Assembly: GCA_946221915.1 (NCBI GenBank)
Contig: CAMIKG010000006.1
Span: 28,075-92,074, forward strand
From: an uncultured Erwinia sp.
GTDB taxonomy: Bacteria; Pseudomonadota; Gammaproteobacteria; Enterobacterales; Enterobacteriaceae
Direction: 5' to 3'
DNA length: 64,000 bases
In this document: positions 1-64,000 of the stretch, piece after piece
Layout of the letters: every line of letters begins with the position of its first letter
Numbering within the stretch: the first letter of the stretch is position 1
Program-made: the position numbers and the translations under genes
Notes under the pieces: model-generated
Database searches by the model: none
Told to the model about the DNA's origin: nothing
Seen by the model: only the letters and a program-made list of their open reading frames with translations

Positions 1-86
1 GCATTGAACAGAATTTCCGTATGTAAAACGCATTGCTGAAAATATCCATTATTTCTGACTGCTAACAAATTCAAAAATCGGGTCAC

Positions 87-371
87 AATACACCTGCAAC
101 CGAAAAGCAACGCATAACCCCGGGGCACAATACATCTGAAACCGAACAGCAACGCTTAAACTTAAAGCGCAGGGAACACGGTCAGCGAAGGAAAGCGTCC
201 CGCGCCAGGGAAGGCGCGGGCCGAGCGGCCATGGATGGCGAACAGCGACTTTCCGTAGCTGACCGTGTTCCCTGAGCGGATCACCAAACTAAAAGCGACG
301 CCCCTGAGAAAATAACCAGACTAAAAGCGACCCCCCTGAACAGAGCACAGAACCTAAAGCGATCCCCCGCA
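87..371. repeat. Non-coding repeat region. Two approx 30-bp direct repeats (87-116, 127-156) and three approx 19-bp direct repeats (283-301, 319-337, 353-371) flank a nested hairpin with perfect 15-bp arms (176-190 / 258-272).
   Basis: Direct reading: cacaatacacctgcaaccgaaaagcaacgc vs cacaatacatctgaaaccgaacagcaacgc; ctaaaagcgacgcccctga x2 and cctaaagcgatcccccgca; gggaacacggtcagc ... gctgaccgtgttccc inverted repeat enclosing cccgcgcc/ggcgcggg inner stem. No ORF with an RBS. Confidence 0.5.
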
Positions 372-512
372 AACGCCCGAGTCCAGCACTCGCCATCAAT
401 CCACTAAGCCTTTTGCCAATTTTCATCTTCACTTGCGCAAATTTGTTGTTTTACGAAAGAAGTATGCCGTCCCACTATGAATGACATTGGTGCATTAACA
501 AGGAATTGGCTG

Positions 513-1514
513 ATGTCATATCGACTGAGTTTGCTGGATAAATCCCCGATTGCGGACGGTGAAAGCGCCTCTGATGCGCTGCACCGCACCCTGTTCCTGG
601 CGCAACAGGCGGAAAAATGGGGTTACCACCGCTTCTGGCTGGCGGAACACCACAACACCGCGCAACTGGCGAGCCCTTCCCCGGAAGTGCTGATCGCCTG
701 GATTATTGCGCAAACGCGCCACATCCGCGTCGGCTCCGGCGGCGTCATGCTGCAGCACTACAGCCCGTATAAAGTGGCGGAAAACTTTAACCTGCTGGCA
801 GCGCTGGCGCCGGGTCGTATCGATCTCGGCGTCGGTAAAGCGCCGGGCGGTCTGCCGCTCTCCACCCGCGCGCTGCAACAGGGATTGCACCAGGATGAAA
901 AAGGCTCCTTCGCCGAACAGCTGACGCTGCTCGATGGCTGGCTGCAGTCCAGCAGCGGCGCAGTGGTGGACGGTGAATCGCTGTATGCCACGCCGTTACC
1001 GGCGCGTCCGGCAAACCGCTTCCTGCTGGGCGCCAGCGAAGAGAGCGCCAGACTGGCCGCCAGCCTCGACTGGCAGTTTGTCTTTGCTGCCCACATCAAT
1101 GGCGACCATAACCTCCTGCAGCAGGTATTAAACACCTACCACAGCGCAAGCGGTGGACAACGTGCGCTGGTGGCGGTGCAGGTGGTGGTGGCCGACTCGG
1201 TGGCGCAGGTCGATGAACTGGTCAGCGATCTGCGCCACTATCACGTCCGTGTCGCCGGTGGTCAGGGCGTCAATGTCGCCACGCTGGAGCAGGCGGAGCG
1301 CTACGTGCGCCAGGGCGGCTATCAAGATTATGTAATTGAACCGCGCGTACCGTCACTGCTGAAAGGCACCGCGGCGCAGGTTCATGCGCAACTGGAAGAG
1401 TGGCAGCAAAACTTTGGCATTGAGGAATTTGTCGTCGACACCCCGATTGCTGACGGGCAGCAACGACTGAGATCCCTTGAGCTACTGGCGACTCATCACT
1501 TAGAGACCGCCTGA
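513..1514 (+). CDS. LLM-class (luciferase-like) flavin-dependent oxidoreductase
   Basis: ORF 477..1514; ATG at 513 preceded by AAGGAA RBS. N-terminal MSYRLSLLDKSP...WGYHRFWLAEHHN is the typical luciferase-like monooxygenase signature. Confidence 0.8.
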   Translation: MSYRLSLLDKSPIADGESASDALHRTLFLAQQAEKWGYHRFWLAEHHNTAQLASPSPEVLIAWIIAQTRHIRVGSGGVMLQHYSPYKVAENFNLLAALAPGRIDLGVGKAPGGLPLSTRALQQGLHQDEKGSFAEQLTLLDGWLQSSSGAVVDGESLYATPLPARPANRFLLGASEESARLAASLDWQFVFAAHINGDHNLLQQVLNTYHSASGGQRALVAVQVVVADSVAQVDELVSDLRHYHVRVAGGQGVNVATLEQAERYVRQGGYQDYVIEPRVPSLLKGTAAQVHAQLEEWQQNFGIEEFVVDTPIADGQQRLRSLELLATHHLETA

Positions 1515-1533
1515 TTCACGCAGGAGACGTATC

Positions 1534-2691
1534 ATGAGCGAAAGCCTGGAAGCCCAACTCATCGCCTGGCGGCGCGAGCTGCACCAGTATCCTGAACTGT
1601 CGAACCGGGAGCAGGCCACCAGCGAACGTATTCGCGGCTGGCTCGACGCGGCGGGCATCCGCCGGGCGGATTATCCCATCGACACCGGCGTCATTGCCGA
1701 AATCGGCACCGGCGACAACCTGATCGCCCTGCGGGCGGATATTGATGCGCTACCGATCCATGAAGCGACCGGTCTGCCGTGGCGTTCACGCAATACCGGC
1801 GTGATGCATGCCTGCGGTCATGATATCCATACCAGCGTGATGCTCGGCGCGGCGCGACTGCTGAAAGCGCAGGAGGCGACGCTGCCGGGACGCGTGCGGT
1901 TGCTGTTCCAGCCCGGCGAAGAGAACTGTACCGGCGCGCGCCAGTTTATCAAAGCCGGCGCGCTGCAGGACGTACAGGCAATTTTTGGTATGCACAACGA
2001 ACCCGGCCTGCCGACGGGCGTGTTCGCCACCCGCCCGGGCGCCTTCTATGCCAATGCCGATCGCTTTGTCATTCGCGTGGAAGGCAAAGGCGCGCATGCC
2101 GCGCATCCGGAAGAGGGCGTCGATGCCATTCTGGTCGCCAGCCAGATAATCCAGGCGCTACAGGCGCTGACCAGCCGCAGCTTTAACACTCTCGACAGCC
2201 TGGTGCTCAGCATCACCCGTATCGACGCCGGAAAAACGTGGAATGTGTTACCGGCGGTGGCCGAATTTGGCGGTACCGCACGCACCCACGATATGCGCGT
2301 ACGCGAACAGCTGGAGGCGCGCGTACGGCAGGTGGTGGAAAACGTAGCGCAGGGACTGGGCGCTCGCGCTACCCTGAGCTGGCATGCGGGGCCACCGGTA
2401 CTGATCAACGACGAATACTGGGCCAGCTTTAGCGCCGATGTGGCGCACCAGAGCGGCTATCAGGTACAAACCGCCGATCTGCATCTCGGCGGTGAAGATT
2501 TTGCTATCTACCTGCAGCAACTGCCGGGCGCGTTTGTCTCGATTGGCAGCGCCAGCGAATATGGCCTGCACCATGCGGCGTTCAACCCCGATGAAGCGCT
2601 GATCGCGCCCGCGGCACACTACTTCGCCCGTCTTGCCCGCCAGGCACTGCTACAGCTGAAAGCGCGTGAGCGCACCGCGGTCGCCAGCTGA
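1534..2691 (+). CDS. M20D-family amidohydrolase (hippurate hydrolase/aminoacylase-like metallopeptidase)
   Basis: 385-aa ORF with an MHACGHD metal-binding motif and overall M20 amidohydrolase layout. 20 bp downstream of the LLM gene, so likely co-transcribed. Confidence 0.8.
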   Translation: MSESLEAQLIAWRRELHQYPELSNREQATSERIRGWLDAAGIRRADYPIDTGVIAEIGTGDNLIALRADIDALPIHEATGLPWRSRNTGVMHACGHDIHTSVMLGAARLLKAQEATLPGRVRLLFQPGEENCTGARQFIKAGALQDVQAIFGMHNEPGLPTGVFATRPGAFYANADRFVIRVEGKGAHAAHPEEGVDAILVASQIIQALQALTSRSFNTLDSLVLSITRIDAGKTWNVLPAVAEFGGTARTHDMRVREQLEARVRQVVENVAQGLGARATLSWHAGPPVLINDEYWASFSADVAHQSGYQVQTADLHLGGEDFAIYLQQLPGAFVSIGSASEYGLHHAAFNPDEALIAPAAHYFARLARQALLQLKARERTAVAS

Positions 2692-2732
2692 ACACGATTT
2701 ATTCTGTCCTCTCCGTCATATCAGGTCTATTC

Positions 2733-2762
2733 TGCGGTGATAAATAAAATATCACCGCAGGT
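2733..2762. promoter_or_regulatory. Perfect 11-bp inverted repeat CTGCGGTGATA-N8-TATCACCGCAG between the amidohydrolase and the SIR2-like gene (operator or weak terminator)
   Basis: Seen directly: ctgcggtgataaataaaatatcaccgcag ends 18 bp before the SIR2-like start codon. No strong T-run follows. Confidence 0.35.
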
Positions 2763-2779
2763 CGTTTACTGGAGAGAGC

Positions 2780-3574
2780 ATGAAACCCGAACTGAAGCGC
2801 GCTTACGATGCCGGTAAGCTGATTTTGTTTGCCGGCGCTGGCATTTCCCGCAACCTGGGCCTGCCGGAGTGGCATGAGCTGATCTCGCATCTGGCACATG
2901 AGCTGGGCTACGACCCGGAAGAGTTCAACTCCTACGGCACCCATCTGGCACTGGCGGAATATTACAAAAAGCGCACCGGTTCGCTCGGGCCACTACGCAG
3001 CTGGATGGATCGCGAATGGCACCGCCCCGATATCGATGTGCGCAGTTCTGAAATCCATACCCTGATCACCCAGGGCAATTTTTCCCGCATCTATACCACC
3101 AATTACGACCGCTGGCTGGAGATGGCCCATGAGGCGAATAATGTGCCTTACCGTAAAGTCTCCAGCGCCGCCCACCTGGTGTCATTAACCGAAAACGAGC
3201 GTCATATTATTAAACTGCACGGGGATTTCGATGATGATGCCTCGCTGGTGCTGGATGAAAGCAGCTATTTTGAACGCCTCAATTTTGACAGTCCGCTGGA
3301 TCTGAAACTCACTCATGACGTTATCGGCAACTCGGTGCTGTTTGTCGGTTACAGCATCAGCGACTTCAATATCCGCCTGCTGTTTTACCGCCTGACCAAA
3401 ATGTGGGGCAGCACCGGGCTGGCGTCCGCGCGGCCGAAATCCTACCTGTTCACCAACCGCTATAATCCGGTGGCAAAAGAGGTGCTGGGCCAGTGGGGAA
3501 TCGAGATGATCGTTTCCGACGAAGAAAACCCGCGCAAGGCGCTGGCGACGTTTCTGCAGGATTTGATTGGCTGA
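2780..3574 (+). CDS. Standalone SIR2-like domain protein (SIR2_2-type; candidate NAD+-consuming defence protein)
   Basis: 264-aa ORF with GGAGAG RBS. Has LILFAGAGIS (Rossmann GAGxS), TTNYDRWLE (N-Y-D motif) and KLHGDF (catalytic His), characteristic of the prokaryotic SIR2-like family. No fused partner domain. Confidence 0.65.
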   Translation: MKPELKRAYDAGKLILFAGAGISRNLGLPEWHELISHLAHELGYDPEEFNSYGTHLALAEYYKKRTGSLGPLRSWMDREWHRPDIDVRSSEIHTLITQGNFSRIYTTNYDRWLEMAHEANNVPYRKVSSAAHLVSLTENERHIIKLHGDFDDDASLVLDESSYFERLNFDSPLDLKLTHDVIGNSVLFVGYSISDFNIRLLFYRLTKMWGSTGLASARPKSYLFTNRYNPVAKEVLGQWGIEMIVSDEENPRKALATFLQDLIG

Positions 3575-3695
3575 TTGCTGAACGCGCGGTTCTCTGTGAC
3601 AGAACCTCGTCAGATAAGGTACTATCCTCGCCAAACTTTGTGTGGCGTGCTGGATTCGCTGTTTTATCGCGCCGCGATGTGAGGAATTGAGATTA

Positions 3696-5969
3696 ATGAG
3701 TGACTTGACGCAGGATGGTGCAGAGCGTCTTGCCCTGCATAAGTTTACGGAAAATGCGTACCTCAACTACTCCATGTACGTCATCATGGACAGGGCGCTT
3801 CCCTATATTGGCGATGGACTGAAGCCGGTTCAGCGCCGAATTGTCTATGCCATGTCGGAGCTGGGCCTCAACGCCAGCGCGAAATTCAAAAAATCCGCGC
3901 GTACCGTCGGTGACGTGCTGGGTAAATACCATCCGCACGGCGACAGCGCCTGCTATGAAGCGATGGTACTGATGGCGCAGCCGTTCTCCTACCGTTACCC
4001 GCTGGTGGATGGCCAGGGGAACTGGGGGGCGCCGGACGATCCTAAATCCTTCGCGGCGATGCGTTACACCGAATCACGCCTGTCGAAATATGCCGAAGTG
4101 CTGCTGGGTGAACTGGGGCAGGGCACGGTCGATTATGTGCCGAACTTTGACGGTACCATGCAGGAGCCGAAAATGCTGCCTGCGCGCCTGCCGAATATCC
4201 TGCTGAACGGCACCACCGGCATCGCGGTGGGTATGGCGACGGATATTCCGCCGCACAACCTGCGTGAAGTGGCGCAGGCGGCGATTACGCTGATCGATAA
4301 CCCGAAAACCTCGCTTGAGCAACTGCTGGATATCGTGCAGGGGCCGGATTTCCCGACCGAAGCCGAAATCATCACCCCGCGCGACGAGATCCGTAAGCTG
4401 TATCAAAACGGCCGTGGCTCTGTGCGTATGCGTGCGGTGTGGAAGAAAGAAGAAGGTGACGTGGTGATTACCGCGCTGCCGCATCAGGTTTCCGGCGCGC
4501 GCGTGCTGGAACAGATCGCCGCGCAGATGCGCAATAAAAAATTGCCGATGGTGGAGGATCTGCGTGATGAGTCCGATCACGAGAACCCGACGCGTCTGGT
4601 GATTGTGCCGCGTTCCAGTCGCGTGGATATGGAACAGGTGATGAACCACCTGTTTGCCACCACCGACCTGGAAAGAAGCTACCGCGTTAACCTGAATATG
4701 ATTGGCCTCGACAATCGTCCGGCGGTGAAGAACCTGCTGGAGATCCTCAGCGAGTGGCTGATCTTCCGTCGTGATACGGTACGTCGCCGTCTGAACTACC
4801 GGCTGGAAAAAGTCCTGAAACGCCTGCATATCCTTGAAGGTTTGCTGGTGGCGTTCCTCAATATCGATGAAGTGATCCATATCATCCGAACTGAGGACGA
4901 GCCGAAGCCGGTACTGATGTCACGTTTCGACATCAGCGAAACCCAGGCGGAAGCGATTCTGGAATTAAAACTGCGCCATCTCGCCAAACTGGAAGAGATG
5001 AAGATCCGCGGTGAGCAAGACGAACTGGCGAAAGAACGCGATCATCTGCAGGGCATTCTGGCGTCTGAACGCAAAATGAATAACCTGCTGAAAAAAGAGC
5101 TGCAGGCGGATAGCGACGCCTATGGCGACGATCGCCGTTCACCGCTGCGTGAACGCGAAGAAGCCAAAGCCATCAGCGAAAATGAGCTGGTGCCCTCTGA
5201 GCCAGTCACCATTGTGCTGTCGCAGTCCGGCTGGGTGCGCAGCGCCAAAGGCCATGATATTGATCCGACGGGCCTCAGCTATAAAGCCGGTGACAGCTAT
5301 CTGGCGGCGGCGCGCGGTAAGAGCAATCAGCCAGTGGTGTTTATCGACTCCACCGGGCGCAGCTATGCGCTTGACCCGAGCACGCTGCCATCGGCGCGCG
5401 GCCAGGGTGAACCGCTGACCGGTAAACTGACGCCGCCACCGGGTGCTGCTTTCGAGCAGGTGCTGATGGAAGCGGAAGAGCAGAAGCTGTTGATGGCATC
5501 TGATGCCGGTTACGGTTTTGTCTGTACCTTTAACGATCTGATTTCGCGCAACCGCGCCGGTAAGGCGCTGCTGTCGTTGCCGGAAAATGCCAAAGTCATG
5601 ACGCCTGCGGCAATTCACAGTGATGACGATATGCTGCTGGCGATCACCAGCGCGGGCCGGATGCTGATGTTCCCGGTGGGCGATCTGCCGCAGCTGTCGA
5701 AAGGTAAAGGGAATAAGATTATCTCCATCCCTTCGGCGCAGGCGGCATCGGGTGAAGATAAACTGGCCTGGCTGCTGCTGCTGCCACCGAACAGTGCGAT
5801 TACTCTGCACGTTGGCAAACGCAAGCTGACCTTGCGCGCGGAAGAGCTGCAGAAATTCCGTGCTGAGCGTGGACGCCGCGGTACTCTGCTGCCGCGCGGC
5901 CTGCAGCGGATTGATCGGGTAGATATCGACGCCCCGGCGCGTCCGGCTGTGGGCGACAGCGAAGAATAA
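3696..5969 (+). CDS. parC: DNA topoisomerase IV subunit A
   Basis: [36 protein letters not shown]... shows strong identity to E. coli ParC along the full length. ATG at 3696, in frame with ORF 3642..5969. Confidence 0.95.
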
Positions 5970-6035
5970 CAACAAATAGCCGGGTGAATGACGATTGACT
6001 CACCGCCGCGTCACCCGGCAGCAAATGAGGTCCCG

Positions 6036-6773
6036 ATGCTTTTACTTTTACGTGCGATTATTGTCATCCTTTATTCTGTTCTGGTTTGCGTGTTTGGCAG
6101 CATTTACTGTCTGTTCTCCCCGCGAAATCCCCGCCATGTCGCCACTTTTGGCCATATGTTTGGTCGCCTTGCGCCCGTGTTTGGCGTGAAAGTTGAACTG
6201 CGCAAACCGGCTGATGCGGAAAGCTATGGCAATGCGATCTATATCGCAAACCATCAAAACAACTACGACATGATTACCGCCGCCAATATCGTGCAGCCGA
6301 CGACGGTGACGGTGGGTAAGAAAAGCCTGTTGTGGATCCCGTTTTTTGGTCAGCTCTACTGGCTGACGGGTAACCTGCTGATTGACCGTGAAAACCGCGC
6401 CAAAGCGCACGGCACCATTGGTCAACTGGTGGAGCAGTTTGAGAAGAAAAAAATCTCTTTCTGGATGTTCCCGGAAGGCACCCGCAGCCGTGGCCGCGGT
6501 TTACTGCCGTTTAAAACTGGTGCGTTTCATGCGGCGATGGCGGCAGGCGTACCGATTATTCCGATCGTGGTGTCCAACACTCACAACAAAATTAAGCTGA
6601 ACCGCTGGAACAATGGCCTGGTGATTGTCGAAATGTTGCCGCCAGTGGATGTAAAACAGTTTGAACAGCAGTCAGTGCGCAAACTGGCGACCCATTGCCG
6701 TGAGCTGATGGCCGCTAAAATTGAGCAGCTGGACGCGGAAGTGGCAGAGCGCGAAGCCAGTAATCGGGTATAA
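6036..6773 (+). CDS. plsC: 1-acyl-sn-glycerol-3-phosphate acyltransferase
   Basis: About 80% identical to E. coli PlsC (…NHQNNYD, FPEGTRS motifs). Conserved parC-plsC-ftsP synteny. ATG at 6036 with GAGG RBS. Confidence 0.93.
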   Translation: MLLLLRAIIVILYSVLVCVFGSIYCLFSPRNPRHVATFGHMFGRLAPVFGVKVELRKPADAESYGNAIYIANHQNNYDMITAANIVQPTTVTVGKKSLLWIPFFGQLYWLTGNLLIDRENRAKAHGTIGQLVEQFEKKKISFWMFPEGTRSRGRGLLPFKTGAFHAAMAAGVPIIPIVVSNTHNKIKLNRWNNGLVIVEMLPPVDVKQFEQQSVRKLATHCRELMAAKIEQLDAEVAEREASNRV

Positions 6774-6801
6774 CACCCGTCAGCGCGACGCTGCACCAGC
6801 A

Positions 6802-6828
6802 ATCGCGGGCGGATATTATGCCGCCCGT
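6802..6828 (+). terminator. Candidate hairpin after plsC (CGGGCGG-loop-CCGCCCG)
   Basis: cgggcggatattatgccgcccg seen in sequence. Weak downstream T tract. Confidence 0.3.
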
Positions 6829-6909
6829 GCTAAAATTAGATCCTCTCAATTATAAAAAAATGGTAAGCGGCATATTTCCTCTGGCCGCATTTACGGGTAC
6901 GGAGTTGTT

Positions 6910-8328
6910 ATGTCCATCAGTCGGCGTCAATTTATTCAGGCATCGGGCGCGGCCCTGTGTGCGGGCGCGCTGCCCGGCCAGGCAAAGGCGGCTGCGAACG
7001 GCACACCGCTGCCGGTGCCGCCATTGCTTGAATCGCGTCGTGGTCAGCCGCTGTTTCTCACCCTGCAGCGCAGCCACTGGTCGTTCAGTGGTGATACCAG
7101 CAATAAAGCGCCTGTCTGGGGCGTTAATGGCATCTATCTCGGGCCGACCATCCGTGTCTGGAGCGGTGACGATGTCAAATTGATTTACAGCAACCGCCTG
7201 AATGAACCGGTCGCGATGACGGTGGCAGGGCTGCAGGTGCCAGGCCCGCTGATGGGCGGTGCGCCACGCATGATGTCGCCGGGTACTGACTGGGCGCCGG
7301 TAGTGCCGATTCGTCAGGCTGCCGCCACCTGCTGGTATCACGCCAATACCCCTAACCGCATGGCGCCGCATGTGTATAACGGCCTGGCAGGCATGTGGCT
7401 GATCGAAGACAGCATCAGCAAATCGCTGCCTCTTCCCAATCATTATGGCGTCGATGATTTTCCGCTGATTATACAGGATAAGCGGCTGGATAACTTTGGC
7501 GCGCCAGCGTATGACCCGCCGGGCAGCGGCGGTTTTGTCGGCGATACCCTGCTGGTTAACGGCGTGCAAAGTCCGTTTGTTGAAGTCTCACGTGGCTGGG
7601 TGCGTCTGCGTTTGCTGAATGCGTCGAACTCGCGCCGCTATCAGCTGACGCTGAGTGACGGTCGGCCGTTGCAGGTGATCGCCAGCGATCAGGGGTTCCT
7701 GCCTGCCCCGGTGGCAGTGCAGCAACTGTCGCTGGCGCCGGGAGAGCGACGTGAAATTCTGGTCGATATGTCGCAGGGCAATGAAGTGTCAATCAGCGCC
7801 GGTGTGGCGGCCACCATCGTGGAGCGTCTGCGCGGTCTGTTCGAACCGTCCACCATTCTGACCTCGACCACGGTGGTGACGCTGCGTCCGACCGGGATGC
7901 TGCCGCTGGTCACCGATAACCTGCCAATGCGGCTGGTGGCGGATCAAATCCTCGATGGTATTCCGGGGCGCACCCGTGAATTGCGCCTTGGCGACAGCCT
8001 GCCGGGGATTAACGGCGCGATATGGGATATGACGCGCATCGATATTCAGGCGCAACAGGGCAGCTTTGAGCGCTGGATTATTCATGCCGATGTCCCGCAA
8101 TCGTTCCATATCGAAGGGGTGATGTTCCTGGTGAAAAGCGTCAATGGCGCGCAGCCGATGGGTGAAGATCGCGGCTGGAAAGATACCGTCTGGGTCGATG
8201 GCGATATCGAACTGCTGGTGATGTTCCCGCAAGCCTCATCGCAACACTTCCCGTTTGTCTACCACAGCCAGACGCTGGAGATGGCCGATCGCGGTTCGGC
8301 CGGGCAGCTGCTGGTACAGCCTGCTTAA
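6910..8328 (+). CDS. ftsP: Cell division protein FtsP (SufI), multicopper-oxidase-like, Tat-exported
   Basis: MSISRRQFIQASGAALCAGALP twin-arginine signal. 472 aa, collinear with E. coli FtsP. ACGGAG RBS. Confidence 0.92.
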   Translation: MSISRRQFIQASGAALCAGALPGQAKAAANGTPLPVPPLLESRRGQPLFLTLQRSHWSFSGDTSNKAPVWGVNGIYLGPTIRVWSGDDVKLIYSNRLNEPVAMTVAGLQVPGPLMGGAPRMMSPGTDWAPVVPIRQAAATCWYHANTPNRMAPHVYNGLAGMWLIEDSISKSLPLPNHYGVDDFPLIIQDKRLDNFGAPAYDPPGSGGFVGDTLLVNGVQSPFVEVSRGWVRLRLLNASNSRRYQLTLSDGRPLQVIASDQGFLPAPVAVQQLSLAPGERREILVDMSQGNEVSISAGVAATIVERLRGLFEPSTILTSTTVVTLRPTGMLPLVTDNLPMRLVADQILDGIPGRTRELRLGDSLPGINGAIWDMTRIDIQAQQGSFERWIIHADVPQSFHIEGVMFLVKSVNGAQPMGEDRGWKDTVWVDGDIELLVMFPQASSQHFPFVYHSQTLEMADRGSAGQLLVQPA

Positions 8329-8375
8329 TCGGTGGCGGGCCGGGCGATGAATCTGGCCCAATGATGGCTTACGTC

Positions 8376-18716: not shown

Positions 18717-19454
18717 GTGGTAACCACTAATTTGATGCAAACAGACCTGTCTGTTTGGGGCATGTATGAACATGCCGACATCGTCGTTAAAGCGGTAATG
18801 ATTGGCCTGCTTCTGGCATCCGTCATCACCTGGGCGATTTTCTTTAGCAAAAGCGCAGAACTGCTGTCGGCAAAACGCCGTCTCAAACGTGAACAGCAGG
18901 CGCTGGCTACGGTGCGTTCGCTGAACGAAGCGGCGGAAAGCAGCAAAACTTTTAAAGCGAACAGCCTCAGTACGCTGCTGGTGAATGAAGCGCTGGACGA
19001 GCTGGATCTCTCCGCTGGCTCGGATGATAACGACGGAATTAAAGAACGTACCGGTTTTCGCCTTGAGCGACGCGTTGCGGCATTCAGCCGCCATGCTGGC
19101 CGTGGCAACGGTTATCTGGCGACCATTGGCGCCATCGCGCCGTTCGTCGGTCTGTTCGGCACCGTATGGGGCATCATGAACAGCTTTATCGGCATCGCGA
19201 AAACCCAGACTACCAACCTGGCGGTGGTTGCACCGGGTATCGCCGAAGCGCTGCTGGCGACCGCCATTGGTCTGGTTGCCGCGATTCCTGCCGTGGTCAT
19301 CTACAACGTCTTTGCCCGCATGATCGCCAGCTACAAAGCGTCACTGGGTGATGTGGCGGCGCAGGTTCTGCTGCTGCAAAGCCGCGATCTGGATCTGGCT
19401 AACAGCCAGCAGGCGCACCAGACCGCTGCGGCGCACAAACTGCGGGCAGGTTAA
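18717..19454 (+). CDS. exbB: TonB-system proton-channel protein ExbB
   Basis: …NLMQTDLSVWGMYEHADIVVKAVMIGLLLASVITWAIFFSK… is about 80% identical to E. coli ExbB. Start is probably GTG 18717 (equivalent to E. coli MGNNLMQTDL); an alternative ATG lies at 18735. Confidence 0.9.
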   Translation: MVTTNLMQTDLSVWGMYEHADIVVKAVMIGLLLASVITWAIFFSKSAELLSAKRRLKREQQALATVRSLNEAAESSKTFKANSLSTLLVNEALDELDLSAGSDDNDGIKERTGFRLERRVAAFSRHAGRGNGYLATIGAIAPFVGLFGTVWGIMNSFIGIAKTQTTNLAVVAPGIAEALLATAIGLVAAIPAVVIYNVFARMIASYKASLGDVAAQVLLLQSRDLDLANSQQAHQTAAAHKLRAG

Positions 19455-19459
19455 GCACC

Positions 19460-19882
19460 ATGGCGATGCGATTAAACGAAGATCTCGACAGCAACGGTGA
19501 AATGCATGAAATCAACGTCACGCCGTTTATCGACGTGATGCTGGTATTGCTGATCATCTTTATGGTGGCTGCGCCGCTGGCGACAGTGGATGTCCGCGTT
19601 AATCTGCCTGCATCAACCAGTGCGCCACAACCGCGTCCGGAAAAACCGGTTTATCTGTCAATTAAAGAAGATAAGCAGCTGTTTATCGGCAATCAAGCGG
19701 TGACCAAAGAGAACCTGGTCGAGGTGCTCAACGGCCAGACGGAAGGGAAAAAAGATACCACCATCTTCTTCCAGGCGGATAAGAGCGTGGATTATGAAAC
19801 CCTGATGGGCGTAATGGATTCACTGCGCCAGGCGGGTTATCTCAAGATTGGTTTAATGGGTATGGAAAGCGCAGCCCGTTAA
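19460..19882 (+). CDS. exbD: TonB-system protein ExbD
   Basis: MAMRLNEDLDSNGEMHEINVTPFIDVMLVLLIIFMV...; 140 aa, collinear with E. coli ExbD. Confidence 0.92.
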   Translation: MAMRLNEDLDSNGEMHEINVTPFIDVMLVLLIIFMVAAPLATVDVRVNLPASTSAPQPRPEKPVYLSIKEDKQLFIGNQAVTKENLVEVLNGQTEGKKDTTIFFQADKSVDYETLMGVMDSLRQAGYLKIGLMGMESAAR

Positions 19883-19904
19883 GCTGACTTTTATTGTCCA
19901 GTTG

Positions 19905-19934
19905 AAAAAGGAGCCTGTTGCGGCTCCTTTTTTA
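19905..19934. terminator. Bidirectional rho-independent terminator between exbD (+) and the MHYT-GGDEF-EAL gene (-)
   Basis: aaaaaGGAGCC-tgttgc-GGCTCCttttttatt: perfect stem flanked by an A-run and a T-run. Confidence 0.75.
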
Positions 19935-19935
19935 T

Positions 19936-22026
19936 TTACGACTCTTTCGGGGGTTCGGCTCCGACATAGTCCTGCAACTCACCCACTTTTTCCGGCGGTA
20001 GTGGACGGCCCAGCAGATATCCCTGCAGCGAGTTACAGCCCAGATCAGTCAGAAACTCCTGCTGTTCATTGGTTTCCACCCCTTCAGCTACCACCTTCAG
20101 GTTCAGTGACTGCGCCAGCGCGACAATGGCGGAGACAATGGTGGCATCTTCTGTTTCTTTGCGCAGTTCATTGACAAAGGCCCGGTCAATTTTCAGCTCG
20201 CTGGCGGGTAAACGCTTCAGATACAGCAGGCTGGAGTAGCCGGTGCCGAAATCATCAATTGAGGCTTTTACGCCCAGTTCGGTGAGCTCGGTCAGAATGC
20301 GCACGCTCTCATCCGGATTACGCATCGCGGTAGTTTCCGTCACTTCCAGCGTCAGCAGTTCCGCCGGAATATGATGGGTGTTCAGCGCAGTGATCACCGT
20401 TTCCACCAGGTTACTCTGTTCAAATTGCAGAGCAGATAAGTTCACCGCCACTGACCAGTTGCTGTGCCCCTGCAGATGCCATTCCCGTAGCTGGCGGCAG
20501 GCTTCATTGATCACCCAGCTGCCGATATTAATGATCAGGCCGGTTTTTTCCGCCATCGGCAGGAAGACATCAGGGGTCAGCAGGCCGCGGCGCGGATGCT
20601 GCCAGCGCAGCAGCGCTTCAAAGCCGAGGATCGGGCCATGAGGCGCGCAATACTTCGGCTGATAAAACAGCCGCAGCTGGTCATGCTCCAGCGCCAGCCA
20701 GAGATCGTTAATCAGCTGCAGCTGATTCTGCGCAATGGTGTTCATCGATGGCTGGAAAAAGTTGTAGCCATTGCGCCCGTTATTTTTGGTGTGGTACATC
20801 GCCGCGTCGGCATTAAACAGCAGCTCACGCTCATCAGCGCCATCGCCCGGGAACACGGCGATGCCAATACTGAGTGACACAATTAACTCGTAGCGGGAGA
20901 TTTCAAAAGGCTGAGCGATGGCTTTCACCAGGGCATTCGCCACCGCAGCGGCGTCATTGGGCTCTTCTATTTCGATGAGCAGGACAAACTCATCCCCCCC
21001 CAGCCGTGCCAGCGTGTAGTGCCCTTCAATTTTGGCTGTCATCCGTTCGGTGACGGCAACCAGCAGGCTGTCGCCGATATGGTGACCAAACGCATCATTG
21101 ACCGCCTTAAAGCCATCGAGGTCCATAAACATCAGCGCAAACTGCGTGTTCTCGCGCGTGGCTTTATTGATGGCCTGGTCAAGACGGTCTTCCAGCAGAA
21201 TGCGATTAGGCAGGCGGGTCAGATTGTCATGCAGCGCCAGCTGCGCCAGTTCACGATTGGCTTCTGCCAGCGATGAAGCCAGCACTGAGGTGCGTGCCTG
21301 CAGGCGCGCATCCAGCATTGAGACCAGTAGGGTGATCCCCAGTATCGCCAGCGTCACCACCATCACCAGCACGGCCAGCCAGTTGCTGTCGACGCCCTCA
21401 GCGCCGAAGTGGTGACTGTGGCTGCCCACAGGGAAGTTGGCCGCCGCCATGCCGGTATAGTGCATACCCGCAATCGCGATACCCATAATCACCGCAGCAC
21501 CAATACGTAACCAGGTTTTGCGTTCAGCATCGTTGCGCAGCTTAAACGCCAGCCACAGCGCGGCGCCTGACGCCACCAGCGCAATCACCACTGAACAGCT
21601 AATCCAGCGCCAGTCCCAGACAATGCCAGGCGCAAAGATTAGTGCCGCCATGCCGGTGTAGTGCATTGCGACCACGCCGCTGCCCATCACAACCGCGCCA
21701 ACGCACAGGCGCATCATGGGCAGCTGACCTTTACAGACAATCCACAGCGCAAACACTGATGCTGCGATAGCAATCACCATCGATAAGGCAGTCAGCGGAG
21801 AGCTGTAACTCATCTGCATCGGCAGATTCATCGCCAGCATGCCGATAAAATGCATTGACCAGATGCCAATGCCCATGGCAAAGCCACCGCCAAATAACCA
21901 GACTACCGCTGCCTTTCCGCTGCTGCTGCTGACACGGCCAGCCATATCCAGTGCGGTATAGGAAGCAAGAATGGCAACAATAATCGAAACGATGACCATG
22001 AGATGATCGTACGAACTAACAAGCAT
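19936..22026 (-). CDS. MHYT-domain membrane sensor fused to GGDEF diguanylate cyclase and EAL phosphodiesterase domains
   Basis: Repeated MHYTGMAA motifs in the N-terminal TM region. GGDEF motif (RLGGDEFVLL) and EAL motif (FEALLRWQHP) are intact. ATG at 22026. Confidence 0.85.
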   Translation of the reverse strand: MLVSSYDHLMVIVSIIVAILASYTALDMAGRVSSSSGKAAVVWLFGGGFAMGIGIWSMHFIGMLAMNLPMQMSYSSPLTALSMVIAIAASVFALWIVCKGQLPMMRLCVGAVVMGSGVVAMHYTGMAALIFAPGIVWDWRWISCSVVIALVASGAALWLAFKLRNDAERKTWLRIGAAVIMGIAIAGMHYTGMAAANFPVGSHSHHFGAEGVDSNWLAVLVMVVTLAILGITLLVSMLDARLQARTSVLASSLAEANRELAQLALHDNLTRLPNRILLEDRLDQAINKATRENTQFALMFMDLDGFKAVNDAFGHHIGDSLLVAVTERMTAKIEGHYTLARLGGDEFVLLIEIEEPNDAAAVANALVKAIAQPFEISRYELIVSLSIGIAVFPGDGADERELLFNADAAMYHTKNNGRNGYNFFQPSMNTIAQNQLQLINDLWLALEHDQLRLFYQPKYCAPHGPILGFEALLRWQHPRRGLLTPDVFLPMAEKTGLIINIGSWVINEACRQLREWHLQGHSNWSVAVNLSALQFEQSNLVETVITALNTHHIPAELLTLEVTETTAMRNPDESVRILTELTELGVKASIDDFGTGYSSLLYLKRLPASELKIDRAFVNELRKETEDATIVSAIVALAQSLNLKVVAEGVETNEQQEFLTDLGCNSLQGYLLGRPLPPEKVGELQDYVGAEPPKES

Positions 22027-22071
22027 AACTGTTCTCAAGCGATGATGACCCGTTGGCCGGATTACTGGGTG

Positions 22072-22275
22072 TGTATACCCGTCATACTTCAAGCTGCAGA
22101 TGCGTTGGCTTTGTTACTCGTCCCTTCTCAGGGACTCGCCCCGTTGGGGCCGCCGCAAGCGGCGTTCAAATCTGCTTTGGCAGATTTGTCACTCACCCCG
22201 GTCACTTACTGGAGTAAGCTCCCGGGGATTCGCTGCGTCGCCGCCTTCCTGCAACTCGAATTATTTAGGGTATAG
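22072..22275. repeat. ERIC (enterobacterial repetitive intergenic consensus / IRU) element, long form with a central insertion
   Basis: Contains gtaagctcccggggattc (matches ERIC1R primer GTAAGCTCCTGGGGATTCAC) and cactcaccccggtcacttac (complement of ERIC2 AAGTAAGTGACTGGGGTGAGCG). Also the terminal tatacccgtcatacttcaagctgca…/…gcaactcgaattatttagggtata imperfect palindrome. Confidence 0.7.
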
Positions 22276-22810
22276 AAACTGAAAATAGTGTTGTTGTATT
22301 TATCTATGCGGAATATCGGCACTAAACTGGTCCGACTTCGATAAATTAAACCGATGCGTCTGAACAATTTTTTCTCCGCAGCTTGCCCGGTGCGCATACA
22401 GCCGCGACGCAACGATGAACCACAGTAAAAATACCCATAAATTTTAATGTGTTAATTAATTCAAATACCTGGCTGCAAGAAAATAACATCGGAACAGTCG
22501 TTCGCATAGATCCGGCCAGCACAATCTTTCTCAGTATTGTCGAACTCTTCTCATCGCGCGATTGCAGAATGTGACTTATCCGAAAAATTTCACTTAAGGA
22601 TAATTTTACTGATTGCCACTACGCTTACTTCCAGCCTGTTCTATAGTAAATAAAACTGATGCGTAAAGCGGCGGCATCCGCAGCCAGGCCGCATGGCGCA
22701 GTCAACTATCGCCAGTGAGAGCGAAAATAAGTTAGACCTTTTTATCTTTATTGTTTTGTCGCCAGGAGTGAAAGCACGCTTATTACTTTGATGATCAGTA
22801 AGGATTGGGT

Positions 22811-23377
22811 ATGAAAATGAAGCTTTTACTGGTGGGCTGTGGCCTTGGCCTCGGAGTTGCCTGCTCAGGCTTTGCCGCCACCACAACGGGGACAATTGGT
22901 GCAACTCTGGTGCTGACAACGGGATGTCTGGTCAATGGCCAGTCAGGGACGTCCGGCGTTAACTTTGGTACTCTGGACTTCGGTACCAGCGCTGCCACCT
23001 TCTCAACACTGAACGCCACGCTGGTCGGGTCACAGGGCAATGGTTTCTACGTGCGTTGCACTACCGGGCAAACCTACAGCGTACAGATTACCGGCAGCCG
23101 CGCGGCGCCAGCAACGGTGTATGGTACGCCAGGCGCACAACCGCGTTACCTGATCCTCGGCAGCGATGCGACGCAGGGTATCACTTACACCCTGTATAGC
23201 GACGCCGCTTATACCAATGCCATCGCCAATAACACCAACCTGACTGCTAATGGTACGGCCAGCCCAACGCTGGGTGATTTCTACCAGATGTATGGTCGGG
23301 TAAATGGTGGCGGTTTTAACCCGGTTATTCCTGCCGGGACCTACACGGATAGTATCAGCGTCGCTGTGAACTACTGA
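22811..23377 (+). CDS. Spore-coat-U (SCPU) domain fimbrial major subunit, CsuA/B-like
   Basis: Signal peptide MKMKLLLVGCGLGLGVACSGFA then SCPU-type pilin (…GTLDFGTSAA…, C-terminal …GTYTDSISVAVNY). AAGGA RBS. First gene of a Csu-like operon. Confidence 0.8.
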   Translation: MKMKLLLVGCGLGLGVACSGFAATTTGTIGATLVLTTGCLVNGQSGTSGVNFGTLDFGTSAATFSTLNATLVGSQGNGFYVRCTTGQTYSVQITGSRAAPATVYGTPGAQPRYLILGSDATQGITYTLYSDAAYTNAIANNTNLTANGTASPTLGDFYQMYGRVNGGGFNPVIPAGTYTDSISVAVNY

Positions 23378-23402
23378 TTAGATCGCTGTCAGGGAGGTCA
23401 TA

Positions 23403-23933
23403 GTGCCGGGGAAGGTGAGTTGTGGCGCAGGATGCGTACGGTCGCTATGTGCACTGCTGTTTTTGTTTTGCAGCAGTGCACTGGCGTTGCCCACGCAGAC
23501 CTTTCAGGTTTCTGCCTCAGTTGTGGCAGGCTGTGTGATTTCCGGAACGAATACCGGCGTTTTCGGTACGCTTGATTTCGGCACCCGTTCTGGTGTGGCG
23601 ACAACCAGTGCTACCGCCAGTTTTGTCCAGAGTTCGACCATCAACCTTGCCTGCACGCCCGGCACCACGCTGAATATGAGTATTAACGGCGGCAGCAACT
23701 ACACCACCACGCGTAACCTCAAGCTGGCGAATTTTAGCAATATCGTCGCCTATCGCATTTTTACCAGCTCCAGCTACTCAGCCGCCAGTGAGATTCCGGT
23801 GAATCAAAACGTCGCGCTGAGCTTCAGCAATGCCAACAACATCACACTGCCGATTTATGGCCTTTTGCAGCTGAGTGGCGTCAATCGTGCCGGTACCTAT
23901 ACCGATACGCTGACGGTAACACTGGGCTGGTAG
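23403..23933 (+). CDS. SCPU-domain fimbrial minor subunit (CsuA-like)
   Basis: Signal peptide plus …GTLDFGTRSG… and C-terminal …GTYTDTLTVTLGW, homologous to the preceding pilin. GTG start 23403 with GGAGG RBS. Confidence 0.75.
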   Translation: MPGKVSCGAGCVRSLCALLFLFCSSALALPTQTFQVSASVVAGCVISGTNTGVFGTLDFGTRSGVATTSATASFVQSSTINLACTPGTTLNMSINGGSNYTTTRNLKLANFSNIVAYRIFTSSSYSAASEIPVNQNVALSFSNANNITLPIYGLLQLSGVNRAGTYTDTLTVTLGW

Positions 23934-23965
23934 CGCACTATTTATTGCCGGGAAGGAGATCATCA

Positions 23966-24670
23966 ATGAACATCACGCGCACACTACTGATTCTGTTTGC
24001 CACACTCTTCACCGCGCTCAGCCATGCAGCGAACTCGGTACTGATTTGGCCCATCGATCCCAAACTGGGCAGCAGTGAGAAAGCGACGGAGCTGTGGCTG
24101 GAGAATCGCGGCGAAAGCACCACGCTGATGCAGGTCAGGGTGCTGGGCTGGATGCAGGTGAACGGCCAGGAGCGTTATGAAACGCAGCAGCGCGTCGTGG
24201 CCAGCCCGCCAATGGTGCGTATCGAACCCGGTCAAAGACAGCTGGTGCGTCTGATTAAACAGACGGCGGCGCCTACCGGACAGGAAGCGGCATACCGGGT
24301 GTTGCTGGATGAAATTCCGCGTCCACAAACGCCAGGCGAAAACCAGGCCGGGCTGATGATGCAGATGCGCTATTCGGTACCGCTGTTTGTTTATGGTAAT
24401 GGACTGGCTGCCGACAGCGCGCAGCCGGTGCTCAGCTGGCGTGTGGTCAGTGAGCAGGGAAAATCATTTCTTGAAATCACCAATCGCGGCGCGGGACATG
24501 CGCGGCTGAGTAATGTCACTCTGGGTGGTCGCAGTGTAGGGCAGGGACTTTTCGGCTACGTGCTGGCGAATTCCGTTAACCGCTGGCCGCTCACTTTTCC
24601 CGCGTCGTCAGGCAGTGAGCTGACGGCGGAAATGAATAAGAAGAACTGGCGCAGTCGTGGTGCTGAATAA
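23966..24670 (+). CDS. Periplasmic fimbrial chaperone (CsuC/PapD-like)
   Basis: MNITRTLLILFATLFTALSHAANSVLIWPIDPKL... is the chaperone N-domain. GAAGGAG RBS. Confidence 0.82.
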   Translation: MNITRTLLILFATLFTALSHAANSVLIWPIDPKLGSSEKATELWLENRGESTTLMQVRVLGWMQVNGQERYETQQRVVASPPMVRIEPGQRQLVRLIKQTAAPTGQEAAYRVLLDEIPRPQTPGENQAGLMMQMRYSVPLFVYGNGLAADSAQPVLSWRVVSEQGKSFLEITNRGAGHARLSNVTLGGRSVGQGLFGYVLANSVNRWPLTFPASSGSELTAEMNKKNWRSRGAE

Positions 24671-24676
24671 TAACCG

Positions 24677-27121
24677 ATGAATCTTTTGCTACCTGCGCCG
24701 TTGCGCCCTTATCCGCTGGTGATCGGCGGCCTGTTTTGCATCCTGCTGCCACTGAGCGGCATTGCGGAAACCTTTGACAGTTTGCCGCCTCCCCCAGAGG
24801 TCAATATGGGGGGCGGCAACCAGCAATATATGCTGGCTCTGGTGGTGAACGGGCAGGATAACGGCACGATTGTGCCGGTCGAATTTCGTGACGGGCACTA
24901 CCTGGTGCGCGCAGGCGATCTGCAGCGTGCCGGTATCCCGCAGGATAAACTGACGGCGCCGCTGGTGGATGTGTCAGTATTGCCAGAGGTCAAAGCGGAG
25001 TACGACAGCCAGCGCCAGCGGTTATTGATCAGCGTGCCGCCCGGCTGGTTGCCAGAACAAACTTTCACCGGAGAAGACGGCTCACCGCGTTATCCCGGGC
25101 GCGCCAGTAACGGCGCGATGATTAACTATGATTTCTACGTCACGCGCACTGACGGTGTTGGCACACGCCTGTCGGCATGGAATGAGTTCCGCCTGTTTGG
25201 ATCTGCCGGCCAATTTGTCACCAATGGCACCGTTCAGCAGACGCTGGATGGTGAGCTGGAATATCTGGATAACGGCTATATCCGCTATGACACCTACTGG
25301 GCCGGGCAAAATGAGACGGATTCACTCAGCTGGCGCGTGGGTGACCTGGTGACGGATGCGCTGTCCTGGAGTAACAGCGTGCGCATCGGCGGTGTACAGT
25401 TTGGTCGCGATTTCTCTCTGCGTCCGGACTTAGTCACCTATCCGCTGCCGAGTTTTGCCGGGCAGGCCTCGGTGCCATCGACGGTGGATCTGTTTGTGAA
25501 TGGCTATCGCAGCAGCAGCCATCAGGTGCAGCCCGGCCCCTACTCGCTGACCAATATGCCGTTTGTGAATGGTGCAGGGAATGCCGTGATTGTCACTACC
25601 GACGCGGTCGGGCGGCAGGTGACCACTACATTACCGTTTTATGTCGCCAGTGACCTGCTGAAGTCCGGCCTGTCAGATTTTTCCATTGCTGCCGGCAGCA
25701 TTCGTGAAAATTACGGCATCAGCAATTTTGATTACGGTCCGGCTGTTGTCAGCGGCTCATATCGCTATGGTCTCACCGACTGGCTGACGCTGGAGAGCCA
25801 TGCTGAAGGCGCTGATTCGCTGGCGCTGGCGGGCGGCGGTGCGCAGATCAAAATCGGCCCGTTTGGTGTGATTAATGGCGCACTGGTGCAAAGCCAGATG
25901 GAGGGCGACACCGGCACCCAATACAACTGGGGTTATCAGTACAACACCAGCTGGTTCAGCCTTGGTACACAGCACACACAGCGCACCCGCGAGTTTGGCG
26001 ACCTGGCGTTGTATGGCAACCGCCGTGGTGTGGCCGCCGCTTACAACTACACCCTGAGTCGCCGCAGTTCGCAGTACAATGCCAGCGTCTCGCTGAATCA
26101 GTACGGCAGCCTCGGACTGGCGTTTATTGATATCACCAGTGGCGAAGGGGATCGTACCCGTTTATGGAACCTGTCGTGGAGCCGGAATCTGTGGGGCAAC
26201 AGCAGTATTTATATCGCCGCCAGTCGCGATCAGCAGCAGGGCGAGTGGACCGGGGCGATCTCGCTGGTGCTCCCCTTTGGTGAACGCTCCAGTGCCAGCA
26301 TGAGTGTGGAGCGTAACCAGCAGGGAGGAAATGCCCAGCGCGTCTGGCTGTCGCGCGGAATGCTGAGCGATGGGGGGATGTCGTGGGATGCCTCCTGGGC
26401 GAATCAGAGTCAGAGCGGCGATTATCGCCAGGCCAGCCTGAGCTGGCGCACGCAAAAAATGACTGCTTCTGGCGGGTTCTACGGCGATGGCGATAACGAC
26501 ACGACGTGGGGCGATTTGGCCGGTTCGCTGGTGGTAATGGATGGCAATGTATTTGCCGCGAATGCGGTAAATGATGCCTTTGTGCTGGTGAGGACGGGCT
26601 ATCCCAACATCAATGTCCGTTATGAAAATCAGTCGATGGGCAGAACTGACAGTGCGGGTTATCTGCTGGTGCCGGGCATCAGCTCTTATTACCCGGCGAA
26701 GTACGATATCGACACCATGGATTTGCCCGCCGATATGACCGCCTCGCGCGTTGAACAGCGCTTTGCCGTTAAACGGCAAAGTGGTTATCTGCTGGATTTC
26801 CCAATTGAGAAATTACGCGCCGCCAGTGTGATCCTGCACGATCAGAACGGCAATCCGCTGCCGGTCTCCACGCTGGTGAACCGGCCGGGCCAGGCCACCG
26901 AGTATGTGGGCTGGGATGGTATCGTCTGGATGGACGATCTGGATGAAGATAATCCGATTAGCGCCCAGACGCCTGATGGACGCAGCTGTGAAACGCGCTT
27001 AACCATCGCGGGCGGTCAGCCGCAGGCACTGAGCACCTATGGTCCCTTAACCTGCGCATTGCCGCCACGCCCGCAGGGCGCGTCTGCTGCGCCGCAGAGC
27101 AATTTGCCAGCAGGAAACTGA
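24677..27121 (+). CDS. Fimbrial outer-membrane usher (CsuD-like)
   Basis: 814-aa signal-peptide protein following the chaperone. Size and position are typical of a chaperone-usher usher. Confidence 0.82.
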   Translation: MNLLLPAPLRPYPLVIGGLFCILLPLSGIAETFDSLPPPPEVNMGGGNQQYMLALVVNGQDNGTIVPVEFRDGHYLVRAGDLQRAGIPQDKLTAPLVDVSVLPEVKAEYDSQRQRLLISVPPGWLPEQTFTGEDGSPRYPGRASNGAMINYDFYVTRTDGVGTRLSAWNEFRLFGSAGQFVTNGTVQQTLDGELEYLDNGYIRYDTYWAGQNETDSLSWRVGDLVTDALSWSNSVRIGGVQFGRDFSLRPDLVTYPLPSFAGQASVPSTVDLFVNGYRSSSHQVQPGPYSLTNMPFVNGAGNAVIVTTDAVGRQVTTTLPFYVASDLLKSGLSDFSIAAGSIRENYGISNFDYGPAVVSGSYRYGLTDWLTLESHAEGADSLALAGGGAQIKIGPFGVINGALVQSQMEGDTGTQYNWGYQYNTSWFSLGTQHTQRTREFGDLALYGNRRGVAAAYNYTLSRRSSQYNASVSLNQYGSLGLAFIDITSGEGDRTRLWNLSWSRNLWGNSSIYIAASRDQQQGEWTGAISLVLPFGERSSASMSVERNQQGGNAQRVWLSRGMLSDGGMSWDASWANQSQSGDYRQASLSWRTQKMTASGGFYGDGDNDTTWGDLAGSLVVMDGNVFAANAVNDAFVLVRTGYPNINVRYENQSMGRTDSAGYLLVPGISSYYPAKYDIDTMDLPADMTASRVEQRFAVKRQSGYLLDFPIEKLRAASVILHDQNGNPLPVSTLVNRPGQATEYVGWDGIVWMDDLDEDNPISAQTPDGRSCETRLTIAGGQPQALSTYGPLTCALPPRPQGASAAPQSNLPAGN

Positions 27122-27123
27122 AC

Positions 27124-28122
27124 ATGAAAAAAGTGTTATCCGGCTTCATCGTTTTAGGCGCGCTGGGCTTTGCTGCCAGCAGCCGGGCGGCGTGCGATCT
27201 GCCTGTGGCCAGCGCCGGTTTTGGTACTGCGACTTCATTTGCGGTCAACAGCACCATCAGCTCAACCTCAACCAACGTAAACGTCAACTGCGGTGCGGGC
27301 AATCTGCTGTCGTTACTGTCGTCGAACAACATTACGATACGTCTCGCCAGTGCATCCAATGTTTCCGGCACGCGTGGCACCATGAAACGTGCCGGTGACA
27401 CCAGTACCGACAATATTCCGGTTCAGCTATGCACCACTGCAACCTGTGCCACGGAAATGACTATCGGCGCAACGGCGATTACCTACAGCTCCTCTCAGTT
27501 GCTTAATCTGGTCGGTTTGTTGGGAGGACTGAACTTCAGTATTCCGGTCTACCTGCGCACTGTTCCGGGCCAGGTCGTGGCGGCGGGCACTTATACGGTA
27601 ACGCTTAATGTGGCGGTGACTTACCGCATTTGTACCGGACTGGCGGTGGGGGGATTGCTCTGCCTCTCAGGTCAGGATCAGAACGGTTCCGGAACCGTGC
27701 CGATCACCGTCACCATGACGGTCACCAATGACTGTACGACCATTACCGCCCCCAATATTAGTTTTGGCAGCGCGCCGCTGGTGAGCAGTTTCTCCACGGT
27801 TTCGCAGACAATTAGCGTGGTGTGTACCAAAGGCAGCAGCTATACCGTCGGGCTAAGCAATGGCTCCAATCCGGCCAATGGCGTGCGTAATATGATCAGC
27901 AGCGCCGGCAACCGCCTGAGTTATGACATTTATAAAGGCAGCAGCACCACCAGTCGCTGGGGACCGAGCAGCACTGAGCGTGTCAGCAGCACGGATTCCA
28001 ATCCAATCGCGGGCGATGGCACGACGCGCGTTTTCTCTTATACCGCGAAAGTGCTGACGACGCAGAACACGCCGGTGGCGGGGAATTACAGCGATAATGT
28101 GGTGGTGGACTTATCGTTCTGA
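27124..28122 (+). CDS. SCPU-domain tip adhesin (CsuE-like)
   Basis: 332 aa with signal peptide and two SCPU-like halves. Last gene of the operon, 3 bp after the usher stop. Confidence 0.72.
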   Translation: MKKVLSGFIVLGALGFAASSRAACDLPVASAGFGTATSFAVNSTISSTSTNVNVNCGAGNLLSLLSSNNITIRLASASNVSGTRGTMKRAGDTSTDNIPVQLCTTATCATEMTIGATAITYSSSQLLNLVGLLGGLNFSIPVYLRTVPGQVVAAGTYTVTLNVAVTYRICTGLAVGGLLCLSGQDQNGSGTVPITVTMTVTNDCTTITAPNISFGSAPLVSSFSTVSQTISVVCTKGSSYTVGLSNGSNPANGVRNMISSAGNRLSYDIYKGSSTTSRWGPSSTERVSSTDSNPIAGDGTTRVFSYTAKVLTTQNTPVAGNYSDNVVVDLSF

Positions 28123-28633
28123 TGACGATGTTGCTCTGCTGCAGAGATCATCGTTAATGACTCGGGCAAAATGAAGGCCACGGGGCTGGTGGTGAAGGTT
28201 CGTCGTTTAGCGGCCTGATCCGGCTTCATTGCTGCCATAGGCGTCATACCCTATTTTGTATGGTGCGCTGACAGCGTCGTCCGGCATGGCGCTGTGCTGG
28301 TTCATGCCCTCCGGATTGACATAACTCTTTATCGGGTTATGCAGCGCGAACAGCGGGTAATTTGACTTAATTTATATCTTTAATTTCCCTGCGTAATTAA
28401 TTGGCGTGACTGTAAAGGAAGTGTAAATCCGGCTGAGTGATGTGTTTTATATCAGTGTATTTGGCGGTTTTCTTGTCGGTTTGAATCGTTATTTTTAGTT
28501 AGGGTGTCATTTTTATCTGACTTAAGTTAAATCGTCCGGATTTGATCTTTAATTCCGGCGGCTTAAGTTTATTTCTAAATATTAATGGTAATCTAATAAG
28601 CAATACTTTCTCATCAGAATAGTCCGCATTACT

Positions 28634-30304
28634 ATGATTTATCCCCGTGTAAGGAAACACATATTCGGCCTGCTGGCGCTGACAGTTTCTCATGTTTACG
28701 CTGCCCCGATTACGCCTGCTGACCGCGAACAAACGCAACAGAACCAGCAGATGTTGCTACAGCAAAACCAGCAGCAGCGCGATGAACTGACGCGCAGTAT
28801 CAGCACCGACCGGCCAGCGATCGCGGCGCCACAGGCGGAAGATGAACGCTGTTTTGTGGTAAATGATATTCAGCTGGAAAATGCCTCATTATTATCTGCC
28901 ACCACCCGACAACGTCTGACGAAAGATTATCTGCATCAGTGTCTTGGTATCAGCAAAATAAATCAACTGGTCGCGGAAATCTCCGACTGGTATATCAGTC
29001 GCGGCTATGTCACCAGCCGGGCATTTCTGGTCGAACAGGATTTAAACTCCGGCGTATTACGTATTCCGGTGCTGGAAGGCAAACTGCAAAAAATCGTGAT
29101 GGATAATGCGCCGTCACGCCAGCTGTATATGGCCTTCCCTGGGCTGGAAGGTAAAGTGCTTAATCTGCGCGATATTGAACAGGGCATGGAGCAGATAAAC
29201 CGCGTGCGCAGCACGCCGGCGCAGATTGAAATTTTGCCCGGTGATAATCCTGGCTACTCAATTGTTAATCTCACCGCTAATCCTGAATTTCCGCTGAGCG
29301 TCTCGCTGGGGTTCGATAATAGCGGTCAGAAAAGCACTGGCGTCGGCCAGTTAAATGGTTCGCTGGTAGCAAATAACCCGCTGGGGCTGGCGGATAAATG
29401 GTTTATCAGCGGTGGCCGCAGCAGCGCGTTTTCCCACTCCCGTGATTCACGCAGTTTGCAGGCGGGCGTCAGCATTCCATGGGGCTACGGCTTGCTGGAT
29501 TACAGCTACAGCCGCAGCGACTATCGCAGCAGCTTCGATAATCAAGGCTTTCTCTGGTTGTCGCGCGGCGACAGCACTAATCATCGTCTGACTGGCAACT
29601 GGGTGGTGTTCCGCAATGGCGACATCAAGACCGGCCTGATGGCGGGTCTCAGCCACTATAACAGCCACAACTACCTTAATGATGCTCTGTTGCAGAGCAG
29701 CACCCGTAAGCTCAGCAGCCTGCAATTCGGCGTCACGCATACGCAGAAAGTGGCTGGCGGCGTCGCCACCTTTAACCCGACTTTCAGCCGCGGTATGGAC
29801 TGGTTTGATGCGGAAAGCGACGACGGCAAAAACGGCGAGCTGCCCAAAGCGCAGTTCCGCAAATGGAGCCTCAGCGCCAGTTTCCAGCGTCCATTACGTG
29901 ACGATTTGTGGTGGCTGAGCAGCCTGTATGGCCAGTGGTCGCCTGACCGCCTGTACGGTAGTGAACGTTTAACGCTGGGCGGCGACAGCTCCGTGCGTGG
30001 TTTTAAAGAGCAGTATCTCTCAGGCGATATCGGCGGCTATCTGCGTAACGAACTGAATTACACCCTGTTTACGCTGCCGGTTATCGGCCAGGTCAATGCC
30101 GTGCTGGCGCTGGACGGCGGCTGGCTGCAACAGGATCAGTACGACGAATTTGCTTCCGGCACCCTGTGGGGCGGCGCGCTGGGGCTGACCACCAGTAATC
30201 GTTACGTGGCGACGCAGTTAACCCTTGGCACGCCGCTGCAATACCCGGACTGGCTGGGACCGGATCATCTGACGGCTTATTACAGAATTTCACTCGTCTT
30301 CTGA
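28634..30304 (+). CDS. cdiB: Two-partner secretion outer-membrane transporter CdiB (TpsB/ShlB/FhaC family)
   Basis: Signal peptide, Q-rich linker ADREQTQQNQQMLLQQNQQQRDELTRSI and POTRA/beta-barrel regions nearly collinear with E. coli CdiB. Immediately upstream of the giant TpsA gene. Confidence 0.92.
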   Translation: MIYPRVRKHIFGLLALTVSHVYAAPITPADREQTQQNQQMLLQQNQQQRDELTRSISTDRPAIAAPQAEDERCFVVNDIQLENASLLSATTRQRLTKDYLHQCLGISKINQLVAEISDWYISRGYVTSRAFLVEQDLNSGVLRIPVLEGKLQKIVMDNAPSRQLYMAFPGLEGKVLNLRDIEQGMEQINRVRSTPAQIEILPGDNPGYSIVNLTANPEFPLSVSLGFDNSGQKSTGVGQLNGSLVANNPLGLADKWFISGGRSSAFSHSRDSRSLQAGVSIPWGYGLLDYSYSRSDYRSSFDNQGFLWLSRGDSTNHRLTGNWVVFRNGDIKTGLMAGLSHYNSHNYLNDALLQSSTRKLSSLQFGVTHTQKVAGGVATFNPTFSRGMDWFDAESDDGKNGELPKAQFRKWSLSASFQRPLRDDLWWLSSLYGQWSPDRLYGSERLTLGGDSSVRGFKEQYLSGDIGGYLRNELNYTLFTLPVIGQVNAVLALDGGWLQQDQYDEFASGTLWGGALGLTTSNRYVATQLTLGTPLQYPDWLGPDHLTAYYRISLVF

Positions 30305-30321
30305 CAGACAAGGCAAAGGTT

Positions 30322-33300
30322 ATGGACAATCGACTTCATCCGCTGCGCGCCTCGCAGCGCCTGCTGACTTATCTGGTGTGTGGCCTGATTGCCTGGCAGC
30401 CACTGCTGCCCGCCATCTCCGCCACCATTAATCCGGTGACCAGAGGGACAAATATGGATAAGGCCGCCAACGGCGTGCCAGTGATGAACATTGCCACGCC
30501 GAACGGCGCCGGGATTTCCCATAATCAGTTCAAAGACTACAACGTCGGCAAAGAGGGCCTCATCCTCAACAACGCCACCGGCCAGCTGAACAAGACCCAG
30601 CTCGGCGGCTATATCCAGAACAATACCAATCTCACCGCCGGACGCGAAGCGAAGGGCATCATCAACGAAGTGACCGGCGGCAGCCGCTCGCAGCTGCAGG
30701 GTTACACCGAAGTTGCCGGTAAAGCGGCTAACGTGATTGTCGCCAACCCGTACGGCATCACCTGCAGCGGCTGCGGCTTTATCAACACGCCGAACGCCAC
30801 GCTGACCACCGGCAAGCCGGTGTTTGACGCCAGAGGCAACCTGCAGTCGCTGGATGTGTCAAAAGGCACCATCACCGTGGAAGGGCAGGGGCTGGACGCC
30901 AGCCAGAGCGATGCGCTGTCGATTATCTCGCGCGCGACCGAGGTGAACGCGGCGATTCATGCGAAGGATTTAAAAGTAGTCGCCGGGGCGAACCGCGTTG
31001 GCAGCGACGGCAGCGTGACGGCGATTGCCGGTGAGGGCGCAGCGCCGGTGGTGGCAGTGGATACCGGCGCGCTGGGCGGCATGTACGCCAACCGTATTCA
31101 CCTGGTGTCGGGCGAGAAGGGCGTCGGGGTCAACCTCGGCAACCTCAACGCGCGCCAGGGCGATATCACGCTGGATGCCAGCGGCAAACTGGTGCTGAAC
31201 AACAGCCTGAGCAGCGGGGCGCTGACGGCGAAGGCGGAAAGCGTCGAACTCGGTGGCGACAACAAGGCCACCGGTGCGGCAACGGTGACGGCGCAGAACG
31301 GCATTACGCTGAATAACGGTGCGCTGGTGAGTGATAAAACGGTGGCGCTGGACGGCGGTGAAAGCGTGCAGCTGAGCGGTGCGAAAGTCGCGGCCGGGGG
31401 CGATATCCGCCTGTCGGGCTCTGAACTGGCGCTGGACAACGCCAGCACGGTGAATGCGGCGGGCAATATCAGCCTGACGGCGCAGAACGGCATCACGCAG
31501 AACGGCGGCTCGCTGGTGAGTGATAAAACGGTGGCGCTTGACGGAGGCTCGCGCGTGCAGCTGAAGGGCACGAAAGTGACCGCCGGGGAAGACGTACGCC
31601 TGACGGGAACGGCGCTGACGCTGGATAACACCAGCACGGCGGATGCGGCGGGCAATATCAGCCTGACGGCGCAGGACAGTGCGGCAGGCGCCTCCGGGCT
31701 GAAGACGCAAACGGCAGGGACGACCACGCAGGGCGAAGCGACTGGCGTCAGCGTGCTGGATAACGCCGGGCAGCTGACGGCGGGAAAAGCCCTCAGCCTG
31801 CAGGCGGATGCGGTCAGCAACCGCGGCACGCTGGCGGCGAAGGGCCGCCTGGACGCGGAAAGTAAAAGCGTTGATAACCTCGGCACGGTGCAGGGCAGCG
31901 GCGTCACGCTGAACGCGGATGCACTGCGTAACAGCGGCACCCTGCAGAGCGCAGGGGCGCTGGCGCTCTCCGGCAGCACGCTGGAGCAGAGCGGCACGCT
32001 CGGCGCGACCGGCGACGCGGTGCTGGACTTTGGCGACAGGATTAACAACGCGCAGGGCGGCAGCATCCTCGCGGACGGCACGCTGAGCGTCACCAGCGGA
32101 GAACTGGTGCAGGACGGCACGCTCTCGGGGCGTCAGGGGCTTACCGCTGACAGCAACAGCCTGAGCAGCGCGCAGGGCGCGCAGACCCGCAGTCTGGGCG
32201 ACGTGACGCTGAAGGTGCGTGACAAAACCGATATCCTGGGCGACGTGAACGCGGGCGGCACGCTGGCACTGAACAGCGGCAGCCTGCGCACCGGCTCCGG
32301 CGCGCAGCTGCAGGGGCAGAACGTCAGCCTGACGGCAGGCAGCGCCGAGCTGAAGGGCACCCAGGCGGCGCAGAAAAAGCTGGACGTCACGGCGCAGACG
32401 CTGGCGCACGGTGGCAAAAGCAGCGCGGACAGCATCATCCTTAACGCCAGCGGAACGCTGAACAACAGCGGCTCGCTGGTGGCAGATACGGCACTGCAGG
32501 CGACGGCTGCGGAACTGACGAACAGCGGCACGGGCAGCGCGGGCGACATCATCCTCAAATCCACAGGCACGCTGAACAACAGCGGTGCGCTGGCGGCGAA
32601 AACCCGCCTGCAGGCAACGGCGGGAGCGCTGAATAACAGCGGCACGCTCTCTGCATCGCTGCTGGGCCTGGAAAGCAGCGCCATCACCAACGGCGGGCTG
32701 CTGCAGGGCACGCAGTCGCTGAGCCTGCTCAGCCAGAGCCTCGATAACCAGAAATCCGGCAGCATTGCCACCGCGGGCGACCTGGCGCTCGACTTGGCCG
32801 ACTTCACCAACAGCGGCCTGCTGAGCAGCGGCCGTGCGCTCAGCCTCAGCGGCGAACGCCTGACTAACTCCGGCGAAATCAACGCCGCGTCACTCACCTC
32901 AGATAGCGTCACCCTGAACAACCTCGCGGGCGGCAGACTGCTGGCGACGGGCGCGATGCAGCTGACGAACGCGCAGCTGGATAATGCCGGGCAGATTGCG
33001 GCGGACGGGCTGGCTGTCAGCGGCGGAACGCTGACGAACAGCGGCGGTATCCAGGGCACGAACGGGCTGACCCTCAAAACCGACAGCCTGACCAACCGGA
33101 ACAACGGCGAACTGCTCACCGGCGGAACACTCACCCTGAACAGCGGTGAGCTGGCAAACGACGGCTTAGTGCAGGGCGATACTCTTGACGTCACAGCAGA
33201 CAACTGGCGCAACGGCGGCAACGCCCTGAGCGCGCAGGATGCGACGGTGAAGGTGAAAGGCACCCTCACCAACAGCGGACAAATCCTCGGCCAGCAGAAG

Positions 33301-36300
33301 CTGGACGTGAGCGCCGCTGATACCGACAACAGCGGTCTGGTGGTGGCAAAAGTGCTGGCGCTGCACGGCGACCTGGTCAACAGCGGTTTACTGCAGGGCG
33401 ACAGCAGCCTGGTGCTGGCTGGCACGGCGATTACCAACAACAGCGGCGGCCAGCTGCTGAGCGCCGGGAACACCCGCGTGACGGCTGGCACGCTGGACAA
33501 CCAGGGCGAACTGCAGGCGGATACGCTTGATGTCACGGTAAAAGACTGGAACAACAGCGGCAGCACCCGCGCCGCCAGCGGCCTGAGCGCAAAGCTGGCC
33601 GGTCAGCTGGAAAACAGCGGCACGCTGCGCAGCAGCCAGACGCTGGAACTGCAGGCCGCAGACATCCGCAACGGCGGCACGCTGGCCGCCGACCGCCTGA
33701 CGCTGCGCGCCCCGCAGCTCAGCAACAGCGGCACGCTGCAGGGCAGCAGCGCGCTGGTGCTCGATACGGATGCACTCTCCAACCTCAGCGGCGCGCAGCT
33801 GCTGAGCGGCAAGGGGCTGACCCTTAACCTCGACACGCTGAACAATGACGGCCTGCTGCAGGTCAGTGAGGCGCTGGACGTGCAGGCGCGCCGGTTCACC
33901 AATACCGGCAGCGTGCAGGCCGCGCAGCTGGGGCTGGATATCGCGGGCACGCTGTTAAACGGCGCGGCGGCAGCGCTGCTGGCAGAGCAGGACGCCACGG
34001 TGAAGGCGCAGACGCTGGACAACGGCGGCACGCTGGCGGCGAGCGCGCTGACCCTGAGCGGCGACACCCTGACGAACCGCGGCGCGGTGCAGGGCGACAA
34101 TGCCCTCTCCGCCACCTTCGGCCAGCTGACTAACGCGTCCGGCGGCACGCTGCTCAGCGGCGGTAATATGACGCTGAACGCTGCTGACGCCAGCAATGAC
34201 GGCAGCTGGCAGGCACAGCAGCTGGAACTCAACGCGGACAGCTTTACTAACACCGGCTCCGTAAATGGCATCGCGGCACTGACCGGCAGCGTCACTGGCC
34301 TGCTCGATAACCGCGGCGCCCTGAACAGCCAGGGCGCGGCTGGCCTGCAGGCGGGCAGCCTGCGCAACAGCGGCAAAATGCTGGCGGACAGCCTGACCCT
34401 GCAGGCGGACACGCTGCAGAACAGCGGCCTGTGGCAGGGCAGTAACCAGTTGAGCGCCACGGGCGACACGCTCACCACTGATGCAGGCAGCCGCACGCTG
34501 ACAAACGGTGCGCTCACGCTCACTGCCGGACAGCTGACCACGGACGGCACGCTGCAGGGGCAGCAGGCCACCATCAGCGCCGACGACTGGCGGCATCCCG
34601 GTTCCCTGCTCGGCAGCGGCAGCCTGCTGGCGCAGGTGGCGAACCAGCTGACCAGCAGCGGCGAACTGATGAGCCAGGGCGACACGCGGCTGAACGCCGC
34701 CACCCTGAACAACAGCGGCTCGCTGCTGGGCAGCGGCGACATCACCCTCAGCGGCGGCAGCCTGACCAACAGCGGCAGCGTGCAGGGCAAAACCCTGACG
34801 CTGACCCCGGCGCAGATAGTCAACCGCGGCAAACTTATCGGCATTGAGGCGCTGACCCTCGGCGCGCCTGCCGTGGCCGGGCGCATGCTGCTGGCGGCGG
34901 TGGCGCAGCCTGCGCGCGAACTGCGCAACGAACAGGGCGGCTCGCTGCTGACGCAGGGCGACCTGACGGTGAAAAGCGGCGGCGTCACCAATAACGGCAG
35001 CTGGCAGGCACAGAACATCCTGCTGAACGCCGACGCGCTGAACAACGGCGGGGCAATACAGAGCGCCGGCAATATGCAGCTGGTGCTGGGCAATACCCTG
35101 ACCTCTGCCGCAGGCAGCAAAATCAGCGCCGGCGGCACCGCGGCGCTGCAGGCGCTGGCGCTGACGAATAGCGGCGAGTGGATAGCGAAAAACCTGACGC
35201 TGAAAGCCGATACCCTGACCAGCAGCGGCAGCGTCAGCGGCGTCAGCGGGCTGACGCTCGACGTGAAAGGGCTGAACCAGCAGCAGGGCGGCAGCCTGCT
35301 GAGCGGCGGCGCGCTGACGCTGACCCTGCCGGAGCTGAATAACCAGGGCCGCATCCAGGCGGCGACCCTGCAGATTAACGGCAACACGCTGACCAACAGC
35401 GGCACGCTGCAGGGCGACAACGGCCTGACGCTGAACATGCGCGACCGCCTCACCAACAACGCCTCCGGCACGCTGCTGAGCCAGCAGGGGCTGACGCTCA
35501 CCGCGCCGGAGCTGGTGAACTATGGCCTGATTCAGGGCGGCACGACGTCCACGCTGACCGCCACCGGCAGCGCGCGCAACGAGGGCAGAATTCTTAACGG
35601 CGGCCAGCTGACGCTGACCACGCCGCAGCTGACCAACGGCGGCTGGCTGCAGGCCACCAGCCTGATACTGAATGCGGCGACGGCGGGCAACAGCGGCACG
35701 CTGCTGGCGCAGCAGCAGGGCACGCTGACCGGCAATACCCTGACCAATACCGGCACGGCGCAGGGCGGTAGCCTGGCGGTGAACTACCAGCAGCTCAGCA
35801 ACAGCGGCACCGTGCTGGGCGGTAACGCCCTGACCGTGACGGCGCAGCAGGTGAACCAGCAGGCGGCAGGGAAACTGTTCAGCGGCGGCAGCCTGGTGCT
35901 GAACAGCAACGGCTTCGACCAGCTCGGTCAGGTGGTGGCGCTGGGCGACGCGACGCTGAAACTGATTAACAGCCTGAACGTGCGCGGCACGCTGGCGGCG
36001 GGCGGAAAACTCACCGCCGGCAGCAACGGCGAGCTGGTGAACAACGGCGTGATGCAGGGCCAGGCGCTGAACATCAGCGCGGGCAGCGTGCTCACCAACA
36101 ACGGCAAACTCACCAGCGGCAGCGGCGACAGCACGCTGAGCGGCAGCCGCATCGCCATGAACAGCGCCGGTTCACTGCAGGGCGGCGGCAACGTCACCCT
36201 GACCAGCGGCAGCGACATCACCCTGAACGGCTTTACCGGCACCGCGGGCACCATGACGCTGAACGCGCCGGGCAGCATCGTTAACACCGCGCTGCTGTAT

Positions 36301-39300
36301 GCGGCGAACAACCTGTACCTGCTGGCGAACAGCATTAAGAACCAGAGCGGCGATATCCTCGCGGGCAACAACCTGTGGATGCAGCGCGATATGGCGGGCA
36401 ACGCCAACAGCGAAATCCTCAACACCTCCGGCACCATTGAGACCACCAGCGGCGATATCACGCTGAAGACCGGGCATCTGCTGAATCAGTGGGAGTCGGT
36501 GACGGTGGGGCAGACGACGACAGAGAATCTGGCGACAAACTATACATCAACCTCGCCTGGCACGGTCGAATTGCCGGTAAGTTTATTCGATGCTAAGGAT
36601 CTATATTATTATACTTACCATGTCATGCTCCCAACTCGTTTGGAAGATGACTGGACATTTGCGGGTTTATTAAGTTCGGTAACTTATAAAGAAACTGCTG
36701 TATCCAGGGTTACATCAAGTACAATTACTACAGGCCAGGCTGGTCGTATTTCTTCAGGTGGGAATCTTACAGGGGAAGCTTCAAGACTCGATAATCTGGG
36801 CAGCTATCTTTTAGCCCGGAAGGATTTGGTTGTTTCTGGTGGCGTTCTAAATAATCAGTCATATCTTTCTGGTACGCAAACTGTCTGGCGTAAATATGCC
36901 CCTACTGCTGAAGCATTGGATCCAAAATTAGCAGGAAAAGAAATTGCTGGATATTATTATAATGACCCAACATATTCAGGGTATTATAAACAAGATAATA
37001 ACAGATTGATGAAGGATACACTGACATTTACTGCGACCGATGAGTATCGTACAGAAGGTTCCTCATCAATCCGTGGTGTTATTCAGGCTAATGGCAATGT
37101 GACGACACGATTCAACTCAATCGTTAATAACAGTGAATCCACTGATGTCCGCGGCACTATTACACCAACTCTTGCCCGCCCTGGTTTACAGACACTGGCT
37201 CAACAATCGATAAATGGCAGTGTTGCGGCACAGGGAATGGCAGCGTTTAACGCCGTTGCGATTAACAGTCCGGAATGGCATGACCAGTTGCAGGGCGCAA
37301 TACAGCAGGTCAATGGCGGTGGAAACCTGGACAACATTGGTGGCCAGGCAACGAACCTCGCCAGTTACCCGCAGGGCAGCGTTAATCTTTCTGCCGATGG
37401 CACGACAACCGCTCTGGTCAATAACCCTTACAGCCAGAGTCAACAGCTGACTGGTGCAGTACAGGGTAAAACCGTAGATACCAGCGCGTATCCGCTGCCA
37501 CAGGGCAGTAACGGCTATTTCACGGCCTCAGACGATCCGAAAAGTCCGTATCTGATTACCATTAACCCGAAATTAAATGGCCTGGGTGAACTGGATAAAA
37601 ACCTCTATGGCGATCTGTACCAGCTGTTAAATATGCAGCCCGCGGATGCGCCTGCGGAAACCCGTCAGCAATACACCGATAAAAATGCATTCCTGGGTTC
37701 GTCGTACCTGCTCGACCGTTTAAATCTGAAACCGGAATATGACTACCGTATTCTCGGCGACGCAGCCTTTGATACCCGCTATGTCAGCAACGCGGTATTA
37801 AGCCAGACCGGTAATCGTTATATCAACGGCATCGGTTCCGATCTGGATCAGATGAAATATCTGATGGATAACGCCGCGACGGCTCAGCAGTCTCTGGGAT
37901 TAACCATGGGCGTCACCCTGACCGCCGATCAGATCGCGTCTCTGGACCACAGTATTCTCTGGTGGGAAGCGGCGACCATTAACGGCGAAACCGTGCTGGT
38001 GCCTAAACTGTATCTTTCGCCGGGTGATGTCACCGTTAATAACGGCAGTGTGATCGCCGGCAATAATGTGGTCATTGAAGGTAATAGCGTCAGCAATAAC
38101 GGCAGTACACTGCTGGCGCAGCAGGGCATGGCGATTAACAGCCAGAACAGTATTGATAACCTGAATGCCGCGCTGATTAAAGCGGGCGAAGGGTTACAGC
38201 TGAGCGCAATGGGAGATATTAATAATATCGGCTCAGCTATCAGCGGTAAGCAGGTCGCCCTGGAAAGTCTCGATGGCAGTATCAATAACTTGACGCTGAC
38301 CTCTCAGACGAATAACAAGTCGAGATGGAGCAGTTACCAGATTACAGAGCAGGATGAGAAGGCGACGATTACTTCGCTGGATTCCCTGTCACTGACGGCT
38401 GGAAAAAATCTCACCCTCGCCAGTGCCGACATTACCGCTGGTGGAAATACTAAACTGAGTGCGGCGGGTAATATTGATGTACTTGCCAATGATAATACTG
38501 CGACGCTCAAAAGTCGTTCTCTGGGAAACAACTACCACACAGTTTCAAGCACAGCCAGCAACATAAAGTCAGGGGGCACACTCTCTGTTTTCGCTGGAAA
38601 CGATCTTACGGTTGAAGCCAGTAATATCAATGCGACTAAAGATACGGCGTTAATTGCTGATGGGGAGATAAATTTCCTTTCATCAGAAAATACGCTGAAT
38701 AACAGCCCAAGAAGCTGGGACAGAACATCTCAGAAAAAAGCTGACAGCACCAGCCTCAGTGCAGGTGGGGCGCTGACCATTGCAGCAGGAAAGAATTTAA
38801 CTGTCGAAGCGGGTAACATTGATGCTGCTAAAGATCTTACGTTGTCAGCCGCGGGAGATATTAAGCTACTCTCGACAGCAAATACGACCAGCAATAATTA
38901 TTTCAGTCAAAGCAGTTATGACAACTCTCATGATGTTAGTACCTTAACGAGTGGCGGCAGCCTGACTATGACGGCTGGTCGGGATGTTATTAGTGAAGCT
39001 GCTGGCATGGCAGCAGAAGACAATGTGACGTTGCAGGCTGGACGAGACATTGCTTTACAGTCAGAAGCAACGGCTGAAGGTAGCCATCGTGAAGGTAGAA
39101 ATACAACAGAGATAAAAAAATCAGTACGTCAGCAGGGTACTGAAATTGCTGCGGGTGGCGATGTCGCTATTCAGGCTGGGCGTGATCTGACCAGTAATGC
39201 CACTCAGGTCGTTGCACAGCAGGATATTTCTGTTGGTGCAGAAAATAATATCAACCTGAACACCGCAACTGAAAGCGACTACTACTACAAAAAAGAAGTC

Positions 39301-42300
39301 AGCTCAGGCGGCGGTTTCCTCAGTAAAAAAACCACTACTAAAATCCAGGAAGACAGCTCCACCCGCGAGAAAGGCACCCTGCTGAGCGGCAACAACGTCA
39401 GCGTCGAAGCTGGTAAAAATATCCTTGTCAACGGTTCGCAGGTGGTGGGTGACGAAGAGGTGGCGCTGAAGGCTGGCGACAATATCGATATCCTCGCTGC
39501 CACCAACACCAACTCCAGCTGGCGCTTCAGCGAGACCAAAAAGAGCGGCCTGATGAGCACCGGCGGTATCGGTATCTCTATCGGTTCCAGTAAAACCGTC
39601 CATGACCTGAAACAGAAAGGCACCACTCAGAGCCAGAGCGTCAGCACCGTCGGCAGTACCGGCGGTAATGTCAGCATTGTCTCCGGCGGTCAGGTGCATC
39701 TCAACGGCTCGGATCTGGTGGCTGGCAAAGGCATTACCGTCGACAGTGATAACATCCTGGTGACGGCAGGCCATGACAAACATATCACTGACGAAATCTT
39801 TAAGCAGAGCACCAGCGGCCTGACGCTGGCGCTGTCCGGCGCAGTGGGTGACGCGATTAACAGTGCAGTGGCGGCGGCGCAGGCGGCCTCCGAACAGAGC
39901 GATGGTCGTCTGGCGGCACTGCAGGGGGCGAAAGCCGCGCTGTCTGGCGTACAGGCGTCGCAGGCAACGCGGATGGATGCGGCGAAAGGCGGCGACCCGT
40001 CCAATACCTCCACCGTCGGCATCATGCTGTCGCTGGGCGCGCAGTCGTCGAAATCGCAGTCCCACTCTGAGCAGGACACCACGCGCAGCAGCACCCTCAA
40101 TGCGGGCAATAACCTGACGCTGACCGCCTCCGGCAAAGGCCAGACGGCCAGCAGCGGCGATATCAATGTCGAAGGCGGCCAGCTGAAAGCCGGGCAGGAT
40201 GTCACGCTGGACGCGGCGCGTGATATCACGCTGCAGGCAGCCAAAGATACCCAGCTGCTGACCGGCAGCAATTCCAGCAAAGGTGGTTCCATTGGTATTG
40301 GCCTGACGGCAGGATCCGGCGGTACTGGGCTGACCATCTCCGCCAGCATGAATGCGTCGAAGGGTAACGAAAAAGGCAACGGTACCAGCTGGAACGAAAC
40401 CAATATTGATGCCGGTAACCAGGTGAATCTGATCAGCGGTCGCGATACCACACTGTCTGGCGCGCTGGTGAATGGCGACAAAGTAGTGGCGGATGTCGGC
40501 CGTGACCTGACGCTGACCAGCCTGCAGGACAGCAACAACTACGACAGTAAGCAACAGAGTGTCAGTGCCGGCGCCAGCTTTACCTGGGGTGTGCCGGGTG
40601 GTTCGGCCAGCTTCAGCTACAGCCGCGACAAGATGCACAGCACCTATGACTCGGTGCAGGAGCAGACCGGTATCTATGCCGGTAATGGCGGTTTTGATAT
40701 TACCGTCGGCAGCCATACGCAGCTGAATGGCGCAGTGATTGCCAGCAATGCCGATACGGCGAAAAACAGCCTTGATACCGGCACCCTGGGCTTTAGCGAT
40801 ATCCATAACGAAGCGGATTATAAAGTCGAGCATCAGGGCGTGGGTATCAGCACCAGCGCCAGCATGGGCGCGCAGGCAGCGATGAACATGGCCAGCAATC
40901 TGCTGGCTGGCGCGGGCGGCAGCGGGCATGCGGAAGGCACCACTCAGTCGGCAGTGGCGAACGGCACGATTACGGTGCGCGACCAGGCGAACCAGAAACA
41001 GGATGTGGCGGAGCTGAGCCGCGATACGGCCAATGCCAACGGCGCGATTAATCAGATCTTCGACAAGGAGAAAGAGCAGAAGCGCCTGCAGACGGCGCAG
41101 CTGATTGGTGAACTGGGTTCCCAGATGGCGCAGGTGGCGCAGACGGAAGGGCAGATCGCGGCGATTACGGCTGGTAAAGCTGAGCTGGCTAAGAAGAATA
41201 TCCACGAACCAGCATCGTCTGATGAAGCCGCCTGGAAGGATTACAACGCGCAGCTTGCGGGGACCCAGTCTTATAAGGATGAGATGAAGCAATGGGGAAC
41301 CGGTAGTGATATTCAGCGCGCGATACAGGCAACGACAGCGGTCGTTCAGGGACTGGCTGGAGGGGATATCGCCGCAGCGGTAGCCGGTGGCGCCGCACCT
41401 TATATTGCCAATGTGATCGCTCAGAAAATCCCGGAAGATAATCTTGCAGGACGCGTTCTGGCCCATGCGACGGTTAATGCCGCACTGGCGGCGGTACAGG
41501 GCAAAGATATGGCCGCCGCCGCCGCAGGTGCAGCGACGGGGGAAATTGCCGCAGCGATTGCACTAAATGCTTATGGCAAAAAAGTTAGTGAACTGGATGA
41601 GTCGGAAAAACAGACCATTTCTGCTCTGGCAACGCTGGCTAGCGGCCTGGCTGGTGGACTGGCCGGAGATAGTGGCGCCGATGCTGTGGCGGGCGCTCAG
41701 GCAGGTAAAACGACTGCAGAAAATAATTTCCTGAGCGTAACGCAGTTAGAAAACTTTGCTCACCGTGCACGAACCTGTGAAGGCGAAAGCTGTAAAGATG
41801 TCGTGCGTGAAATGGTGGAAACCAATGTGCAGCAACAGAAGGAGTTGATGGATTTTTGTTCATCTAATCCGGGGGAGTGCGAAGCTAAATATGGATATTT
41901 AGTTGAGCAATGGCAGGTCTTTGATCAGGTCATTCGCAAAATGGATGCTGATGGCACTCTGCCAAATGACTTTAAAAACTACCTTATGGCAGTTTATTCA
42001 TCGGGAGTCGATGCTGAAACGGCGATAGCAGCGCCTAAATGGGAAAAGATGCTTGAGGAGAAGGGAATTCCTGCTGAAAGCGCGAAGCTTATGGCTGCAA
42101 CGCTACCTCTTCTTATCACAGGGGCTAAAGGGGCAAAAAATAGCTCTGTGGCAAGTTTACCTAAAGGGTATGTAACAGGTGCGCGTGGAACTGTTGTTGG
42201 TCCAAAAGGTGGTGTTTACACCAGTACAGGAAAACTGGATGCTGAGGGAAATGCTATTTACAGCAACAATGGAGCCTATTACACCTTCAGTAATGGAGCA

Positions 42301-42675
42301 AAAACCACTGTCGCGTCGCCGAATCCTCCTTCGCCGGTGAATCAGCGGTATGAACAGGGTAAGGCTTTCGAAGATAAGTACTACGGTCAGTATTCCGCAG
42401 ATAAAGCTGTTTCTGCCCGTGAGCTGTCAGTGAAGACAGAGGGGGGAACCACTGTCAGGATTGATATGGTGGGTAAGGATGCTAATGGTAAATTAACCTG
42501 TGTCGAGTGTAAGAGCTCGGCTACTGCGCCACTGACAAAAAATCAGAAAGTAGGGTATCCTGAAATTGAAAAAAGTGGGGCAACGGTAATAGGTGCAGGC
42601 AGACCAGGTTTCGAGACAGGAACGAAAATTCCGCCCACGAAAGTAGAAATTGTCAGACCTGATACAGATAAATAG
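30322..42675 (+). CDS. cdiA: Contact-dependent growth inhibition toxin/exoprotein CdiA (4117 aa). Has a TPS domain, an expanded FHA-1 repeat region, a variable receptor-binding domain, YP and FHA-2 regions, a pretoxin with AENN motif, and a C-terminal toxin.
   Basis: N-terminal TPS domain …[56 protein letters not shown] is nearly identical to E. coli CdiA. There are more than 1700 aa of about 20-residue G/L/N/T repeats. Conserved blocks [19 protein letters not shown] and [20 protein letters not shown] are present. The pretoxin motif reads …[12 protein letters not shown]…. Confidence 0.93.
   Translation: [4117 protein letters not shown]
36490..37050 (+). other. CdiA class-variable receptor-binding domain segment
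   Basis: It begins right after the conserved TGHLLNQ(W/R)E and ends where conserved …[13 protein letters not shown]… resumes. The sequence between is unrelated to the EC93 (BamA-binding) receptor-binding domain. Confidence 0.55.
41728..42675 (+). other. CdiA C-terminal toxin region (after AENN). It has an N-terminal entry/translocation subdomain with two Cys pairs, and a C-terminal PD-(D/E)xK nuclease-like toxin.
   Basis: About 316 aa following AENN (nt 41716-41727). Motifs are CEGESC and CSSNPGEC. The last about 120 aa carry AFEDKYYGQ…[11 protein letters not shown]…[10 protein letters not shown] (E … hD … ExK). Confidence 0.6.
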
Positions 42676-42684
42676 AGGTAGCAA

Positions 42685-43017
42685 ATGTCAGTTGAAGATG
42701 TTAATAAAATTGATGCTATTGGGATACCAAAAGACGATTTAGAATTGGTAAACCTGGGCATAGCTGATCATCTGCCATGGGAACCTCCTGTTGAAGAGCA
42801 TCTATACAAGCTGCAGGAAAAAATAAATAGTTATATCCGCTTTATCGAAAGTGGCGAGATTTATGAAAGCTTCCCCGCGGCAAAAAATACCCGTAAGAAA
42901 CTGATCGAAATTTGTTTCCAGTATGAGCCTTCCGATGAAGCCGTATACTTCCTGCAAAAAGTACGAGATGTTCTGGCTTCTGTCGATATTGACTTCAGGT
43001 ACTTTGTTGCTGAATAG
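42685..43017 (+). CDS. cdiI: Candidate CdiI immunity protein (110 aa, acidic, no recognisable family)
   Basis: Starts 10 bp after the cdiA stop with AGAGGTAG RBS. Small cytosolic acidic protein in the canonical cdiBAI position. Confidence 0.65.
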   Translation: MSVEDVNKIDAIGIPKDDLELVNLGIADHLPWEPPVEEHLYKLQEKINSYIRFIESGEIYESFPAAKNTRKKLIEICFQYEPSDEAVYFLQKVRDVLASVDIDFRYFVAE

Positions 43018-43025
43018 GTATCCAA

Positions 43026-43550
43026 ATGATGCAACGAATTCAGCTACTACAAGGTGATATCACCACTATCCCGGCAGGCGCGATAGTGAATGCAGCCAAC
43101 TCATCCTTACTGGGTGGCGGCGGAGTCGATGGCGCGATTCATCGTGCCGGTGGTTCGGCAATACTCGATGAATGCAGAAAAATCAGAAATCGACAGGGGG
43201 GTTGTGCCGTGGGAGATGCGGTGATCACCACTGCGGGAAATCTTCCTGCAGAATATGTCATTCACACCGTTGGCCCCCACTGGAATGGGGGCGATCATCA
43301 TGAAACAGATCTGCTGCGTAAAGCCTATCTTAGTTGCTTTCAATTGATTGATGAGTATGCGGTTAAAACTGTCTCGTTCCCTAATATCAGTACCGGTATT
43401 TATAAATTCCCTAAACAGCTGGCGGCAGAAATTGCTATCCAGACTGTTGTTGATTGCTTGAGCAAAAATGATAGCGTTGAGATGGTTAACTTTGTGTGTT
43501 TTGATGCGGATAATTATAATCTCTACGCTGCGATGATAGGTAAAGCATAA
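43026..43550 (+). CDS. Macrodomain protein, YmdB-like O-acetyl-ADP-ribose deacetylase / ADP-ribose hydrolase
   Basis: …LLQGDITTIPAGAIVNAANSSLLGGGGVDGAIHRAGG… carries the macrodomain signature N(A)AN…GGGV(D)GAIH, and overall resembles E. coli YmdB. Only 8 bp after cdiI. Confidence 0.85.
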   Translation: MMQRIQLLQGDITTIPAGAIVNAANSSLLGGGGVDGAIHRAGGSAILDECRKIRNRQGGCAVGDAVITTAGNLPAEYVIHTVGPHWNGGDHHETDLLRKAYLSCFQLIDEYAVKTVSFPNISTGIYKFPKQLAAEIAIQTVVDCLSKNDSVEMVNFVCFDADNYNLYAAMIGKA

Positions 43551-43616
43551 TATTCATGTCATTTTTTACACTGTATCCAATGGCTGTGTGTTTTATAATT
43601 CAGGGATGGTTGGTGT

Positions 43617-44111
43617 ATGTTATGTATTAAATGTAATCAAAACGAAGGAAATAAAGCATCCGGTTTTTGCAACAGCTGTGAAAATGCCGAAAGCAAGCTT
43701 ATCAATGGTGTGTTGTACCTCCCCGCAGCCGGCCTGGTGTTAAGTCTTCTCGCGGGTCTTTTCAGTTTTTATGGTTTCGCGTCAGAAGTCATCAGCTATT
43801 TTATGAAAAGCAGAATGATCACCTGGTTCGCCTTAGGTGGTCTGGTGGTGATGCTGGTCGATATCATGTTTACCGCCTTTACGGCTTACTTCTTCTTCCG
43901 ACAGAAAAAGGGCATTCGCAAGGTCATTATTCCCTGGTATCTTCTTGGATTGCTCTATGCTGTCTACTTCTCTCTGCTCCCGTCATGGCTTTTTGGTAGT
44001 TATTTCGGACAAGGTGAGATCAGGTTGTTAGCGACTGGTGTCGTCGGTGTTGTAGTATGGATTCCATACTTCCTGTTCTCAAAGAGAATCAATGAAGTCT
44101 TTAGCCGATAA
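43617..44111 (+). CDS. Hypothetical membrane protein with N-terminal CxxC-x9-CxxC zinc-ribbon and four predicted TM helices
   Basis: MLCIKCNQNEGNKASGFCNSCEN… then hydrophobic segments. Lies in an AT-rich segment. Confidence 0.55.
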   Translation: MLCIKCNQNEGNKASGFCNSCENAESKLINGVLYLPAAGLVLSLLAGLFSFYGFASEVISYFMKSRMITWFALGGLVVMLVDIMFTAFTAYFFFRQKKGIRKVIIPWYLLGLLYAVYFSLLPSWLFGSYFGQGEIRLLATGVVGVVVWIPYFLFSKRINEVFSR

Positions 44112-44291
44112 TATAAAGCTGCGGGCGAAAATTGAGATACAACATGGAATGAAAATTAGTCTCTGTACCCGAATAAGTCACACCCTTGCACACTTTCTAA
44201 CGCTTTCTTGTTACCCGTTGCGCGAATTTTAATCGAATCACGCCTGTGCTAAAGTCCGCCTCCATGTTAAACGGAATGACAGGATTCAGGC

Positions 44292-45215
44292 ATGGCAGCC
44301 ACGACTCACATCTCGCACGACGCTGTATTTAAAAGTTATCTCACCCGTCAGGAAACCGCCGTGGATTTCCTGCAGGTTTATTTGCCACCGGCAATACTCC
44401 AGCGCTGTAATCTGCATACCGTGCAGCTGGAATCCGGTAGCTTTGTGGAAGAAAACCTGCGCGCCTGTTACTCGGATATTCTCTACTCAATGCACACGGT
44501 TGACGGTAAAGGGTATATTTACGCCCTGATTGAACACCAAAGCTTACCCGACAGACATATGACTTTTCGCCTGATGCGCTATGCCATTGCGGCGATGCAG
44601 CGGCATCTCGATCAAGGCAACACAGAATTGCCACTGGTGATTCCTGTGCTGTTTTATCACGGTAAAAAGAGTCCGTATCCCTATTCCATGAACTGGCTGC
44701 ATGGTTTCAGCGATCCGCAACTGGCGCAGCAGGTCTACAGCAGCAGCTTTCCGCTGGCGGATATCACCATGATTTCAGATGAAGAAATCGAACAGCATCG
44801 TGGCATTGCACTACTCGAACTGATGCAAAAACATATCCGTGATCGGGATCTGATGGCTATCGCGGATAAACTGGGCAGACAAATGGCGAAGGGTTACAAT
44901 AGCGAAGAGCAAATCAAGGCATCGCTGGCGTACCTGCTGGATAAGGGAAGTACCTCTACGCCGCAGGCCTTGATTCGGTTATTGCTGCAACATACACCTC
45001 AACATAAGGAATTGCTGATGACTATTGCAGAACAACTCAGGCAGTCCGGCCGGAAAAAAGGGCTCAGGGAAGGCATGCTGTTGGGAGAAAAGAAAGGACG
45101 CGAAGAACTCCGCCTTGAAATGGCGCGCGATATGCTGGCCAAAGGACTACAACCCTCGTTGATCAAAGAGATCGCTGGCCTGACAGAAAATGACCTGAAA
45201 TGCCTGTGCAATTAA
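44292..45215 (+). CDS. Rpn-family recombination-promoting nuclease / putative transposase (YhgA-like, PD-(D/E)xK)
   Basis: MAATTHISHDAVFKSYLTRQETAVDFLQVYLPPAIL…YALIEHQS… is typical of the E. coli RpnA-E/YhgA family. 307 aa. Confidence 0.82.
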   Translation: MAATTHISHDAVFKSYLTRQETAVDFLQVYLPPAILQRCNLHTVQLESGSFVEENLRACYSDILYSMHTVDGKGYIYALIEHQSLPDRHMTFRLMRYAIAAMQRHLDQGNTELPLVIPVLFYHGKKSPYPYSMNWLHGFSDPQLAQQVYSSSFPLADITMISDEEIEQHRGIALLELMQKHIRDRDLMAIADKLGRQMAKGYNSEEQIKASLAYLLDKGSTSTPQALIRLLLQHTPQHKELLMTIAEQLRQSGRKKGLREGMLLGEKKGREELRLEMARDMLAKGLQPSLIKEIAGLTENDLKCLCN

Positions 45216-45343
45216 CTCAGGCTTAAGCCACAAAATCAGCGGCCAGCAACGCAGGCTGATAACAGGGAGGGAATCTGCACGACAATCCCTCCCATCCTTA
45301 CCTATAATACTTCACCAAATCCTCCACCCAACCTGTAACAGTT

Positions 45344-46753
45344 ATGGCCAAATACCAACAGCTGGTGCATCAAATCCGCGCCCAAATCGAGGCCGAAGTC
45401 TGGCAACCCGGCGAGCGGTTGCCGTCGCTGCGCGAGCAGGTCACCCTTAGCGGGCTTAGCCTGATGACCGTGATGCATGCCTACCAGGTGCTGGAAAGCC
45501 AGGGCTGGATAGTGTCACGGCCGCAATCCGGTTACTACGTGGCGCCGCGCGCGGAGTTCCTCAGCCAGCCGGTGAACCACCAGAAAGTGCAGCTGGCAGA
45601 AACGGTGGATATCAACGCCTTTATCTTTGATGTACTGCAGGCCTGCCGCGATCCGCAGATTATTCCTTTCGGCTCCGCGTTTCCCGATCCGGAACTGTTT
45701 CCGCAAAGCCAGCTGATGCGTTCGCTGAACAGCGTTTCCCGCAGCTTAACGCCAGCGGATGCCATCAATAACCTGCCGCCGGGCAATGAAGCGCTGCGTA
45801 AAACGCTGGCGCAGCGCTATGCCCAGCAGGGGATCATGGTGCCGCCGGAGGAGATTGTGATTACCAATGGCGCGATGGAAGCATTGAGCCTTAGCCTGCA
45901 GGCGGTAACCGAACCCGGTGACTGGGTGGTGATTGAAAACCCCACCTTCTATGGCGCGCTGCAGGCGATAGAGCGGCTGAAGCTGAAAGCGGTTGCCATC
46001 GCCACCGATCCGCAGCACGGCATGGATCTTGATGAACTGCAACGCGCGCTGGAGCGCTGGCCGGTGAAGGCCTGCTGGCTGATGACCAACCAGCAAAATC
46101 CGGTGGGCTTTACCCTGGCGAAAGAGAAAAAGCAGCAGCTGGTCGCGCTGCTGGCGCAGCATCAGGTGGCGCTTATCGAAGACGATGTCTACAGCGAGCT
46201 CTATTTTGGCGGCGATAAACCGTTACCGGCGAAGGCGTTTGACCGCAGCGGCGATGTGCTGCACTGCTCCTCGTTCTCCAAAAATCTGGTGGCGGGATTT
46301 CGCGTTGGCTGGGTGGCGGCGGGGCGTCATGCGCAGCGCATCCAGCGCCTGCAACTGATGAGTACGCTGGCGACCAGTGCGCCGATGCAGCTGGCGCTGG
46401 CGAATTACCTCGGCACGCGCAGCTATGACAGCCATTTGCGTAAACTGCGTCAGGTACTGGAGCAGCGCAAGAATATGGCGCGCCAGTCGCTAAAACGCCA
46501 TCTGCCTGCAGGCACGCGTATCAACGATTCGCGCGGCGGTTATTTTCTCTGGATTGAATTACCAAAACAGGTCAACGCCACTGAGCTGTACTATCGCGCA
46601 CTGCAGCAGCAGATCAGCATCGCACCCGGCAGTATGTTCTCGTCAGGTCAGCAGTACGCTAACTATTTTCGCTTTAACGCGGCGTGGCCGTGGGATGAGG
46701 TGCAGGAAGCGGCGGCCGTGACACTTGGCGGCCTGATTGCCGCCATGATGTAA
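45344..46753 (+). CDS. MocR/GabR-type regulator (GntR wHTH fused to PLP-dependent aminotransferase-like domain)
   Basis: N-terminal …LPSLREQVTLSGLSLMTVMHAYQVLESQGWIVSRPQSGYYV (GntR HTH) followed by an approximately 350-aa fold-type-I aminotransferase-like domain. Confidence 0.85.
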   Translation: MAKYQQLVHQIRAQIEAEVWQPGERLPSLREQVTLSGLSLMTVMHAYQVLESQGWIVSRPQSGYYVAPRAEFLSQPVNHQKVQLAETVDINAFIFDVLQACRDPQIIPFGSAFPDPELFPQSQLMRSLNSVSRSLTPADAINNLPPGNEALRKTLAQRYAQQGIMVPPEEIVITNGAMEALSLSLQAVTEPGDWVVIENPTFYGALQAIERLKLKAVAIATDPQHGMDLDELQRALERWPVKACWLMTNQQNPVGFTLAKEKKQQLVALLAQHQVALIEDDVYSELYFGGDKPLPAKAFDRSGDVLHCSSFSKNLVAGFRVGWVAAGRHAQRIQRLQLMSTLATSAPMQLALANYLGTRSYDSHLRKLRQVLEQRKNMARQSLKRHLPAGTRINDSRGGYFLWIELPKQVNATELYYRALQQQISIAPGSMFSSGQQYANYFRFNAAWPWDEVQEAAAVTLGGLIAAMM

Positions 46754-46759
46754 GCGGGA

Positions 46760-47248
46760 TCAGGCGGCTGAGGTGTTCGCCCGGCTGCCCCAGGTGAGGG
46801 AGTACACGTCATAGAAGTCGACCGCGCCCTTTTTTTCCAGCAGGGTGCGGATACCGGTTTTGACCTCTTCCGGTGCGGCCTGGTTAGCCAGGATCTCCTG
46901 CACGGCGCCCTCGGAGAGATTGCGGTCGTAGTACCACTCGCCGTAATAAACGACGCGGATATCGTGCACGTGGTCGATATCCTCAAAACGGTATTTCGGG
47001 TTAACGTCCAGCAGCATCAGGATACTCATCAGCAGGACAAACAGTGTCGCGCCCCAGAACGCAGGCCAGCCGAGAAACTCAGTGGTAAAGATCAGCGCTA
47101 CCGTCAGGGCATAACAGATATACATCGACAGCCACAGGCCGGGATGGGTTTTCAGAAAGTTGAAACTGAAGCGGAATTTGTTATCGCGACGTTCCTGACG
47201 ATTTAAGGTATCGATCTCGCGCAGCAGGATTTGTTTTATTTCGTTCAT
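46760..47248 (-). CDS. YlaC-like small inner membrane protein (DUF1449-like)
   Basis: MNEIKQILLREIDTLNRQERRDNKFRFSF…FLKTHPGLW… plus two TM helices resembles E. coli YlaC. AAGGTGAG RBS. Confidence 0.6.
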   Translation of the reverse strand: MNEIKQILLREIDTLNRQERRDNKFRFSFNFLKTHPGLWLSMYICYALTVALIFTTEFLGWPAFWGATLFVLLMSILMLLDVNPKYRFEDIDHVHDIRVVYYGEWYYDRNLSEGAVQEILANQAAPEEVKTGIRTLLEKKGAVDFYDVYSLTWGSRANTSAA

Positions 47249-47435
47249 TACTCACCTTACTCATGCAACTGCAGCAGGTTGAAATTAGAACATGTTGCGC
47301 AGGATAATAACAGCAACAGTTAAAGGGCATTTTTCTATAACAGTTGCCGCATCCGCTCAGCAGCCTGCGTCGCGCCAGAGGAGGAGAGTCAGGGCGGCGT
47401 TTCCTTCAGCGAACAGGACGTTTTTGAGCGGTTTT

Positions 47436-48053
47436 TCAGCGACGCCAGCGCATCAACGCCAGCAGCAGCAGAATGAAGACTATCATACGAATGAGGGTAT
47501 ACCCCTGCTGTAAGCCTTGAAAGATCGGTTGCTTCAGATTGTGGCCCTGCTGGCTAAGAAAGCCCGCCAGATCGTGGAGAATCTCCAGGTAGAGCAGTAT
47601 AAGGATAATGGCGCACTTGCAGCTTATCTCCACTACCCAGGCAAGGTGTTGCACGGAGAACAGGCGGCGCGGTGCGATGTTTTGCCACTCTGACTTTAGC
47701 GCTTTCACTATCGATTTCCAGCCTCGTGGCGCCAGCCCGGCAAGGGAAGCCGCCAGCGGAATCGGCAACAGCGTGGCAAGAAATTTCACCACCAGCACTA
47801 CATTGAGCAACAGCAGTCTGCGCAGAGAGCCTTCATCATCCAGATCCATGGCAATCAGATTGACTGACTCAAATGACTCTTCAATCAGCACCAGATAATA
47901 AGGCAGACATAACGGCAGGGTGAACAGGCTGGTCAGCAGCCCGGCGGTGAGCGCAAATTTTTTTGGGTGCACCGGTTCTTTTGGCTGGTGAGGGGGCTTT
48001 AGCTCACTGCCGGAAGGTTTTGTATGATAAATAACGCGATTGTGTCCTGACAT
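47436..48053 (-). CDS. Hypothetical inner membrane protein (206 aa)
   Basis: ATG at 48053 with AAGGA RBS 8 nt upstream. Hydrophilic Pro/Lys-rich N-terminus then three to four hydrophobic segments. No family recognised. Confidence 0.5.
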   Translation of the reverse strand: MSGHNRVIYHTKPSGSELKPPHQPKEPVHPKKFALTAGLLTSLFTLPLCLPYYLVLIEESFESVNLIAMDLDDEGSLRRLLLLNVVLVVKFLATLLPIPLAASLAGLAPRGWKSIVKALKSEWQNIAPRRLFSVQHLAWVVEISCKCAIILILLYLEILHDLAGFLSQQGHNLKQPIFQGLQQGYTLIRMIVFILLLLALMRWRR

Positions 48054-48174
48054 TAGGGTGTCCTTTGCCAGGTTATTGCACAATAATCTCTGTTATTAAA
48101 AATAATAAGGGTTGCCGTGGTTACCTGCACCATGAGATTCCATTCCAATATATACCTTCCTTGGCTAATCGTTT

Positions 48175-48205
48175 TTAATTGTATTATTTCATTTAATACA
48201 ATTAA
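48175..48205. promoter_or_regulatory. Perfect 12-bp inverted repeat TTAATTGTATTA-N7-TAATACAATTAA in an AT-rich 840-bp intergenic region
   Basis: Seen directly. Lies between two divergent genes (the membrane protein at 47436..48053 and the cupin at 48891..49514). Confidence 0.4.
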
Positions 48206-48890
48206 AAATAAAAGACGATGTATTCTCGTTTATTTAACCTAATCGCAGACCATGGTGCAATACGGTTTTTCTTAACGGTTTTAAATTGCAAATGAGGTTA
48301 AATATTCAGTTTCTGATTTAACGTTATGCTTTTTAATATTTTACTTAATTCACGTTCGTGCGGTAAATGCATTCTGCTCGCGAAATGAGTAACCCTGTAT
48401 TTTGTCATCACCTTTTTTAAGCGTTTGTTCATGGGGCGCAGTGCAAAGCAGAAGAGAGGATGCCAGCTCAAACGCAGCGGTAAGAGGTGAAGTCATTAAG
48501 CGTATTAATGGCAATCAACCCTCTGCTTTACATCAAGATATTTGCCCTGACGCCGATAGTGAATGGCGGGTTAATTTTTTTTTGCAGCGGGGCGGTCGCT
48601 TCAGCCAGTAAGCGTACAGCGGGCAGCGCAGCGCCCGCTTCAGCGAGAAAACCGACGGGGACGAAAACACAGCCAGTGAGTTGTGCGCGAATGAAACTAA
48701 GGGTCAGCGAAGCGGTGACACGAGATGCGAATCCCTTGCGAATCCCTGTTTTATAGCCAAAGCAACGATTTGACTTAAGTCGCTAAAAATAAAGTGCTTT
48801 TGTGATCGCCATGACATTGATTTATGTTGCGCTGCTGTTAATTACTGCCAAACTTAACCTATCAACTATTACACCAACGGGAGAAGTCGT

Positions 48891-49514
48891 ATGTTCCCCT
48901 CAACAGGCAATATGTTATTGATGATGTCGTTTGCTGCAGGGACTTTTTTTTCCGGCACATCAAGCAATCCCCAGCATCTGATGCTGGCTGCGCCATCTAA
49001 TGGCATACCTAACAATTTGCTGCCACTGATCATCTACCCGCGTGTTGCGCCAGACGAGCTGTTTGATGAAGAAAATCCGGGCGATATTGCGGCTTTCTTT
49101 GAAGAGCGTTTTGCACAAAATGGCTGGATACCGCGCTGGCGCGATCAGGTGTTCCCGTATACCCACTACCATCCTAATACCCATGAACTGCTGGGCATTT
49201 GCGATGGCTGGGCAGAGATCCTGTTTGGCGGCGAAAGCGGACGTATGGTGACGCTGCGGGCGGGTGATGTGGTGCTGATTCCGGCTGGTGTGGGTCATCA
49301 GCAGGTTGCCGCCAGCGAAGAGTTCTTCGCGGTTGGCGCTTACCCTGGCGATATGGAACCGGTGATTCTGCGTGACGATCGCAGCATTATGGCGAACTCG
49401 ATTGAACAGATTAAACGCGTACCGTTACCAAAGACGGACCCCATCACCGGCGGCGAAGGCGCTGTCATTGACTACTGGCACCCGGTCGCAAAGCAGGCCG
49501 GCTACGCACTATAA
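48891..49514 (+). CDS. Cupin-domain protein (YjlB-like)
   Basis: ATG 48891 with GGGAGAAG RBS. The cupin motif region …GDVVLIPAGVGHQQ… fits a single beta-barrel cupin. The N-terminal 40 aa are unusual (possibly a later start). Confidence 0.65.
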   Translation: MFPSTGNMLLMMSFAAGTFFSGTSSNPQHLMLAAPSNGIPNNLLPLIIYPRVAPDELFDEENPGDIAAFFEERFAQNGWIPRWRDQVFPYTHYHPNTHELLGICDGWAEILFGGESGRMVTLRAGDVVLIPAGVGHQQVAASEEFFAVGAYPGDMEPVILRDDRSIMANSIEQIKRVPLPKTDPITGGEGAVIDYWHPVAKQAGYAL

Positions 49515-49540
49515 TGGTGCGTAGATATGGCTTACTCCCC

Positions 49541-49590
49541 TGACTACAACGGGCGCGCCACTGGCGTGCCCGTTATTGTTTTCGGTTTTC
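49541..49590 (+). terminator. Candidate rho-independent terminator of the cupin gene
   Basis: gggcgcgcc-actg-gcgtgccc imperfect stem followed by GTTATTGTTTTCGGTTTT. Confidence 0.45.
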
Positions 49591-49626
49591 CCGCCGCTGT
49601 AGTTAAAGCTATATCGCCGATCTGAT

Positions 49627-49730
49627 CCCCTCCCCCATAAAATGGGGGAGGGTTAGGGAGGGGGAGCAAGTGGCACCGAGCCAGTGGCTCCCCCATCCCA
49701 GCCTTCCTCCGCTCTTCGGGGGAAGGCGCC
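49627..49730. repeat. Cluster of G-rich palindromic units (REP/BIME-like extragenic repeat)
   Basis: CCCTCCCCC-ataaaat-GGGGGAGGG; GGGAGGGGGAGC…GCTCCCCCATCCC; GCCTTCC…GGAAGGC. Three consecutive hairpins. Confidence 0.5.
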
Positions 49731-49892
49731 GTTCGCGCTCATCTCAATTTTGTGACATTCCCCGAAAAAACATGCTTATAACTCCCTGAATTAATTGCAT
49801 CCAGTTCAATCATTACTCTAAAGCTAACAATCTGCCGCCAGGCTTTATTGATAGCAAAGCGCCCGCTTCCTACACTTCATACCCGTCAGGTT

Positions 49893-49908
49893 ATTCACAG
49901 AACTGAAT
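49893..49908. promoter_or_regulatory. T-N11-A palindrome ATTCA-CAGAAC-TGAAT upstream of mdcA; candidate MdcR (LysR-type) operator
   Basis: Perfect 5-bp arms with a 6-bp spacer, 19 bp upstream of the mdcA RBS. LysR-type regulators bind T-N11-A motifs. Confidence 0.4.
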
Positions 49909-49926
49909 TGAATCAGGAGGTTAACC

Positions 49927-51582
49927 ATGTTGCCTGGACAAGCGTCTGCACGTGTCTGGGATACGCGCCGCAGCGAAAAACGGCGTCGCATCGCTTCCCT
50001 AAATCTGCAGGGAAAAGTTTTACCCAACGATAATTTGCCAGCGCTGCTGGAAAAACTGATCGCCCCCGGCGACCGGGTGATTCTCGAAGGTAATAACCAG
50101 AAACAGGCCGATTTCCTTTCGCGCATGCTGGCGGAAGTGAACCCGGAAAAAGTCCACGACCTGCATATGATTATGCCAAGCGTTGGACGCAGCGAGCACC
50201 TTGATATCTTTGAAAAAGGCATCGCCCGCAAACTCGATTTCTCCTTTTCTGGCACCCAGAGCCTGCGTATCTCCCAGCTGCTGGAAGATGGCCTGCTGGA
50301 AATTGGCTCGATCCATACTTACATCGAGCTTTACGCCCGTCTGTATGTCGATTTAATCCCTAATGTCGCGCTGGTGGCGGGCTTTAAGGCTGACCGTAAA
50401 GGTAACCTCTATACCGGCCCGAGCACTGAAGATACTCCGGCGCTGGTGGAAGCGGCCGCGTTCCGCGATGGCCTGGTGATTGCTCAGGTCAACGAGCTGG
50501 TGGATGACGAGTGCGATCTGCCGCGCGTCGATATTCCCGGCTCATGGGTCGACTTTGTGGTGGTGGCCGACAAACCGTTCTTTATCGAACCGCTGTTCAC
50601 CCGCGACCCGCGCATGATCAAGCAGGAGCACATCCTGATGGCGATGATGGCGATTAAAGGCATCTACGCAGAACATCAGGTGCAGTCGCTGAACCACGGG
50701 ATTGGTTTTAACACTGCCGCCATCGAATTGCTGCTGCCAACCTACGGCGAACAGCTGGGGCTGAAAGGCAAAATCTGCCGCCACTGGGCGCTGAACCCGC
50801 ATCCAACGCTGATCCCGGCGATTGAGAGCGGCTGGGTGGAGAGCGTGCACAGCTTCGGCAGTGAGCTGGGGATGGAAAACTATATCGCCGCGCGTCCGGA
50901 CGTGTTCTTTACCGGCGCGGATGGCTCGATGCGTTCCAACCGCGCGCTGTGCCAGCTGGCAGGGCAATACGCCGTGGATATGTTTATCGGTTCAACGCTG
51001 CAGGTGGATGGCTACGCCAACTCCTCAACGGTGACCCGTGGCCGACTCTCTGGTTTCGGCGGTGCGCCGAATATGGGCCATGACCCGCACGGCCGTCGTC
51101 ACGCTACCCCCGCCTGGCTGGCGATGATCGACCAGCCTGACCCGATGGTACGTGGTCGTAAGCTGGTGGTGCAGATGGTGGAAACCTTCCAGGCGGGGGT
51201 GAAACCGACCTTTGTGGAAAAACTCGATGCCGTCGACGTGGCGAAAAGCGCCGGTATGCCGCTCGCGCCGGTGATGATCTACGGCGATGACGTCACTCAT
51301 GTACTGACCGAAGAGGGGATTGCTTACCTTTATCGCGCGCACTCGATGGAAGAGCGCCGCGCGATGGTGGCGGCGGTCGCCGGTATCACCGATATCGGAC
51401 TGGGCGTCGATGCAGCCCGCGTGGCGCAGCTGCGTCGCGAAGGCAAAGTGGCATTCCCGGAAGATCTCGGCATTCGCCGCACCGAAGCCAGCCGTTCTCT
51501 GCTGGCGGCGGGCAGCGTGGCGGATCTGGTTGAGTGGTCGGGCGGCCTGTATAACCCACCGGCGAAATTCCGGAGCTGGTAA
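49927..51582 (+). CDS. mdcA: Malonate decarboxylase alpha subunit (acetyl-S-ACP:malonate ACP transferase)
   Basis: 551 aa with CAGGAGG RBS. Collinear with Klebsiella MdcA. First gene of the mdcABCDEFGH order. Confidence 0.9.
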   Translation: MLPGQASARVWDTRRSEKRRRIASLNLQGKVLPNDNLPALLEKLIAPGDRVILEGNNQKQADFLSRMLAEVNPEKVHDLHMIMPSVGRSEHLDIFEKGIARKLDFSFSGTQSLRISQLLEDGLLEIGSIHTYIELYARLYVDLIPNVALVAGFKADRKGNLYTGPSTEDTPALVEAAAFRDGLVIAQVNELVDDECDLPRVDIPGSWVDFVVVADKPFFIEPLFTRDPRMIKQEHILMAMMAIKGIYAEHQVQSLNHGIGFNTAAIELLLPTYGEQLGLKGKICRHWALNPHPTLIPAIESGWVESVHSFGSELGMENYIAARPDVFFTGADGSMRSNRALCQLAGQYAVDMFIGSTLQVDGYANSSTVTRGRLSGFGGAPNMGHDPHGRRHATPAWLAMIDQPDPMVRGRKLVVQMVETFQAGVKPTFVEKLDAVDVAKSAGMPLAPVMIYGDDVTHVLTEEGIAYLYRAHSMEERRAMVAAVAGITDIGLGVDAARVAQLRREGKVAFPEDLGIRRTEASRSLLAAGSVADLVEWSGGLYNPPAKFRSW

Positions 51583-52436
51583 TGAAACGACAACCCGGTT
51601 TTTCCGCTACTGATGTCGAACGTGAAGCGCAGCGGTTAGCGTGGGTCGCGACGGGCTGTCTGATTGATGAAGCCCGCCTCAGCCCGAAACCCGGGCTGGT
51701 GGATGCGCGCGGCAATGGTGCGCATCAGGATCTCAGCCTGGCGCTGATGGAACGTTCGGCACACAGCCTGACGCCGACGTTTTACGCGCTGGCGCTACAC
51801 AGCTGGCAGCGCACGGCGGATATCGCCCTGCGCCAGCAGGTGGGAAAACTGGGGCGTGCCGGGGAAGCCAGCATGATGGCCGCCACCGGCGGCGTAAATA
51901 CCCATCGCGGCGCGATCTGGGCGCTGGGGCTGCTGGTGTCGGCGGCGGCGATGCAGGGAGAGGCGGCCAGCGCGCAACAGCTGACCAGCGCTGCGGCGCA
52001 ACTGGCGCAACTGCCGGACACGGCCGCGCCGAAATCCTTCAGCAAGGGGTTACGCGCCAGCCAGCGCTATCAGGTGCCGGGCGCGCGCGAAGAGGCGCAG
52101 CAGGGTTTTCCGCACATTATGCAGCGGGCGCTGCCGCAACTGTGGCGCAGTCGTGACCACGGTGCGGATGAAGCCAGCGCGCGGCTGGATGCGCTGATGG
52201 CGATTATGACCTCGCTCAGCGACACCTGTGTGCTGTCGCGCGCCGGACTGGCTGGTTTGCAGTCGATGCAGCAGGGCGCACAGCAGGTGCTGAGGGCAGG
52301 TGGCTGTGCCACCTCCGCCGGACGCAGCGCGCTGGCGCAGCTGGACAGGCGCATGCTGCTGCTCAATGCCTCGCCGGGCGGCGCGGCTGATCTGCTGGCC
52401 GCGACCCTGTTTATCGACCGCATGACGGTTAATTAA
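51582..52436 (+). CDS. mdcB: Triphosphoribosyl-dephospho-CoA synthase
   Basis: ATG overlaps the mdcA stop (TAATG). 284 aa, CitG/MdcB family. Confidence 0.88.
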   Translation: MKRQPGFSATDVEREAQRLAWVATGCLIDEARLSPKPGLVDARGNGAHQDLSLALMERSAHSLTPTFYALALHSWQRTADIALRQQVGKLGRAGEASMMAATGGVNTHRGAIWALGLLVSAAAMQGEAASAQQLTSAAAQLAQLPDTAAPKSFSKGLRASQRYQVPGAREEAQQGFPHIMQRALPQLWRSRDHGADEASARLDALMAIMTSLSDTCVLSRAGLAGLQSMQQGAQQVLRAGGCATSAGRSALAQLDRRMLLLNASPGGAADLLAATLFIDRMTVN

Positions 52437-52454
52437 TTTATCTATGAGGACGTT

Positions 52455-52754
52455 ATGGAACAAATCACCTTATCGTTTCCGGCCACGCGCACGCTGAACG
52501 GCAAAGCGCTGGCGGGCGTGGTGGGTTCTGGCGATCTGGAAGCGCTGTTTGTGGCGAACACTGACAGCACACTGCATGTCGCGATCACCACTTCGGTAGA
52601 CAACAGCGAAGCGCGCTGGCGTGCGCTGTTTGACCGCTTAGCCACCCTCGGCAGCCTGCCGGGCGGCAACCTGACTATTCACGATTTTGGCGCGACGCCG
52701 GGCGTGGCGCGTATCCGTATCGAACAGGTATTTGAGGAGGCGAGCGATGCGTAA
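52455..52754 (+). CDS. mdcC: Malonate decarboxylase acyl carrier protein (delta subunit)
   Basis: 99 aa, MEQITLSFPATRTLNGKALAGVVGSGDLEALF…; the Ser in GSGD is the prosthetic-group attachment site. Confidence 0.88.
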   Translation: MEQITLSFPATRTLNGKALAGVVGSGDLEALFVANTDSTLHVAITTSVDNSEARWRALFDRLATLGSLPGGNLTIHDFGATPGVARIRIEQVFEEASDA

Positions 52755-53583
52755 CGACAGCAGCTTTATTGAGCTGAGAGCGCGCGACCGTGCGCGTCAG
52801 CTGCTGGATCAGGGCAGCTTCCGCGAACTGCTCGATCCGTTTGCCGGTATTGTCTCACCGTGGCTGGGCGGCCAGGGCATTGTGCCGCAGGCCGACGATG
52901 GCATGGTGGTGGCGAAAGGCGCCATTAACGGTCAGCCAGCGGTAGTCATCGCCGTTGAGGGCGCATTCCAGGGCGGCAGTATGGGCGAAGTGTCCGGCGC
53001 GAAAATGGCGGCGGCGCTGGAGCTGGCGGCGGAAGACAACCGTAACGGCATCCCGACTCAGGCGGTACTGTGCCTGGAAACCGGCGGTGTGCGTCTGCAG
53101 GAGGCTAACCTCGGGCTGGCGGCGATTGCCGATATTCATGCGGCAATTGTCGATCTGCGCCGTTATACCCCGGTGATCGGCGTGATTGCCGGTACTGTCG
53201 GCTGCTTTGGCGGCATGTCGATTGCCGCCGCGCTGTGCAGTTATCTGATCGTGACCCGTGAAGCGCGTCTGGGCCTCAACGGTCCGCAGGTTATCGAACA
53301 GGAAGCGGGCATTGATGAGTATGACTCACGCGACCGTCCGTTTATCTGGAGCATGACCGGCGGCGAAGTGCGCTACCAGAGTGGTCTGGTGGATGCGCTG
53401 GTCGGTGACGGCGTGCAGGCGGTGAAACAGGCGGTGAATGACGCTATCGCCAAAGGCGTGCCAGCGAAACACCGTTCTGATAACTATGACTATTTCCTGC
53501 CGCGTCTGCAGGCGTTCGACACCCGCAAACAGGCGGATGCTGAGCAGATTAAACAGCTGTTTTCCGGGGAGGATCGCGCATGA
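52747..53583 (+). CDS. mdcD: Malonate decarboxylase beta subunit (carboxyltransferase)
   Basis: ATG 52747 overlaps the mdcC 3' end by 8 bp. Carboxyltransferase fold, 278 aa. Confidence 0.88.
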   Translation: MRNDSSFIELRARDRARQLLDQGSFRELLDPFAGIVSPWLGGQGIVPQADDGMVVAKGAINGQPAVVIAVEGAFQGGSMGEVSGAKMAAALELAAEDNRNGIPTQAVLCLETGGVRLQEANLGLAAIADIHAAIVDLRRYTPVIGVIAGTVGCFGGMSIAAALCSYLIVTREARLGLNGPQVIEQEAGIDEYDSRDRPFIWSMTGGEVRYQSGLVDALVGDGVQAVKQAVNDAIAKGVPAKHRSDNYDYFLPRLQAFDTRKQADAEQIKQLFSGEDRA

Positions 53584-54383
53584 GCCAGAATATCAGTCGT
53601 GGTGAACGCTGGCTGTCACTGTTAACCCGCAATAGCGCACGTTTGCCGGGCCTGTGCCCGTCAGTGCAGGTGGTGGACAGCACTCTTGATGGCCTGCCTG
53701 CCCGCTTTATCGCCGTGGTGCCGGATGCCAGCAACCACTACCCACGCGCCGCAGGCGGTGAAGTGGGTTTGCTGGAAGGCTGGACGCTGGCGAAAGTGGT
53801 TAACGAAACCGTGGCCGCCGACGCAGATCGGGCGGAAAAACGCGTGATTGTCGCGGTGATTGATGTCCCGAGCCAGGCGTATGGCCGCCGTGAAGAGGCG
53901 TTTGGTATTCACCAGGCGCTGGCGGGCGCAGCGGGCGCCTATGCTAACGCGCGTCTTGCCGGGCATCCGGTGATTGGCCTGATTGTCGGCAAAGCGATGT
54001 CCGGCGCGTTTCTGGCGCACGGGTATCAGGCTAACCAGCTGATCGCCTTCAACGACAATGGTGTGATGATCCACGCGATGGGCAAAGAGTCTGCCGCACG
54101 TATTACCCTGCGCAGTGTGGAAGCGCTGGAGAAACTGGCCGCCACGGTGCCGCCGATGGCCTATGACATCGCTAACTATCAGACCCTCGGCCTGCTGGAT
54201 AACCTGCTGGACATTCCACAGCCGGATCAGCCGACCGATCGCGACCTTCAGGTGGTGATCGATGCGCTGATTAACGCCGCCAGCCAGGCACGCCGCAGCG
54301 ATCGCACGCTGCGCCACCGCCTGCGTGGCGACAACCGCCGCAGTTCCGCGCTGGTGCGCGAGCGCATGCGCGCGGAGTGGTAA
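53580..54383 (+). CDS. mdcE: Malonate decarboxylase gamma subunit
   Basis: ATGA start/stop overlap with mdcD. 267 aa. Confidence 0.88.
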   Translation: MSQNISRGERWLSLLTRNSARLPGLCPSVQVVDSTLDGLPARFIAVVPDASNHYPRAAGGEVGLLEGWTLAKVVNETVAADADRAEKRVIVAVIDVPSQAYGRREEAFGIHQALAGAAGAYANARLAGHPVIGLIVGKAMSGAFLAHGYQANQLIAFNDNGVMIHAMGKESAARITLRSVEALEKLAATVPPMAYDIANYQTLGLLDNLLDIPQPDQPTDRDLQVVIDALINAASQARRSDRTLRHRLRGDNRRSSALVRERMRAEW

Positions 54384-54515
54384 CACCTTAAAAGACAGAC
54401 CTGCAAGCTGTCGTGGCGACGGGCATCAGCCGATGCCCGTCCCGAAACGGCTGACCAAAACTATAACGACATCGCGCCTGTGCTAAATCATAACTTAATG
54501 TTTCCAGGTGACTTT

Positions 54516-55475
54516 ATGACTTACGTAATCGTTCATGCCCTTGCGCCAATTTTTCTGATTATGCTGTTAGGCTTTTACGCCGGTAAGGCGAAGATGGTGG
54601 ATAACCGCAACGTCTCGCTGCTGAATATTTTTGTCATGGACTTTGCGCTGCCTGCGGCACTGTTTGCCGCGACGGTGCAGACACCGTGGAGCGGCATTGT
54701 GCAGCAGTGGCCGCTGGTGGTGGTGCTGACGCTGGCGATGTGGCTGACGTTTGCCGCGATTTACTTTTTCTCTACCCGTATTTTGCATAAAACCCCGCAG
54801 GACGCGGCGGTGCTGACCCTGACGGTGGCGCTGCCCAACTATGCCGCGCTGGGCCTGCCGATCCTCAACAGCGTGCTGGGGGAAGGCCCGTCAACCTCGT
54901 TGTCGGTTGCCGTCTCGATTGCCTGCGGTTCAGTGCTGATGACGCCGTTCTGCCTGCTGATCCTCGAACGCGAAAAAGCGTTACAGGCGGGCAGCAGCAG
55001 CGGTGCAGGGCTGGCGATGCTGCCGGTACTGATGTGGCGCTCGGTCACTAAACCGATTGTCTGGGGACCGCTGCTCGGCGTGGTGTTCTCGGCGTTTGGT
55101 CTGCGTATGCCGGACCTGCTGCTGACCTCGCTGAAACCGCTGGGCCTTGCCGCCACCGCTGCCGCGCTGTTCCTGACCGGCGTCATCCTCTCCGCCCGTC
55201 AGCTGAAAATTAACCGCGCAGTGATTATCGGCAGCCTGATGACCATGCTGGTGCAGCCGTTTATCGCCTGGGGTGTGGTGCTGCTGCTGGGGGTGCACGG
55301 TTCACTGGCGATCACCGCGATTCTGATGATTGCGCTTTCTGCAGGCTTCTTTGGCGTGGTGTTTGGCAACCGTTTTGGCGTGTCCTCGCCGGATGCGGAA
55401 GCAACATTGCTGATTAGCTCCGTGCTCTGTATTGTCACGCTGCCACTGTTTATTTCACTGACCGCAGGACTCTGA
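54516..55475 (+). CDS. mdcF: Malonate transporter, AEC (auxin efflux carrier) family
   Basis: 10-TM AEC-family permease MTYVIVHALAPIFLIMLLGFYAGK… in the conserved mdcF position. Confidence 0.82.
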   Translation: MTYVIVHALAPIFLIMLLGFYAGKAKMVDNRNVSLLNIFVMDFALPAALFAATVQTPWSGIVQQWPLVVVLTLAMWLTFAAIYFFSTRILHKTPQDAAVLTLTVALPNYAALGLPILNSVLGEGPSTSLSVAVSIACGSVLMTPFCLLILEREKALQAGSSSGAGLAMLPVLMWRSVTKPIVWGPLLGVVFSAFGLRMPDLLLTSLKPLGLAATAAALFLTGVILSARQLKINRAVIIGSLMTMLVQPFIAWGVVLLLGVHGSLAITAILMIALSAGFFGVVFGNRFGVSSPDAEATLLISSVLCIVTLPLFISLTAGL

Positions 55476-55479
55476 TGTG

Positions 55480-56088
55480 ATGACGCCACGCCCGCACGAC
55501 CTGATCTGGCTTGATGCCGCCGATGCCCTGCAGGGCGAGCTGCCCGACTGGGTCAGCGCCCAGTGGCGCGCGGCGCTGCCGCTGGTGGTGCGGCGTGACA
55601 GCCATCCACAGGGATTGGTTGCGGTGGGCGTGCGCGGTATGCGCCGTGACCAGCGGGCGGCGGGCTGGGTTAACGCCGCCGCTATCCGCCGCCGGCGGTC
55701 GCCGGAAAGTCTGGCGGACGCCAGCCTGCTGCTGCGTTCGCCGTTTGTCTCGCAACAGCCAGTGCAGGCGGCGATCGTTATCGCGCAGCAGGCCTGGCCG
55801 TGGCAGTGGGGCATCACCGGCAGCTGCGGCTATGCGCTGGCGACAGAAGTGCCGGTGCTGCACAGCGCCAGCGATCTCGATCTGCTGATCCGTGCGCCGC
55901 AGCCGCTGGCGCGTGAGGCGCTGCTGCGCTGGCGCGATTGCCTCGCCGCGCTGCCGTGCCGTGCGGATACGCAGGTGGAAACACCGTCTGGCGCCTTTGC
56001 CCTGAACGAGTGGCTGCGCGATGGCAAAGCGATGCTGAAAACTCACCATGGACCGCTGCTGGTGCGCGATCCGTGGCAGACGCAATAA
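55480..56088 (+). CDS. mdcG: Phosphoribosyl-dephospho-CoA transferase (holo-ACP synthase for MdcC)
   Basis: ATG 55480 (GTG 55477 also possible) 5 bp after the mdcF stop. 203 aa. Confidence 0.85.
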   Translation: MTPRPHDLIWLDAADALQGELPDWVSAQWRAALPLVVRRDSHPQGLVAVGVRGMRRDQRAAGWVNAAAIRRRRSPESLADASLLLRSPFVSQQPVQAAIVIAQQAWPWQWGITGSCGYALATEVPVLHSASDLDLLIRAPQPLAREALLRWRDCLAALPCRADTQVETPSGAFALNEWLRDGKAMLKTHHGPLLVRDPWQTQ

Positions 56089-56146
56089 GCATCGCAGCAG
56101 CTCCGGGAAGACGGGGCTTATCTGTTTTTTCCAGCCAGGAGGCGTG

Positions 56147-57052
56147 ATGAGAAAAATTTTATTTACCTTTCCCGGTCAGGGTCCGCAGTATCCGGGGATG
56201 CTGCAGCAACTGCCTGACGGCGATGCGTGGCTGGCGCAGGCCAGCGACATTCTGGGTGAAGATGCCCGCCAGCTGGATACGGCGGCGGCGTTACAGCACA
56301 CCCGTGCGGTACAGCTGAGCCTGCTGATCAGCGGCGTGGCGTGGGCCAGCCATCTGGCGGCACAGCAGCTGACGCCGGATTTTGTCAGCGGGCTGTCGAT
56401 TGGTGCTTTTCCTGCCGCGGTGGCGGCGGGCGCGCTGGATATCACTGATGCCCTGCGCCTGGTGGCGCTGCGCGGTGAGCTGATGGAGCAGGCCTATCCG
56501 CAGGGCTATGGTTTAACCGCGATTATCGGTTTAACGCAATACCAGCTTGAACCGCTGCTGGGTGACAGCTTCCTGGCGAATATTAATGACCGGCTGCAGA
56601 TGGTAGTGGCAGGCAGCGAACAGGCGATGGCGGCAACGGCGCAGCGTGCGCTGGCGGCAGGCGCGCAGAAGGCGCAGCGGCTGGCGGTCAGCGTGCCGTC
56701 ACACTGTGCCTTACTGCAGCAGGCTGCGGAAAAGCTGGCGGCGGCGTTCAGTTCGGTGAGCGTGAAACGTCCACGTGTCGCGTATCTCAGCGGCAGCACC
56801 GGGCGGGTGATCTGGCAGCCGGAACGCATCGTGCAGGATCTGGCTTTCAATATGGCGAATACCGTGCGCTGGCATGAGGCGATGGGCGCGGCCAATGAGC
56901 GTGATGTCGGGCTGGCGCTTGAGATGCCACCTGGCGCGGTGCTGACCGGGCTGACGCGTAAGACGCTGTGCCGTGGTGAAGCGCTGTCGCTGGAGCAGGG
57001 CGGTGTGGATCTGGCGCTCAAACTGGCGCAGCGGCTGCGCGTCTCAGCATGA
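56147..57052 (+). CDS. mdcH: Malonyl-CoA:ACP transacylase
   Basis: MRKILFTFPGQGPQYPGML…GLSIGAF… (FabD-like GxSxG). CAGGAGG RBS. Confidence 0.88.
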   Translation: MRKILFTFPGQGPQYPGMLQQLPDGDAWLAQASDILGEDARQLDTAAALQHTRAVQLSLLISGVAWASHLAAQQLTPDFVSGLSIGAFPAAVAAGALDITDALRLVALRGELMEQAYPQGYGLTAIIGLTQYQLEPLLGDSFLANINDRLQMVVAGSEQAMAATAQRALAAGAQKAQRLAVSVPSHCALLQQAAEKLAAAFSSVSVKRPRVAYLSGSTGRVIWQPERIVQDLAFNMANTVRWHEAMGAANERDVGLALEMPPGAVLTGLTRKTLCRGEALSLEQGGVDLALKLAQRLRVSA

Positions 57053-57071
57053 CTGCGCGCCAGAACATGCA

Positions 57072-57093
57072 CGGCGGCGATTAAGCGCCGCCG
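57072..57093. terminator. Hairpin between convergent mdcH and mdcR (CGGCGGCG-attaa-GCGCCGCCG)
   Basis: Seen directly. No strong U-run on either side. Confidence 0.35.
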
Positions 57094-57105
57094 TATGCGG
57101 GCAAA

Positions 57106-58050
57106 TCAGCCGCGTGGCGGTGCGATATGACCCACGCCGCTGTCGCGGCTATACATGCGGCCTTCCGCCACCAGCGCCAGCAGATTGGGGTCGTGCTCGC
57201 GGTTATTGTTAAACACGATGGCAATGGTTTGCCGCATCTGATACGGCTCGGCCAGCTTCATCAGCTGCAGTGAATTCTCATACACCTTTTTCATCCTGCC
57301 CGGCACCAGCGTAAAGCCGACGCCCGCCTGCACCAGACTCAGCAGCGAAAAGATATCGTTGACGCGCATGACGATGTCCGGCTCAAAACCGGCGACGTGA
57401 AAGGCTTCCTGAAAACCGTGGTAGGTGGCGAATCCCTCGGCCAGCGAAACAAATTTTTGCTGGCGGAAGTCGCGCAGATCCGCTTCGGCGTGAATATCCA
57501 GCTGTGAGCTGGCGGGGGCGGCGAGGAAGATATCATCTTCAAACAGCGGCAGTACCTGGTGGCGATGGCTATCAATCTGGCTGTCATTCACCGACAGCAG
57601 CACCGCATCCAGCTGGCCGTCTTCCAGTTTATCCAGCAGCATCTGATTGGACCCCATCATCAGCTCCAGTTCCAGATCGGGACGACGCAGCTTCATGCCC
57701 ATCACCAGACGCGGCACGGTTTCCAGCGTCAGCGAATAGAGCGTGCCGATGCGCATCCGCCCCTGGCCGACGCCCGCGGTTTTTCGCGCCTCATCAATGC
57801 CGCGCGCCATGACATCGACCGCATCGAGACTGTGCTCCAGCAGGGTTTGCGCCGCCGGCAGCGGCAGCAGGTTGCGACCTTTATGGATAAACAGCGGGCA
57901 GCGCACGCTCTCTTCCAGCGTATGCAGGGCGCGATGCACGCTGACGCTGCTTAATCCCAGCATTTCAGCGGTGCGGGCGATATTGCCGTTGGCCATAAAC
58001 GCGATAAAAATTTCCAGCTTGCGTAAGCTGATATCGGCATCAATTTTCAT
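57106..58050 (-). CDS. mdcR: LysR-family transcriptional regulator of the malonate operon
   Basis: MKIDADISLRKLEIFIAFMANGNIARTAEMLGLSSVSVHRAL… (LysR HTH). Convergent to and immediately after mdcH, as in Klebsiella. Confidence 0.85.
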   Translation of the reverse strand: MKIDADISLRKLEIFIAFMANGNIARTAEMLGLSSVSVHRALHTLEESVRCPLFIHKGRNLLPLPAAQTLLEHSLDAVDVMARGIDEARKTAGVGQGRMRIGTLYSLTLETVPRLVMGMKLRRPDLELELMMGSNQMLLDKLEDGQLDAVLLSVNDSQIDSHRHQVLPLFEDDIFLAAPASSQLDIHAEADLRDFRQQKFVSLAEGFATYHGFQEAFHVAGFEPDIVMRVNDIFSLLSLVQAGVGFTLVPGRMKKVYENSLQLMKLAEPYQMRQTIAIVFNNNREHDPNLLALVAEGRMYSRDSGVGHIAPPRG

Positions 58051-58269
58051 CCGCAGACCCTATGCCAAAAGTGGCGGAGTGTAAAGCGGTTACCCCTGTG
58101 TGAATCTTTTCCTGCCGCTGCCGATAATGCCTGCATAACACTCGCGTTGCGGAATGATGTGGGTGGAGATTGTAATTTCAGTTTAATGCTGATTGACATA
58201 TTCGCTATCATCTAAACCTGGGCCTGGGATGAGGTAAAACCAGGCTGTGTAACCGGGTAAAAAAATACA

Positions 58270-60744
58270 ATGAATGAGAATTCTGATGATGTGATGTATC
58301 GGCTGCTGGTGCAAAACGTAGTTGATTACGCCATTTATATGCTGAAACCGGATGGCAGCGTCGCCAACTGGAACGCAGGCGCCCAGCGCGCCAAAGGCTA
58401 TCGTGCAGACGAAATTGTGGGTAAGCACTTCTCGCTGTTCTACAGCGTGCAGGACCGGATGGCCTATATTCCGGAAAACAATCTCAAACAGGCATTCCGC
58501 ACGGGTCGATTTGAAGATGAGGGCTGGCGCTACCGTAAAGATGGCAGCGCTTTCTGGGCGCATGTGGTGATCGACGCCATCCATGATGACGATGGCAAAC
58601 TGATTGGCTACGCCAAAATCACCCGCGACTGCACTGAGCAGCGACGTATCCAGCGTGAAAAAAGTGAAAATGAGCAGAAATTCCGCCTGCTGGTGGAAGG
58701 GGTTACCGACTACGCCATCTATATGCTCGACCCGCAGGGGCGGGTGGTGAACTGGAACACCGGCGCGCAGCGTGCGAAAGGTTATGTGGCGGACGAAATT
58801 GTCGGCCGCCACTTCTCGATCTTTTACAGCGCGCAGGATCGCGCCAATAAGTTGCCGGAACATAATCTGTCGATAGCCCAGCAGACCGGACGCTTTGAAG
58901 ATGAAGGCTGGCGCTATCGCAAAGATGGCAGCGCCTTCTGGGCGCATGTGGTGATCGACGCCATCTATGACGATAACCGTAAACTGGTGGGCTACGCCAA
59001 AATCACCCGCGACGTCACCGAGCGCCGCGAGTATGAACAGCAGATTTTACGCGCGCGTGACCTGGCGGAAGCACACAGCACGGCGATGGATGCGCTGTCG
59101 AAATTCCTCGATACCATCATCACTAATATCCCCTCCTGCGTGATTGTCGAAGATGCGATTTCGCGCGAAATCCTGCTGGTTAACCAGAAAGCGGAAACGC
59201 TGCTGGGCAGCAGTAAGACGCGGATGCAGGGCAAAAAACCCTATGAGTGCATGACGCCGGAGCTGAGTGACTATTTTAATAATCTGTCCGATGAAGCTCT
59301 GCGCGCAGAGGGCGTGCATACCAGCGAGCAGCTGCTGACCACCGCCAGCGGCACGCGCATTTTGCATACCCGGGCGCTGGTGGCGCGTGGCAATGATGCC
59401 CGTAAGCATTATCTGATCCTGATTGCCGAGGACGTGACCGATCAGCGTGAAGCGGATGCGCGCATTCACCATATGGCGCATCACGATAATCTGACCAGCC
59501 TGCCCAATCGCATCCTGTTCCGTCAGCGCATCAACGATGCGCTGCGCGAGGATTGCGAACACGGCAAGATGACCGGCACCCTGTGTCTGGATCTGGACAA
59601 CTTTAAAAACGTCAATGATGCCCTGGGGCATCAGATCGGCGACGAGCTGCTGCGCGCGGTGGCGAAACGCCTGCGCAATACCTTGCGTGAAGAAGATACG
59701 CTGGCGCGCATTGGCGGCGATGAGTTCGCTATCGTGCTGCCTGGCCTGGCGAATCAGGCAGAGGCGGAAGCCGTGGCTGCACGGCTGATTGATATTATGC
59801 GTCCGCCAATCAATGTGGAGGGCAACAATCTGACCGTCGGCCTGAGTATTGGTATTGCCATGGCCAGTGACGAATCGACGTCGCCGGAGCAGTTGCTGCG
59901 TGGCGCGGATATGGCGCTGTATGAAGCCAAGCGCAACGGGCGTAACCGCTTTGAGAACTTTACCCTTGAGCTGGATGCGCTGGCGCGCCGCCGCCGCATT
60001 GTCGAGAACGATCTGCGTGATGCTATCACCAGCGGGCAGCTGAAACTCTATTATCAGCCGATCACCAATGGTGAACACCGGGAAATTATTGGCTATGAAG
60101 CGCTGATGCGCTGGCATCATCCGGCGCATGGCGTGATTATGCCGAGCGACTTTATTCCGATTGCGGAAGAAACCGGCCTGATCCACAGCCTCGGTGCGTT
60201 TGCGCTGTATGAGGCCTGCCGTGAAGCCACCAAATGGGCGCCGCAGCAGACGGTTTCCGTCAATTTGTCGCCCCTGCAGTTTAAAAACAGCATGCTGGTG
60301 TCGGTGATTGAATCGGCACTGAAGGAGTCGGGGCTGGAGCCGCAGCGTCTGGAACTGGAAATTACCGAATCGGTGTTGCTGGATGATGCTCATGGTAATT
60401 TGCAGACCCTGCGTCAGCTAAAAACCATTGGCGTGCTGATTGCGCTGGACGATTTTGGCACCGGCTACTCTTCGCTGAGCTACCTGCGATCCTTCCCGTT
60501 CGACAAGATCAAAATTGATAAGTCGTTTATTAACGATATGCATGAAAGCCGCGAGGCGATGGCGATTATTCGCGCCATTACTGGCATGAGCCGGAGTCTG
60601 GATATTCAGATCACGGCGGAAGGGGTGGAGAGCGACGCGCAGTTTGAGCAGCTGCGTGCCGAGGGCTGTACGCTGTTCCAGGGTTATCTGTTTGGTAAAC
60701 CACAGCCAGCGGAAACGCGGAAAAAAGTGCTCAATAACGACTGA
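58270..60744 (+). CDS. Cytoplasmic PAS-PAS-PAS-GGDEF-EAL signalling protein
   Basis: Two near-identical tandem PAS units (residues about 9-130 and 138-262), a third PAS-like segment, GGDEF (RIGGDEFAIVLPG) and EAL (YEALMRWHHP), both intact. Confidence 0.88.
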   Translation: MNENSDDVMYRLLVQNVVDYAIYMLKPDGSVANWNAGAQRAKGYRADEIVGKHFSLFYSVQDRMAYIPENNLKQAFRTGRFEDEGWRYRKDGSAFWAHVVIDAIHDDDGKLIGYAKITRDCTEQRRIQREKSENEQKFRLLVEGVTDYAIYMLDPQGRVVNWNTGAQRAKGYVADEIVGRHFSIFYSAQDRANKLPEHNLSIAQQTGRFEDEGWRYRKDGSAFWAHVVIDAIYDDNRKLVGYAKITRDVTERREYEQQILRARDLAEAHSTAMDALSKFLDTIITNIPSCVIVEDAISREILLVNQKAETLLGSSKTRMQGKKPYECMTPELSDYFNNLSDEALRAEGVHTSEQLLTTASGTRILHTRALVARGNDARKHYLILIAEDVTDQREADARIHHMAHHDNLTSLPNRILFRQRINDALREDCEHGKMTGTLCLDLDNFKNVNDALGHQIGDELLRAVAKRLRNTLREEDTLARIGGDEFAIVLPGLANQAEAEAVAARLIDIMRPPINVEGNNLTVGLSIGIAMASDESTSPEQLLRGADMALYEAKRNGRNRFENFTLELDALARRRRIVENDLRDAITSGQLKLYYQPITNGEHREIIGYEALMRWHHPAHGVIMPSDFIPIAEETGLIHSLGAFALYEACREATKWAPQQTVSVNLSPLQFKNSMLVSVIESALKESGLEPQRLELEITESVLLDDAHGNLQTLRQLKTIGVLIALDDFGTGYSSLSYLRSFPFDKIKIDKSFINDMHESREAMAIIRAITGMSRSLDIQITAEGVESDAQFEQLRAEGCTLFQGYLFGKPQPAETRKKVLNND

Positions 60745-60763
60745 TAAACTCAGCCACTAAAGC

Positions 60764-60782
60764 GGCCGGGCATTGCCCGGCC
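60764..60782. terminator. Hairpin GGCCGGGC-att-GCCCGGCC between the convergent PAS-GGDEF-EAL gene and ftnA
   Basis: Perfect 8-bp stem seen directly. Weak flanking T tracts. Confidence 0.35.
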
Positions 60783-60790
60783 AGTCGCTG

Positions 60791-61303
60791 TCAGGATGCA
60801 GCACCGTGAGTATCGCTACCCATCTTCGCCAGATCTTTATCAACGAAGAACAGGGCTTCACCGCTGTTGCCTACCAGCGCCAGTTTATCCAGCACTGATT
60901 TAAACAGCTTCTCTTCTTCATGCTGCTCTGCCACATACCACTGCAGGAAGTTGAAGGTGGAGTAATCTTTTGAAGTAATAGCGTGATGCGCCAGCTCGTT
61001 AATTTTGGCGGTGATCAGTTTTTCATGCTCGTATGCCTGCTCTAACACTTCGTTTAACGAGTTAAAAGCGACTGGCGGTGCGGCAATAGAGCCGAGTACT
61101 GGCAGTGCGCCGGTATCGGATAAATAGTCGAACAGACGCTGCATATGCTGCATCTCTTCACGCGAGTGGCCTTTGAAAAATACCGTTGCGCCTTCGAAGC
61201 CTTTATCACTACACCATGCGCTCATCTGCAGATAGAGATTGGCGGAGAAAAATTCCAGGTTAAGCTGATCATTCAGCTTTGCGATCATATCTTTAGTCAG
61301 CAT
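60791..61303 (-). CDS. ftnA: Non-haem ferritin
   Basis: [31 protein letters not shown]…[19 protein letters not shown]… is about 65-70% identical to E. coli FtnA. Ferroxidase Glu/His residues conserved. Confidence 0.9.
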
Positions 61304-61761
61304 AGCAGCTCCATTAAAGCTAATGGTGAGATTATTTTTTGTGTTGGTAAGCTGAATTATGCATCACTAAATATAAAAGCGGTATTTTTTTTACTAAAAA
61401 AAGTGAAATTTATCAGCTTGTTATTAACTATAATTAATTCATTTGTTGAATGCTAGTGATTCTCATTTTTGCTCCGCTTTAATAAGCCGGATAATATCGG
61501 TTTAATTAACAGAAAATATTCAGGAAATATTACCATAACTATTTTCGTCTTATCACCCATGGTCTGCTGACGCAGGCTCCTGTGTCCCGCCATAGTGCCT
61601 CTGCCCGCCGCATTGCACTAAAATGGTTAATGACATGATTAATTATTATTCGCATTAGTGAAGAAAGCAGGATATCACCCGGCACACCGCTTCTGGCATG
61701 GAAGATGCTTTGTTAACGATACGCGTTACGCGAATTATGGTTGCAGAGGGAAATTATCACT

Positions 61762-62433
61762 ATGTCAGATGAAAAAATATTATATCACGCCAGCAGCTGG
61801 CGTGCGGGAAAAGGGGCCTATGTGGCGCTGGCTGCCGCTGTGCTGTTTTTCTCCGGTCTGTTCTTTAAAGTCGACGGCATGCAGTGGCTGGGCGCGTTTG
61901 ATTTCACCACGCTGGGCGGCAGCTTCGGCACCATGAAAGAGCCTGGCAGCAATACCTTTATGGGCGCGGGTGGCGTCAGCGCCAAGGCCGGTTTCCTGTT
62001 TGCCCTGTCGCTGGTGCCGACGGTGATGCTGGCGCTGGGCCTGCTGGAAATCTTTACCCACTATGGCGCGATTCGCGCCGCGCACAAGCTGCTGACGCCG
62101 CTGCTGAAGCCGATTCTTGGCTTACCTGGCCGCACAGGTCTGGCGTTGATCACCGACCTGCAAAGCACCGATGCCGGGGCGGCGCTGACCAAAGAGTTAT
62201 ATGACAGTCAACAAATCGGCAAGAAAGAGGTGGTGGTGATGGGCGCATGGCAATATTCCGGCGCCGGGTTGATTAATAACTATTTCTCCATTGGTTCAGC
62301 GCTGTTTGCCTCTATGACTCTGCCGATCATTATTCCGCTGGTGGTGATGTTTGTACTGAAATTTGTTGGCGCTGCGCTGGTGCGTGCCGTTCTTAATAGC
62401 GTGTATAAAAAGGATTTCCAGCATGACGAATAA
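61762..62433 (+). CDS. yjiH: YjiH-like inner membrane protein (nucleoside-recognition/Gate-domain family)
   Basis: MSDEKILYHASSWRAGKGAYVALAAAVLFF… with GAGGG RBS. Partners with a yjiG-like gene as in the E. coli yjiHG operon. Confidence 0.65.
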   Translation: MSDEKILYHASSWRAGKGAYVALAAAVLFFSGLFFKVDGMQWLGAFDFTTLGGSFGTMKEPGSNTFMGAGGVSAKAGFLFALSLVPTVMLALGLLEIFTHYGAIRAAHKLLTPLLKPILGLPGRTGLALITDLQSTDAGAALTKELYDSQQIGKKEVVVMGAWQYSGAGLINNYFSIGSALFASMTLPIIIPLVVMFVLKFVGAALVRAVLNSVYKKDFQHDE

Positions 62434-62896
62434 TACGCAGGTTAACAGCAGTAATAATCCGTTCGATATTTTCGTCACCGGCGCGCGTAAAGGGTTTCAT
62501 ATTGCGATTCATAATTTGCTGCCCAATGTGCTGATGGCGTATGTGATTGCTGAGATATTAAATCTGCTCGGGGTGATGGGCGTGGTGGGGCAGATCTTTG
62601 CGCCGGTAATGGGGCTGTTTGGTTTACCGGGCGAAGCGATTACCGTACTGCTGACCGCCTGGCTCTCCTCTTCCGCGGGTACTGGCGTGGCGGTCAGTTT
62701 GCTGAGTAAAGGCGTGCTGACCGGCAGCGATATTACCATTCTCGCCCCGGCGATCTTTCTGATGGGATCGCAGCTGCAGTATATGGGACGTCTGCTGGGT
62801 GTCTCCGACGTGCCGAAAAAATACTGGCCGCTGCTGATGCTCACCAGCATTATCAATGCCGCCATCGCCATGTTTGTGATGCGCTTTTTTGCCTGA
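62423..62896 (+). CDS. yjiG: YjiG-like inner membrane protein
   Basis: ATG 62423 overlaps the yjiH-like 3' end by 11 bp. 157 aa, four TM segments. Confidence 0.65.
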   Translation: MTNNTQVNSSNNPFDIFVTGARKGFHIAIHNLLPNVLMAYVIAEILNLLGVMGVVGQIFAPVMGLFGLPGEAITVLLTAWLSSSAGTGVAVSLLSKGVLTGSDITILAPAIFLMGSQLQYMGRLLGVSDVPKKYWPLLMLTSIINAAIAMFVMRFFA

Positions 62897-62913
62897 AGAA
62901 GGAGATCTACGCT

Positions 62914-64000
62914 GTGTCGAATGTTCTGGAACACTACCACTATCTGCATGAAATTCCTGAGCTGGGTTTTCAGGAGTTTAAAACCTCGGCGTATCTGGCG
63001 GCGGCGCTGGAACAGGCGGGCTATCAGGTGACGCGCAATATTCATCAGACCACCGGCATCGTGGCGGAGCTGGACAGCGGCGTACCGGGACCCGTGCTGG
63101 CGCTGCGCGCCGATATGGATGCGCTGGGTCACGTAATTGATGGCGTGCCCTGCGCGCGCCACACCTGCGGCCATGATGCCCACTCGTCGGTGGTGCTGAC
63201 CACCGCGCAGGAAGTGATACAGCAGGGGCTGGTGAAAAAAGGGCGGCTGAGAATCCTGTTCCAGCCCGCAGAAGAGCTGGGAACCGGCGCACTGGCGATG
63301 GTGGCGGGCGGTGCTCTGCAGGATGTCGATATGCTGCTGGGCTTCCATCTGCGGCCTGCGGAAGAGTGCAGCCTCGGTGAAGCGGTGCCCGCCATGCTCT
63401 ATTCGGCCTGCAGCACGCTGGAGGCCACTATTACCGGCGTCACTTCCCATGCAGCGCGCCCGCATCTTGGGGTTAATGCGCTGGATGCCGCTGTCGCCGC
63501 AGTGCAGGCGGTCAATGCCCTGCATCTGTCGCCTGGCTTAACCTGGAGCGCCAAAGCGACGCGCTTCCTGTGCGATGTGGGCGTCACCAACTCCATCCCC
63601 GATGTGGCGCGCGTGGTATGGGATTTGCGCAGCGCCAGCAATGCACCGATGGAACAGTTAAAAGAGAAAGTGCGGCTGGCGATTGAGCACAGCGTGGCGG
63701 CGCTGGGCGCAACGGCCGAGGTGGTGGTGCTGAAAGAGATGCCTGCCGCGGAAATCGACCCTCAGATGACTGCGCTGATTAGCGAAGCGATTGTTGACGT
63801 GCTGGGTGAGGCGGGGCTGACAGAGGCGAAAACCACGCCGGGCAGTGAAGATTTCTTCCACTATGCGCGCCAGTGTCCGCACATTAAAACAGGATTCTGG
63901 GGGCTGGGCACCAATCTGACGCCGGGCCTGCATCATCCTGACATGCGTTTCGATCTCCGCTCGCTGGAAACCGGTGTCGCCATCTTTAAACGCTGTGTCA
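62914..64000 (+). CDS. M20D-family amidohydrolase (second copy in window), 3'-truncated by window end
   Basis: GTG start with AAGGAG RBS. VSNVLEHYHYLHEIPELGFQEFKTSAYLAAALEQAGYQV…CGHDAHSS… matches M20 aminoacylase/hippuricase. The ORF has no stop before 64000. Confidence 0.8.
   Translation, partial: MSNVLEHYHYLHEIPELGFQEFKTSAYLAAALEQAGYQVTRNIHQTTGIVAELDSGVPGPVLALRADMDALGHVIDGVPCARHTCGHDAHSSVVLTTAQEVIQQGLVKKGRLRILFQPAEELGTGALAMVAGGALQDVDMLLGFHLRPAEECSLGEAVPAMLYSACSTLEATITGVTSHAARPHLGVNALDAAVAAVQAVNALHLSPGLTWSAKATRFLCDVGVTNSIPDVARVVWDLRSASNAPMEQLKEKVRLAIEHSVAALGATAEVVVLKEMPAAEIDPQMTALISEAIVDVLGEAGLTEAKTTPGSEDFFHYARQCPHIKTGFWGLGTNLTPGLHHPDMRFDLRSLETGVAIFKRCV

Follow-up and report, generated by a model that had tools for sequence, protein, structure and literature searches.

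The 64-kb stretch of DNA analysed here (the window) carries, next to parC, a gene whose product is orthologous to KomC, the NADase effector of Kongming (KomABC). The gene is an orphan, with neither komA nor komB within the 64 kb, and the purifying selection on it is strong, as on parC and ftsP. Both the protein family and Kongming are already known; the new part is a komC that is selectively kept without a komB in cis. As a system, the window locus falls outside Kongming, since it has neither of the defining genes, komB and komA, and no defence-island context.

The accessible portions of the two Kongming reports (bioRxiv 10.1101/2024.12.20.629578; PMC13454610) describe KomA as an adenosine deaminase that generates dITP together with a phage dNMP kinase, KomB as a HAM1 protein that is catalytically dead and binds dITP, and a KomB-KomC filament that hydrolyses NAD+; KomB and KomC are reported there to occur always together. 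According to the accessible text of Zeng et al. (bioRxiv 10.1101/2024.12.20.629578), E. coli KomC alone showed no epsilon-NAD cleavage and all three genes were needed for defence, and according to that of Li et al. (2026, PMC13454610), KomB mutants or a broken KomB-KomC interface abolished defence.

Identity of the komC product

The ORF listing gives a real open reading frame of 264 aa with an ATG start (Table 1; the end coordinate includes the stop codon). Its product matched Pfam SIR2_2 (PF13289) over residues 103-244 (E = 5e-23; 82 bits against a cut-off of 24.5 bits), which was the sole Pfam report at E ≤ 0.1, and it carries the motifs G19-A-G-I-S23, T107-N108-Y109-D110, and H147. In the PDB, phmmer matched the protein to chain D of the KomC structure 8zsf (E = 1.4e-97), whereby query residues 5-262 aligned to chain residues 4-261 without a gap and at 54% identity. 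The identity to KomCs sitting in komABC operons is 66-73%, and the 264-aa architecture recurs in 1,953 homologues. No second domain was found in the protein, which aligns end to end with the solved 264-aa single-domain protein. An earlier note on this DNA had described a SIR2_2-type protein of this length with the GAGxS, N-Y-D, and His motifs, with no fused partner and no TIR, SLOG, HerA, pAgo, or Macro neighbour, encoded between an amidohydrolase gene and parC and belonging to the prokaryotic SIR2 NADases, a family whose relatives are anti-phage NAD+-depletion effectors. All of this is borne out, but the suggestion that the gene is part of an undescribed defence system is not, as the protein is a clear orthologue of the KomC of the published three-gene Kongming.

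Table 1. Features of the komC locus (positions in the window).
Feature	Position	Strand	Evidence or remark
Luciferase-like (MsnO8-type LLM) monooxygenase gene	477..1514	+	Pfam Bac_luciferase; first of the same-strand run LLM, M20, komC
M20-family amidohydrolase gene	1534..2691	+	Pfam Peptidase_M20 (E = 3e-39), M20_dimer; 88 bp 5' of komC
Leader between M20 stop and komC start, 88 bp	2692..2779	+	Occupies the place of komB and all that lies upstream of komB in the Pantoea-type locus
CCUCUCC	2708..2714	+	Folding prediction: pairing with the Shine-Dalgarno region of komC, possible SD-sequestering stem
Perfect inverted repeat CTGCGGTGATA / TATCACCGCAG	2732..2760	+	Arms 2732-2742 and 2750-2760; 11 nt, 100% complementary, 7-nt loop
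Shine-Dalgarno-like GGAGAG 5' of komC ATG	2771..2776	+	Read directly from the sequence
komC orthologue, orphan Kongming effector subunit	2780..3574	+	ORF listing, Pfam SIR2_2, full-length 8zsf match, dN/dS
parC upstream region	3585..3694	+	Conserved in relatives without komC; right-hand boundary of the segment with komC
parC, topoisomerase IV subunit A	3696..5969	+	PF00521 DNA_topoisoIV; housekeeping right-hand neighbour

PADLOC had been proposed in the earlier note, together with PF13289, as a check on the protein. PADLOC-DB and NCBIfam returned generic SIR2 matches only (the SIR2 part of ThsA and weak Dsr1/Dsr2), in the case of PADLOC-DB because its 2023 release is older than the description of Kongming. 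ThsA, DSR1/DSR2, SIR2-HerA, and SIR2-pAgo share the SIR2_2 NADase fold and catalytic motifs with the window protein. However, the C-terminal SLOG/STALD domain of Thoeris ThsA, the best PADLOC match (E = 1.7e-27, covering profile positions 15-213 of 478), is missing from it, as is the large C-terminal domain of DSR1/DSR2 (proteins of ~1,000-1,200 aa; NCBIfam Dsr1 and Dsr2 scored 28-32 bits against a cut-off of 1400), and it has no HerA or pAgo partner. The structures of ThsA and DSR2 matched at E = 1e-13 to 1e-17, a far weaker match than that to KomC. In contrast to canonical sirtuin deacylases (CobB/Sir2), the protein has no match to the SIR2 profile PF02146, and it keeps the immune-NADase Asp, D195; the accessible text of Li et al. 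(2026, PMC13454610) places the D194-equivalent Asp in immune NADase SIR2s and not in deacetylases.

The KomC of E. coli NCTC13216 (PDB 8zsf, 8zsg, 8zsh, and 9xvc) is, like the window protein, a 264-aa single-domain SIR2_2 protein with the catalytic N/D/H and the D194 equivalent, and window residue numbers equal the reference KomC numbers plus one. The catalytic residues N108, D110, H147, and D195 are all present and are invariant in the alignment of KomC homologues. The KomC-KomC contacts of the filament are conserved as well, with R73, D77, R78, H81, and loop1 (D149-F-D-D-D153) in the window for R72, D76, R77, H80, and loop1 148-152 in the reference. The equivalent of reference K67 is S68, at a position that varies across the KomC family. 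Among the published KomB-contact positions, D45 and S246 are kept, and E47, D247, and E249 are conservative acidic replacements. Some intra-tetramer salt-bridge residues are altered (E56/Q231 to A57/A232, and R177 to T178), likewise in most of this KomC subfamily. Thus, every KomC-family feature compared at the sequence level (homology and size, catalytic residues, and filament contacts) is present, and dITP- and KomB-dependent NAD+ hydrolysis is a candidate property of the window KomC, assessed through residue conservation.

Orphan status and history of the locus

No similarity to KomA or to the HAM1 protein KomB was detected in the whole 64-kb window by tblastn at E < 10; the genes upstream of komC are Bac_luciferase and Peptidase_M20 genes. 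Searches of the 88-bp leader and the flanks for a komB remnant with four Erwiniaceae komB sequences (tblastn and blastn) gave chance-level matches only, and in a local alignment the similarity to Pantoea komBC begins at the 'GCATG' of the komC start codon. In canonical Kongming, the komB stop overlaps the komC start and the operon lies in a mobile defence island, whereas the window has no komB or komA and its komC sits at a housekeeping site. No integrase or defence gene is adjacent to it, and the genes past parC are plsC and ftsP. The locus is a chromosomal housekeeping site and not a defence island, its neighbours being sulfur/amino-acid-type metabolic genes and parC; the P. dispersa gene syntenic with the LLM gene is annotated as 'MsnO8 family LLM class oxidoreductase'.

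A search with the KomB protein returned no match named Erwinia sp. V71, a strain with the same orphan layout (see below), among the best 120 matches, which are cluster entries with their members not shown. All three Erwiniaceae-type KomB contexts inspected were paired with their own komC. These results are weak evidence against a partner in trans. A 186-aa protein encoded beside another orphan, L008, has the same length as KomB and was considered as a divergent KomB; it proved unrelated to KomB and was rejected.

Neither the fetched loci nor the rest of the window contain a homologue of the 88-bp leader. A promoter scan called no sigma-70-like promoter within it, and the sole promoter-like site nearby (3596-3625) lies in the parC upstream region. 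Because the leader has no promoter-like site, read-through from the LLM-M20 run is the likeliest source of transcription into komC. The earlier note had also pointed to a perfect 11-bp palindrome just upstream of komC at 2733..2762; its arms are indeed perfect over 11 nt, but its coordinates are those given in Table 1. It is one of six perfect hairpin-type repeats of at least 11 nt in the window and is thus not exceptional. The repeat is intact in a second strain (L105) but is broken in Erwinia sp. V71 by three uncompensated mismatches, and the folding energy of the leader (MFE -29.2 kcal/mol in the window) corresponds to z = -4.2 in the window and z = -1.4 in V71. We rejected the palindrome as a terminator, since no U-tract follows it and a terminator scan made no call, and as a conserved operator, since it is not kept in V71; it is without demonstrable significance. 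The outer stem formed by CCUCUCC and the Shine-Dalgarno region is predicted alike in the window and V71, and its sequence is invariant, so that covariation is not informative. A link to the SOS response was rejected too: the LexA box (TACTGTATATAAACACAGTA) downstream of Pantoea komC precedes yebG and belongs to that gene, and neither komB nor the window komC is preceded by a LexA box.

The closest relatives of the window locus are the Erwiniaceae komB-komC pairs (Pantoea LPP-1, Mixta, Erwinia sp. PK3-005, and S63), in which KomC is 85-90% identical to that of the window and komA is absent, as it is in the window. These pairs keep komB with its own promoter region and have yebG after komC, whereas in the window komB is gone and parC follows. 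The P. dispersa pair shares left-hand synteny with the window; there, the order is MsnO8-type LLM, amidohydrolase, LLM2, SBP, GNAT, permease, ATPase, SBP, EAL, komB, komC, and yebG, whereas in the window LLM and amidohydrolase are followed by komC directly, so that ~7 kb including komB is missing relative to P. dispersa. At the right edge, homology to parC-upstream DNA resumes about 10 nt past the komC stop, with 92-93% identity of window positions 3585-3638 and 3666-3694 to the corresponding DNA of three other loci (L102, L103, and L104). Judged by the M20 gene, the nearest relatives (84% identity) are a Winslowiella-like Erwiniaceae bacterium and Pantoea sp. B65; neither has komC, and in both a 5.8-kb aldolase/PTS/regulator operon separates M20 from parC. 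Neighbour joining placed the window and V71 as sister to the Pantoea/Mixta paired clade, with two orphans from unrelated loci (L008 and L009) branching beneath them and the komABC clades outside. The 88-bp junction is common to the window, V71, and L105, and komB was therefore lost before these three diverged. Two contigs, NODE_4 of ENA ERZ1031287 and Ga0118094_1000007 of JGI 3300013182, match the window itself at 100% identity.

Distribution and selection

A genome scan with one genome per species returned 80 loci. About 50 species of Pantoea, Mixta, and 'Erwinia' have a komC at 82-90% identity to that of the window, with komB directly upstream in all but one of these ~50 Erwiniaceae loci and komA in none, and most of the loci that are more distant, at 64-71% identity, are complete komABC operons. 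In Enterobacteriaceae and other bacteria, the canonical loci of 69-73% identical homologues are operons of A_deaminase, Ham1p_like, and SIR2_2 genes with overlapping stop and start codons. In the loci retrieved from Enterobacteriaceae, komABC lies in an integrase island near smpB, beside SIR2-HerA and BrxR, and not at parC. The earlier note's statement that E. coli has no equivalent gene upstream of parC agrees with a search at the DNA level: 5,426 complete E. coli genomes contain no DNA-level match to window positions 2692-3695.

Overall, komB is upstream of komC in 78/80 genome loci and in 76 of the 79 usable loci of a metagenome scan; intact orphans number 1/80 and 3/79, respectively. The only one in the genome scan is Erwinia sp. 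V71, assembly GCA_965644245.1, whose layout (LLM, M20, komC, and parC) is that of the window. An apparent orphan in Mixta mediterraneensis is a true pseudogene, in which an IS5-family insertion has removed komB and the komC start. The metagenome scan gave one further window-type orphan, L105, and two distant ones, so that the LLM, M20, komC, parC layout is found in two genomes besides the window. The intact orphans L008 and L009 lie at unrelated loci, as seen in context look-ups.

The paired form is widespread on plasmids, with komB-komC on 95 Pantoea plasmids in PLSDB; the two that were examined in detail are large, non-mobilizable, and of the same replicon cluster. Most of the Pantoea and Mixta komBC pairs are carried by the LPP-1 megaplasmid, which is described as domesticated and inherited vertically (PMC12612815). 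Within Erwiniaceae, komBC occurs at other, chromosomal sites too, some beside toxin-antitoxin genes. The KomB of Pantoea keeps the 'defensive HAM1' signature N9, K12, E15, and H65. The KomA-less komBC is thus quasi-core and vertically inherited in Pantoea (LPP-1) and Mixta, and the Erwiniaceae module is a KomA-less relative of Kongming, of a kind mentioned in general terms in the accessible text of Zeng et al. Conservation in all relatives within a housekeeping operon, which the earlier note had regarded as speaking against its reading, applies in part: at the parC locus only a narrow lineage has the gene and the next relatives lack it, whereas the module is near-core across Erwiniaceae and has metabolic neighbours.

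We compared komC and its neighbours between the window and Erwinia sp. V71 (Table 2). Purifying selection on the orphan komC is strong, as on parC and ftsP. Within the species, the komC of the window and that of strain L105 differ at 33 sites, all of them synonymous (33/33; 0 nonsynonymous), and the reading frame, start codon, and Shine-Dalgarno sequence are intact in every window-type orphan copy.

Table 2. Substitution rates between the window and Erwinia sp. V71.
Gene product	dN	dS	dN/dS
KomC	0.018	0.62	0.030
ParC	0.0076	0.35	0.022
FtsP	0.017	0.53	0.031
M20	0.027	0.72	0.038
PlsC	0.022	0.46	0.047
LLM	0.051	0.60	0.085

Tajima relative-rate tests showed no significant acceleration of the window KomC relative to KomB-paired KomCs. 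The same tests gave a significant acceleration (p about 0.001) for the metagenomic orphans L008 and L009, in which KomB-contact positions have changed non-conservatively (to P/Q and R). The lineage of the window and V71 carries 15 residues found in no other lineage compared, among them D132H and D249E, whose positions are invariant elsewhere. Of the five KomB-contact positions in the published work, two differ in this lineage (E247D and D249E), with residues that are absent from 50 paired Erwiniaceae KomCs; this enrichment at KomB-contact positions (Fisher p = 0.03, small sample) is only suggestive, and the two replacements could equally mean that the KomB interface is out of use.

Candidate activators and roles of the orphan KomC

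We propose that an ancestral komC lost its cis partner komB in this Erwiniaceae lineage, komA being absent throughout the Erwiniaceae version. The orphan KomC would still be made, probably via read-through from the LLM-M20 genes, and would still assemble through its KomC-KomC contacts. It would be a latent NADase whose activation depletes NAD+ and thereby kills the cell or arrests it. As E. coli KomC shows no activity in the absence of KomB, the activator would have to be something that is not encoded beside komC. The most likely activator would be a KomB-like sensor acting in trans, encoded at another place in the genome or on a mobile element; alternatively, the loss of komB may have been followed by the gain of a different trigger. 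We favour, tentatively, the reading of a latent and conserved NADase effector that answers to one or the other of these.

Independence of the orphan KomC from KomB, either as a single-gene SIR2 effector or as an NAD-consuming enzyme with its origin in a two-component sensor-effector filament, seems to us rather unlikely. Such a KomC might respond to a different cue or to a recruited host protein, for example, the housekeeping HAM1 enzyme RdgB.

A self-sufficient abortive-infection NADase, as the earlier note had it, would sense infection and activate itself after the loss of komB, for example, by remodelling its own filament. Strong purifying selection in the absence of a cis partner is what such a protein would be expected to show, and its catalytic and filament residues are intact. 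The 15 lineage-specific substitutions, with D132H, D249E, and the changes in the KomB-contact acidic patch among them, also fit, as do the intact orphans L008 and L009 with their non-conservative KomB-contact changes. However, the acidic patch changes in the window lineage are conservative (E to D and D to E), the lineage lacks the evolutionary burst that a change of mechanism would predict (the Tajima tests were not significant), and intact orphans are rare in both scans. Moreover, published E. coli KomC is inactive alone in vitro, KomB mutants abolish defence, and KomB and all three genes are required for it, as far as the accessible text of these reports goes, which disfavours single-gene abortive infection; we regard self-sufficiency as unlikely.

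Alternatively, KomC may have been repurposed to a non-defence role, such as NAD-consuming regulation or stress response or ADP-ribosylation/deacylation, perhaps tied to the LLM-M20 genes or derived from a non-immune role of komBC. The near-core, vertical distribution of Erwiniaceae komBC (~50 species and the 95 LPP-1-type Pantoea plasmids), with a gene tree compatible with the family tree, points in this direction, and so does the domestication of LPP-1 itself (PMC12612815). The module is surrounded by metabolic genes and the SOS-box gene yebG and not by defence genes, the absence of komA leaves no dedicated dITP source encoded, and the dN/dS is like that of housekeeping genes. Yet D195, the immune-NADase Asp that deacetylases do not have, is retained, Pantoea KomB keeps N9, K12, E15, and H65, komBC occupies several Erwiniaceae loci, some of them beside toxin-antitoxin genes, as defence genes often do, and at the parC locus the gene is absent from the nearest relatives. 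A non-defence role also appears improbable.

That the gene is a non-functional komBC remnant, left intact by chance after a recent komB deletion, would agree with the loss of both komB and the native komBC promoter region and has a precedent in the Mixta mediterraneensis pseudogene, but it is very improbable and close to refuted by the selection data: the junction is common to three diverged genomes, so that komB loss predates a dS of ~0.6, dN/dS is 0.03, all within-species changes are synonymous, and frame, start codon, and Shine-Dalgarno sequence are intact in every copy.

The accessible Kongming literature presents KomB and KomC as an inseparable pair, with KomC alone inactive, and the window locus is a natural exception. 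The accessible portions of the two reports (bioRxiv 10.1101/2024.12.20.629578; PMC13454610) contain no mention of a selectively maintained KomC without KomB, and a full-text literature search found no paper that joins KomC or KomBC with 'orphan'. For annotation, calls of a 'standalone SIR2_2' protein should be checked against KomC before new systems are proposed. The near-core, KomA-less komBC raises the question of where a dITP-like signal would come from. For the orphan, either a sensor and an effector split across the genome still work together, or the KomC scaffold works without KomB. If the orphan KomC is indeed independent of KomB, the filament scaffold of KomC can be coupled to new inputs, and the near-core, KomA-less komBC of Pantoea and Mixta might then sense endogenous deaminated purine nucleotides, beyond the products of phage kinases alone.

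Leader of komC

The 88-bp leader between the M20 amidohydrolase gene and komC is predicted to fold so that CCUCUCC (2708-2714) pairs with GGAGAGAG (approximately 2771-2778), which would sequester the komC Shine-Dalgarno sequence, and the 11-bp hairpin would be nested within this outer stem. An identical outer stem is predicted in the leader of Erwinia sp. V71, which shares the orphan komC layout; because the outer-stem sequence is invariant, the predicted pairing has no covariation backing. The arms of the palindrome (2732-2760), TATCACCGC, match the half-site consensus of the phage lambda operators. In the leader the two half-sites are everted and separated by a 7-nt spacer, and the likeness is therefore probably a coincidence.

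The interval between M20 and parC

What occupies the interval between M20 and parC varies. In a Winslowiella-like bacterium and Pantoea sp. B65 (L102-L104), the place of komC is taken by a 5.8-kb operon on the opposite strand, which encodes two class-II aldolases, PTS EIIC, EIIB, and EIIA components, and a PRD regulator; these loci also have no luciferase-like monooxygenase (LLM) gene upstream of M20. Just outside the window, approximately 0.4 to 0.7 kb before its first position, a SymE-type toxin gene (109 aa) separates a divergent M20 gene from the LLM gene in the window organism (L098/L099, 3720-4049). Contigs resembling Erwinia sp. PK3-005 (L095 and L097) likewise have SymE genes in the vicinity of komBC.

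komC without komB, and komB-komC pairs without komA

Two more intact komC genes without the gene for the dITP sensor KomB were found in metagenome/Logan contigs (L008, 1921-2718; L009, 6001-6795). They reside at unrelated chromosomal sites, one adjoining a Glycos_transf_3/QRPTase cluster and the other between fumC-like and GMC-oxidoreductase genes. Both orphan KomCs have evolved significantly faster than paired KomCs and carry non-conservative changes at KomB-contact positions (E247P and D249Q in one, D249R in the other). In Mixta mediterraneensis (L062, 5039-6007), komC is abutted by an IS5-family transposase gene, and komB and the first ~12 komC codons have been replaced, which makes this a clear case of pseudogenisation within the same clade.

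The komB-komC pair without komA, the adenosine deaminase gene, is near-universal in Pantoea and is also present in Mixta (L014-L064 and L093/L094; none lies in the window); in PLSDB, 95 Pantoea plasmids carry it, and so do approximately 50 species representatives. The two Pantoea plasmids examined are large, non-mobilizable, and of the LPP-1 megaplasmid type. A source of its dITP-like signal is not apparent, and the genes flanking the pair are metabolic, not defence genes. In 44 of 51 loci, yebG, which has a LexA box of its own, lies directly 3' of the pair.

Other genes in the window

The two-partner-secretion (TPS) locus encodes a 556-aa transporter of the ShlB/FhaC type together with a haemagglutinin-repeat TPS protein (4,117 aa) that has a PT-VENN motif at residues 3755-3805. 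The C-terminal ~310 aa that follow this motif have no Pfam match and are presumably a toxin. No Pfam domain matches the Pro/Ser/Gln-rich protein at E<=1e-5. Erwinia sp. V71 has a conserved 914-aa counterpart, likewise downstream of ftsP, and the protein is also conserved at this position in the other assemblies of the window organism. The GGDEF-EAL signalling proteins and the fimbrial usher belong to the accessory genes that are usual on an Erwiniaceae chromosome.

Further features of the window
Feature	Position	Strand
Pro/Ser/Gln-rich protein, 920 aa	8376-11138	-
Two-partner-secretion/contact-dependent-inhibition locus	28634-42675	+
Two GGDEF-EAL proteins (MHYT in one, PAS in the other) and fimbrial usher	19936-22092, 58270-60744, 24677-27121	-, +, +
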